A program made the translations under genes and the position numbers. A stretch of DNA of 63,908 bases, counting the filler, from Asterionella formosa (lineage: Eukaryota): NCBI GenBank assembly GCA_002256025.1. It is 11 parts of 10 records of this genome, joined end to end, with 100 filler letters (N's around TTAATTAATTAA, not from the genome) between each part and the next. Parts side by side here need not be neighbours in the genome. Positions count along the whole stretch, not along the records: positions 39,338 to 45,786 come from NKIB01012706.1; 10 more parts are not named here. The stretch is one strand, 5' to 3'. The notes beneath the pieces are model-generated. The model had not been told where the DNA came from and searched no databases. It saw only the letters and a program-made list of their open reading frames with translations. How positions within the stretch are numbered: the first letter of the stretch is position 1; the number at the start of each line of letters is the position of its first letter. Positions 1 through 63,908 of this stretch are shown here, one piece after another.

Positions 1-56
1 TACTTACATGTATGTATGCGCATCCATCAGGTACCAGGTACCTGGTACCTCGTACC

Positions 57-150
57 GGTATTGGTACTTCATAATATCATAGTAAGTCATAAATACCATC
101 CAGTATAATTCTCTATTTATTTACGGGTACATCAATGCTTCATGTCAGGT
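57..150 (+). repeat. Dispersed repeat, second copy at ~15495-15595
   Basis: ggtattggtacttcataa..tcatagtaagtcataaataccatccagtataattctctattta..ggtacatcaatgcttcatgtc matches ggtattagtactccataaactcatcatagtaagtcacaactaccgtccagtataattctctatttac..ggtacatcaatgctccatgtc on another contig. Confidence 0.8.
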
Positions 151-410
151 GCGTATCAGCAAGTTGCGGTAATTTTGCTTAACTAAGAATTTAGCTTTTT
201 AATCCCATATCGAATTGTTTATTTAAGCAAAATGACCGCATCTCGTTGTTGTACCTTCAACCAGTGGTCATTTTCCTGAAACGGACAACATGTTACCGGA
301 CATCGACATATTTCATAACGTATAAAGAACATTTTCTAATCATTCTTGCACGATTCAGCGAAATAAATAGCGGAATTCTTCTAATTGCAAAAACGAGAAC
401 ACCCAGCATA

Positions 411-530
411 AGACTATGACATTCAGGAAGCATAATGACTCTCAGGAAAATCCTATAAATTTCAGGAAATGACTATGACTTTCAGGAAATGCCTATGACT
501 TTCAGGAAAGTTAAGGAAACTTCAGGAAAT
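411..530 (+). repeat. Minisatellite, ~6 x 20 bp (gactatgactttcaggaaat)
   Basis: tcaggaa core recurs every 20 nt. Confidence 0.85.
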
Positions 531-2950
531 GTATTTCAAAAATGATCCTAACCATTACAAGCAGGGCTACAGCTGCCACCTTCTTTCTCTCCTTACCCAG
601 GGTTTCAACTGTCTTTGCAAGCGATGACCTTGCTTCCTTTGCCCAGTCATTTTCTCCACAAATCTCCCCAACAATAGACATGACTTCATTCATCTCTTTA
701 ACTCTTTACATTTGGCTTTCTGAACTCAATACCCTTGAGTAGCTGGCCACATTGCCCTCTAACATGATGATTCTCCATTTTGAAATGTTCTTCTTTGCTC
801 CAACACCGATTGCATCAGAAATTACAGAAGCAATCCCTTGAAGCTCATCTTTTTCTGACAATGTTGTTAAAGATCTGGGTGAAGGACAAGTTGGGCGCAG
901 CTTTCTATGGTTACAATTACCACCAAATTCTTTTTGTTGGGGTTGGCAACCTGCAGTCATTTCTTGCATCATACAATGTTGATCTCAGAATTCTTTGAGT
1001 GTGCATCATGATATTTGCATCATTCCCTCCCATGTTGTTCAATTCTTCCAACAGTACCCTGATGTTACCAGCCAAGTTCCAGTTCTTGTATCAACCGCAA
1101 AGATTCTTCATCGAAACCAGTGATAGAGTCACTAAATTTTCAACATCATTTATTTCTTTTGTAATCACACTTGACTGAATGGCTGTGCTTGGTCTTGGTT
1201 GCCTTACTTCATCGTTTTCGTTTTTGCTTTTGCTGTTGCTGTCATTGGTTTCTGGTGAGACAAATCAGACTGATCATTTGGAGGTCTTCTGCGCCGTTCT
1301 TCTAACAGAACAAGTAAACAAGAAAATGAGCACATTGCAATGACTCTGGACGTCCGTTGCTCATTACTGGCATTGCTTCTCACGATCACAAGTCACCAGA
1401 CCCTTTCAGCCTTGTCTGTTCTTGCCTAGTCTTTGGCCTCCCAGACATGGTTTGATTGTTGGAATTGAATGTGCAGTGAGCGAAATGAGTAAGTGACGCA
1501 AATTAATGAAGATGATAAACATTCATCCACCAGTGCGCAAAAAATCTGAGTTGGCCATAAAACTTGTTGTACTGCTATTGCGTACCTTTTCACGACGGAT
1601 TCGGGAGCTCGCGCCAGCAGCATTCGAAATCATTTAGAATAATGAAAAAATATTATAAATTGAATGAACTAAAAATAATACAAGATCCTACGGAAGATCT
1701 ATGGGGGCTGTACTACAAGGTCAAATCCAAAATTGGTCATGATGCCGGTCTAGTCAGGTCAACTCTAGTTGAAGAATACAATGTACGCTACCAGCATGTG
1801 TTCTGTGCAGAAAAAGGACCTGAAATTGAGATATTTTGCCTCATGTTTCCCGGGATACAAACCGTCTTTTACCGGACCTTCCACAAGGCACGCAAACTTC
1901 AAGTTAGTACATACACCCACTGCTGGGCAGGGATGCCAGTAGTACTCTTACTTGCCTCATTTCCCTCCTTCTTCCTCACACAAATGCAACCTTTGGGATT
2001 CAAGCGTCTTCTTGTTGACAAAATGGGCAATTGAAAAATCATTATAAAAAGAACACTAATCTGTCTGGTGTTTACTTAGCTAAATTTTTATTGTTTCGTG
2101 ATGCCAATGGACTGATGCAAAATGATGGGTTGATGGCTGTCATCTCTCAGCAAATCTTGGCAGCATTCCAGACTTAAGCTTTCTCAACCGCAATTCAAAA
2201 AACCCTGGTAGGAGTACCTTGTAGTAAGACCTGGTGAGCGATCCTGAGTAGTAGCTATGATGTGGATAGGGTTACATTGTAACTCAGCAGAATGATGGAA
2301 TAAATGGGTAAATTGAACAATGAAGCATTTCATGAATGTACCTTCTGGTTTTTATTTAAATGAATTCACTAATCATTTAGGCTTATGCATTTTTATAATA
2401 TAATCTGGCTAGATACTACTCTAGAGTCCCGGTGATTTCATTGATCAAGGATTATGATGTATTGAACATCAGAACCAAGACTTTCCATGTCGCTTTATCC
2501 AGTGAATGGTTTGAGTCTTTTGTCTATTCCTGTTCCTTTTCCTCTTGCATGGAAATTCCACACAAAGGGAGATATCATAATGACAGTGCTAACCCTGTTC
2601 ATTTTCCTCTTTTGTACATGCTTTCTAGAAATCCAAGGGGTAACCCTATCAGTCTTTCTATTGACCGATTCATTGCAACGGGACTTTGAATTAACAATGA
2701 CAGGAGCACAGATTAATCGATCGGTTGGTTTTGACTAACATTGTGACTCGACAATCAATTAGAGGATCATACCAAGCATTGCTTCTCTACCATAGCTAAC
2801 CCAAGATCGCCTTTGCATAGCTCAAGACATTTTTGTGATCTATCAAGAAAATGAGCGTGCTGTTAGGTGCCATTTTCTATGCTTCAATTTTAAACCAAAT
2901 GGTAGTGGCAGGGAACATGAAATTGTGAATGCCGCCGGCTGTGTCTGGAA
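511..2950 (-). pseudogene. Degenerate coding-like sequence, probably a decayed DNA transposon
   Basis: Fragmented minus-strand ORFs beside a subterminal minisatellite and the terminal-like motif aagttgcggtaattttgc (161), which recurs at ~35597 and ~59029. No diagnostic catalytic motif recognised. Confidence 0.3.
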
Positions 2951-3669
2951 TCATACTTTAAGTTATCATGCATAGCTACTACCTCTGTTCCTGTTACTAT
3001 TATTCACGTACCGGTACATGCAAATGGCATTACGACTTTTTAACATTCCATGCAAATGACCAAACAAAATTATATTTGTACTATCAAACCTTCTCATCAG
3101 TTAAGTTTTTCCTTGAGTATAGGAGAGTGAGCGATCTATATCGAGCGCTTTATGGATATGGCTAAGCTCCAGATATCAGAACTAAATACAGGCATATATA
3201 TATTAATATTGAATGATGAAGCAGTCCAAAAACTTACCTTCGTATGTTTATCTCGATGTACTAACTAACTTATAACCTCTAATAGTTATCAAGCAATATT
3301 GCTATCTAACTTAACCTGGTACCAGGTAATACCGCTGGTACTTGGATTATTGGGTTGGGCAGATAGAACAGAAAATAAGGTACATCTGATACTTTGAGAA
3401 ATTCAAGAATCCATATCTATAATTAAAATATGTACACTTGTCAAGTGCAGCATCAATCATGGTGCCTGGTACTTGGAGTACCATGCAGCAATGACAAAAT
3501 TCACTCAGACACTCAGTTGCTGTTATTACATCATTATTGTTAGCAGATATTATAAAGAAACAAACTCTAAATCATTCTATAGGGTGAAAGCTGCAATCAG
3601 TTCAACGAGGAAGTGATAAGCCCAGCAAATATAACCATGATTGATATTGCCATTGACACACTGTATAGG

Positions 3670-4568
3670 CTACATTTGCTTGCAATAGTATGAGTGCTGG
3701 CTCAGAATCAAGGCCACAATGAGCCCATACAATGCCAGTGCTTCAGCAAAGATGAGCATAATTAACAATCCAACATAAAGCTTGTTAGCATCCTCCACGG
3801 AGTTGTCAGCAGTATCATTGATTTCCGTATTCCCATCATCCGCATTCCAAAATTGTCTCCCAGCTGATGCTTTGATGCCAAAGGATCTGACACCAACATC
3901 ACCAATGATCCCAATAGTCCCACCTGCAGCAAGACACGAAAGCCCACAACATAGGCCAGCAGCCAAGTGTGCCCAGCCATTGTAGATTGAATAGGAAGTA
4001 CTGCTATCTGCATTCGGCGGACTAATAGCTTGTGCAATGATAACTGCGACAATTAGGCCGTAAATACCTAGAACGCCCGCCATGACAATTGGAACAATAT
4101 TCTTAATAATACCTTCAAGTACAGTACTGAAGCATGTTAGTCAAACGGGTGCATCTCTAGCTTACTAGCACAACCACACATTCGCAGCACGTACCCCTAG
4201 GATAATTCACGCCCATACTACATACTCCAAGTCCGGCCTTCCATGTTCCCCAAGCTGATCCAAAATTCGCTAAGATTATACATGACGCAGCTCCGGCATA
4301 CCCCCTTGTTCCATCCGAAAATGAGTAAATGCATGGATTAGGTCAAAAAAATGTTGGGGAACTGCAGTTCGAATCAAAAACACGGACTGTACCTAGAAGA
4401 GAGCGACCGTTGAGAACGCCTCTTTCTTGCGTATGGTGGGAGATGATCCCTTGACACCTCGTTCTCCTCACGATGACAATTATTTTTGATCCATGAAACT
4501 CACATTGCAGGCGCCCAGATAGGACAATCATCTGTACCGGCAGTGACAGAAGTGGCGTAGTTGTCCAT
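3670..4568 (-). CDS. VHA-c: V-type H+-ATPase proteolipid subunit c paralogue 1 (exons 4568-4504, 4304-4195, 4112-3670)
   Basis: Spliced product [103 protein letters not shown] introns 4503-4305 and 4194-4113 keep frame. TM4 Glu retained. Confidence 0.93.
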
Positions 4569-4974
4569 GACAATTATTGATGATGATCACAGCGAAAAAA
4601 GTTCGATCGCTTTGGAAATATAATCATCATCATGGAAGGGAAGATTTTCAGGTTACCATTTGCTTCTTATAAAAATCACCTCCTATAATTTATACAGAAC
4701 AGATACATACCGTTAGTCTAAAACAGTTAAAAAAAAATTATGGTATAATACAACATAGAAAATTGAGATGTTTTTCTTGTTTACCCCGTACTCGGCTACT
4801 GGGCATATTAATAGAGTTAACCTCGGTTATATCTAAGTAACTTTGAAAATATACAAATGTTACATGTTTAGAGTCATTTACAAGTATATAAATTTATGTT
4901 AATTAAAGAATGATGATGCCTCCTTGCTATGTACCGACCACCGGCCTCTGCTCTTACTATCATCCAGGAACTGC

Positions 4975-5235
4975 CTACCCAGTACCTCGTACCAGGTACC
5001 CTGGTAGCAAGAAATTTCACAACGCACAGCCAGAATATAACAATGATACTACCGGTATGTATGTTTAGGAGCACAGAACAGGTAAAAATGTATGGCAAAA
5101 ACAAATTCATGTACGAGTACTGGAACCAAGTACCGTAGTCTCTCTCGTTATGTACACACAGTATTTACATATTTTTGTACCTGGTAGGATTACCCTACCA
5201 GGTACCTGGTACTGGTACCAGGATACCAGGGTATA
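4975..5235. promoter_or_regulatory. GGTACC/CCWGG palindrome-rich cluster in a divergent promoter. Similar clusters at ~20385-20490, ~29581-29655, ~33305-33485, ~35553-35590, ~45340-45592
   Basis: Dense gtaccaggtacc / gtacctggtac / taccggta motifs seen directly. Regulatory role is inferred from position only. Confidence 0.4.
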
Positions 5236-5451
5236 CACGTGCTGTGTACACCATGAGGATAGGCAAAAGCAATTGCAAGAAGTAGGGAGTAGTCTACTGG
5301 AGTATAAAATAGCTGGAGTATTAAAAAAAGAGTGCATGAAATAATGATACATGACTAATATAAGACATTTGTAAATTGTGAAAGTCGAGTGCAACAAGAT
5401 CCCCGTAATACAGAGACACAAGAAATCTTGTTGCACATTCTATCCTTTGCT

Positions 5452-6277
5452 ATGAACGCCGACGCACATTTCGAAGCAGTTCAATGTCCTTCATGGGCTG
5501 TTAGTCTCGGATATCTGGGTGTTTCTGCCGCTGTTGTGCTTAGCAACTTTGGTTCCGCGGTAAGTTCGTTGTTCGTGGCGGAATGGCTCGGTCTCCGGGT
5601 TGGTCTGCGGCCACAGCTGCCACCTAGTAGCTGTGCCTCTGATTTCCATGCGCATTCCGACTGCTAACCTCCATCGTTTTGCTTGCCTGCCCAACTACCT
5701 GCCTGCCTGTTGCATTGCCATTTGACCTCCCATGTCTGCTCAGTGGGGAACGTGGAAGTCTGGCGTGAGTATGCTGCACACGGGCATTCGGCATCCAAAG
5801 TCGGTCATGAAGAATGTCATTCCCATTGTCATGGCGGGAGTGATTGGAATTTACGGTCTCATTGTTGGGGTTATCCTCGGACAAGGGATCCAAACGCCCA
5901 ACGGTGAACGTCAAAATATCTACTCGATCTACTCGGGTATGGCTCATCTCGCCGCTGGCTTGTGCTGCGGCATTTCGGGATTGGCAGCAGGTGGATGCAT
6001 CGGTATCGTCGGGGACTATGGGGTCCGAGCGGTCGGCTACCGTGCGTCCTCCATTACACTCTTTCCTACGCACAGAGCGGAAGGAGAAGGCTATTCGAAT
6101 ATTCCGGATAACGAGGAAGCGGCGTCGGGAGCAGATGGTGACGATGTAAGCGGATCCGATGATCAGAACAAACTATTTGTCAGCATGCTCATTATGCTCA
6201 TCTTCTCGGAAGCTCTCGCTCTGTATGGGTTGATCGTTGCACTAATTGTCAGCCAGCATGAATATGGATGCCATTAA
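5452..6277 (+). CDS. VHA-c: V-type H+-ATPase proteolipid subunit c paralogue 2 (exons 5452-5559, 5744-6277)
   Basis: [79 protein letters not shown]. Phase-0 GT-AG intron 5560-5743. Confidence 0.93.
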
Positions 6278-6462
6278 GCGTTTATTGTGCACCTTGTTCT
6301 GTCTTGCTTGTTTATAGTGACATGTGATCACAAAGTTTTGGGAATTGCGGGCAGTTAGCATAATTAATACGCACTAATCTTACCTGTCTGCTCGGCTCCT
6401 TTTTCTTCATAGCATAGACGGATATACCGGTACATACATGATCCTGAATTTTACCAAAAGAA

Positions 6463-6562
6463 NNNNNNNNNNNNNNNNNNNNNNNNNNNNNNNNNNNNNN
6501 NNNNNNTTAATTAATTAANNNNNNNNNNNNNNNNNNNNNNNNNNNNNNNNNNNNNNNNNNNN
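6463..6562. other. Artificial contig-joining spacer (N44-TTAATTAATTAA-N44). Same spacer at 13027-13126, 19586-19685, 26138-26237, 32689-32788, 39238-39337, 45787-45886, 52334-52433, 58876-58975, 60866-60965
   Basis: Identical 100-nt spacer with a six-frame stop core. Intervening contigs are 6464, 6459, 6452, 6451, 6449, 6449, 6447 and 6442 bp, i.e. size-sorted. Confidence 0.97.
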
Positions 6563-6700
6563 TTTTAATAGTAGAAATAATATATGCACCTCTCGACAAG
6601 AGCTTCAAGCCATGGCACTACAGTAATATGGTTGTTGCACTGCTTTATATATGCGTATTATTGAGTTCTGATGCACTGCTCAGCACAATCACCAGTGTCT

Positions 6701-7180
6701 GCTACAGATAACCAGAACGACAAGAATAATCAGCCTGAGGATGACGTCTGGAGGAAGTAAGTCAAAATTGGAATGTTGCTGTCAATGTGCAGTAATATAT
6801 GTTTGAATCATTTGAACTTATTTGCACATCAATTTTTATCAATTTCAGGAACATTGATACTTGACACTTTGAGATGAAAATTCTTGTTTCAGTTAAAGGG
6901 GGATGCTGAACAATGTATGACCAACTTTTTGGTTCACACAAACATGTGTGAGTAAGATGGTACTTGAATTGCTTTATAAATGTACATGAATAAATGGAAT
7001 CAATGACTGGTACAAGTTCTGACTTCATGTAATCACACTTGCTACAGACAACCAGAACAAGAAGAACAATCAATCTGAGGACAAGGTAAGCCAAAATAGA
7101 AATGTTGATCATAGCTATTGATGTGCAGTCGGTAATGTTCAAATCATTGACACATACTTGCCGATCATATTTCTTTCAGG
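6701..7180 (+). repeat. Two diverged direct copies (~6701-6850, ~7041-7180), each with a gtaag..tttcag intron-like segment
   Basis: gctacagataaccagaacgacaagaataatcagcctgagg vs gctacagacaaccagaacaagaagaacaatcaatctgagg. Confidence 0.6.
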
Positions 7181-7294
7181 AAAATGACGCATAGATTTCG
7201 AAAATTGTAAGATTCTATGCACAATTATGGAGGGGGAGGGGGGGGGGGTGCTATATGTATATTCAAATAAAATTTATTGNNNNNNNNNNCCCCC

Positions 7295-7339
<45 letters not shown>

Positions 7340-10049
7340 CTGAATGTATATTCAACTACTAGTTCTTGGCTAACACATTCTATCATTCCCTATTCTACCA
7401 GAGTCAGCAACATAGAAAGTTATGTATACTACAAAATGAATCAAAACTTGATCTTGTTTTGGTTATTTTGGTTGCAATGCTTAGGATCAAAGGCATTCAA
7501 GAATACAAAGGCATTGGATTGAAGGGTGTGTAGGAACAAAGAACATGCACAAATGTATCAATCATAAAATCCAGATTACTAGTCAAAGCATAATGGGCAA
7601 AATAATAGAATCATCATTTCAATCGATTGATAATAGAATTTAATACATACACATAATCAATGTATCATAAAGCGGCTCACTTCCTGGTGTAATGTAAAAT
7701 CTATTGGGTGTTATACTATGTGTGTGATCAATTATATATATAATAAGAAAATTTTAAAGTACGCTTTTATTGAAACTCGAATCTAATGGAGTTCGTGGAG
7801 TCGCACTTGGGCCCAAATGGGCCCCAAAGGAATAACGAGTGAGGGTGAGTCCATTGAGGGACTCTTAGGGCTTGCAGAGTAGGAAACAACCGTAGAGATG
7901 GCAAGCAAGGTCAAGGAGACCACATATGGTTCTTAGACCACCCATTATAGGGAGGAACCGAGGGCAGAGAGGAAGGCCAATCAAGAAGTAGAAAGACATA
8001 TTGAAACTACATGGCCATTTTGGAAGAATGAAATATTTGAAGGAGAGTCGAAAATGTTGACAAATCAATGAAAGTGGTAGCCTGATGAAGACATAAGGTG
8101 AGAGCAAGAGAAGGGTCTTGAAAGACGTAGGAAGTATATAGCCATCTGTCTTGCTATTTCGGTGAATTTGAGTTTGAATTGTGGATCCTGGCAATCAATT
8201 GCCAGGATGAAATGTAGGGCTGAAGAGTAAGGTAAGATCACATATGGTGGAATAGTGTTAAGGCCTGAGAGGAGTGATGATGTTGCATTGGGGTGGCCAG
8301 TTGATGCCAAGGTATAACAGAGGTCTAGCAGTAGTGGCAAGGGAGTTGGCGAAGATGTCATTTGGAGTATGGGGATGAATGAGCGCTTTTTGTTGTTGTG
8401 GACCGAAGCGGTGAGTGTGAATGTGTGAAGGGGGGTCGAGAGTATTGGTCGGAGGGTCAGTTGGGCGAGACAGGGTAAAAGAGATTCAATTACAGTGGAA
8501 TACACCACCCAATTGGGGCTTTACAGTTTCGACAGAAGTTTCAAATGTAGACTTGGAGGATTCAAGAGAGGATTTGCACGGGAGATGAACAGTAGTGAAG
8601 GAGACAGTGTCAGCTATAGAAATATCAGGAGGAGCAGCATGGGCGAAAAGCGCCATGGCCAAGGGTGATTGAAGCAGCAGCAGCGCCGCGGAAACGGCTG
8701 TAGGCTGTGTACCAGAGTAGTATAAATAATAGAGGGTAGTAACCCGGAAAGTTATGATCAATTATATATATATATATGTTAATGATCAGACAAGCAAAGT
8801 TATTGATCAATACATTTCTATGTATGATCAATTTAAAAATAGTGATACTGCGATAATTTTGGGCCAGTTGATAAAAGAGTGAAAGTGTTAGGCCTGCTTA
8901 CATAACACTTTTTTCATTCACAGACAAGACGGAGGTATTACCTCATTCACTCTAACCGATCAGTATTTAAATAATGCAGAGGGCAAGCAATTACAATGGA
9001 CTTTTTGGAAAAAAGATATTTTACTACTAAATATTTTACAACAAGACGACTATTCCGAGGACGTTTCAGCGCTTAGTGATTCTGATTCTGATATTTTGGA
9101 GACCGTTGTTGAAAAGTCCGATTTTGTTGAATTTTTGGGACAATTGCTCAAAGTTGGCTGGGTTTGAAGAAGGAAAAAATACAAAGCTACTTATCTTCAC
9201 ATAGCAAGAAAATTAACTCTTGGTGAGAAAGAGCAGAAAGGAACCGTTTTTTACAAGGCCAAATAATTCGTTTGGCATGGTAAATTCTAGTGTTTCAGAA
9301 CAGCAAAAATACGAAGCTCTTTTCTGCACTTTCTCGCCAGATCCTATTTCCTGACGATATATAACGTGGAACTATACCCCTCCTTTGATCAATGACTGTA
9401 TCTAAGCATATGGAAAGACTGTCCAATAGTGAAAGCTTCGAGTAGCAATATACATATTTCTTTTAGATGTGAAAAGTACATGTTTAATTACTCTGAATCA
9501 GTTTTATTCTCTTAGCCATAGTTCAACTTATGGGTTCAAATGCAGCAAGCTTAACTAAAAATGACCGTTTTTACATTCCAGCAAATACTCTTCAACTGTT
9601 TGAAATAATAATATATACCAGACATTACTGCTGTTCATAGTTGTCTATGCTGTTGAGTAGTGCTGGCTGGTATATCATGCTACCATAAAATGCAGCAAGG
9701 GGCCTCACTGTACCACCACCTCATAGAGTGCCACCCTTGAGTATCCATCCCTTGTCAAGAAATCATTCGAGCTCGGAATGATTCCGCACACAGCGCAAAA
9801 AGAAAATCCGTTTCGTCGACCACCAGCATGACAATCTCGCAAATCAACTTGTGAACAACCACATTCTACTTGTTCTTGTTGTTGACATTTTCAATTCTCA
9901 CATGATACTACATCTACTATTGAGATTCAGCATACAAGGGGATACGAAAATTTAACAGACTGCTGTTCACATAGTTATAGTTATAGAATGATTCTGATTA
10001 CAATTTCTTTCCATATCGCTCCTTTCCGCATTTGGGATGCTGCACTTGT

Positions 10050-10535
10050 ATTCACTGTTGAACTTGTCCGCATCTTTCTTACCATCAATTGAGCGACAAG
10101 TGGCTCTCTTCATTGTTGTTTGCTCATGGAAAACCCGCCCGGTATCTGTATCATCAACAATAGAGGGACAAATGTCCTTCATCATTATCATTGTGGTTTG
10201 CCACAGGAAAATTGGTATCTTTATCATCATTTGCTTATTGGAACTGTCCATTGCCTCCAACCTGCTAAGCGTGTGCGCACAATTTGTTTTCATTGGTATG
10301 TTGTTCTTGTTTTCACTGGTGAACTTGTACGCATCTTTGTTACCATCAATTGAGCGACAAGTGGGTCTCTTCATTGTTGTTTGCTCCTGGAAAAGTCGGT
10401 GTCCATGTCATCATCAATAGAGGGACAAGTGTCCTTCATCATTGTGATTTTCCACTGGAAAAATTGGTACCTGTATAGTCATTCGCTCGTTGGAACTATC
10501 CGTTGCCTCAAACCTGCTTAGCGTGTGTGTACGTA
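10050..10535. repeat. Tandem duplication, ~2 x 250-260 bp
   Basis: gaacttgt.cgcatcttt.ttaccatcaattgagcgacaagtgg at 10060 and 10321; cctgct.agcgtgtg at 10261 and 10512. Confidence 0.85.
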
Positions 10536-12401
10536 CACTGTCGATTTTTTACATTGCAGCAGTGACTTAGCTACTAACGTGCGTATTTAAATGTCACACT
10601 CCGTAGCAGGACAATGCAGTATACAGTTCCCAATCAACACTGAATGATTGATAAGATGATAATGTGATATTACGATAGGGTTACTTCAATACATACATCA
10701 CCAATATATGATACGTAATATTGAATAATGTTTATCACATAGCTATGATACATTGATCATTGAACTATGATGATTTAATAAGATGTTCATCAAATATGAT
10801 TATGTTAAAATAATACAATGATAATAAAATACGATAAAATATGTACACAAGTGTTATCAATACATCATAGAAAAAAGATTGATTAATCATAAGGTATATT
10901 TAAGAAATATATATATATATGTGTATATATATTCAACTTAAAATATATGCAGTAAATGGAAATAGTTAATATGATAGTATTATATTGTGAATAGGATCTA
11001 ATGATAGTACAGATGCGTTGATACATACATCACCATCATATATATATGATTTGTGATATGGGTTGCTTGATGCATGTCACATACCGGTATCCTCCACAGC
11101 CAGCCATCACGTGCATTGTTATGTCTTTTTCCTTGTTATATATATGTATTGTGTAAACACCCTTACATTATATAACCGCTGGCGAAACATGCATATTACA
11201 CTGTGCTCTGTTCAACAATTACTACACTCGGTTACCATCACACCAGTTGCACCACCACAAGCGCCGCAAAAAGTTCTGCGATTCCTTCCACTGTTTTACA
11301 TCATAGTCTTCTGGCCCTTTGACAACTTTCCAAATGTCATTTCATGGTTTTCATGGAAAGGATCAGTCAAACAAGAAACGTGACTTACTTCCGTCGTTTG
11401 CACTACACGACTTTATGTTTTCGGAAAAGAAGATGAAGAAACTTATGAAATCAATCGAAGATTCCTTTGAATACACTCAAAGGTCAGATGAATTTGAACA
11501 GATTCATAATACTCCAGAAAAAATAATGAAGTATGCCGATACAATAGTGGCTGAGATTGAAAAGAAGGAAAGATTGCTTTCGAAGAGGAAACCCAAAGAG
11601 TTGTTCTTCGCAGATGAATACTCAATTCCTGCAGAGTCACAGTTCCATCCAGTGTCGTATTTTGCTCGTTCTCCTGACATCGCTGATAATGAATAAGAAC
11701 TAAGAGATTCTCATTCATTCATTTGATGAACAATTTCATTCGATGAATGAAAAAACCGGCGGAAATGTGGGAGACATGCATCACTTCTGAAGTAGAAATG
11801 GTTGAAAAGTTGCAAAACCAAGAAATATATCTCACTATTCGTCCAGAACATCAAGATGAACATCATGAAAGCAGAGAAACTATTGCATTTTTAAAAGAAT
11901 AGAAAGATATTCAAGAAAAAGTCTGTGCTAGATCTCGAATTCAATAAGATCAATGCTGACAGAGATGTGATCCTGGCTAAGGCAGTTGATGCACTGAGTC
12001 GGGAACAAAGTTTGAAGCACAAAATTGAATCTTTTTCCAAATCATACATGGAAGAAAAAGATTTTCTTTGTAAAATCATCGAGAACAATCCCGAAGGCGC
12101 TACTTTTGTGAAGAGTCGGCATGAGAAATGTGTAGAGTTATTATGCCAAAGCAAATGGCATTTTCCTTGACTTAACCAAAAACACATAGTCAACTAAAAT
12201 TGTGGAAAGAATTGTATACACATACCCCACAAGAAATATGCAATTATGCCTCATATACAAATATATAAAGCAACTAGTCTGCTATATTTGTTTGGCATAC
12301 ATGCTACAAGCTCAAGTAGCTAGCTACATAGCTTTATGTGTGTTTGTACAGCTGTACTTGTTGTGGTATACCACACTTTTTTATGAAGTATAGGCAGCAA
12401 A

Positions 12402-12715
12402 GGGAATGGCTTAGTGGTTAAGCACATTGCCTTTGATCTGAGGTTGTGTGTGAGTTCGATTCCTGCATTTTTTGAGAAGCAATTGTTGGGCTCGACTCCC
12501 ACACTCCGTACTGTCCCGCACGGACTTGCCTGGTGTGCAAGAGATAGGAAACTAGCACGAAGGCTACCGGTAGCAGAAAAAGATAACAGTCCTAATACTG
12601 GTAGTACAAGAGGCAAGACCTACTTGAGAGATGACGGAAAGGAGCACGTAACCTTTTAACTCACCTGGTAGACGACTACCTGGTACCAGGTAGCAGAATG
12701 AAAGACTCGCTGAAG
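12402..12715 (+). mobile_element. tRNA-derived SINE-like repeat, copy 1
   Basis: A-box TGGCTTAGTGG (12407), B-box GTTCGATTC (12454), second T-arm gggctcgactccc (12488). Homologous to 59449-59655, including downstream caggtagca.aat.aagact.gc. Confidence 0.6.
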
Positions 12716-13254
12716 GCAATACACGCCCGAGGTGGTCTCTTGCCTGCGAGTATACAAGTGTTCGAGGCTGGGTGGCGCGAATAGGTTGACCGTACGAGTG
12801 GCGCCCCCGGCGCTGCGAGAAGGTCACCCTACGAGTGCCATCCCAGTCGAGTACACATGTATACGAGAAGGCAAGTAGCCGCCGAGAAGGGTAGCTATTG
12901 TTGAGGCAATTCCCGCTCTAGCTATCGTCAGGTCATTCGCTTACCTACTGCCCACAAATTTAGCATAAATGTCAATTTTAGCCTACTATTGCCCATCATA
13001 TAAAATATATTTTGGATATTTCCTATNNNNNNNNNNNNNNNNNNNNNNNNNNNNNNNNNNNNNNNNNNNNTTAATTAATTAANNNNNNNNNNNNNNNNNN
13101 NNNNNNNNNNNNNNNNNNNNNNNNNNGCAGGAGCATTCGCATGCCGTTCCGAATGAGCAGGCTTTATTTCATTAATGAAACTCTTCAATTTAGTTGAATG
13201 AGCTCCAGAAAATTACGTAAACAAATTTAACATATTAAGTGAACTTTATTCTAG

Positions 13255-13400
13255 AATTATGTGAACGAAATTACAGAATTACGTGAAGGATTTCAAATAA
13301 TTATGTGAAGCATTTCAAATATTTATGTGAAGTATTTCAAATAATTATGTGAAGTATTTCAAATAATTATGTGAAGTATTTCAAATAATTATGTGAAGGT
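13255..13400 (+). repeat. Minisatellite, ~6 x 21-22 bp (aattatgtgaagtatttcaaat)
   Basis: Direct tandem units visible. Confidence 0.9.
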
Positions 13401-13599
13401 GATCACATAATATAGTGATGATCAGGAATGCATGCATGATACTTTGATCAAATATTTAACGTGATGTATTCAGATAATATATAGACATCTTCAACTACGT
13501 ATTTTGATGTATTCAACTAATTCATGTGATGCATTCAAAATCAAGTAGGCTTATTTACGTGATGGTCACTTCACGTAATACGCGGCTTAGATGCACTAC

Positions 13600-14462
13600 T
13601 CCTTCTTTATTCAACCATTTCTTATTTGGGAATTCAACAGCAATCCCTCCCGCAACCATCTCCTTGTACACTTGCTCATACATTGCTTAGAAAATTATTG
13701 TAAGTGCACCAATCGGCTCGCTTGCTTTCAAATTTAACACCACGTTTAGCGGTCACTAAGTCTCTCTTCCTTTTCATGAACCCTCTCCAGTAACCCACTC
13801 CAAGTTTCGGATTTTTATTAGATCGGTATGCAGAAAAATGAGTTTGTCTCCATGAATTGACACTGTCTCCTATTTTAGTTCCAGATATTAGGGAGTTGGC
13901 AAGTCAAAGACCATCACTGACAGACATAGGATTTCGCATTCGGGCAAGTTGATGAATCAATTCCACCATGTACGGTTCTATTGCAAGCATTGGGCTTACC
14001 CTTCCATGTCGGTGCCCCATTTTTGTGTGAGACTCTGTTGACAATTGTGCTTTTATTCATGAAAGTTTCTTCTGGCAGCTCATTCCTTGTCTTTGCTTCT
14101 GTTATGATCATCGCAAGTAGTATTCCATTTTTTACTCGCCTATTGGCATTTATGAAATTTTCTTGAGCAACAGCATACAAATCACATATTTCCCTCATGG
14201 CAATTTCATGTCGTTGCCCAACATCTCGTACAGCAGCTGCAGTGGCACCCTTTGGTCTTCCTCCAGTTATTGTGCTGGTTGTTTGTTGATTAACACTGCC
14301 TTCTGCATCTGCTGTTCTCATCTCGCCCTCACCAAAATTCTCACAGGTATGTTTAATATTGTGTGTGTCATTCTGCTCTGCGCTTGTCAGCTCATTTAGC
14401 TGCTGGCTATCAAATGATATCTCACCACCACTCTCCTCTTCGTCCTGCTGTGTTTGAAACAA
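13600..14462 (-). pseudogene. pogo/Tc5-like transposase N-terminal remnant (HTH/CENP-B-like region)
   Basis: GGRPKG..., then after a frameshift EPYMVELIHQLARMRNPMSVSDGL*LANSLISG..LGVGYWRGFMKR..KRADWCTYNNF. Contains stops and frameshifts. Confidence 0.6.
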
Positions 14463-15712
14463 ATAAAATAAATGAATTGCTGGGGTGGTTGCTGCAGCTA
14501 GCTACTGGTGAGGAAACAAAATTAGTGGGGATGGCGGTGGCAAGGTTCCTAGGAGCATAAAAGTCGCTGGTCGACTTTGTGGAAAGGGAAGCAAAAGTCA
14601 GAGAGGATGAGGCGGCATTACCCATAGCAGCTGAGAACAACGTGCTGGTCGATGTATTAGTACTAGAGTAAATCTCATTAAATAATTTCTTGTTCTTCTT
14701 CATCTGGTACGTGACATGGTTAATTGATAGCCATGGGAGCAATCTTTTTCTAGCCTCCAGCCACCACTTTAGAAATAGTGCCATATGGCGCGCATTTTAT
14801 CTCCGTTGTTAGCCTTGATAGCTTCCAACTCTCGAATTACATTGTTGAGGTTTAGCTGCTCAATTTCCGTTTCATGAGGAGTTAGCATTCCTTGGTCTGC
14901 CAACATGATTACAACGATGACTCCGCAAATAATTGTATATTATGAGACTTACAAGTTGGATTTGTAGGCTAATTTTTATGTCATGCATACCAGCCGCAGT
15001 GCTGGTTTACTAGTAGTCTATCATGCCAGTACCAGGTACCACTAGGTTATAATATTTATTTCTTGGCGCACCCGCACTTAAACAAGCAACTCTAAAAAAA
15101 CAAGTTATTATGGCGCACAACTTAATTGCAATGGCGAAAACATGCCATAGTAATGATGCGGAAAAGTCTTGAAACAAGCTAATTATTTATATAGCTTCAG
15201 CTTCTCCTATGTGTTGAAAAAGTCATGCAGGCTCAATGGGGTAAAACTGATTTGGACCAAAAGCCGTCGACAGCCAATTTTGGGCTACTATAACTAAAGA
15301 ACTGGTACGAGATTGTAGTGTTCAAGTACGAACAATGCTGGTCCTTACATGCACAGGAAGAACTTTGTCTAATGCAGATTTATAATATTACAAATATTCG
15401 TCTCAAATCGTGTGATTACCCCGTTTTGTTATGCCTACTATCAGTACAAAACTGAAAGTTTGTATGACTCTCAGTCATTAGGTGGTACCTTGTACAGGTA
15501 TTAGTACTCCATAAACTCATCATAGTAAGTCACAACTACCGTCCAGTATAATTCTCTATTTACCTACCGGTACATCAATGCTCCATGTCTGGTACCAGGT
15601 ACCTGTTACCAGTACATCAATGCATCACGTACCGACCTCAAGCTAAGTACGGTATGAACCATCGGAATCCGTCATCCGTTTTCCACTGTACAAAAGTATT
15701 GAATGCAGCAAG

Positions 15713-15860
15713 TCATTTTTAGGTTTTCCCGCACCTAAAATTCCGAGAACTGAAAAGGAAGTTAAACTTTGTCTGTAGCCTTGTACCAACATTCGTCTGT
15801 AGGACGAGAAAATATTCTAAATCATTTCCTGAATTTTAGGTGCGGAATAACCTAAAATGA
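15713..15860. mobile_element. MITE-like element, ~40-bp imperfect terminal inverted repeats
   Basis: tcatttttaggttttcccgcacctaaaattccgagaactga vs reverse complement of tcatttcctgaattttaggtgcggaataacctaaaatga. Confidence 0.7.
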
Positions 15861-16139
15861 ACCTCAGGGGCAATTAATATAACCTAAATTTTCCCACCTT
15901 CTTAATCAGGGCAGAAAAATGAGGAGTTTTGTCTCCCCAAAAATTGGGCTATCAAGAAAAGAGGACGCTTGTAAAAACCGCATGTTTGTTTGATCCTGTT
16001 CTGTGAATCATTTGTCGTCGTATGCACATATGTACCGGTAACGGTATTATATTGTTCAGGCAATAGTACACCAGTACTGCTGGGCGGTACTACCGGTAGA
16101 TACCAGTTACTCCGTCCCAGATACCAGTAGCTGGAACCA

Positions 16140-16280
16140 GGGACATACGGAAAACGTGCTTGTACACATTGAAGTGAATTGTTGACATGCGTTTAAAAGT
16201 TCGCCGCAAAACTAAAAGGGCCGGCGGGGTAAAATGCATGCATGCCGGCCTTTCCACCAAGGAAACTTTTAACTTAAGGT
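16140..16280 (+). repeat. Dispersed repeat with GC hairpin, second copy ~37578-37768
   Basis: atacggaaaacgtgcttgtac..ttcgcc.caaaactaaa..ggcc.gcggggtaaaatgcatgcatgccggcctt..ggaaact is present in both copies. Confidence 0.8.
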
Positions 16281-19200
16281 TCCTGCATTTCAACCCTAAG
16301 GCAAAAATTAAAATATTGCTTAGGGCTGCCGAAATTACCTGGAACTAAGAATTTTTATGATTCATTTTTTGAATGACATGATTCCATTTGAAATATTCCA
16401 ATCAGTGGAAATTTGTGCATACATATATAGATTCCTTTTCGAATTCACTAAATATATATATAAACATTCTGCATTGCTCGATGTACCCTGGTATAGTATA
16501 TAGTAACCTACACTGGTAAAACAATCAACATATATGTGGCATACAAGCTGGCAGCATCATGGAAAATATTGTTGATGACTACCGGTAAGAAACAAGCAAA
16601 GGCAACAATCCACCATGATCGAAATTACACATCACAACGATGACAACGGCAATGACGAATTTAACTACAGCCATGACAGTTGTCCTACCTGAGCTGTCAA
16701 GACCAGTTGATTGTAGAGTCGGCTGTGGAGGGATGCTGTGAGGATTGCATCTTCTGCGAATACTGCGATTTTGATTGCCCTGAATGTCAGTGCTGATGGG
16801 ATGAAGTCGAAGAGTTGGTGAAAAATTCTTGGAAGGTGAATCCATTTTCAGCAGAGTAAAGGATGAAGACATAAAAGCATCAAAAGCCCGCAATCTTCTA
16901 TACAATTTTTCAATCAGAGTTTTCTGTGGTCCATTGGGAAGAGGTCGTCTGTAAATAAAAGAACCGTTAGGCCTAACAGTTTTGCTGTAAGACCCACTGC
17001 CCCAAAAATTCTCAGTATGACTTGCCATTTTTTGACTGATCCTACAAAAAAACTGATTGATCATACAAAAAAACTGATTGATTGATCAATATTGTATCAT
17101 TGATCGTACGTATGATTACCATAGATCACATGCATATTATGTAATATCTAATCGATTGCATTGCTTTGTAACATTAATAACCAAGCACACTTAGTATATA
17201 CTTATCATATATATATATCAATGAGTTTCAAATCAATAGGTCATACGATATGCTTATGATCAATGCAGGACTCTCACTCATATTATCAACTAACGTTTTG
17301 GTGTTCGATCTAAAGATAGTAATCGTGAGATCAAATCGGTTATTCATTCGGTCTAACAATTGGAATGCTAATATCAAATAGAAGTTTCAGCTTTCGATCT
17401 AACATTCATTAATACTGATCTAACTTATTTCTCTCATTGATCATACCTGTGTTCGATCAATGATGAACACAAATCGAATGAAATGGATTGCTTTTTTAAT
17501 ACTCAAATATTCTACTTCTGGTTTCCCATACTTTCCACTGTGCATCCTCTATCAGAATGAGCACAAAATTGTCATCAATACCTTAATTTTCACTTCCGGT
17601 AGCTATGTTTAGATTATTGCCTATTCAAAATGAAATGAGAGAGTCAACGAAATTGATGATGCCTTATTCGAACCTCTACCATTGCGAATGGCAGCAAGTC
17701 ACACTCTCCAATGTTCTTCTTATACGACTTTCCTGTAATATATAATAACAGCAATGTCAGCAAAACTGATGCATCAAGTAAGCGTAAGCAAGGCATCTAA
17801 ATGTAGATATGTGCAACGAAACGATCAATGAACAATCCATCACTCCAATTTCCGCATGAGCAGGCAATGTGCATATTACTTACCTATGCTCTCATGGTTG
17901 ATTGTTGCTTTCATTAAGAATGATAGCAAGCAAGCCACTTTTTCCAAGGTTCCTGTATGATTTTGAGGAGATAATATCAATGTTAGCAAAAGTGTTGCAA
18001 CGATTAAAGCATCTCCAGCCACACATGTGCCACGAACTGATGACATAAACAATCTATGTAACGCACTTCACGTTCCAATCGACATAATGAGCATCAAATG
18101 AGAGTATAGTAACTTACCTATGCTCTCCCATTTGATTGATAGGTGACAGGTAGCGTTGTTAACTCTCACTTCTGCGTGCATATATGGAAGGGAAAGATGT
18201 TATTAATGTCGAAATCCAAATTATTGGACACAGACACTACAAAGCCTCTGATATCTTCGGTTTCTTACCTCGTATTTAGGTTGATTTTTATCGTTCGTCC
18301 TGAGGAAGTATACCGGTAGAAACTTTGAGTGGTAGCAGCGCACACCACGAGCAGCGATACAATTTTATAGTTGGCTTTCGGTCTCACACGGTACCGATCA
18401 CAAGCCCCTTGGTAGCCACAGTTGAGATCATATAACTTACCTCTTCCCACCGGTTATATTGATACCGGTAGAAGGCTCTCGATCACCATTCCCTCATCAG
18501 TTTGTTATGTGGAACAGAACGCATTACCGGTATGAATTTTTTAACAATATCTCAACATTTCCTCTTCTTCAAAAAGTGTGTATAACATACATCTCTGCAT
18601 GTCTAGTAACTTTTTTGAAGGAACATTTAATACCCTACCAGTATGTTATGTTAGATAAAATATACAAGACTTAACAGGAATTCGAATACTGTACCCGATA
18701 TACTTCCAGTTATCATATCCTATATAGTGGACAGGAGTGGACACCATGTATCATAGGTAGATATACATACCGTCAAATTTTACTGGTACTTACATGATGG
18801 AGGAATACTGGAACTTACATGATGCTCAGTAGAGTACAGTAACAGGACCTCGTACATCACCGTTATCCAAGCGGGAACTACCCTGGTACCAGGGGGTACC
18901 GTATATGTCGTCTATGTTCCTGTTGGTACTGTTCTGACGTTCAAATTTGTCGACGGTATTGATCCATACTACCGTTTGGTATTTGAACATGATTGAAAAC
19001 ACTTGAAAGGCATTATTATGATATAATGCCGAAGTACTCAGATTATAACATAGGTAGTGAATGATAAATTAACATTTCTGTATGATCTAAGAAACCAACT
19101 CCCTTTTTAATAATTTGCGCGCCAATAATAATATGAGACTTTTCTCTTTTATTATTGTTTCATTCTTTGATTTTAAAGCATCAGCGGCCCGTTTACCTTG

Positions 19201-19685
19201 ACTCCTGTACATTGTTATCCTCATGTCCGGTAGAGGAATAAAAAGAAGCGATAATTCTAGAGTTGAAAACAACTTACCGCAACAGTAACCAGGATGAAAA
19301 GACTCGGAAAAAAGCCTTCCTACTCATGTCAAACATAGCAGGCGTTTCGTTACTCCTGCAACGAAATTGTCTCATGAGTACGAAGAGTTTGTAACAAATA
19401 CAACTGCTTCAACAAAGCAGCGAGATCATCACCAAGATTCAGATTCTGACAATGATGATATTTTGTCAGAACTGTTTTCTCCTGGTAACAAGCAGAAGGT
19501 TCCGCCTTTTTATCCACCCATTCAAGGAAGGAGTGACAATTCACCAGTCACTGATAATCCAAAGACAAATATTATGGACTTACATNNNNNNNNNNNNNNN
19601 NNNNNNNNNNNNNNNNNNNNNNNNNNNNNTTAATTAATTAANNNNNNNNNNNNNNNNNNNNNNNNNNNNNNNNNNNNNNNNNNNN

Positions 19686-19805
19686 AGGGAGGATCCCATC
19701 TTTGAGCTCCACCGAATCTTCGTGCCAGTCGGCCCAAAACAATAAGACAAGCTTGCACTTATCTGGAGGAGGAGACGAAGCCGTGTAGGCAGCTATAGAA
19801 GTCAT
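19686..19805 (-). CDS. 5' fragment of a probable multidomain monothiol glutaredoxin (Grx3/PICOT-like Trx domain), cut by contig end
   Basis: MTSIAAYTASSPPPDKCKLVLLFWADWHEDS.. has the Trx-like LxFWAxW motif. Only 40 aa are visible. Confidence 0.5.
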
Positions 19806-20810
19806 GCTTGGAAGATTAGAAGTCTGCAATGCTGTCTCGTTGAGTCTAAAACAAAGCAAGAAATGAAGTCGGTGAGTACCGTTATTCCACGTCGCAAATT
19901 GGTCATGGTATGTGGTTTGTAAATATACCGTACATACATAGACTCCGGTCGTATGTGCATGTCGTCGTAGCACGACGATCAAAAATAAATGCAAGATTTA
20001 TCGGTACTGCGGCTAAATGCACGGTTGGAAAAGGACAGACCGGTATGCATACCCGGTAGTACCTGGTACGTGGTACTATATCTTTCTTCCAAAATACAGT
20101 ACAGTACTTACATAGCACGTACAGTGCATGCACGAATTTACACATCGTTTTCGAGCTTCTTGGAACAAAGGTTACTTCCAGCCTGGTTAGACACTACACG
20201 GCCTTGTCCCCTTGTAGCAGCAGGATGCTCTACCAGGAGCTCCGGGTCATTTACGTATCATGTTGTTGCTGTATGTAAGTATATACAGGTATGTGGTAAA
20301 CAGAGGACGAGTGACCGAAGACACGCATGGTTGCATAAAATGATTGCTGCGTGATGGAGATCATGTCATTGTTCACCTCCGTTTCTGTTTACCAGGTATA
20401 CCAGGGGTACCAAGTATGCCAGGGTATGTGGTACCAGTACCGTACCAGGTACCGGTGCCTTACTCATACCAGGTACCAGGTACCATACACTGGTGCAGAT
20501 TGCAGATATTATACATACCACATCCTGTAAAAAACAACGTATTTCCTTTGTAGGCTTGGATATCGGATACAACCGGTATGCATTTCTTTCGTTCCCTCGC
20601 ACTCTCTCCGCCGCCTAAAAAACTGTGATTTCGTTACATTTTTCCCACAGAGCACCAAAATTGATTTTGTTCAACACAAATGCATGGTAATGATATTTCA
20701 AGTGCTGGTCAGCTATCCGGGCTGCTGTACATAGTTGATGATCTTGCCTTACCACAAGCACTTCACTACCGTAAACCTTAATAAAAAGAGCTATCGATCA
20801 AGTAGCATCG

Positions 20811-21707
20811 ATGTTTGCGATGCGCTTTGTGTTGTTTTCTCGGGCTAACCAAGTCTTGAGAACCAAGAAGCAGTTGTCAACGACTTCCTTAACCGACATT
20901 TTGCTGCAAGTCCAGTCAGGCCAACTATCAATTGATCAAGCCAAACACCGCCTACAAACGGCACCCGACGAAACTCTCCAATCATTTGCCAATCTCGATC
21001 ATGCTAGATCCAAACGAACTGGGTTTCCAGAAGCTATTTTTGCTGCTGGCAAAACAGCTCTCCAAGTTGCATCAATCCTCGACGATATGGCCCGGAATGT
21101 TAATGACACATCGTCGCACGAAACGACCCATGTTAGTAACGCCATTCTAGCCACTCGCGTCTCACCTGAACTGTACCAGGAGATTTTACTGTATCCGCTC
21201 AAGAACGGAACTCTCGTGTACCATGAGACCGCAAAGATTATATCCATGGTTGCGTCCAGTTACCAAAATCGGGCAGCTGTATCATGCAAATTTTCAAAAG
21301 TAGTGATCGCTTGTGCGGGAACCACAGATTTGCCAGTCGCCGAAGAAGCTGCTGTGACATTGGAAGCTGCTGGCTGCGACGTGGATCGTATTTATGACGT
21401 TGGCGTCGCTGGATTGCATCGCATCATTCACGCCTTGCCGAGACTGCAGCACGAGACTGTGGGCTGTGTCATTGTATGTGCTGGTATGGATGGAGCTTTG
21501 CCATCTGTAGTGGGTGGATTAGTGAGTGTGCCCGTGATTGCAGTACCGACGAGTATTGGCTACGGAGCCGCCTTTGGAGGAGTAAGCGCGATGTTGACCA
21601 TGTTAAACTCATGCGCTCCTGGAGTCGGCGTGGTGAATATTGACAACGGATTTGGAGCGGCAGCTCTTGCGTACAAATGTGTATCGAATGCAATCAAAAA
21701 AAGATAA
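20811..21707 (+). CDS. larB: LarB family (nickel-pincer nucleotide biosynthesis NaAD carboxylase/hydrolase; PurE-like/CpmA), with putative mitochondrial presequence
   Basis: FANLDHARSKRTGFPEAIFAAGKT, AGTTDLPVAEEA, DVGVAGLHR, AGMDGALPSVVGGLVSVPVIAVPTSIGYGA, MLNSCAPGVGVVNIDNGFGAA. Intronless, 298 aa. Confidence 0.9.
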   Translation: MFAMRFVLFSRANQVLRTKKQLSTTSLTDILLQVQSGQLSIDQAKHRLQTAPDETLQSFANLDHARSKRTGFPEAIFAAGKTALQVASILDDMARNVNDTSSHETTHVSNAILATRVSPELYQEILLYPLKNGTLVYHETAKIISMVASSYQNRAAVSCKFSKVVIACAGTTDLPVAEEAAVTLEAAGCDVDRIYDVGVAGLHRIIHALPRLQHETVGCVIVCAGMDGALPSVVGGLVSVPVIAVPTSIGYGAAFGGVSAMLTMLNSCAPGVGVVNIDNGFGAAALAYKCVSNAIKKR

Positions 21708-21955
21708 GCGATATTAAAACGACGAAAAAGAGAAAGTTTTAATTAGGTTCGGGTTAAGTCCATTATCGGGTACTTTCTTTTCTCCCTCAATCCAAAGAAA
21801 TTTGTTCAATTCATTTTGAAAATGTCGTATTGTCAAGTGGTTTAGTTCTCAGCTTTCCCAGCGGATAAAATAATTGCAAAGTGGAAGCAATTAAGAGCGC
21901 TAAATGCAATGGTATACAAACTCACGATTGAGAGTGCTACATTACCACTCGTTTC

Positions 21956-24241
21956 TTACCAGCTCCCAGTCTCGGCAATGCTTGGGGCACGCGCTCGTTT
22001 CAATGAGCGGTTCCACGCCTCCATGGGAAAGCGTTGCTGAGGAGATAGTGGCAAACTAGATTTTGTCGAATAGCTCGATGTGACGCTTATGCCATGCAAA
22101 TAGGCTGCGCTATCAGCGGAAACTGCCATATGCCTATGGGTTTGAGACTCGTCCTCGTCCTCGTCGTTGTCACTTTCGTCATTGACGTCAGAACTGGAAT
22201 CAGATTGTGATACATCATCGTTGACATCGTTATCCTCATCCTCAAGTAATATTTCACAAGTTTCTTCAATACTCCCTTCCCAATGTTGATAGAGGGCATC
22301 AATAAACTTATGTGAACGCCGCAGTAGATAAGGATCAAACGGGAAAAAAGAATCTAGAGGATTCGAACCACGTCCCAAGCCACCTACACCTTGTTTCATG
22401 CGCTGCTTAGCCAAGGTTGCCTTGGTCGACAGGACAGACCCCCGGGGTGTCGACTTCGTTGCAACACGCCTAGCATCGAGAGCTAGCGCTTTCAGCAAGC
22501 TGTCGTCAAAAATGGAAAAAACTGACGCAACGTGCAGAAATTCCTCTCGCACAGATTCCAAGCAAAATAACATTGGTTGTAGTACATTTCCGCATAGACG
22601 GACCCATCGTGCATTACTTAGGTCAATGTATGATAGTTCTGGATACGGAGCATTGTCTTCATTTGGATGTTCCTTCCAATACGCCTTCGCTGTTTCATAA
22701 TATTCCATTGCTTGTCGACCACGAAAGCACATAATATAGCAGGCCGCTTGACTGACAGTATAAAAAAGTGAATGTTGCTGACACTGCAATCGCACATCCG
22801 ACCCACCTGTCTCAGTGGTGGATTGCATATACGCCTCGGCCCATTTTAACAATGCTGATATACCTTCACACATGGTTTCCGGGCAGACATAATTAGCCCG
22901 ACTAACGAAGGAGGCCAAATAGCAAGCAGCAGTCTGTCTTGTCACGGTGGCCTTGTAAGGATTATACAGAATTTGAATCAAAAGCTGACAAAAATCTCGG
23001 TATAATTGCGTATTGCAGGCATCATCAGAAGCATTTGGGTCTAATCCGCAAATACAAAATAGTAAAAACTGAACAAATTTCGACTTGTGCGTTGTGAGAA
23101 TATTGGATTCAAAAATGGGTAGGAGAATGCGAAATAAGCGTGTAGCCGTGTTGGAAGATTTCGGAATGTGCGTCGAAATGTATTCCAAGAGGAGCAACAT
23201 GAGAGAATCGAGCTTGTCAGCCATTTCATCCACAGCGATTATCTCCGAGTCGCTTTCCGTCCGTTTGACAGGATAATCCATTTCAAGCTCAAAGATGTCA
23301 TGGTCGCTGTCGACACTTCGTTCCACTGTGGCTTCGCCTTCGTGATCAATTTTAATCTCTACATCTATTTCCAAGGCCTTGTCAACCAGCAATTCCAGAA
23401 TTTGATGTTCCAGAGATGGAACATATACCAAAATGTGGAGCATATTTCTTGCATAACTATCCACGACGTGTCTTGGATTCGTGCGAAAGGGAAAATTGGC
23501 GGCCAATAGCGTCATGACGACATCGGTCTCAGCCTTGGGACAAATTCTCACCATTGTGGCCAAACCAGAATGTAATAGTTGCGGTCTTTGTATGCATAGG
23601 TGCGAGATGAGTGAGTGAACAGTTCAATGCGACCAACGCCAAAAGACTTGCACAAACCCGTGCTTGATACCCGCCAAGAACAAACAATCAAGCAACTCAT
23701 TTTCAACAAAAAGTGTCAGTACATACCTTTTGTCTTCTAACCTCATGTTCTCGCCGTCGCCATTGGCAGTCAGCAACTTCCAAATGCAACTCGTGGCAGC
23801 AGTGACAAAAACAGAATTGGCACTTACAATTGCAATCAACAAGTGCAAGTGCGCCACTGCTAATGAATGGTCTTCGTAACACGATGTATCTGCCGCCTTG
23901 CTGTTGGGCTCGAACGGGTCCAGTCGAAACAACAAGTGCAGCAAGTGAGCATGCATCTTGTTGTTGGAGGTGAGGAGAGTCAAAGCGGACGTTCTCAGTG
24001 CCAGCAACACTTTGTGCAACATGGGCGGGTCTAGACGCCTGCGCAAACAATCCAGTACAGCGCGGTAGCCAGGGGAAGCTTGATCCTGAATAGAGGCCAG
24101 AACGAAAGCCTCGACGGGCTCCAAGGCGGAAGATGGAGGTGTCGTAAGTGAAGGGAGCGTTAGCATTTGTTGCAATGCCGATGCTGGTGACGAGTCGCCG
24201 GCTTTGTCGGAAGACTCTGATTCATCTAACGCCATGCTCAT
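21956..24241 (-). CDS. RRN3: RNA polymerase I transcription initiation factor RRN3/TIF-IA (exons 24241-23727, 23585-21956)
   Basis: IDVEI, LDSLM, THKSKFVQFLLF, YLASFVSRA, QAACYIMCFR, LDSFFPFDPYLL motifs. GT-AG intron 23726-23586 joins ..EDKR|PQLLHSGLATM in frame. Confidence 0.92.
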
Positions 24242-25456
24242 TTTTCTTCTTGTATCTCGAGGCAAATGCAGGGCACTCTCAATTGATCAAACAAATGGAT
24301 TTCTCGTATGATAACGGAGCAGGCGACTTGTGACAACCTGCTCAGCTGCACAGCAGAATAAAAGACTTTTCGAGAGACCAGGCGGATCATCAGCCATCCA
24401 AACCGCAGACGAGCATGCAAATTTAATAGAAATACCGACGTTTCTTTACGATATTCTACCATAAACGGATCTGGATTGAAAAACATTAAAATAAGAAAAT
24501 ACCGATCATACTGGTGTACATACCGGTATTCCGGGATTCATTGTTCCTCTTGACGAGCAGCACGAGGGGAAGATCGACCATGTACAGTACCAGTACACCA
24601 TTTGATATTTGCTGGCTCTCAAGAATCATCTGGCTCAGCACCTGATTGGTCGCATTTCGCCACCTCGCTCGTCTTTATCATGGTTTGAACTCCTTTTATG
24701 AGGAAAAAGGCCAGGAAATCATTTCATTCTCACACTTTTTCGGTTTCAACCATGGATAAATGATGAAGTAGCACCCTGCAGGCAGGTAGATACCAAAAGG
24801 CTGGTGTGTGACAAAAGACTTATTGTCATCATCTCATACTATGACAGCTACCCATTTTCAAACAACTATAGTAGCCACAGGAAATGATTTATGATTTGCA
24901 ATGAAATTGGCTGATACTTGCTGTCTCACAGCAATAGTAGCTATTAGAAATCAGCTCAGCAGCATGTTAGAAATAAAGTAGCTAGCTAAGAACAACATTA
25001 TATTGTAATCAGCAAAAAATGTGATCAATCCACAATAGACAGTAAACTATTTCCATTATGTTCTCATCTTTCTGGTGGTCCTCCTCTTGTTTCAACTCAT
25101 TTCACAGGTGACTGTGGTGATTTCATGAAAATTTCTCACATGTACTGTTTCAGATAGACCCGCAAAGAGTTCGCAGTTGATGTTCCCCATTTTTTGAAGG
25201 AGTATGCAAAATGACATTGTTGCATATTTTGTACTGACAAAATAGTCTACTCGCTCAGACACTAGTAGCTAAATGGAGTAAAAATTAATTTAGCTCCTTC
25301 ACTCCATTTCTTGTCTACATCAATCCTTGAGCTTAAGTACATGGTACTACCAGGTACCAGTAGTATGTATGTAATGCAAAGATGGATGAAGAGTTCAAAC
25401 AAGTACAACAATTGTTGTTTATTATGTACTATATATAAATCATTGTTATAATATTC

Positions 25457-25649
25457 TTGCTTGATTCATTATGTTCGTACCTAGCATATTTAGTCCAAAA
25501 CATGAATTTACTCGATTTAACATTGGCTCTCACTTTTTAGGTTGCAAGAGCCAATGTTTTGAAGATTTTGAACTGAGAGCCAATGCTAAATCGAGTAAAT
25601 TCATGTTTTGGACTAAATATGCTAGATACGAACTTAATGAATCAAGCAA
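25457..25649. repeat. Long near-perfect inverted repeat (76-bp arms, 3 mismatches, 41-nt loop); foldback/MITE or hairpin RNA locus
   Basis: 25457-25532 is the reverse complement of 25574-25649. Confidence 0.9.
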
Positions 25650-25650
25650 T

Positions 25651-26137
25651 GGGCGCGCTCTGATAATAAAAAATTATTATATCATGTGTGTATTATAACA
25701 CAAATTATTCTGGTGATCTGCTACATAATATCGTCCTTGCGCTCTGATAATAGAGATATTTTAGATTACTTCTCTGACATTATATATATTTTTAACTTTA
25801 ATTTTCAACAGTTAAATTTTCATATCGATGCATCCTCTTGTATGCTATGCCGCCTCTTGTTCATTATATGCATGAGTTCTATATATTCATCATCGTCAGT
25901 CACTGACCATGTCGACTTTCATCTCATCTCCTGATGATGATGATGACATTATGATCACATTGCTACTGCTGTTAGCAATGTTCTATCCACCAGTAAATAG
26001 GACGCCATCGTTCAGGGAAAGTTTGACTGTTGATGAGGTCAGAAGAAGAAGTGGCAAAATCCGTCGCCACGCACTACAGCATCCATTATCGAGTCCATTC
26101 TGGACTTTGTTCAACAGCAAGCATGATGATGCTCTGA
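25651..26137 (+). mobile_element. 5' end of a PIF/Harbinger-like element with transposase N-terminus, cut by contig end
   Basis: gggcgcgctctgataa terminus-like sequence. ORF ..RRRSGKIRRHALQHPLSSPFWTLFNSKHDDAL resembles stramenopile DDE_Tnp_4 N-termini. Confidence 0.55.
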
Positions 26138-26724
26138 NNNNNNNNNNNNNNNNNNNNNNNNNNNNNNNNNNNNNNNNNNNNTTAATTAATTAANNNNNNN
26201 NNNNNNNNNNNNNNNNNNNNNNNNNNNNNNNNNNNNNACATCTCTACTCGATAGCATTTTATGTAGTCTAGCGATCCTATCGAATTCCAGTTATTCCCGG
26301 GTCGTCGATATTCTTCGAATGCATATTGCAGGTTACGAAAGTGATGCCATGATCAACTCACATGATTACCATGCTCACCTCTACTACTCAGGCCGTTGTG
26401 CTACCAGAGGGGAAGTGGGAGGGCTTTGCAAGTTAAAGATTTTTGAACCCTGTATGCGCGCTGCCGTATGAAAGATAATTATGGATTCATCGTCATCACT
26501 CAGGGGGGGAGTTTTGTTCCAGCAAATATAAGTATTCAATATTGAGCGGTATAATGAAGACAATAGTAAAAGTGTGATTGATTGTTCATAACAAGTGTGT
26601 ATATGATCTAGATGGAGCGTGATGTAGTAACATGCAACACTGTCTCTACTGACAGAAGCCACATATCGGTACATACATTCAGGACATGTGATTTCCAGTT
26701 GTTTTATGTACATGCTACACTACT

Positions 26725-29166
26725 TTAAATATGGTCCTCAAGAAAGATATCCTTTGCAAAGTCATTGCTTGCGTTCAAAAAATGCAAGCTGGCCTGGAGC
26801 GTCACCAGTGCGTAGCCTTCTTTGCCCCTGAGCAACTGATCATCGCGGGCAAATTCCTCCACAAAGGCGATTTCAGCATTGAGATTGGGTACTTTTGCTA
26901 CACAAATGTGCTGGCAGGCCATCTTTAACAAAGAATCTGCACTCAAGTTACCACCATCGAAATGGTCCGCGATTCGTTCAAGAAAGACGACACAGTATTG
27001 AAGCTTATCAACCACAGAGTGAGCCTCAGGGATCTGATTCAATGCCTTAATTGCATCTTTCGAGATATCTGAAGCCAAGTGATCAGGCTCAAAAGCGTTA
27101 AACTTGGAAGTCAAGGCATCGTCTGTTGGTTTCATCTCCTGGATGATCTCAGCAAACACAGAGTCATACAGTTCCCCAAAGACCAAGGTTTCGACAGCAG
27201 CGGCGCTCATTTCTGTAATCCTTGTCGAATGCGCGAATCCAGGTCTGACTTCCAAGAGGGTAGCAGTGACGTGCTTGATGACAGCATGGGTATCTTGGCG
27301 ACGAGCTCGGACTACCCCTTCGTATGGGTCAAGATTCCTTCTGGATTCATTCGAGATAGACTCATCACTTGATTTGGCAGTATCCTTTCTTTCCCCTCTA
27401 GAATCTCGTTTATCGCTCCTGCTGCGGTGCTCGTGAATTAAACTTCGGTACACATGACCTGGAACAGTGTATTTACAATTCAAGCTTCGACTCACAAGCA
27501 ACAAAACCTTGTCTTCAGTCGGAATCTCAAATTCATCTGTATACACAATATCCTCGTCCCGCTTGCTTCGTTCTTGTCTTTCCAGTTGTGCTTGCTTCTC
27601 TGGCGAGCTCGAGAGCATCTGAAGGAACGACGTAGTAGGTACAGGAGTGGATCGTTTCACATTGGCAGTTATTGCATCCCACTCGGGGTCAATCCAAACA
27701 TTTGGTCGGACCAACAGAACTTTGCGATTTATGTCTTTCTCGCCTATAGTCAGAATTCGTTTCTTGTGGTGATCTTGTAGCTTCTGAGCCACTGTAAAAC
27801 CAGCAGCTGCTGCTCCTGCTACACCAGCTACAAATATTCCAATAGAGTAAGAGCCTTCCAAAGCCACTCCAATAAAGCCAACAGTTTGACCGCACTTTGC
27901 TCCTAGAACCGCCCCCGCAGGTCCAGCTACGAACAACCCAGCTACACCGCCAGCGATTCCCCCCGCGACGGAGGCGTAACCTATTTTTTTACGCAAAGAA
28001 GTGGAAGTTTTTGCAGCTTCGTATGTATCATTCGCGAGTCGCAAGATGGTATTTGTTGCTTTGGGTGGCTCGACTTCGCTCAGCAGTGCCTCGACCTCTT
28101 TCTTGCTATCGTCGACCACCTTCTGTTGCATATCAGATGGCGAGAGAACAGAAGCTGTATTGTCCTTGATGAGAGCCCTCGTAATCCATCGTTTCACTTC
28201 ACCCTCGTTGAGGCGATTGTCGTTGCAATCTTCGTCTGTCGACATCAAGGGTTCGGCAACTTCGTCACCTTGGACATGGACTACGTAGTCCAGTTTGGAT
28301 GTTTGGAAATGACAAAGAATATTTTCTTGTAGTGCTCGGGCTACAGCAAAAAATGTGCTTTCTCCTATTGACGTCATCGAGGTCGTTTCGTCGTGTTGTG
28401 AAGGCAATGCCAATGAGTCAACCCCAGGTGTAACAAGCATCACCTGGTCCTCGGGTTCATTGATAACTGATTTCATGGAGTTTGACGAAGCCCAATGCTG
28501 TGGCGGCCCATCATTGGTCCATACGAATGATTTCTGCGAAGAATCGAATTGTTCGCCTTTGGTCTCCTCATCCGTTGTTTCTGTTACCTGACTATCTCTC
28601 AGCGCCAAAAGATTTCGGAACGAGCTCAGTAAACTAATCGAGGGAAACATAGATTCACTCATCCATGTATTTTCTTGTTCGTGTTTTGATAATTCATCAC
28701 GTTCGTCAATTTCGTCAACGGAAGCCATCTTGTTCGGCTGTTCCAATTGTGTTGACTCAATTTCAGTCCCACTATCAGCTGGGCAAGACATATGCGTATT
28801 CGATTCAATCGAACTGCTTGAGTTAAAGGTTTCATCGTCTCCTTGTTCGGAAAATATCAGCGGTCCGTTCACGGGGCATTTCAGAGCCCAACTTGTTTCC
28901 TCGTTCCTAGCGCAAGCACGATGCGCATAGAAACCGCAAGCAAGACAACGAACGACTTGGTCTGATCCGCCAGTCCCCAGAACAGTCCGCAATCGATGTT
29001 CACAGCCTGCACAAGTTCGCATCGGCCCGGATATTAGGAATGAGACTTGTTGGAAAGAGTGATAATGAATTGGGTGAATGCATTTGCGTGATAATTCCAT
29101 GCTGGTAATAGTTTGTTCCAAAACGGAAGTGGCTTCGTGGGACTTCGTCACTTCTTGCTCGTTCAT
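26725..29166 (-). CDS. C1 (DAG/phorbol-type Zn finger) + glycine-zipper/TM segment + C-terminal VPS9 (Rab5 GEF) protein
   Basis: H-x12-C-x2-C..C-x2-C-x4-H-x2-C..C near the N-terminus; GGIAGGVAGLFVAGPAGAVLG; LSADSLL..LRGKEGYALVTLQASLHFL. Intact 813 aa. Confidence 0.8.
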   Translation of the reverse strand: MNEQEVTKSHEATSVLEQTITSMELSRKCIHPIHYHSFQQVSFLISGPMRTCAGCEHRLRTVLGTGGSDQVVRCLACGFYAHRACARNEETSWALKCPVNGPLIFSEQGDDETFNSSSSIESNTHMSCPADSGTEIESTQLEQPNKMASVDEIDERDELSKHEQENTWMSESMFPSISLLSSFRNLLALRDSQVTETTDEETKGEQFDSSQKSFVWTNDGPPQHWASSNSMKSVINEPEDQVMLVTPGVDSLALPSQHDETTSMTSIGESTFFAVARALQENILCHFQTSKLDYVVHVQGDEVAEPLMSTDEDCNDNRLNEGEVKRWITRALIKDNTASVLSPSDMQQKVVDDSKKEVEALLSEVEPPKATNTILRLANDTYEAAKTSTSLRKKIGYASVAGGIAGGVAGLFVAGPAGAVLGAKCGQTVGFIGVALEGSYSIGIFVAGVAGAAAAGFTVAQKLQDHHKKRILTIGEKDINRKVLLVRPNVWIDPEWDAITANVKRSTPVPTTSFLQMLSSSPEKQAQLERQERSKRDEDIVYTDEFEIPTEDKVLLLVSRSLNCKYTVPGHVYRSLIHEHRSRSDKRDSRGERKDTAKSSDESISNESRRNLDPYEGVVRARRQDTHAVIKHVTATLLEVRPGFAHSTRITEMSAAAVETLVFGELYDSVFAEIIQEMKPTDDALTSKFNAFEPDHLASDISKDAIKALNQIPEAHSVVDKLQYCVVFLERIADHFDGGNLSADSLLKMACQHICVAKVPNLNAEIAFVEEFARDDQLLRGKEGYALVTLQASLHFLNASNDFAKDIFLEDHI

Positions 29167-29867
29167 TCTTTTAAGTTTTGACCACAGCCAACAATCTCTC
29201 GCAACTCCTTATCGAAGCAAACAAGTAAGATATCTTGACGGGACATAAAGGAAGCAGTGTTGCTCAACTGCGATGCTTGCTGATTGACTTCGGCACGGCT
29301 GTCGTCATGATCGCTGTTCACCGATTCTTTCAAATTTTGACTTCAGAACGGTACCGGGACTATTGTTACCTGCCGGTCTTCCGTGTTGAGCAAGGATGCA
29401 TTGCTCACATGGAGTTCTGTTTGTGGACTCAGTCGACTGCATAGGGGTAAAATGAATGCTTGCTTGTCTGTATGGAATGATGTGGGGAATTCAAGTGAGA
29501 TTCCTAGGCAAGATTCGAGTCTGGACGCCTGACAACAATAACACGCACTTGCTTTATTCAATCCAATTATTGAGATCAGAAGTACCCTAGTACCTGGTAC
29601 CAGGGTACCGGTATGTTCGATACCAGTAAACCCTACTGGTAGTAGGTACCTGCTACAGGAAGATGATGTAACAAGATATGTGGACGTACATAATTCTACG
29701 TAATTTGTCAACACGTACTTCATGCTTTTCCCAACCCCACGTCGGTTGAAAGCCCGAATCCTTGCTTGGTTATATTTGCTTCGGTTACTATCGATTGCGT
29801 GCCTCACACCACAAGAAAGAACACATATTTTCCGCTTTTTTGTTTCTCAATTGAACAATAAAGCACA

Positions 29868-32561
29868 ATGAAGTTCTCGATGTATGCTTTGGCTGCTACG
29901 GCTCTTGCCGCTAGTGTTAACGGCTTTGCGGTCCAGACCTCTGGACGCTTCGCTATTCGTCAGGTATGAGGAACTTCACGAGAATCGATTATAGTGTTCA
30001 GATAACGGTGGATTGATCGAGACAAGGAATGAGAGCCTTATTAAGGTCGTTCCCATTATAATGTCTTTGGGATCATGACAGCGAGCCCTATTGATATGTG
30101 GCTCATGGGAGTCACTTGGCAGACGATGGGCATACTAGTGTGTGCCCCCAATCACTTTATTGTTCTGAATCGCATCGCTCACTCGATTTCCTTTTGTCTC
30201 CTTTGCGATTCAACCTTCTTCAATCAAACTTATTATTTCATTTACTTTGGTGCATACTTTCTCATCTCTATTGCTACTGACTGGTATTATACCTACTGTT
30301 TTTTCTACCGACACAAACAATGAATGCCAGGCTGCGTCGCTCAAGATGTCTTCAGCTGTTGATGTCGACACTAAGACTGCCCTTCTGATCGCTGCCAACG
30401 AGGCCCGTGGACTTGCCATGGACTCAATCGCTGCCGCCCACTCTGGCCACATGGGACTTCCTCTTGGTTGCGCCGAGGTTGGAGCGTCCCTTTACGGATC
30501 ACAGGTATGTTTTCCCTTGCCAACTTCGTGGAACGCAATCAATTGCAGTCTCGCATGCGTAGGGTGATGGTAATTCACCTACGTACTATTTCGGTCACCG
30601 AGAAAGAATGACGTCGCACCTTAGTGACATCGAGCCGCTCATTTTTTGATTTTTTTTCTCACCCTTTTTTGCAATCCGATTGTTTCTCATGTCATCAGAT
30701 GACCTATAACCCCAAGGACCCACAATGGATCAATCGCGATCGCTTCATCCTTTCAGCTGGACACGGATCGATGTTCCTATACTCTTGGTTAAACATTGCA
30801 GGTTTTGATCTTCCCATGGAGGAAGTTGCCAATTTCCGTCAGTACCACTCGATGACACCTGGCCATCCTGAATTCCCCAACTCGGAGCACAACACCCCTG
30901 GAATTGAGTCCACCACTGGTCCTCTTGGACAGGGTGTTGCCAACGCTGTTGGACTCGCCGCTTCCGAAAAGATGGCTGAGGCCGTCTACAACACTCCTGA
31001 GCACAAGATCTTTGGACACCACATCTACGTCCTTGCCGGAGATGGTTGCTTCCAGGAAGGTGTCTCTGCTGAGGCCGCAGCCTTTGCCGCCCACGAGAAG
31101 CTTGACAACTTGATTGTCCTTTACGATGCCAATGAAGTCACTCTCGACAAGATGGCCGAATATACACAGTCCGAGGACATCATCATGCGCTACAAGGCAT
31201 ACGGTTGGGAGACCTACGACATTGATGGTCACGATCTTGATGCCGTCGAAGCCGCTATCTCAGCTGCCAAGGCGAGCGACAACGGCAAGCCTAAGTTCAT
31301 CAAGTGCAATACCATCATTGGAAAAGGTATGGAAGAGACTGAGGGAACGAACGCTGCTCATGGAGAGGCTGGTGTTCCATACGTCACCAAGGCCAAGCTG
31401 AACATCGGCCTCCCTGAAGGCGAGAAGTGGTATGTTTCCCAGGGAACCCGCGACCTCTTTGCTGATGTCCAGAAAAAGAACACTGCTATTTATGATGAAT
31501 GGCAATCAACTTTCGCCGCCTGGAAGGAAGCCAACCCTGAACTTTCCAAACAGCTTCACAACGCCATCAGCGATACCGTTCCCACTCCTAAGGAATTCTT
31601 CACCGCTATCCCTGAGATGAAGTCTGGTGCTGAGGCCACCCGTGTGTCCGGAAATAAAGTTATCCAGTACATTTCAAAGCTTGTACCTCAATATGTTTCT
31701 GGATCCGCCGATCTTCACGGATCTACCCGCAACTACATCAACGAAGGAGGAAACTTCGGATCTGGATTTGATAAGACCTACGCCGGAAAGAACTTGTACT
31801 TCGGAATTCGTGAACATGCCATGGGATCTATCATGAATGGATTTGCATACCACGGTCTTTTCAAGATCTCTGGATCCACATTCGCCGTCTTCGTCGATTA
31901 TTTCCGCCCAACCATCCGTGTTGCAGCGCTTGCCGAGCTAAATGCTGTTTCTTACATTCTCACCCACGATTCTATCGGTGTTGGTGAGGATGGCCCTACC
32001 CATCAGCCTGTGGAGACCGTCTCGGGCCTCCGTGTCTTCCCTAACCTTGATGTCTACCGTCCTGCTGATGCTGAGGAGACAGTTGCCGCGTTCGTCCATT
32101 CGGTTACCCACAAGGAAGGACCAACGGCCTTGATCTTCTCTCGTCAGAACATTGTTCAAAATGACGACCTTGATTACATGGTCCGTCGTGAGGGATCTAT
32201 GAAGGGAGCCTACATCGCAAAGACTGAGAGTGCACCTCTTGACCTTATCATCATCGCGACTGGATCGGAGGTCCAGCATGCCCTTGCCGCTGCCAAGGAC
32301 CTTCCAGGTGCCCGTGTTGTTTCCATGCCTTGCATGTCCGTCTTCGAGCGCCAATCGGATGAATACAAGGAGTCCGTTCTCCCTTCGTCTTGCACCAAGC
32401 GTATTGCAATGGAAGCCGGTGTCTCCGGACTTTGGTACAAGTATGCTTCTAAGGTTGTCGGTGTTGACCGTTTCGGTTTCTCCGCCCCTGGAGACATTGT
32501 CATGAAGGAGCTTGGTATGTCCGCTGAAAACCTCTCTGCCGAAATTGCTTCCATGAACTAA
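29868..32561 (+). CDS. TKL: Plastid-targeted transketolase (exons 29868-29963, 30331-30504, 30699-32561)
   Basis: Signal peptide [20 protein letters not shown] + transit peptide. [52 protein letters not shown]. Two phase-0 GT-AG introns. Confidence 0.97.
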
Positions 32562-32788
32562 ATAGGCAAGCAAACGAGATAGGAAAGAATCACTCTGTAA
32601 CCTCATTTTTAGACAAATATATCTGCGCTCCTCATCTTTTTTATTGTATAGTTACGCACGCTTTGTTGGACATGACATCTGCAGCGAGNNNNNNNNNNNN
32701 NNNNNNNNNNNNNNNNNNNNNNNNNNNNNNNNTTAATTAATTAANNNNNNNNNNNNNNNNNNNNNNNNNNNNNNNNNNNNNNNNNNNN

Positions 32789-32962
32789 ATGCATATTACC
32801 GTTATTTTGGTTGTCATGCTTAAATCGGCAATTGTATTGCCGAAAAATTCGATGTGCCCCATATTGCCCTTAAATAAAAATTACTTAAGAAATTACTTAG
32901 AGCCTAAAAATTACTTAGAAGTACCCGAATGGCAAAACGATAGCTGGAGCGGAAATTGCCGT
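32789..32962 (+). repeat. Copy of the terminal region of the pogo-like element (second copy ~39037-39203)
   Basis: gtcatgct.aa..ggcaatt..cgaaaaattcgatgt.ccc.atattgccc.taaataaaaa..acgatagctggag..gaaattgcc is present in both copies. Confidence 0.75.
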
Positions 32963-33583
32963 TGTACCGGTAAATGCAGGCCTTACAGGAAGTTGATCCT
33001 CCAACCCTACATGACAAACATGCTCAAAGTAAAAAGGAATCTTTCTCATTTACCTGTAGTACAAACCGTCTTTCCTGGATTGGCTTCACAGAATTTGATA
33101 TTCTAAAATAACTTGTTCACGCAACCACAGAGCGAGTCATGTTCAACGGCTGAAAATTATTTTATATATTATTCATGAATCATTATGTCCCTCTGATTTC
33201 ACGCCGAACAGCTCATACATACTTTAGCAGATGAATGACTACCGGTATTTCACACATAAAACATGTTTGGTGAGGATGAAACGTACGAGGACGTGATCAC
33301 GTTAGTTGGTACAAGGGTACCAGGTACTCACTCCGGAGTACCAGGGAACATGACTATACTGGAATATTCGTCATGGAATACCGGTACCGGTACTCCAGCA
33401 GGAAAAAATTTGGCCAACTTGTGGTACTCCACTTTGTACTCTCGCAGGTACATACACTACAAGGTACCTGGTACCTGGTACCAACAAACCATCATTCTTG
33501 CTTCTCCCGCTTGTAGTGCTCATATTGCAATATTTGCACACATAAACTTGTTCGGGTCAAGGGCTGCGGATTCGTTGCTAACC

Positions 33584-34791
33584 ATGCTGTCCGTTTGCAA
33601 AGAGCTTTCGCCGCGAACGGAAATCATACTCGCTGTAATATCCTACTCGCTTTGCTCGGGAACACTAGTATTGGTCAACAAACTGATTCTCCACTTCCTG
33701 CCATTCCCTTCCCTTGTCATTACCTTCCAGCTATGGGCAACTCTCATTTTTATCATTACTGCTCAGTGTATGAAGATATTGAAGGTGGATCCTATTCGGT
33801 GGAAAGTTATCGTTCCTTATTTGGCCTACACGGTCGCATTTTCCCTTGGAGTGTATTGCAACATGCAATCACTCTCGACGAGCAACGTCGAAACTGTTAT
33901 TGTTTTCCGAGCCTTGGCACCGTGTCTCGTTGCCTTGTTGGATGCCATGTTCCTGGGACGAGAGTTTCCTTCAACAAGATCCTGGATTTCTTTGTCGCTC
34001 ATCTTTTTGGGTGCGTTGGGGTATGCATCCTTTGATCCGAAGTTTCAATCTCAGGGTATGCAAGCATATCTGTGGCCATTGGCATATCTTGCTACGATTT
34101 CCTTTGAAATGGCTTATGGAAAGATAATTATCAGGTCAGTGGATCTCAAAACAAAGTCCGGTCCTGTCTTGTACACCAACTTGCTAGGGTGGCCTCCAAT
34201 GCTGCTTTTTGCCAAACTTGGCGGGGAATATGACCGCTTCTGGAATGAAGTTTGGTTGAACGAGGGGGTGAAATTTCCACCAGGCAGCATCGCTATTTTG
34301 ATACTAGGATGTGTGGTTGGAACTGGAATAGGATATTCAAGTTGGTGGTGCCGTGACAAGGTCTCGGCGACTTCGTTCACTCTAGTTGGAGTTATGAACA
34401 AATGCTTGACAGTGCTATTGAATCTTCTTATATGGGACCAACATGCACCGGTACGTGTGATGTAGAAGTATGGATGGGATTGGAGCCATGGCCAGGATGT
34501 GCCTAGAATCTTTGACATTGCTGACATTCGCTTTCACCACCTTAGCCCATGGGAATCGCGTCTTTATTGATTTGTTTGGTGGGAGGCAGCTTTTACAAAC
34601 AAGCACCAATGCGCGCAAACCCCAAGTCAGAAGAAAGAAAGAATTTAATCTCCAATGAAGAAGGAGTATGGGATGATGATCTAGCTAGTGTTGCACATGA
34701 CGAAGACGTTGAATTGTTGTCTCTGTCATCAACTCCAACTGGTGCCTGTGTGACACCGGATAAATCGGGTGTTCAGCGACGGGCAAACTAG
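33584..34791 (+). CDS. Golgi nucleotide-sugar transporter, GONST-like (GDP-mannose/GDP-fucose) (exons 33584-34450, 34546-34791)
   Basis: Multi-TM; YSLCSGTLVLVNK, SNVETVIVFR, SATSFTLVGVMNK, WDQHAP|PMGIASLLICLVGGSFYKQAP. GT-AG intron 34451-34545. Confidence 0.9.
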
Positions 34792-34855
34792 AGTGCAAAG
34801 CATGGTACCGTGCGTTCGTTTTAATTCATAAAGAAAATCTAAATTTTTTTTTGGA

Positions 34856-35359
34856 TCATGATTCTCCTCTCCTGTCTCTTTGCAACTGAGAAACTCGTTC
34901 TAGAACAATGCTACAAGCGACGTTGACATTGAGGCTTGCAGTACCGGCTCCAAATTGGCTAATGATGATGAAATCATCGCAGTCCTTCATGTGCTTCTCG
35001 TGTATTCCTTGCCCTTCATTTCCCATCATAAAGGCCAATTTGCCGCGCCCGTGAAAATTGTCCAAATTGATAGCCCGCGGGTGTATTTCTACCCCAACTA
35101 GCCGAATCGAGTTTTGTTTCAAATGGTTCACCAATTTCTGCCACTTATCAAATCGAATGATTTTCATGCCATCATCGCAGTTTTTCAGTTGACGGGGAAG
35201 ATCAGATTCAAAGTCAAAATGGCTCTGACCGACAACAAAAATGGCCTTGCAATGGAAGGCTGCAGCTGTCAGCAACAACGATTTGACATTGGGACGCTTG
35301 GAAATGTTTGTCAGCACAAGATAGATGTCTTCCTCACTAAAACAAGATGATTGCTGCAT
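34856..35359 (-). CDS. SpoU/TrmH-family (SPOUT) RNA 2'-O-methyltransferase
   Basis: NISKRPNV, LVGVEI, FMMGNEGQGI, ASLNVNVA motifs. Confidence 0.88.
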   Translation of the reverse strand: MQQSSCFSEEDIYLVLTNISKRPNVKSLLLTAAAFHCKAIFVVGQSHFDFESDLPRQLKNCDDGMKIIRFDKWQKLVNHLKQNSIRLVGVEIHPRAINLDNFHGRGKLAFMMGNEGQGIHEKHMKDCDDFIIISQFGAGTASLNVNVACSIVLERVSQLQRDRRGES

Positions 35360-35596
35360 TTTGATGTTCCATTGTCAGAAGTTGCAACGATTCATCAGCA
35401 AGTATGAGAGTGCAGTTGTTTATCATGGTTACCGTATTCCATTTTTCTCTCGACCTTCCTCCTCCCCACCCAGCAACATGCATGCACGAACCATCAAATG
35501 CGTAGCATGATCTTCGAACCGAGCGCCCACTTCGTCGCCACTCTATCCTTATGGGTACCAAGTACCCAGTACCTATGGTCCCTGGTACCAGCAAGC

Positions 35597-37337
35597 ACTT
35601 GCGGTAATTTTGCTGATTCACGTTAGCGGCTGATGGGCAGACACAGGAATTCAAAAAGAAATAAGCTGGAGCCTTAACGGTTAAATCAATAACGCTTGGC
35701 ACAGACCCGTGAAATCGGTGTTCGCCAAATGAATTTGAGCGATATGTTTCGGTCCAAAATAAGTCATTTAGAAGAGTATTATTGTAAAACGGTCTAATTT
35801 ATGAGAATTTAGATCTCTAATGGCAGCAACGGAAACGAATTTTTGGAGGAGGGATCAACAGCAGTTATAATTATTACAACTCGACAAAATACCAACAAAC
35901 TGGTCACATGGTGGAAGAATGGCGACTATCTACTCACGACACTGCCAGGTGCATTATGCTCTGACAATGTATGTGGGAAGCTGCTTGCATGGTCAGAGAG
36001 AACAAGCAAGCCTAGTCGAATTTACATTCACAGTCAGGAAGGAATAGGACAGTTTTCAGCCCTTACCACAATTGTTGTTTCTGCTCGAAACTCGGAATAC
36101 AATGTCCTATACAGGCCTGATGGCGATGACATGACTGCGTCTGTTGTTAGGCCAAGCATCCTCTGTAAGGGGTTTTATGATTTGTCCAATCAATCGCAAG
36201 AAATTTGCGCCAACAACTTCTTGCAGTGGTGTCACGAAAACGATTTGGAAGGACATCTCAACGACCCCAATTACGAGGAATCAATTGAAACAATACATGT
36301 CCAAAAATCTACCATCAAACAAGTAATCCGAATCGTCAAAGGCAACTAATCATGGCAGACCAAAACGAAACAAAAAGATTGGGTATAAAGGTCATAGTTG
36401 TGAATACAAGTGGATGTTGCAGTCAAGAAAGTGTTAGCTACTATGCGTTCAGAAGGATGATACTAAAAGATTCATAATCTTGTTATCTCTCATGTAATTC
36501 TTTTATTAAAAGTGTTTGTTTTAGATTTGAACTTCATATTGGCTTGCAATCCAGAATTACTGGGAGGCATGTCGACAATGATTTCAAAAACTTCGGCCAT
36601 TGGGAGTTTAGTGATGGTTTCTGTTTTTGGGGTGATGAATGCCCTTGTCGGACGAATGGATTGAACGAAAGCATCAACAACCAGCCAAAGGAAAAGAGGT
36701 AATTTCGATAACAGAAGCTCTAATTTTCTAATGTTCTTGGAGTATATGTTGAGGAAAGTTGATGATTGTCGCCATCACCATGGAAACAGTCTTATCCTTT
36801 GTGGCGTTTACGCCAAGTAATATTAATAGCGATATATTCAAATGCTGAGTCTGATGCACATGCTTGTGGAGACACGAAAAAAAGGCTAGCTGTTTTGCCA
36901 TTACTGAGATATACTTGTGAAAAATACCTCTGTAAAGATTCATTTTTTTTCTGAAAATACAATTCAAAATTATAAAAACTATTTGTATCGCTGTTAAGAC
37001 CTGCCATCAGACGATTTTTTGTCAGACACATGCTATCGGTAATAGTTTTCAAGCATCAGCAACTTCTTTTCAGACACGCACAACTAGCATCAGACACATA
37101 CAAAAATAGCTCCATAATTTCATTTTAGTCAACTTAATTATACTTATTTCGATTGAAGGGAACAAATTGGAGCCTAATGGACACAATAATAGAAAATCAA
37201 AGCATTGACTAGCCTGCCGGTCCTTCCTTAGTTAGGTTTCGAGCAGGCCATCATAATAATATGAGTAAGGATCCACTAGTATGCTGGGGGCTAAATTTTT
37301 CTTCCGTAATTGACTATCAGTATATTTACCGCAACTT
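35597..37337. mobile_element. Putative non-autonomous TIR element (~1.7 kb) containing an unknown 168-aa ORF (35843-36349)
   Basis: Left ttgcggtaattttgctgat; right atcagtatatttaccgcaactt (inverted). Same terminal motif at 161 and 59029. No TSD found. Confidence 0.45.
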
Positions 37338-38039
37338 AAAGGTGAGCGATCTCGCTCAACTACAGACACACCTATAGGGTTGTTAGGCTTACATGGATTA
37401 TATCAGAACTCGACTAACACCTATTTGAAAACTTTATTGTCAACCTAGGAGATTGAGTTGCAAACAAGGATTAACTAATAAGCTCATATATTCAACAATT
37501 GCTACACTATCAAGCTGTACCTGGACTACTATTATAGTATATGTACCGGTAGAAAACTGGGAGAAGTACCTGGTACCTGGGAAATACGGAAAACGTGCTT
37601 GTACTACACATGGAAGAGAATTTTAGAAACAATTTTCAAAATTCGCCACAAAAACTAAAGGCGTTACACGTAGCTTAAAGTCCTTTCTTGGGATGGGCCA
37701 GCGGGGTAAAATGCATGCATGCCGGCCTTACCAGCGAGGAAACTGACCTCTGCTTGCTTAAACTTAAGCAGCAAACGAGCTTCTAACCACATTAGGGTTA
37801 GGAGGGTTTTTTTTGGGGCCCACCGGTGCTGCTGTTAGGGATGATGTATGGTGATTCACATCGTCATCTATAGTTCTACCAGCTTCAACACGAAAATCGA
37901 ATCGAAAATTACGATTTGAGCCAGTGCTATGGAATCATAGCTTCTACAAATCAATAATATAATAATAAAGTATGCTTACTAATCAGACTATAAAGTTACA
38001 TTTCTAGTCACATGCTACACTTTTTGACTAATATAGAGT

Positions 38040-39203
38040 CATCAATTGCTTGCAACATACTTAACAAACCACAGAATTCCAGCTGTTCATAATTGTTGAT
38101 TGTGAAACCTTCTCCCAATCTGTCCATACCCACTGAGCGACATCCTGCTGCTGCTTCACCTTCGTACCATGAGGATGGGCGACCATCAAGTCCTCATAGG
38201 CATCCCTAACAAATCCTTTAAAGGGCCTATTGACCCCAACGTCCAACACCTGTAGTTTGGAGTGTATCCTCCACAAATGAAGTCCATAGCATTGCCACAA
38301 TCCTGAAATACATTTAGGGTTGTCACCATCAAATGCAGCACCTGGAAGTCGTCCATTAGCAGGTAGCTTGGTTGGCTATCATAACTGATTGTACATGCCT
38401 TCCTTCTTCAAAGAAAAAACCGACTCGTCAACACACATCGTTGTCTGACAACAATAAACCATCTGCGGGGGATAAGCAAACCGTTAATTGTTAAATTCTC
38501 ACTGGATCCTGGCGTTAGGTACTCCTTCGAAATCAACAAGAGGAGCAAGCTTCTTGCCAGACATTGAAATGCCCAACAACACTGTTCAGGGCATGCTGCT
38601 GCCATTAGTGCATAAGCTGACGGTTTTGGCACCTTGATCAGCTAGTGTGAGACCGCCCAAAAAATCAACATAAATGTTTGTCTCATCGATATTTATGATA
38701 CTAGGATGAGGATACAAGCCTTCAAGAAACTGCACATTACTGTAGTGGCGATACTCCTGCATGACACTCAGCATGTAGCAAGTGTTTTGCGCCTTGTGGG
38801 TGATACAACAATACACAATGTTTTGTGAGGCGCACTGATGAGCACATGCTGTTGCATGAGAGTCAAGCTAACCTGCTTCATTTCTAAGCCAAAACACCTT
38901 TTTCAATTTCTCATTTGATGCTACTTATTACATTGCATGTCAAATGTTGGTTGCTCCAAACATCATGTTCAATTTTCATTGATAGTGTATGGTACAATCA
39001 TTCTCGTGTGTTTGATGCTTGTTTTTGCCATTTCTATGTATGTTACCGATATTCTGGCTGTCATGCTAAAGAATTGGCAATTTTCATTTCGAAAAATTCG
39101 ATGTACCCTATATTGCCCCTAAATAAAAATCACTTAAAAACTTAAAAGTTCCTTAGAGTACCTCAGTGCCATGACGATAGCTGGAGTGGGCAGCGAAATT
39201 GCC
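38040..39203 (-). pseudogene. pogo-like DDE_1 transposase remnant with 5' terminal region
   Basis: IINIDETNIY..GAKTVS, LQVLDVGVNRPFK, VAQWVWTDWEKVSQSTIMNSW. Many frameshifts. Confidence 0.8.
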
Positions 39204-39498
39204 TTCAGCGTCAATGTCATCATTCAGACATGAATATNNNNNNNNNNNNNNNNNNNNNNNNNNNNNNNNNNNNNNNNNNNNTTAATTAATTAANNNNNNN
39301 NNNNNNNNNNNNNNNNNNNNNNNNNNNNNNNNNNNNNTTGGAAATTTAAAGAAAACGCATTGCCCTTGAAACTTGAAAGGCAAAGCTTTGGAGTTCGGCA
39401 AAGGATTCTGCATTCAGTAATCGCAGAAATCCAGTCTCCCCGCCAACGTGGCCATCATCGTTCAGGTAAAAAAGGAGTGTCGCAAGGCCTGTTTATTT

Positions 39499-39665
39499 TG
39501 TTGAGGGGAACCTTGTCGTGAATAAAGGTGAACTACAATATTATGACTATTCTATTGCTGTTTCGAGTACATCGTTGTTAGCACTCACGCATGTACCTAA
39601 TCTGATGGCTGCGCCGGTATGGTTCGTACGGCGCATGTATGGAGCATCATATGCAGATATAAACA
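39499..39665 (-). repeat. 3' LTR
   Basis: 167 bp, preceded on the minus strand by purine-rich ggtaagagtg (PPT-like). Confidence 0.95.
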
Positions 39666-42600
39666 CACTCTTACCAACAGATTCAGGGAGAACAACAGGA
39701 GCTGGGGTGGAGATGATATCAGCAGTGGAAGCCAAGCACGCATAATAGTTAGGAGGACTAGGGAGGGATGGAGGGCAATGGAGATAGTGTGGGTGCATCA
39801 ACATATGATGGGAAGCGGGATGATGTTTAGTGAAATAATCAGCACGATTCAAACTACCTTTTTTCCAGTATACAAGAAATTGGCCTTGGCGAACACGATT
39901 GCGTACCCAGAAATAATGCATATCCATAGCTTTGGAGCATTTTTGTCAGACGGTATCATTGGCGATGCCACTGGCAGTGCTATTATTGGTGACAATACGG
40001 GTAGAAGGTTGGGGATGACCAAGCTCAACAGGAATGTTGCAAATAGCATATGCCTCTTTGCCATTGTGGAACAAAGCAACTAATTCGGCCTCAGCAGCAC
40101 TTGATAAAACCTCCTTAAGAATTTGACAGTGTACGTAAATAGCACCGTTAAGAGGAGGGATGGACGTAGTGAGGCTAGGCAGAGACAAGGGTAACAGCTG
40201 AGAAAGTGAATGCCGGCAGCGCGGGAGTGACCACGTGTTTCAGATAGATAGGAGGCATCGCTTTCAACATGGAGGACCATGTCACTGGCAGTAAAGCGAA
40301 GTGTGGCTGGCTTCAGGATGAGTGGCACAATAATTGAGAAGGTGAGTAATAGCAGTCAAGGTAGCCACAGTGAATAGCATGGGCATAATACAATTAAGTA
40401 CCAAGAATCTCCTGCACACGTGTTTTATCATGGAGGTCAAGGACAGGAGTGACATCAGGAACATCAAATTGCTGGCAAGCGCCATAACTAGGTGCAGTCC
40501 AGGCATGGGGGGCATGTTGTGGGTGTGTTGGGTTGGAGTGTGTGAATCGTTGTAGAGCACAAACAATGTAACCAGGCATAGTGAGTGCGATGTTCGTAGT
40601 CCCACCTCAGCGTAAGGACAATGTAACGAGAGCCAGTCCAATCAGTTGTGAGACGGTATTTGGTACGTAAAGTGGGGAGGAGACGGTCCATGTCACTACG
40701 TTTGATGTAATGTACACCAAAATCATCAACAACAAGCGTAAACATGAGATCACTGGTGGTATCCATCCATAGGCCAGGGGTGACTGGGCAGGGGAGGTAA
40801 TGATGAGGGAGCAAGAACTGAGCAAGTTGATCATTGGCAAGTTTACCAGCCTGAGGCAGCCCCATACATGCCACAAGGATTTCGGCATAGATGTGCCCAT
40901 CAATGATGTTGGGAGCTAGGTTGTAGAGGGTTTGAATGTGTGGGGGGATCATCCATATGGGGATGCGCACGTATTCATGCTGGGCAGGTGCAAGATGACT
41001 TTCCAGATAAAAATCAGATAAATCCAGAGTCATGAAGCGGCCATTGGGGGTACTGATGGTGCTGTTGAACAAACATTTTGCAGTAGGGAGATCAGCAGTC
41101 TTGGTGCTGACATTGCCAGTGTAAATGACACAATCACCCCCAGCGGTCCAACGAACACATTGGGGAATGGTTTTTCCGGGACGACCGGCGCACACAATGC
41201 GGATGTAAGTGGCGCGTTTGTGTGAGGGCATCTCATGCTTATGAATGAAAAAACAGCAATTAGTACCCGTGAGCATGTCAGAATGGGGTCCCAATCCCTG
41301 AAATAACCGGCCAATATCTAAGCCATTGGCGGTGGCCCACAGGGGAGCAGTGCTGCAAGTCAATAATTCTCTATATCCAGCAATTTTGGTATTGTCAGGG
41401 TTGATAGCGGTGCCATGGAAACAAAAATTACTGTCCAGGGGAGTAGCATTGGTTTGAGGAGGGGCGGAGAGAGCACAGTTCTTGGCAAGCAAAGATTGGG
41501 TGTGGGGACGGCTGGCATGTGGTGCATCACGTGGGGTGTTTTTATGGCGACGACGGCTCTTGGGCACAGTGGTAGTGTCATAAGTGTCCGAAGGGGAAGG
41601 TGCTAGGGGACTGGGCAGCACAACAGCATCGCGATAGGTGTGAGGGGATGCTGGAATGATCTTGCGGCCACTGGCAGGAGGGGACCTAGGGGTAGGGTTA
41701 GGGTTACCGGCGAGGTGAGGGTTAGGGTTTGGGGTAGGGTTAACAACACTCGAGTCGGTAGGGTTAGGGTTAGGGGTAGGGTTAGGGTTAAGCACCCTCA
41801 GTGGTTGGGCAGCACCATCGAGGGCTGGAGAGACCGGGAAAGGTATACAGGCATCAGGATCAGGGAGAAGGGGGATGGTGGATGCTGTGGGTGTACCGGA
41901 CACCCTCAATGATGGAATGGGGTGATGCAGGAGGGGAGCGTTGGGTAGGTGGGTGAGCGAGCTCAGGCGGGGAGAGAATTTCAAGGAGCTGCTGGAGAGC
42001 AGCTTTGTGGGTTGCAGTGAGTGGGGCAACGGGAGACCGAGTAGTGGGATGTAACAAGGCATAGGCAATGTCCTGCAAACTGGTCGTGATGAGATCAGTG
42101 GATGAATTACAGGGTAGGTGGACTTTGGTTGGAAACTACGAGACAGTACTATTGCAGATTCTGATTGAACGTGTGTCCCACATCCAGATGCGGTAGCAGC
42201 GATAGGAATCCACAGCAGGGCCGACATACCAACCATCGAGAGCATGCGGAGCCCATGTTGTGCAGTGTTGGGGCTTGGCATGAACAAGGACCCGACAGCC
42301 AGGTGGAGCAAGGGGGACACGGTTGTAATCATATGTTCCATTGACCTATGCCCAAGCAGACAGTTTGGGGTTGATGCGTGAGCTACGGAGGAGATTAAGA
42401 GTAAGTTCAGCTTGAACTAATAGTTGGTACCACAAGTTGAGAGGAAAGTCTTTGTCGACACTGCATAGACCTGCAATGAAATAGTTTGAAAGGTGCGAAT
42501 CGCACGTTCAGCAGCATTGCGACGATGGACAGCCGGCGGGACCAACTGAAAGTCATTAGCTTCGGCGTCCAAGAACCCCTTGAGGAGTGTAGAACACTCG

Positions 42601-44910
42601 TTGTCAAGGCGTTGAAGTTTGGGACGTAGGCCAGCTTTGCACAAGCGTTGGTGTAATGTTCTATATGCTGCAAGGAGGCAGGAAGCGGTTCGGTTATGAA
42701 AGGGCTGAACGAAAATGTAGTTGCTGTCGTAATCATATAAAATCATAATGTAGTTGTTTCCAGCGCTGGAGGGGAGTATGAATTTTTCGGTTTGATCCGT
42801 GTAAATTTGGCCTGTGGGTGCAATAATGGATGCAACACACATATGGGTAGGGGTTGCAAGACCCTCAGGGTGGAAATCAGCATCACCCAGCACATTGGTA
42901 GGAAGGGATCCAAGTTCAGGCTCAATGATAGTTGGGGGCACACGTGTGGATCGTACGTTTTGACGTTTTTGATCGAGGTGGCCTTTGATGGTTGCGATGG
43001 AATGAGGGGGATGTTTGCGTAGTGTAGTTAAGGTTAGACCCGGAAAATTTATAAGATACTCATGGAGTAATGCGCTTTCCAAAGTAGAGATAACAGGAGA
43101 AAAGAGGGCCGCATGGGCAAAGGCAACAAGGACTGGTGCATTGGGACTGCCAATGGCGGTAGCAGCGTAGTGGTTAGGGGTAGGCAATGGTGGATCAATA
43201 GTGGCAGTGGTGACATGCCATAATCGAGTGGTGGTGGAGCGATGGCCCTGAAGGATGCAATGACCATCAGATAAGACAGACATGTGCAGTTTGGTGAAGA
43301 GTACCTCGTAGCCGGAGTCACATAGTTGTCCAATGCTCAATAAAGAGCAATTTTGCAGACCAGGGACAATGTGTACATGACGAGCAGCGGGTAGTAATAG
43401 CATAGGTAAAGATAATTCGGCCTCATGTGTAGATTTAACATGGTTGCCATTAGGAAGTTGAATGGTGATAGGGTTGGTGGTAGGTTGTTTGTTGATGACA
43501 GGTAAATCAACAGTGGCGTAATTGCCGTTGGTGGTAGGTTGTTTGTTGATGACAGGTAAATCAACAGTGGCGTAATTGCCAGAACTACCCGAATCTGCAA
43601 TGAGTGTGATGGGGGGAAAAGTGATGGGAGATAAGTTTGTGTTAATAGCATTATCGACAGCAACTTGCTCCCCTCCACATCAAGCAAGTGGTGAAGGTGG
43701 CGGTGAAACACGGGGTGGCTGGGTGGGACGGGTACCATCACTGAAAATACGGACGCTGCCACCCATACGTCGATCAAGGGTGGCAGTGATTTGATGGCCG
43801 GAAGATGGATGATTGCAAGTTGCACTGGTATGGTCAGGGTTTTTGGTGAGACCATGAGTCCAACAATAGCCTAATTGGACATTGTTTTAAGTGTATCCAG
43901 AAGGGACAGCACGAGCAGCTGCAGCAATACCTTTCAATGGGGGAGGGCCACTGGTTTGAATGGCAGCATGGGCACCATGATAACCGGCGGTGGTGGCGGT
44001 GGCAAGGCGCAATCGTTCCTTATCAGCATGCATGAAATGCGGGCAAAAATTAACCCATATACGGTCCATCTCAGCGCGATCACGCCAAGTTTGAATGCTA
44101 TGAGAATATACACCAGCCTGTTCTAAAGCAGAAAGAGTCAATCGCATGACAGTACTGTCAGAGAAAGGTTCCCCACCAGCATCAGCAATGGCACAAAGAT
44201 GTTTGATGCGGATCCATAAATGTTCAATAGCTTCCTCTGGTGTCCACGCATCAGCCAAGCGCATGCAATTAAGTTCTTAATCATCCGCACTCAACGTTGC
44301 ATATGTAGATTCTAAGTGAGCAAGCAAGGTCAGAACAGTGATGTCGGCATATCCAAATGTAGCATCTTCCAGAACGTTGTAGTAAGTTGGGTCAATGGCT
44401 GTTAGAATTTGTTGTCGGAGAATTTCACGGATTTGGGAGTAATGGCGGAATGATGCATCAAGGGAGGTGTCAAAGAGATGGTTGGCAGCAGTGATTTGGG
44501 ACTGTGTTGCAGTAGCACTGTGTGGCGGCTGGGTACCGGGATGTTCGGGCGGTAAAAAGGGTTCACTGGCACGTAAAAGATAAGGAGCAGCAGCCATGAC
44601 AATACCAAGGAAACCATTGACACCACCACCACTGGTACAGTGGTGGACAGTGCGAGCATTGGCAAAGAGTTCCTTGCGAAGGTGGGTTACAGTAAGGGCT
44701 GTAGGTTTGCCCTTGATCGGCGTCAAGAGCGGATGAGGGAATGGGAAAACAGCGGAAACGATTGTAGTTGCCATGGTGGAAGAAGGCCCGAGAGACAGGG
44801 AAAGCGAACGGGCAAGCAGTGCTGCTGTATGGTTGATTGTTGAGAACAGTGCTGGTTTGCACCGCTGACAAGAGCCGCAACGTCACAGGTGCGGACAAGG
44901 GAGAGAACAG

Positions 44911-44922
44911 ATATTGTAGTTC
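44911..44922 (-). promoter_or_regulatory. Non-tRNA primer-binding site (gaactacaatat), complementary to LTR 44954-44965
   Basis: Abuts the 5' LTR, lacks TGG, and forms a perfect 12-bp inverted repeat with the LTR. Confidence 0.65.
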
Positions 44923-45089
44923 TGTTGAGGGGAACCTTGTCGTGAATAAAGGTGAACTACAATATAATGACTTTTCTATTGCTGTTTCGAGTACATCGTT
45001 GTTAGCACTCACGCATGTACCTAATCTGGTGGCTGCTCCGGTATGGTTCGTACGGCGCATGGATGGAGCATCATATTCAGATATTAACA
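44923..45089 (-). repeat. 5' LTR
   Basis: 167 bp, 7 substitutions versus the 3' LTR. Confidence 0.95.
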
Positions 45090-45689
45090 TATTTCTTTAT
45101 CTAAATACATGTAAAATCTTCAGTATCCTACTATTCCCTGCAATAGATGTGACCATGTCTAGCTATAGTCAACGAACTGCTCGCTCAGCCGAACATCATA
45201 TTACCGGCATGTAGGCCATCATGCATTCGGCGGGATTGATCACCAATTGGATCGTCGCTCACACCTCCTGCCCATGAGCGATCCTCTATGCGAACCACTC
45301 CATTTATGATGGCACGAACCAAAGCGATTCGCTGATGATACCGGTACTTGGTACCTGGTAGTCTGTATACTGGTGATGGTACTGGTACCAGGTACCTTGT
45401 ATCAGGTTACCAGAGTACCAGTACCTGGTACCAGCAAATGAGTTGTGGTATCGTTGCCTGGTGTAATGGATATATATATATAAAGAATTTATAAATAAAA
45501 TGGCCGCAACTTGGAGGTACCTGGTACCACTACCTTGTACCACCGGTAGTTCCCTAAATCTTGGGGTAACTGAAATACCTGGTGGTACCCTGATTCTATC
45601 ATGATTTGATTCTGCTTCCATTTCACTTTCAATCACACAAAAAGTCAAACAAAGAAACTCAACAAAACCAACCTAAGCAACAAGGAAAC

Positions 45690-45786
45690 ATGACCATTAA
45701 CCTCTTCCCTGACATTGTCATTCAACAAGATCTTTCTCCCGATGCTTTCGGACAAGACACTGACGAGCGCTGCGATGAAATCGTTG
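45690..45786 (+). CDS. 5' fragment of a gene, possibly annexin, cut by contig end
   Basis: MTINLFPDIVIQQDLSPDAFGQDTDERCDEIV after an A/C-rich 5' UTR. Resembles diatom annexin N-termini from recollection; only 32 aa visible. Confidence 0.4.
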
Positions 45787-45886
45787 NNNNNNNNNNNNNN
45801 NNNNNNNNNNNNNNNNNNNNNNNNNNNNNNTTAATTAATTAANNNNNNNNNNNNNNNNNNNNNNNNNNNNNNNNNNNNNNNNNNNN

Positions 45887-47807
45887 AAAGGGATCGAAAC
45901 CAGTGGAAAAATCAAAACCAGGGAACTAAAAATGCTCTGCAAACATCATCAGGACAATTGTGAAAGAGAAATGAAGGTTCTTGGGAGGAGAAGTAAAGGG
46001 ATAATTGCTTCTGCTGGTCTTGCGGGAACAAGAATAGATTGACCCAAACAATGTTGACAAATAGGTACCTAGTTTACTATGGGAAAGGAAGCAATGCATT
46101 CAGCATCATCAATCTATACACAAGCCTGCGCCACCTGATGTTGTCAGTATAGCTACCTCGACTTCATCAATGAAGAAGTCAATGGGTGGAGCATGTGAGG
46201 AAAATCGGGGTTGAGGTTTTCTTGACGCCAACGTGGACCTGCTTTGCTGAACTCCTTGCAGATGAAGGCATTGAGTAACCTGGGCCTGTGAAGCCGAAGG
46301 ATAAAGAAAAATCTACGACAAGGGTGGTGAGATAGTGTTTACTAGGAGGGGGGAGCAAAAGTTATCACCGCTGAACGCATTGCAAATGTTCAACTATGTA
46401 TACATTTAAACTTCTTACAAATCTATATATATATGTATTCATGGCTGAAACATTTGAAATCATGTTTTCATGTTCCTTGTCATGCATACACTTTGCTCCT
46501 GAATTGAAGGATTAACACAGATGATGACGCGGAAAACGAAAGTGATAGTAATAAAGCACAATGATACTTGCGGCTTAGAAGAGAAGGGCGGAATCAATTG
46601 ATGGTACTAAGTCAAGAGTAGATGCCTTTCATGTTTCTTGTCATGCTGCATCCACTTCCTCAAATGAAAGATCTCAAGCAACACATGATGTGAAAAACTG
46701 AAGTGACAATACAGCACGATAAGAATGAGTGAATTTGATGGAGAAGGGCGGAATCAACAAGCTGTCCATAGCATCGCGGTTTGTCAAGAGCAAATGCCAA
46801 GATGATCAATTGCTGGGATTACAAATACGGAATGACTCGTCCCGCCCCTTTCAGTGATACAATAGCTCCTTTTCGATTTGGTGGCTGGTCAACCATCAAT
46901 GTGGACAAAAGAAATCGGTAAGTGCTGCCTATCAGCCATCTTTGGATCAATCCACAACTGTTAGAAAAACTGACACATATGTGTTGCTTCTTTCAGGATA
47001 ATGGTAGACAAACAGTAATTGTAAGTTACAAAGAGCAGTGTTGGAGCCCATTTATTCATCGATACTTTGTTTCTCATTCAATCTTCGACTGACACATTCT
47101 TCTACAGAAATAGTATGCATCAGTTACTTCCTCAATTTGTGGTAAGTGAAGATAGAAGCGAAATGAATGTTGTTGTGTAAGCAAAACATGAACAGCTAAC
47201 AATGAATTGCTTCTCTTTGTTAGTATGGCTGATTGGAACAACGAAACGGATTCAATAGTAGTAGGAAAATGCGTGAATGCAATCTCAGAACAACCCTCAG
47301 GAGTAAATGGGACAAATCAGGGGAACAACGGCAAGGCAACCAGCACTACTACAACAACTTTCAGAATTGGATTGGGGGGAAGGTGGAAGTGAAAGCGGCA
47401 CCAACAATCATTGCGATGAGAGCATTGTTGAACATTCTGTAGCCACTTAAGATATGATAGAATCATAGAACCATTCTTAGCTAAATATAGCTAGTTCTAA
47501 ATTTCGATCAATTTCATCCTATTTTAGGCAGTGATATCGATGAGAATTACGATCATGCTAAGATAGATGTATGACAAAAGTATACACATCATATGACCAT
47601 GTTTAACTAATTATATGATGCAATGGTATTATAACTATGATAGTCTCATCATACGTCAAGCTCGATAAAAGTTTACTGCATGATCATAATTATATGATAC
47701 ATTGATCATATTTTTGATCAAAAAACTATCATATATGTGAAAATCCTGTGCCACTTAGCGTACGATACCCTTTATCATATTTTCATGATATTTTTTATTT
47801 ACAGATG
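45887..47807 (+). mobile_element. Right part of a C(A/G)(T/A)CTGCAAATAAAAA-TIR element, inserted into a transposase
   Basis: 47440-47807 is homologous to 60190-60641 (aaaatcctgtgccacttagcgtacga..ttttatttacagatg). Internal ~160-bp duplication at 46469-46757. Left extent is assumed. Confidence 0.65.
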
Positions 47808-50800
47808 CACCTAACCTTCTTTCTTTCTTTCAATTAGTTCTTTGGTTTCAATGGCATTCTTTGTACATAGTTCGACTAACTCTCTTTTGCTTTTCCCTTT
47901 CGTGTTAACTCCTTTGCTCAGCAGGTCCATTGTCAATGACAGCCGATTTCGGTCAGCATTTTTTGTTCCAATCACAACATCATGGCGACATAATTCAGCT
48001 TGAGTAGGGGTGAGCCAAAATGGGCCCTGATTTGATTGTAGAAAAGTATGGCTTTGAGTATTGCCTGGATGTAGAATTGAATTGTAAGTTCCCAGGTATC
48101 CTTGTACTGTTTCTATTTTCGTTTCTCTCATCAACGCGTTCCTTTCCTCCAAATGACTTGTTCATTCAGGTTGCATTAAGACCATCAGGGCGTTGCTTTG
48201 AGTGACCAGATGATTGGTCGAAGAGGAATACAAAATGGTAAGTGGGGTGTAGTATCTTGAGGACATCTACACAATCTTCGAACTGACATGCCATGTGTGC
48301 ATAATTCCAGTATCCCTCCTTACTCTCTCCATACTCAAAGTAAACCAGAAAAGGAGATTTCTTTAGATATTTTTTTAGAGCACTTCCATAGACTTCTATA
48401 GCAGCTTCTTCGTCAGCATACTTAGAATGTAGTCTAGAATGATTGACTTGAGTTAGAAGATTAATGTTTAGTTCCCTAATCAGTCCATGTTCTCGACAGA
48501 TCAGGGAACTAATCATTAAACCGGAGCCCTCATCTTTAGGTAGAAGTGGTCTCTCACCACTAGGTCCAGTCCACATCTTAGATGGCAGGAGGAATTGCTT
48601 GAAGATGGCCTCATCTTGGCAGAAAAAAAACCACAGGGTCATCAAGACACTTCCTGACACTTAGGTTGCCGCCATACTGAACATCTGGCATTTTCCCAAC
48701 ATTATCAACATGATATTCTCCAATGTCTACACCAGAACTACTGTAGTGATAGCCTGTATCTTTTGCTACATAACCTTGTACCTCTAGTATCTTAGACTCA
48801 TCAGTACTGAACTGAATCCATCTGTGTGCCTGTACCTCCAAATCAAGATACCTCTTTGTATATGCTGGTCTGTACTCCAAAGTTGTGGCCTTCTCATGAC
48901 CATCTACAAAATAGTGTTTGGCTCTGTTTTGGTACCTGAATCCAACAACATGCATCCAGCATACAATCGTATACATGGATATACACTTCAATCCTTATCT
49001 CCTTAGATAAGATTCCTTTTTGTTGCTTGTTGTGTCTTCATCAAATGCCTGTCCCAGACTCTTCATTGTCGCTGGAATCAAGCTATCATGCACATAGCTA
49101 TGCATCAATTCAATGGACAGCTCCTTCAAGTGAACCACCACTCCGTATCTTTTAAATGCATCCATAGCATCTGGGTGCTCCCGGAAAAACGGCGGGATTA
49201 ATTGCTTGGCAGATGGTGCCTTCAAGAAAGTATTGTTGAACCTAGTAACAATTCGACGATGCCATCACTGTAAAGGTCGCCAGTTAGTGTAGACTTCAAC
49301 ACCAACATCGTTCATTTCACTCATAGAGTGCATGACGCACTTCTTCCATGTCCATCTCATTCCAGTTTGTTCTTCATTTACAAACTTGTGCAATGCAATC
49401 ACCAAATACATACATCTTTGTCGAATCATAAAAATATCATTGGAGCTGCATGTATTTTCCTTATCCCCTTCCTCAACAACAAGTCTCCAATTGCTTGAAT
49501 TCTGATTCACCGACTCAAGTAATTCAATTCTATACATGACGATGTGCTTCACATTGCAATAATTGTTGTATTTGCCACATGGCGCAAAAAGGAGCCGGGC
49601 ATCGCCAGAAGTCCACCAATCGACAAATCCAGGAACATGAGGTTGATTGCTACCATATAGTGAGTCAGAACGACGAGAATCATCTGCTGTATTGTCACTA
49701 TTCCTTGCTTCTTCACCAAAGTCGCATTTTCTTTTATTGGCAGAAGGTGTCATCACCTTTGTAAAAATTTCATCAATTACTACATTGCCATCCTTCCTCC
49801 CACCACACAATCGCCTTGCAACACATGTATCCACCCACAAACATGCATTCTTTCCAGATGGATGATCTTTACAACCAACTTGATCATTTCTCAAGTACCT
49901 TCCAACACCTTGCACTTTTTGTTTCTCTACTCAAGGTATTAAAGTTCTTGATGATCCAAAAAATGCTCTCCTATTTAACAGCCATGAAATAAAGATCTAT
50001 TGTCACCAGGTCAATGCACATCACTCATCCCTACCTTCATTTTGATGTCATTCACATATTGAACTATGCTTGAATTGGTGAATTTAGTTATCCAGACCAA
50101 TACTAGATGTGGATTAGTAATTCATTGCCCTTATCATAAAGTGGTTGTGGAGTTCTTTACAGCAGGCTTGTATTCAAAAACACCTGTTTTCCAGTCTATA
50201 CAACTCATTTGTCCTTCAGTGAAATATCTCCCAGTTTGGGGTTAAATCCATAATTCCTATGATGCTTCTTGTCAAGTCAATGACATTCAGGTTGATGGTT
50301 GTTGTGTAATCATTCCTGATGACTTCTTGACTGTCACTCTCCCATCTTGCAAAGCACTGCTTACATTCTTGGTGATCCAGGTCAATGTCACTTTGTACCA
50401 TATGCATGCCATTGCTGCTGAAATCTATGTCAACCCTCCTTGTCCCCAGCATGGTCATTATGATGGCTTAACTTCAAATCAATTTGTTTGTCATGGAGCT
50501 ATCAGTTCCTACAAACCTGGATTTGGCACATTGGTCACATGTGATGATTTATCTGCTACCATGGTACTCAATTCAACTTGGAATTAGTTGCCTCCTTATG
50601 TTATGAATTCAATAGTACAGAAAATGGATAACTGCAAACTGAGCCTCTGCATGATTTGCATTTACCAAAGTCAATGAAGTTGCCGACACCAAAACAAAGA
50701 TGCTGACAATCACCGCAATGTTCATCAATAGCTTTCTGGATATGCTACCTACTTCCCATGTCACCACATGTCGTACCATACTAACATGCACCATGTCATA

Positions 50801-51149
50801 CCCAGTCTCCGCTACTATCTATACAAATTGTCATAGAATTATGTTTCTTGGTATCCACCATCTCTCATTGGGACATCGTCTTTGGTATAATCCAAATTGT
50901 TAGTGCAAATTTGCCACTGCAAGATTCCTGACATTTCACAATGCAATCTTTGCAAGATCTCCTGGCTTTGGAAATGTTAAGGCATCTCATTGGCGAATTT
51001 ATGATTTACAGAGTTGTCTACGTTTTCCTGTATGAATCTCATTGGAAGGTTCATACCTTCATACCATGGCAGTTGTACCTCATGTAGATGATTGCTCAGC
51101 TCTTTGGATTTTTGGAAATCCTACTTTGATTGATATTGATGTTCGCCTC
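47808..51149 (-). pseudogene. Decayed large DDE transposase (IS630/Tc1-like, 'DGHE' type) with upstream Cys-rich region
   Basis: YFVDGHEK, CQDEAIF, PKDEGSGLMIS, YGESKEGYW, FLFDQSSGH motifs. Truncated at ..KKEG*V by a TIR element. Confidence 0.7.
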
Positions 51150-52333
51150 CGACTGCAAATAAAAACATCATATTTCTATGATGCATCTTAGGACTATGAT
51201 CATCTGATCATAATTTTTCGTTATATCATCAAATAATTTTGATAAATGTCCTCGTAATTTAAATAGTAAGCAACCCTTTTGACTATGGAAATTTAATTAT
51301 TATATGTATTGTTTCTTTTAGGTTCCTTTATTTAAATTTCTTGGTAGGATAATGTACCAGTTAAAGTAATGTGGTTGGGCTCATCATCCTTGCCTGTCCT
51401 CACTCTGATTCTTGCAATAACGACAAAGCAGCCATGTCGAGAGGAACGAGTGTTTGTGATAAAATCTTCATTTTTCGTTTAAGTCATGTCCATTGCGTAA
51501 TGCTTTCTATTTACAAGATTGAACTGGATGCATCTATTCTTACTTTTCTGGAAATTAACTCTGGTCTCTACTTACTACATTTCTCATCAGCAAGTGCATG
51601 ATCTTTCATACTCTTGAGGATTGCATTGGAACTATCACAGAATTCTTTGCCTTGCTTAGTACAACCAACAGTGAAGTCCAATGAAGTATTTCTGTACCTT
51701 TTCCAACTGCTTGCACATGGAATCCCATCTACTCAAGAAATCAATTCTGTTCCATTTCTCCAGCAATATTGGCAATTTGTATCACTCCTTGCCACCTTCA
51801 TTTTGATCCCATGTTACCATATTCAACTGTGACTCAACATACACTGCTCCCTGTCATCCCTAATTTTTTTATGAGCCACACTGGAATAGGCTCTTAGCGG
51901 CTTTACAGTTCCATTAATCAACTGGACAATCAAATTCATGCCATGACAAGTTTTGGGAATCAACAGATCTGTGCATCCTATTTTCCTTCTGTTTGTGAAT
52001 GTACCAGCACTCCAGGCCTACACATAAAAACCCAACGTAGTCAAATCTCTTTGTTCAAGATTGACTCCTCTGTTTCCCCTCTTGATGATGCCACGTTTCC
52101 TTTGTTACCGTTCCTTTTGGTGCTTCTTATGCATCATTGCATGAATATGATGGACACTAACTTCCTTCATTTGGCTAATTTTGATCACATACCAACCTTG
52201 CTTCCTGGCCTCAGCAGTACCAAACACCACCAGACAATTTCTGTTCCTTTTCTTCCAGGTATCTCATTATTTCATGAGATGGGGTGGAGGTTATGAATCA
52301 CTGTCCTATCATGACGTAGATTCATGTGTCTGT
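51150..52333 (+). mobile_element. Left part of a CGACTGCAAATAAAAA-TIR element
   Basis: 51150-51230 is homologous to 59981-60065. Right extent is assumed to the contig end. Confidence 0.6.
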
Positions 52334-52488
52334 NNNNNNNNNNNNNNNNNNNNNNNNNNNNNNNNNNNNNNNNNNNNTTAATTAATTAANNNNNNNNNNN
52401 NNNNNNNNNNNNNNNNNNNNNNNNNNNNNNNNNAACCACATTCATTTAGCACAACAACAACACATTGCTTATCACGGCGAACTTTACC

Positions 52489-53028
52489 ATGTCCACAAAA
52501 TACAATTCTTCTGTGAGTTCCAACACACTTGATGAGCCTCCTCCCCTGACATTGAAAGATTTGGCTCGACACAACCGGGTATCAAAGAATACGAAATCCT
52601 GTGACGATTCGACAGACGCTATGAATGGTTCGGAAGAATTTAATGATGACAACGGCAGTGATGTGGATGATGTTGTAACAAAGGATCGATTATCACTTTT
52701 GAGTAATGATGTGGATGATGTAGTAACAAACGATCGATTCTCGCAATTGACCGCCAGCAATCGACATTTTTCCTCCACCATGGGAATCGCTGGCGACGAT
52801 GAAGACAACGAAGATACTTCCAATCATACCTCACTCGCGGCGAATAATACAGATGACGATAGCGTCACATTTTCTTCTTATAGAGGAATGTACGTCAAGT
52901 TAAACATTTCCGATGATGACGAAGATGTTCCTTTTACCACTAGGCGAAATAAAAGAGAAGATATGAGGACGTCGCAAGTCGACTCGACCAGAGTTTTTGC
53001 TGATAATGATTCGGACTATCAGCTTTGA
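52489..53028 (+). CDS. Hypothetical acidic low-complexity protein (possibly the 3' part of a gene)
   Basis: Open frame of ~180 aa with internal duplication DVDDVVTKDRLS / DVDDVVTNDRFS. No domain recognised. Confidence 0.5.
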   Translation: MSTKYNSSVSSNTLDEPPPLTLKDLARHNRVSKNTKSCDDSTDAMNGSEEFNDDNGSDVDDVVTKDRLSLLSNDVDDVVTNDRFSQLTASNRHFSSTMGIAGDDEDNEDTSNHTSLAANNTDDDSVTFSSYRGMYVKLNISDDDEDVPFTTRRNKREDMRTSQVDSTRVFADNDSDYQL

Positions 53029-53310
53029 CCGTTTCATACAACGAAGTCTATCGGTATTAATTATCCCCATTGTGTATTGTTGCGCCCTCCCAATTTTCTA
53101 ACCATGGGTTCATTTTCTCAATATTTTGAGATTCATTGGTTGCTGAGTTGTCACCAGTGTGCCCAATCGATAATTAAGTGTAGAAAAGAATACATTCGCA
53201 AAAAGGAGGGATAGCTAGTACAGTCTATGTTCAGCAAGTTTCGTCCTAATGATACCAGTGATGTGAAACCTCCACAGATAACAACACTAATACTATTAGG
53301 CTACTCATAA

Positions 53311-54417
53311 TTATTCTGATTGTTTAATAGCAATGTTCTTCTTGACTAATGCTACCCAATCTTCATCTTGCTGCTCTGTCAACACAAGAGGATAGTATTC
53401 TGGAGGCAATTTGCTTTCATTTTCACCGTCACAATCTTTATTGACAATTCCTTTTTCTCCACCCAACGACTGGAAACATCCGATACCAGAAAACAAATGT
53501 GCATGCTCAGGTAATGCCGAAACCGCTGGATTGATAAAGACCATCATTGTGGTCCATATATGTTGCGCATTGTAAGGCTCGTCCTCCACAATAATGGAGG
53601 CAGTCTTATTTTCTTGTTCTTTTGAAGCTATGCCCTGAATTTCCAATGACATTTCTTCAGAGTATTGAAAGCCATACATTTGCATCTTGCGAATCCACCA
53701 TTTTGTTGTGTGCACTTCGACATGATGCCATCCTCCCCAATTGGAGTGCGTTGCAAAGATCAAGGCCGACTTGCGAAACACGGGCAAGTAATTCTGATGA
53801 AAGTTGACCCCCACATGTTCCAAGAATTCCACACACCACACTGCGTCTTGGGTCTTGGCAGGCCACCAAGGACCTCTTGAAAAGTCATGCTCAATTACCC
53901 GTTCTATTGGCATCATGGTTTGTAGTACAGCATCATGGGAACCCTCCACACAGGTGGCATCGACCCCATGAGTCAAGAACCAACTAGTGCTAATGCCCCG
54001 TCCACAGCCCAAATCGATCAATGTCTTGATGCCATAATCTTGCACCATGGCTTTCCACACGGCAGGGGAAATGCCCTGCAAATCAATATCTGTAAACCCT
54101 CCTAAATGCACCTTGTCGCCTTTACCACCGTAGACTACATGGGCCGTAGTTCGAGATGTTTCCACCTTGCTGTCGTCAACGCGGATCGACGGCAGATTCG
54201 GCGTGGTGCCTTGTGGAATCGCCAATGAATAATCGTAGGCGCCAGAGGATGAAGCGCCATCAGATTGGAGCAAGGCGAAGTGCTCAAGTGTAGCATCATT
54301 TTCGTTGAATCTGTAGATGAAGAGTGCCAATAGGAAAGCCAAGAGGAGCACTGTGAATCCAAGGAATGATGATGGCTTGGAGTGGCCATGGGCTTTGGAT
54401 GACTTAATTGGTGCCAT
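53311..54417 (-). CDS. Type II membrane class I SAM-dependent methyltransferase-like protein
   Basis: Short basic N-tail + single TM (FLGFTVLLLAFLLALFIY); motif I LIDLGCGRG; HDFSRG; VWCVEFLEHV. Intact 368 aa. Confidence 0.8.
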   Translation of the reverse strand: MAPIKSSKAHGHSKPSSFLGFTVLLLAFLLALFIYRFNENDATLEHFALLQSDGASSSGAYDYSLAIPQGTTPNLPSIRVDDSKVETSRTTAHVVYGGKGDKVHLGGFTDIDLQGISPAVWKAMVQDYGIKTLIDLGCGRGISTSWFLTHGVDATCVEGSHDAVLQTMMPIERVIEHDFSRGPWWPAKTQDAVWCVEFLEHVGVNFHQNYLPVFRKSALIFATHSNWGGWHHVEVHTTKWWIRKMQMYGFQYSEEMSLEIQGIASKEQENKTASIIVEDEPYNAQHIWTTMMVFINPAVSALPEHAHLFSGIGCFQSLGGEKGIVNKDCDGENESKLPPEYYPLVLTEQQDEDWVALVKKNIAIKQSE

Positions 54418-55489
54418 TTTCGAGTCTTCGTCACAGAGATTTGATGGAATTGGTCAGGTGCAAGTTCAAGAAGTAACTACTATTAGCGGTATGTACTACC
54501 TGATGGTGTCTTTCAATGCAACAACGCCTGATTGTCTCGAATTTGGTTGCTCGCAGACTGATGTTGTGTTGTGTGCAGTTTGAGTCGGAACGAGTAGAAT
54601 GGATAATAATCACTACCGGGATAATACATGAATGTCTGATTCACGAGTATATGCCGGAAGACTACTTGCATTGCACGCGGTACTTAATAATAATTAAGCC
54701 ACCGCTATGACGATTTATAGTTAGGAAGAGAAAGATATACTTATGTTCTTGTCACGGCGGAGTTGTTATGATTTACATAGCGAGTAAATACGTACTGACT
54801 TGTACATGTGTATTGTTGCATTGTGCTTGTAAGTTGTTAACTACAGTGGAAACACCCTATAAGATACACTCCCTATAGGATACACCCTCTCTATAAGATT
54901 CACTTTTCTCAATGTAGCGCCCCCAATTTGGAAATCACCATTGACCCAAACCAAATCCCAAAAACTTATTTTGGATTGGTTTAGGTTTTGGTCAGACTGA
55001 CGCAAAAACGATGCTATCAGTTTTTGGGAAATCCTAAATGCTGTCAGCCACCCATCTACTGTGATGTAGGATGACAAAATTATTATTAAAAAAGTAAAAT
55101 ATTTCTATTAGACTACTTTTATAAATCAAATATTATGATTCCTATTTGGGAATTAGTTTGTTCTTCCCGCAATTTGAGTGACGCTGCTGTCTTCTCATCC
55201 AACACACCGGTACTATGTACTATAGTGTCGTAAATATATACTCCGAACACATACTACCAGGTACACGACAACAGCAGCAAGCACTGCATAACAACATCTG
55301 TCAATTGCCACTCCTCCTCAACCATGGCACCAGCACCCCTTCCAGCCAAGAAAGTTCTTTCTCCCTCTGCATGGCAAAAGGAGTTGCAACGAACTGTTGC
55401 TATTGCTGTTGCTGTTGCTGTTCTAGACAAGGTATCAGGAGCAAAAACTATGACAATCAAAAATCTTCAGAATAAAATATAATTATTTT

Positions 55490-57705
55490 ATCATGGCGAT
55501 CCATCTGTGAAAGGAAGCATTGGATATTTGGAGTCTCTGCTGAGGAGGGGAATGGGTCAGTTTGAAGACCTTAGGAGTACTAGAGAGGAGCTGAATACAA
55601 ACCTCCCAGGAAATGCAGATCGTGTTTCTGCCTTTGATTTGGTCTTAAAAGATTGCTACTCCCGTGATTCTCAAAACAGACATGTTGTTGGCTCCCAATT
55701 CACTTCAAGATCTCTTGCAGGCACTGCAATGAAAAATATGACTACTTTAATTACTGGTTGAACTCTTTTGAAGATGGCTCCTCAGCATGCCCTGCTGAAT
55801 TGGAAGAAAGCCTTAGTATTTGGTTCGCAAATTTTTACTTCCTGATGGCACTTTGCCTTCTGGGAACAATGTTGAAGACTATGACAACCGTTTATTAAAT
55901 CATATGTATCGATATCTGAAGGGTCAAAGCAGCTACAGTGACCCAGCTCAGGATGAGGATGACGAGGAGGAGGAAATCATGGGTGCCGCTATGGCATTTC
56001 GAATGACGATGTTGGAATGCCTGTGAATTATTATTTTCATGGCTGGATTCGATACAAATTGTTTGGACCATTTGCTAGAGATGAATTCAAGTCTATTCTC
56101 TTGCTAACAAAGGATTGTGTCTTTAAGAATGGCAAGAAAGAATCTGCAGGCTGTGCATCAGCAGCTCGAAAATTGGTTGCAGAGGAACGAAGTGTCAGTC
56201 ATTCTGATATGTCAATTGATTGCTCCATTGGAAGTAGAGGCCAGCTGAAAGTTGAGGACTCTTTAGTAGAAGCAGCAAAACTGGCTATATTGGAAGATTT
56301 GATTAAAAATGCAATTGTGGGAAATTCATTGTTTGGTCTCAGGCAATCTGCTGCATGCAGCCACTTGTAATCGGATGAAAGGTCTTCTGCAACAACAGGC
56401 TACTAGATACCCATTGGAACATATTATTTTTGCAAACATCCAAACCAAGTTTGATAAGTTAGATGGAGAAATGGAATCTATTACATATTAGATTGACAGT
56501 CTGTCTCACTCAGAGAACCAGAAAACGTGAAAATTTTGTAGATAAGCATTTCTCAAAGAAGAGTAGAGTCATGCCATGATCATGTCGTCCGTTGTCAGAT
56601 GATATTCCCCGCTCAAGCCCCCTCTCACCTGTGAATGGCTTGGCTATAATTAATGTGACTTCTAAAACTCAGCAGATAGCTAGGTGAAATTGTGTCGCCT
56701 GTTGCAAGGCGAGATCCAAGTGGCAATTGGGATGAACTGGTGGCCAGTAATCTAATTTAGTTTATGCTCATACTATCATACTATTTTTCTTGTAGCTTCT
56801 AAATAGATAATGTTATGTTTTAGGGATGATCAATTGCATTTCGAAGTGATGACCAAATTGTTTTGTTTCCATAAAATGTCAATATGTTCAATGAGATTAC
56901 TCTTAAAGAACTGTAAACTTAAATGCCAGAGAACTCGAACAGTATTAACATTCTTTGTTAGCACTTCAATATTGAAGTTGTCATTTGGATCCGGCACTAA
57001 ATTTCGAATTGCATTAGAAATTTTTCCATCACCATCATTACAGGGACCCATTCCAGAGGTATCAATTGCTTGCAAGCTGGATAATCCAAGGAGCACAGGT
57101 CTTGCAACTGCATTTAGCCTTTGAAAAGCAAAAGTTGCTCCATCTCCATTTAATTGGCCTAATGATCCTTCCCAGTCACTTAAAAAAAATTTTGCCAATG
57201 CAGGTCTAAGCCATCAATATCAAGTAAAATGTTATGGAATGCGCAACATGTTAGCCACACCTTGACAGGTTCTGTTACTCCATGTATTTGGATGCCTGAT
57301 TTTAAAATCTTCCAACGTCCCTTGAGTATCATTCCAAAGGTACATTCTTGTTTCACATCTTTTCTAAGTGTCGCCAGCCATTCAGACCATCTAAGTTCTT
57401 TTTATTTTCCTGGATTTTTGGTTGGAGGCACTGTTGTAAACCATTTTAGATATGAATTGTCAACTATCAAAAAGCATCCACTATACTTTATGGATACAAC
57501 TGATCCATTCCGATCTTTTCATTAAGCTCAAACTCCACATCTTCACCATTCTGGATGCCTCGAGCAAAATTTTCAAAGTTGATTAATACTTTTTCATTCC
57601 ATCGACAAGGATGCCCTGTGGTACTAGACAGGATCCTCCGGCAATGATTCACAGTAGCATTATAAGTCCTGTCCTCTGTACAAGGAAGTTATGATGATAT
57701 ACGGG
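55490..57705. pseudogene. Decayed PIF/Harbinger-like element: + strand accessory ORF (~55490-56570) convergent with - strand DDE_Tnp_4 transposase (~56760-57705)
   Basis: Minus strand reads ..RWSEWLATLRKDVKQECTFGMILKGRWKILKSGIQIHG..KVWLTCCAFHNILLDIDGL. Interrupted at 57706 by a TIR element. Confidence 0.7.
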
Positions 57706-58875
57706 CATCTGCAAATAAAAAGTATCATGCATATAGGATCAAGGTTACTATCGTACGCTAGTAGCTAAGTGGCACAGGACTTTCATATAGATGATAGTTT
57801 TCGGATCAAAATTATGAACAATGTATTCTACAAATATGATGATTTGTTAATATTTTACCAAACTTGAAGTATGATAATAAGAACATTATCATCATACAAT
57901 GTATATAAACTGATCAACAACATTTCTCATCAATATAATAAACCTTCTCATTTTATTTTTACTTCTCGTGATCACCAAATTTAAAATGTTACTACAACGC
58001 ATCATCCTAAAATTAGCTAAACTCTATGCTTTCATGTGAATTTTTTCATCGTATATCTATCTTAAACATGATCATAATTCTAATCAAAAAAATTGTTCAA
58101 AATAGGTCTCAATGTATATTCCTGGCTCACCCTTTCCTTCCTCTATTCTAAATCTTGTGCCAGACAGTGCCTAATTTCGCGTCTCTTTCCCTACTGTTGG
58201 TGTCACTCTGAACTCGCCCACTCTTCCTTTGTTTGATTGGTTTTATTTTCCTTTGATGATGCAGTTACAGTTTCAATGGGAAGGAATGACTTGTTAGCTA
58301 GTCATGTTACACTGACATAACACCATGCAATTCCATTGTATCCTCTTGCTTCAACAAATCAAAGCAACTTATGCATATGTCTGTAAAAGTAAATTGTCAG
58401 TCAATTCTTGAATAAGTAAATATCAGCCAGGTATCCAATGTTGTCAAATAAACTTACCGGTTCATTTTCTTTAGCTAGCTTAACTTTGAAACGAAGGAAA
58501 ACGTGCGCGTCAGTTATATTCCAACAGAAGTGAATAGGTACAATGACAAGAGCTGTCAGTCAATTCTTGAGAAAGTAAGTTTCAAGTATCCAATGTTTTT
58601 GTTGAATAAAACTTACTTTGCTTTCATGTGAATTGTTTCTCTGTTGGTGTAAAATCTTGGTGTGGTTTCTGAGGTTTTGGGTAGCCATTCTTTCCAGAAT
58701 TGGTGAACAACATAGTGGCAGTGTGTGGTATAACTCTGCCGCTATTGCCGGAGACATCATCGGAACCTGGTAGTAACAAGCACTTTATCATATGCCAAAA
58801 TGGTTTTACATTTGGCAGATCCAGCTTTGAATATTTTAAGCGGTCAGTATAATCCTTGAAAGGAAATACTCACAT
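57706..58875 (-). mobile_element. Right end (inverted) of a CATCTGCAAATAAAAA-TIR element
   Basis: 57706-58110 is the reverse complement homologue of 60240-60641. Internal duplication 58395-58458 / 58554-58617. Confidence 0.7.
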
Positions 58876-59448
58876 NNNNNNNNNNNNNNNNNNNNNNNNN
58901 NNNNNNNNNNNNNNNNNNNTTAATTAATTAANNNNNNNNNNNNNNNNNNNNNNNNNNNNNNNNNNNNNNNNNNNNTACATATGTACTGATGATAGTACCT
59001 ATCTTCCATTTATCCTTCGGGTAACTGCAAGTTGCAGTAATTTTGCTCCTTCATGTTATTCATTCCCAGAACTGACAGATCGATTACTTCCTGACTCTAA
59101 ATGATCCATTCAGAGATCAAAGTTTGATACTTTTAATGGTTGGCACACATTGAAAATCAACATGAATGGCTGTGGTGGACAAAAGTTTGGTCTTTCAGAT
59201 AGTACTGTTGGTAAAAAGTAGTTAAGGACAATTTTAGTTTAAGCAATTTCAATCTACGACTTTAAGCAAATCAACTTTAAAACAATCTCTGCCTTGCTTT
59301 GCTTATCTACTAGCTAACAGTAATCCATTTTGCTGAAGATTATAGCCATTTCAACTCCTAGAAGGAGGTAGGTGTGTGCATGTGTGATACTACTAAGAGG
59401 GCAAAGCTTGTTACAATGGGGACTTATGGTATATTGAGTAGTAACCTA

Positions 59449-59655
59449 GGGAATCATGGCTTAATGGCTGGTATACATGAATAGCACGTTGCCTTTGATC
59501 TGATGTTGTGAGGTTCGATTCCCACAATTCTTTGGAGAAGCAATCATTGTTGGGTTCGACTCCCAAACTCCCCCCCCCCGGAGTCACCTATGCTAACAAA
59601 ATTATTAGGGAAGCTTAGGTCTTCTCAGCAGGTAGCACAATTGAAGACTTGCCAG
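59449..59655 (+). mobile_element. tRNA-derived SINE-like repeat, copy 2
   Basis: tggcttaatgg A-box, gcctttgatctga, ggttcgattccc B-box, second gggttcgactccc. Homologous to 12402-12715. Confidence 0.6.
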
Positions 59656-59874
59656 GAAATAGGGGAGTAAGAATGGGCTAGTATATACCTGCCCAGCATT
59701 ACCGTGGCGTGTTACATAACAAGACGAATTCTAAACAGGAGTATACGGAGAAACAGAATCCAGAATCAGCTTGGATGTAATTCTTGATGTCGAAATTTAT
59801 CATCACATCATCAGAAACTAGATTGCTGGTATGATGCAAGTCTCACATGCAGTATGCATACTATCGGTCCTGTA

Positions 59875-60865
59875 GGAATATCATCTCATGAGTATGTGAA
59901 TACTACACAAACATGTAACAAAGGAGTTTTGTGGGCTCCTGTATATAGCTAGAATACAGAAATGATCACTGGTCTACCAACGTCTGCAAATAAAAACTAA
60001 CATATTACCATGATGCATCATAGGATTGTGATCAGCCCATCTGATCATAATTTTTCGTTATATGACACTAACAGCAGGGAGAGAGACGAAGCACTGCTTG
60101 GCACAAGATTCAGAATAGAGGAAGAAAAGGGCGAGACAGGAACAATATACATTGAGCCGAGTAGAGAGAGAAACGTTGGGTCGCTGGCCTGTAGAATCAT
60201 AGATAGCATTGCTAAATTTGATAGTTAAATTACAATCTATTTCAATCTATTTTGAACGATGGTTTTGATTAGAATTATGATCATACTTAAGATAGTAGAT
60301 ATACGATAAAACAATTCACATGATAGAATAGAGTTAGCTGATTTAATGATGCGTTGTAGTAATAATTTACATTTGGCGATCACGAGAAGTGAAAAAAATA
60401 TGAGTTTTATGATATTCATGAGAAATGTTGTTGATCAGTTGATATAGAACTACATTGTGTGATGATAATGTTCTTATTATCATTATACTTCAAGGTCCAT
60501 AAAATATAAATAAATCATCATAGTTATAGGATACCTTGATCATAGTTTTGATCCAAAAATTATCATAGATACGAAAATCCTGTGCCACTTAGCGTACGAC
60601 ACCCTTGATCCTATATGCATGATACTTTTTACTTGCAGTCGAAAACTATATGCTCCATAAGCTTATCATCACATGGTAAGTGAATTCTACACATACATGT
60701 AACAAAGGAGTTATGTGGGCTCCAGTATATACTAGAATACGGAAATAGTCACTGGTCTACCAAAACTATATGTTCCATAGTAGGCTTATCATCACATGAG
60801 TACACACATGTGATGATTGCGTCATCATTCATGTTCCTGTATATAGAATATGGAAATGATCACAC
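59875..60865 (+). repeat. Tandem repeat of ~120 bp units, interrupted by the TIR element
   Basis: acatgtaacaaaggagtt.tgtgggctcc.gtatat..ctagaatac.gaaat..tcactggtctacc at 59911-59978 and 60695-60761; partial third unit. Confidence 0.8.
59981..60641 (+). mobile_element. Complete 661-bp non-autonomous TIR element (CMC/CACTA-like), 2-bp TSD AA
   Basis: TIRs cgtctgcaaataaaaa / tttttacttgcagtcg. The empty site ctaccaaaactata is preserved in the adjacent repeat unit (60757-60770). Confidence 0.8.
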
Positions 60866-61169
60866 NNNNNNNNNNNNNNNNNNNNNNNNNNNNNNNNNNN
60901 NNNNNNNNNTTAATTAATTAANNNNNNNNNNNNNNNNNNNNNNNNNNNNNNNNNNNNNNNNNNNNTACATAGAGTTAGGGGTTTTGCTAAAACTAGGCCT
61001 AACATGGGGCCTACTTCATGGCCCCAAAATTTGCACCCAGCCATATGACAATTAAATGGGAATGAACTGAAGTTCAGACTTCAGTCGAAAAACCGGCCTA
61101 ATGTGCGTTTGTCTGTCCGAACATTAAGAAGCGCCGAAGTGTCCTGTACGATAGTACTGGTACCAGGTA

Positions 61170-63908
61170 CTCCCTCCATCCGAAAATAGGTGCATCGATT
61201 ATCGTAACCCTCATTGCCAAGCAGCTTATTTTAGCACGGATTATGTATTCTACATACCAATTTTCAATGTGAGGGTCGGCTTACTCGAAAATATGCGTTT
61301 TTTATGCGTTACATAGACATAACATATAGTCTGTTTTTGTAATTAAATATTTAGCATCTAAATAAAATTAATCGAAAGCAATTTGACATACATATATACA
61401 TTGGGTACATGTTTTATCAAACAATGCTAATGCATTGATTCTTCTAGTATTATTTTATCTACTTCTTCCATCATCATTATTGGCATCGTCAAAATGAATG
61501 TTGACAATAACAACGTGCCCATTCATGATGGTCAGGTCCTAGGCTTGATGGCAAGCAATAAAGGGCACAGCTTTGCCCATCATCGTTATTGCGGATTAAC
61601 TGTGAAAGTTGGATTAGGGGTCTATTTTAATTGATGTACAGTGCTGGACGAGGTCCTAAAAGAACTCGAGGATGCAATCCAGGTGACGATGAACTGTGAC
61701 CTCCATCCAGAAGTTCAAAGGTGCAGAGTTGGATATCTTTCCAGAAGAATTGCTCAGGACACATTCAAGGCAAGGAATTATGTTCATCGCACTGCAGTAG
61801 TTATTGAACTGCTAAAAAACTCTAAGGAGCGAAAGAAAAAAAGAATGAATATGCGAGGTTATGGATTTGCGCTATTTACGTTCCTTGATGAAATTTTCAA
61901 GATTGAAGATGCTATTAAGGAGGAGGAGTTCATCGAAATAGATGATCACCAGTTAGATAATAGCAATTCTACTGATGTGTAGTAGATAAAATAATAGACT
62001 TACTATTCAGTTGAAGATCAAAATTACAATAGATGTACTCCAAATAGCACTGCATTTATATATAAATAAAAATATTAAAAAGGAGGAATGTCTGTCAATC
62101 CAATGCAGCCATAGTTGCGCCGGCAATGAAAAATCCCTTATCTGCACACTCTATTATTAGAACTCTTCATCGAGAAATGTGCCAGCAAATTCAATTGCTG
62201 CTTCCCTTGCAGATATCCTATCCGGAAGCAATCCCACCAGATCTAAAGCTGCCTCTCCCATGTGCGGTATATCATCATAGTTATTATCGCCATTCACCAA
62301 ATGATTTCCTTCATGCAACCCNNNNNNNNNNNNNNNNNNNNNNNNNNNNNNNNNNNNNNNNNNNNNNNNNNNNNNNNNNNNNNNNNNNNNNNNNNNNNNN
62401 NNNNNNNNNNNNNNNNNNNNNNNNNNNNNNNNNNNNNNNNNNNNNNNNNNNNNNNNNNNNNNNNNNNNNNNNNNNNNNNNNNNNNNNNNNNNNNNNNNNN
62501 NNNNNNNNNNNNNNNNNNNNNNNNNNNNNNNNNNNNNNNNNNNNNNNNNNNNNNNNNNNNNNNNNNNNNNNNNNNNNNNNNNNNNNNNNNNNNNNNNNNN
62601 NNNNNNNNNNNNNNNNNNNNNNNNNNNNNNNNNNNNNNNNNNNNNNNNNNNNNNNNNNNNNNNNNNNNNNNNNNNNNNNNNNNNNNNNNNNNNNNNNNNN
62701 NNNNNNNNNNNNNNNNNNNNNNNNNNNGTAGATATATTCGTTTGTTGTCATCGGGCCAATTCTCTTTATTCACAGCCAGCCAGGCAAAACATGATTGTTC
62801 ACAATCATGTCAGCATATGTCTGCATGGTAACTGGAAGGGATTTTGTTTCCATTGTCCCTGCTGGTCGATAAGTAGAAGTCCTTTGGGCTGCCTTTTGGT
62901 GAACAAATGGCCAAATACCAATTTTACCGTCAAACACACTCACTTTGCTGTCATCGAAACGCAGACGGGCTACAGCAGAAACAAGGAACATAACCTCTTC
63001 GATATGATCTTTATGTCTTGTTTGCCATGTGGGAGCCTCCTCTCTGTGAGCCAGATATATCTTTTTCCTCTGCAACAAAAAACCACTTTTGATCTACATG
63101 GACCTGGTCGTAGAAGCCAACATGATATCCAAACAGTCCCAGGTCGAAGTCAATGTCAGGGGAAGGATTTTCTTGATCTGGATGGTTTAACTGTAAATGA
63201 TTAACACAATAGTCTACATGAAACGACTAATCTTACCCTCCTCCGAAAGCTTCGGTTTCAGCACACTTGAGTGCGGTCGTAATACATCCCTTCTATTATC
63301 AAAGACTGTTGACTTCGGAAGGGCAAATGCAGCTGCTAACTTACGATAACAAGTACTACGCTTGCAATATGGGATATCTGCAATTGCTGTAATTATTTCC
63401 TCACGATTATATTTGAGAGGACGCCCGGCCAAGAATTTGCGGGAAGGCAACAATGCAAACATGTCAGTATCACCATTATAATTGGATTCGAGCGCACAGT
63501 TCCAAATACATTGTATAGTTCTTTTTATCAACTTTGAACCAGCCCACCAAATATTTAAAGGTTCCATGCACTCAAATGAGCCAACCATCAATTTTGTCAT
63601 CTCCATCTGGTCCTCTTTTGAGGCTCCGTAAACCATAATCCAACACAAGTTGATGGTCTTCTGGTGTTAGATCCCTTCTCATATGCTTGTTGAGAAGATG
63701 TGGTAGCAAAAAAATGGGGGGTCAGGCATCTTGATTTTGCTCGAGAGGAGCAAAAGTGGAAATCGAAAAAGCCCAAAAACGTTGTTCTCAAATGTAGTTG
63801 CCAATTTTTATTTTTCTATATATTATTTAAGCAAGCCGCACAATTGGGCAATTGAGACGGAGAATATCGTAGGAGTCAAAATGGCCCCGGAGAAATTTGA
63901 AAAATCGA
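61170..63908 (-). mobile_element. Mariner-like (plant/oomycete DD39D-type) DNA transposon, decayed; probably extends past the window
   Basis: TA|CTCCCTCCATCC Stowaway-type TIR at 61170. Transposase remnants ~62150-63700: GRPLKY, HVDQKWFF, VMFLVSAVARLRFD..FDGKIGIWPFV..AAQRTSTYRPAGTMETK. Confidence 0.82.
61494..61982 (+). pseudogene. Passenger ORF inside the mariner element, HIRAN-like, frameshifted
   Basis: VLGLMASNKGHSFAHHRYCG..EDAIQV..CRVGYLSRRIA, acidic tail. Confidence 0.4.

What the first reader, a model, noticed from the sequence alone, without database searches (positions are those of the whole stretch)
44911..44965. Ty1/copia element with a self-complementary PBS: Tf1-like self-priming geometry instead of a tRNA primer
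Seen: on the element (minus) strand the 5' LTR ends ..cctcaaca and is followed directly by gaactacaatat. There is no TGG, so a tRNA 3'-CCA cannot pair there. This 12-mer is the perfect complement of atattgtagttc lying 31 nt upstream inside the LTR, and that LTR 12-mer is unchanged in both LTRs. The polarity puts the 3' C of the LTR 12-mer against the first base after the LTR, as a primer requires. Established: self-priming by the transcript 5' end plus RNase H cleavage is characterised for Tf1/sushi Ty3/gypsy elements, whereas copia elements normally use tRNAs or tRNA halves. Inference: this diatom copia lineage primes from its own RNA, with an unusually short (~31 nt) strong-stop template. 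It may already have been noted for CoDi elements; I cannot check.
Basis: partly seen in the sequence, partly recalled or inferred. Interest (0 to 1): 0.78.

Follow-up and report, generated by a model that had tools for sequence, protein, structure and literature searches.

The report
Self-priming hairpin in diatom copia retrotransposons
A decayed copia-type jumping gene in a diatom genome, like most of its relatives, has in place of a tRNA primer site a short sequence that pairs perfectly with its own repeat end, so it most likely starts DNA copying from its own RNA.

Summary
On the minus strand a 5.6-kb LTR retrotransposon (39499-45089, 167-nt LTRs, 5-bp target duplication) has GAACTACAATAT directly after the 5' LTR. 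This is the perfect complement of ATATTGTAGTTC, 31 nt upstream in the LTR. One of 200,000 shuffles gave an anchored match this long.

The gene order is integrase before RT, and intact relatives hit Pfam RVT_2, so it is a divergent Ty1/copia. Named relatives and a host gene point to diatoms.

The decisive result comes from 78 related metagenome loci. Of 29 loci that should hold the 5' LTR/leader junction, 26 have a perfect 11-14 bp stem there, with the 3' arm starting right after the LTR end. The arms come in 22 different sequence pairs, so they covary. A conserved diatom initiator-like motif lies 2-4 nt upstream of the 5' arm.

A self-primed (Tf1-like) start of reverse transcription is the best explanation. 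Neither the transcript start nor the RNase H cut was mapped. Tf1's three-duplex "pretzel" structure is not supported. Self-priming is already predicted for plant copia (TAR lineage). I found no report for diatom elements.

The parts
45090..45094 (-). Target-site duplication, 5' copy (AAATA on the element strand)
   Evidence: consistent with the empty-site-like contig (checked).
44923..45089 (-). 5' LTR, 167 nt, TGTT...AACA ends
   Evidence: 160 of 167 positions identical to the 3' LTR.
44966..44970 (-). Initiator-like motif TCATT (TCAH+1W); predicted transcript start at 44967
   Evidence: Motif published for diatoms (PMC4686930, passages). CAHW sits at this fixed position in 29 of 29 aligned relatives and the full TCAHW in 20 of 29. 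The start itself is inferred, not mapped.
44954..44965 (-). 5' arm, the predicted self-primer core ATATTGTAGTTC; predicted RNase H cut after C 44954
   Evidence: The terminal C is invariant in 29 of 29 sequences and is followed by A in 27 of 29.
44923..44953 (-). 31-nt loop: the last 31 nt of the LTR and the predicted template of the minus-strand strong-stop DNA (functional R/U5)
   Evidence: The loop is 27-55 nt in relatives, most often 30-32.
44911..44922 (-). 3' arm, the primer-binding site GAACTACAATAT, starting at the first base after the LTR
   Evidence: The covariance model scores this site 66.2 bits, against 21.2 bits for the 3' LTR plus flank.
43887..44882 (-). Leader and gag-like open frames (ATG at 44774), with an in-frame stop at 44277-44279
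   Evidence: No Pfam hit.
42417..43679 (-). Protease (DSG motif) and integrase region
   Evidence: sequence read. 1080 relatives at E<=1e-10, the named ones from diatoms.
40488..42416 (-). Proline-rich linker and reverse transcriptase (RT core 41300..40491, VVDD motif)
   Evidence: Intact relatives hit RVT_2.
39547..40355 (-). RNase H region, broken by frame changes and an in-frame stop
   Evidence: Sister copies in RNA libraries differ here by small insertions and deletions (table 4).
39666..39675 (-). Polypurine-like tract GGTAAGAGTG directly upstream of the 3' LTR
   Evidence: Similar ...AGGGTG|TGTTGA junctions occur in L054, L047, L070 and L040.
39499..39665 (-). 3' LTR, holding the same 12-mer at 39541..39530 but followed by flank, not by a PBS
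39494..39498 (-). Target-site duplication, 3' copy (AAATA on the element strand)

Best explanation
The feature is the priming module of a self-primed Ty1/copia-type LTR retrotransposon of a diatom lineage.

Proposed mechanism:
1. Transcription starts in the 5' LTR at a conserved initiator-like TCAT motif (predicted +1 at 44967).
2. Nucleotides about 3-14 of the RNA fold back over a 31-nt loop and pair with the 12 nt that follow the LTR.
3. The element's RNase H cuts after the invariant C (44954). This frees a 14-16 nt RNA primer whose 3' C sits opposite the first base after the LTR.
4. RT extends the primer over the 31 nt up to the cut, giving a very short minus-strand strong-stop DNA.
5. This DNA then transfers to the same 31 nt in the 3' LTR.
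6. If the primer is later copied into plus-strand DNA, as reported for Tf1, each cycle rewrites the PBS from the primer. That would keep the two arms perfectly complementary.

What is shown: the anatomy, the exact LTR boundary, and the family-wide covariation. What is inferred: the transcript start, the cut, the extension, the strand transfer and the rewriting of the PBS.

The window copy itself is a decayed insertion with stops and frameshifts.
For: 1. Geometry. The PBS-position 12-mer is anchored at offset 0 from an LTR end fixed by the LTR pair, the 5-bp duplication and an empty-site-like contig. One of 200,000 shuffles reached 12 bp.

2. Relatives. 78 metagenome loci were fetched with a PR-INT alignment (40-89% identity to the window). 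In 31 of them the expected site lies fully inside the locus. Two of these (L047, L070) are a 3' LTR plus genomic flank, where no PBS is expected. Of the remaining 29, 26 carry a perfect stem of 11-14 bp whose 3' arm starts with G right after ...A of the LTR end. Nine further loci with only partial cover also have the stem, giving 35 loci and 38 instances in total.

3. Background. 23 other perfect stems of 10 or more bp were found in 322,029 nt. Of these, 20 are exactly 10 bp and none has this position.

4. Covariation. The arms fall into 22 different sequence pairs. On 29 aligned sequences, the 11 core pairs have 0 unpaired cells of 319. Nine of the 11 pairs show changes on both sides, with up to 5 pair types. 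The covariation score is 0.604 against 0.141 for shuffles (0 of 500 reach it) and at most 0.104 for slid partners. RNAalifold predicts the same 12 pairs.

5. LTR end in relatives. In L054 the LTR pair ends at ...CAATA just before the 3' arm. In L047 and L070 the same LTR ends there and unrelated flank follows.

6. Model scores. A covariance model built from the 29 sequences scores the window's 5' junction at 66.2 bits and its 3' LTR plus flank at 21.2 bits.

7. No CCA-type PBS. No PBS variant begins with TGG, so a tRNA 3' CCA end cannot pair. The primer-side C and PBS-side G are invariant in 29 of 29.

8. Start motif. CAHW lies at a fixed distance in 29 of 29 sequences, placing +1 14-16 nt before the predicted cut. 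It matches the diatom initiator-like consensus TCAH+1W (PMC4686930, passages). The longest stem (14 bp, L063) reaches exactly that +1.

9. Precedent. Tf1 pairs its first 11 RNA bases with the PBS, and RNase H cuts between bases 11 and 12 (PMC7175516 and PMC10085805, passages).

10. Distribution on the tree. In a quick, midpoint-rooted tree of the integrase core (64 rows), hairpin-bearing elements lie on both sides of the root, and the three loci without the stem form one clade.
Against: - The transcript 5' end and the poly(A) site were not mapped. All four RNA runs laid were assembled contigs, which cannot show starts.
- RNase H cleavage and the strong-stop product are inferred only.
- Tf1 needs two further duplexes (the 'pretzel'). 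Here the loop pairs with the 45 nt downstream of the PBS no better than with shuffles: mean z = -0.21, and 3 of 28 sequences fall below -1.64.
- Three of 29 loci (L040, L049, L057, one subfamily) lack the stem, and I could not say how they prime. L061 has only 7 contiguous pairs. L062 has one G-U pair and one mismatch.
- The 29 rows of the covariation alignment were picked by a search for perfect stems, so their 100% pairing is partly by construction. The unbiased figure is 26 of 29.
- No host genome or tRNA set was available, so tRNA halves were not excluded directly.
- A 31-nt strong-stop requires that the R region lie within those 31 nt, which is untested.
Confidence: 0.8

Rival explanations
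1. The hairpin is a conserved RNA structure with another role, such as packaging, dimerisation, translation control or masking of the 5' copy of a poly(A) signal. Reverse transcription would then be primed by something else not yet recognised.
For: A conserved, covarying stem shows only that pairing matters. The extra duplexes that Tf1 needs for priming are not seen. Fungal GalEa copia elements carry a conserved hairpin at the PBS position, and its authors could not assign it to any priming model (PMC5445492, passages).
Against: The 3' arm starts at the very first base after the LTR in the window, in L054 and in all 38 instances. This is where a primer's 3' end must sit. No other PBS candidate (TGG...) follows the LTR. 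Perfect pairing with only one G-U in 319 cells fits copying of the PBS from the primer better than selection on a structure alone.
Confidence: 0.1
2. The primer is a host tRNA or tRNA fragment (half or 5' fragment), as in copia, Ty5 and several plant copia lineages, and the LTR copy of the sequence is incidental.
For: Half-tRNA priming is typical of several Ty1/copia lineages: 1/2 tRNA-Met and 1/2 tRNA-Ile in plants (PMC6317226, passages). The host tRNA set could not be checked.
Against: This does not explain why each of 22 different PBS variants is matched perfectly by a sequence about 31 nt upstream in its own LTR. No PBS starts with TGG. The variable 5' parts of the arms are A/T-rich and start with A or T. 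Rfam finds no tRNA-like or other known RNA in the element (0 matches at E<=1).
Confidence: 0.03
3. The complementarity is chance or an assembly artefact.
For: Perfect stems of 11 or more bp with loops of 15-70 nt occur at about 8 other places in the 64-kb window. Many related contigs are circular walks through a collapsed LTR.
Against: An anchored match this long arose in 1 of 200,000 shuffles. The same feature, with different sequences, recurs in 26 of 29 loci, including contigs with true LTR pairs and flanks (window, L054).
Confidence: 0.01

Closest known systems
Tf1/sushi group of Ty3/gypsy chromoviruses (Tf1, Tf2 of Schizosaccharomyces pombe): experimentally shown self-priming
   Same: The PBS is complementary to the start of the element's own RNA rather than to a tRNA. 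The PBS lies directly after a 5' LTR ending in CA. The primer is short: 11 nt in Tf1 and a predicted 14-16 nt here, with 11-14 of them paired (PMC7175516 and PMC10085805, passages).
   Different: The superfamily differs: here integrase precedes RT and relatives match RVT_2. The three-duplex 'pretzel' is not supported. The pairing starts 2-4 nt after the predicted +1 rather than at base 1. The loop, which is the strong-stop template, is only 27-55 nt. Nothing has been shown experimentally here.
Plant Ty1/copia TAR lineage (including Houba and Osr-1): self-priming proposed or predicted
   Same: It is a Ty1/copia element that lacks a tRNA-type PBS and is predicted to self-prime (PMC6317226, passages).
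   Different: The host kingdom differs, and the lineage probably does too. Diatom CoDi elements are placed with Ty and GalEa in 'branch 1' of copia (PMC5445492, passage). I did not test the relationship to TAR and did not see the TAR hairpin geometry, because that paper's additional files were not read.
Fungal GalEa copia elements with a 'Conserved Hairpin Site' instead of a PBS
   Same: It is a copia lineage without a tRNA PBS and with a conserved hairpin at the PBS position (PMC5445492, abstract and passages).
   Different: In GalEa the first sequence after the LTR is palindromic. The authors report no complementary sequence within U5 and no fit to the Tf1 model. Here one arm lies inside the LTR and the other directly after it.
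CoDi (copia of diatoms) elements of Phaeodactylum and Thalassiosira, e.g. Blackbeard
   Same: The host group is diatoms. LTRs are very short: the Blackbeard LTR is 163 nt and the CoDi range is 153-844 nt, against 167 nt here. Both have TG/CA ends, a separate gag frame, and a size of 5.2-8.1 kb against 5.6 kb here (PMC2806351, sections and passages read).
   Different: That paper's main text says nothing about a PBS or priming (0 hits for 'primer binding', 'tRNA' or 'self-prim'). Its additional files could not be opened. Membership in a particular CoDi group was not testable without reference sequences.

Membership tests
Ty1/copia (Pseudoviridae) | Domain order protease - integrase - RT - RNase H | tested here: met
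   Window frames, read, run: DSG protease motif, then integrase core (DNE...HRRNAAERAIRTF), then RT (VVDD), then RNase H. In relative P0035, rve lies at 222-309 and RVT_2 at 891-1013 (rve scores 23.6 bits, below its cut-off of 32.6).
Ty1/copia (Pseudoviridae) | RT of the RVT_2 (PF07727) type | tested here: inconclusive
   The window's own frames get no Pfam hit at E<=0.01, or at E<=10 for the 3 of 6 frames tested that way. Of 9 long relatives, 8 hit RVT_2 at E<=0.001, and 4 are above the 31.6-bit cut-off: P0002 34.3, P0089 38.8, P0125 32.2, P0128 39.1. P0002 is 55% identical to the window RT.
Ty1/copia (Pseudoviridae) | LTRs with TG...CA ends and a 5-bp target duplication | tested here: met
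   TGTT...AACA ends and AAATA duplicated. Some relatives end in ...TA.
CoDi lineages of diatom copia elements | RT clusters with CoDi1-7 reference elements in a tree | not testable with these tools
   No CoDi reference sequences could be fetched. Indirect evidence only: the named relatives of the integrase come from Fragilaria crotonensis and Fistulifera solaris, and the named relatives of the host RRN3 gene are all diatoms.
Self-primed LTR retrotransposons (mechanistic class defined by Tf1) | PBS complementary to the 5' end of the element's own transcript | tested here: inconclusive
   The complementarity to an LTR sequence is met and covaries. That this sequence is the RNA 5' end rests only on a conserved initiator-like motif 2-4 nt upstream. 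The start was not mapped.
Self-primed LTR retrotransposons (mechanistic class defined by Tf1) | RNase H cut at the end of the primer, then extension from it | not testable with these tools
   This needs biochemistry. The only support is that the LTR boundary coincides with the base paired to the invariant C.
Tf1/sushi group (Ty3/gypsy chromoviruses) | Gypsy order (RT-RNase H-integrase) with a chromodomain | tested here: not met
   Integrase precedes RT. No chromodomain hit appeared in any Pfam scan.
Tf1/sushi group (Ty3/gypsy chromoviruses) | Three-duplex 'pretzel' RNA structure around the primer/PBS duplex | tested here: not met
   The duplex energy of the loop against the 45 nt after the PBS was compared with 300 shuffles each. 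Mean z = -0.21 over 28 sequences, and 3 of 28 fall below -1.64. RNAalifold finds only the central helix.

The most novel reading that the evidence does not exclude
Hairpin self-priming may be the ancestral and general mode of replication of the diatom copia (CoDi-like) radiation. It would work with a minimal module: an initiator, a 14-16 nt primer, a strong-stop template of about 31 nt, and no auxiliary duplexes. That would make it the simplest self-priming system known and a living example of the hairpin-primed ancestor postulated for LTR retrotransposons. The PBS would be rewritten from the primer at every cycle.
Probability: 0.3. Interest if true: 0.8.

Novelty: new variant of a known kind. 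Interest (0 to 1): 0.6.

Why it matters
Self-priming has been proven only in the Tf1/sushi gypsy group and predicted in one plant copia lineage. Here it appears, with unusually clear comparative support (22 covarying arm pairs), in the dominant transposon group of diatoms, which are major primary producers.

It matters in four ways:
- Annotation. LTR-element finders that look for tRNA-type PBSs will mis-score these elements, whereas the covariance model gives a specific signature.
- Evolution. It gives a second, structurally simpler form of self-priming in the other LTR superfamily. This bears on whether hairpin priming is ancestral (a view expressed in PMC3601003, passage).
- Testable predictions. 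It predicts an RNA-DNA strong-stop of about 45 nt and inheritance of the primer sequence at the PBS.
- Tools. It defines the cis elements needed to build marked diatom retrotransposons.

Tried and rejected
- Whole genome and host tRNAs. No genome is held for this window. ARAGORN found no tRNA in the window or in 28 of the 78 loci, the longer ones.
- Viral contigs. A scan with the RT found 5 pattern matches and none was confirmed.
- RNA evidence for the transcript start and poly(A) site. Ten runs were listed, all kept as assembled contigs. Four were laid (X1, X2, X5, X6). They hold sister copies 88-99% alike, but contigs cannot show starts. No place where molecules begin or end was reported, and no poly(A) loose end was seen at the LTR. 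This says nothing either way about the start site.
- Pretzel duplexes: not supported.
- The subfamily without the stem (L040, L049, L057). Relaxed searches allowing G-U pairs and one mismatch, reading of the intergenic region and the covariance model found no equivalent. There is only a conserved 7-9 bp hairpin just before gag, without covariation.
- Pfam on the window's own frames: no hits.
- Rfam on the element: 0 matches at E<=1.
- Earlier scan notes: nothing for this genome or for these words.
- Literature. Searches found no paper in the held library reporting self-priming or a PBS analysis for diatom elements. In one search, 2 papers hold 'self-prim' + 'diatom' + 'retrotransposon'; I read passages of both and neither makes the claim. 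Lin & Levin 1997 and Atwood-Moore 2006 are not held and are known to me only from reference lists.
- Supplements. The supplementary files of PMC2806351, which list the structural features of CoDi elements, could not be opened. They may hold PBS data.
- The careful tree search did not finish, so only the quick tree was used.

Full report
**1. The observation**

Read on the minus strand, the window holds an LTR retrotransposon from 45089 to 39499. The two LTRs are 167 nt long and identical at 160 of 167 positions. They begin TGTT and end AACA. The element is flanked by a 5-bp duplication, AAATA (45094..45090 and 39498..39494).

The 5' LTR ends ...CCTCAACA at 44923 and is followed at once by GAACTACAATAT (44922..44911). 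Its reverse complement, ATATTGTAGTTC, lies at 44965..44954, so 31 nt lie between the two. The 12-mer is unchanged in the 3' LTR (39541..39530). The match is exactly 12 bp.

In 200,000 shuffles an anchored match of 12 or more arose once, and the analytic expectation is 1e-5. The RNA folds into this stem at -14.2 kcal/mol with z = -4.4.

One contig of an RNA library joins 39486 to 45096. The 11 letters between match 10 of 11 letters of 39488-39498. That is the left flank plus a single copy of the duplicated 5 bp, as expected for an empty site.

**2. What the element is**

The frames read run in this order:
- gag-like frames;
- a protease with a DSG motif;
- an integrase core;
- a proline-rich linker;
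- an RT with a VVDD motif;
- an RNase H.

They are interrupted by in-frame stops (at 44277-44279, 42417-42419 and 39946-39948) and by frame changes, so this copy is decayed. Pfam does not recognise the window's own frames.

The RT nevertheless has 6374 relatives at E<=0.001. Of 9 long relatives, 8 hit RVT_2, the copia-type RT, and 4 of those are above the curated cut-off. One relative shows an integrase core upstream of the RT. This is the Ty1/copia order.

The named relatives of the PR-INT region come from the diatoms Fragilaria crotonensis and Fistulifera solaris. The window also carries ordinary eukaryotic genes: RRN3, a VPS9-domain protein, transketolase and a triose-phosphate-transporter-like protein. 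The named relatives of its RRN3 are all diatoms, at 38-46% identity: Fistulifera, Nitzschia, Cylindrotheca, Pseudo-nitzschia and Mayamaea. "A copia element of a diatom" is therefore supported. Assignment to a particular CoDi group could not be tested.

**3. Relatives and covariation**

An alignment of PR-INT relatives retrieved 78 metagenome loci at 40-89% identity. Many contigs are circular walks: their two ends repeat with a period of 5.1-5.9 kb, one element minus one LTR. Such contigs contain the LTR-to-leader junction.

*How often the stem occurs.* A blind scan of all 322,029 nt for perfect stems of 10 or more bp with loops of 15-70 nt gave 61 stems.
- 38 of them, in 35 loci, are 11-14 bp long.
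- These 38 lie 1090-1440 nt upstream of the protease (1947 nt in L054), or one period away.
- In all 38, the 3' arm starts with G directly after an A.
- The other 23 stems are scattered, and 20 of them are exactly 10 bp.

The expected site lies fully inside 31 loci. Two of these (L047, L070) are a 3' LTR followed by genomic flank, where no PBS is expected. Their LTR ends ...CATCAATA, exactly where the stem's 3' arm begins in their relative L054. Of the remaining 29 loci, 26 have the stem. The three without it (L040, L049, L057) are one subfamily.

*How the arms vary.* The arms come in 22 different sequence pairs. I aligned 29 sequences: the window, L062, and 27 of the 35 stem-bearing loci. Eight near-duplicates were dropped (L001, L010, L015, L016, L020, L035, L058, L072).
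- The 11 core pairs have 0 unpaired cells of 319 and one G-U.
- Nine of the 11 pairs show changes on both sides, with up to five pair types.
- The covariation score is 0.604, against 0.141 for shuffles (0 of 500 reach it) and at most 0.104 for slid partners.
- RNAalifold predicts the same helix.

These rows were chosen by a perfect-stem search, so the 100% pairing is partly by construction. The unbiased evidence is the 26 of 29, together with the diversity of the arms.

*Independent detection.* A covariance model built from the alignment finds the same sites. It scores the window's 5' junction at 66.2 bits and its 3' LTR plus flank at 21.2 bits.

*Distribution on a tree.* In a quick, midpoint-rooted tree of the integrase core, stem-bearing elements lie on both sides of the root, and the three loci without the stem form one clade with 100% support. 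The tree has 64 rows of 79; rows with stops or short matches were dropped, and the careful search did not finish. This suggests the stem is ancestral to the sampled group, but the root is not established.

**4. Mechanism**

The LTR's 3' boundary is the place where minus-strand DNA synthesis begins. The base just beyond it must therefore be paired with the 3' end of the primer. Here that base is an invariant G, paired with an invariant C that ends the LTR-internal arm (29 of 29). That C is followed by A in 27 of 29 sequences. No variant begins with TGG, so a tRNA CCA end is excluded.

Directly upstream of the arm, all 29 sequences carry CAHW, and 20 of 29 carry TCAHW. This matches the initiator-like consensus TCAH+1W proposed for diatom genes (PMC4686930, passages). 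It places the predicted +1 14-16 nt before the C, at 44967 in the window. The longest stem (14 bp, L063) reaches exactly that base.

The most economical reading is Tf1-like self-priming. The RNA's own 5' end pairs with the PBS. RNase H cuts after the C. RT copies the 27-55 nt loop (31 nt in the window) as a very short strong-stop DNA, which then transfers to the same stretch in the 3' LTR.

For Tf1, a paper known to me only from its title in a reference list reports that the self-primer is not removed. If the same holds here, the plus strand would copy the primer and rewrite the PBS at every cycle. That would explain why the arms are perfect in every family.

The anatomy, the boundary and the covariation are shown. 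The start, the cut, the extension, the transfer and the rewriting are inferred.

**5. What does not fit, or is open**

- Tf1 needs two further duplexes, the "pretzel" (PMC10085805, passages). Pairing between the loop and the 45 nt after the PBS is no better than for shuffles: mean z = -0.21, and 3 of 28 sequences fall below -1.64.
- The L040 subfamily lacks the stem. L061 has a weak version with 7 contiguous pairs.
- The RNA runs that hold sister copies are assembled contigs and give no starts or poly(A) ends.
- No host tRNA set was available.

**6. Comparison with what is known**

- *Tf1/sushi.* Self-priming is proven for this gypsy group (PMC7175516, PMC10085805). This element works like Tf1 in the central duplex but is not a member, because it has copia gene order, no chromodomain and no pretzel.
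- *Fungal GalEa.* These elements have an unexplained hairpin at the PBS position with a different geometry (PMC5445492).
- *Diatom CoDi.* The founding paper does not mention a PBS, tRNA or self-priming in its main text (PMC2806351), and its additional files could not be opened. Four literature searches found no report of self-priming in diatom elements.

**7. Verdict**

The feature is a family-wide, covarying primer/PBS hairpin of a diatom copia lineage, and it is best explained by self-priming (confidence about 0.8). It is a new variant of a known kind of mechanism: a new lineage with a simpler and shorter architecture. Interest is 0.6.

Noticed in passing
L001, L002, L007-L010, L015, L020, L022, L024, L025, L031, L034, L040, L052, L057, L063: Seventeen metagenome contigs have ends that repeat with a period of 5.1-5.9 kb, which is the element length minus one LTR. 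They are circular walks through a collapsed LTR. The cause could be an assembly artefact, tandem arrays or one-LTR circles; I did not distinguish between these.
   Followed up: partly
L040, L049, L057 (about 1080 nt upstream of the protease): The one subfamily without the primer/PBS stem has a very short region (about 180-310 nt) between the pol stop and the gag frame. It also has a conserved 7-9 bp hairpin (TTGTTTC.../...GAAACAA) just before gag, without covariation. How these elements prime is open.
   Followed up: partly
Alignment A2, columns 18-24 (window 44959..44953): The 3' half of the primer arm is much more conserved than the 5' half: mostly TAG[C/T]TC, followed by A. From recall only, and untested, this resembles the stretch of tRNAs that runs from position 8 into the D arm. 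It may instead mark the RNase H cut site.
   Followed up: no
window 39400-45200: Sister copies 88-99% alike occur in contigs of four metatranscriptome runs from freshwater, estuary and lake samples. They differ from the window copy by small insertions and deletions, for example at 40191, 40304, 40860 and 40876. This fits the window copy carrying private frameshifts.
   Followed up: partly
window 45350-45434; L033 1015-1061: A GGTACC-based palindromic short repeat lies about 260 nt beyond the element's 5' flank. A similar repeat occurs in the flank of a related element in L033.
   Followed up: no
window 6463-6562, 13027-13126, 19586-19685 and so on; 62322-62727: Pairs of 44-N runs recur about every 6.55 kb, and there is also one run of 406 N, for 1296 N in all. 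These look like masked stretches rather than biology. One pair (39238-39337) lies about 160 nt from the element's 3' end.
   Followed up: no
window 7238-7329: A long G run and a long C run face each other across a 10-N gap.
   Followed up: no
window 20811-34465, 53311-54417: Host genes near the element: an AIR carboxylase domain, RRN3, a VPS9/C1-domain protein, transketolase, a triose-phosphate-transporter-like protein and a methyltransferase. The closest unnamed relatives of RRN3 are 72-78% identical. Named diatoms reach only 38-46%, so the host has no close named relative in that collection.
   Followed up: partly
L054 1401 and 2290: Two perfect 12-bp hairpins lie in the genomic flank of the L054 element, outside it.
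   Followed up: no
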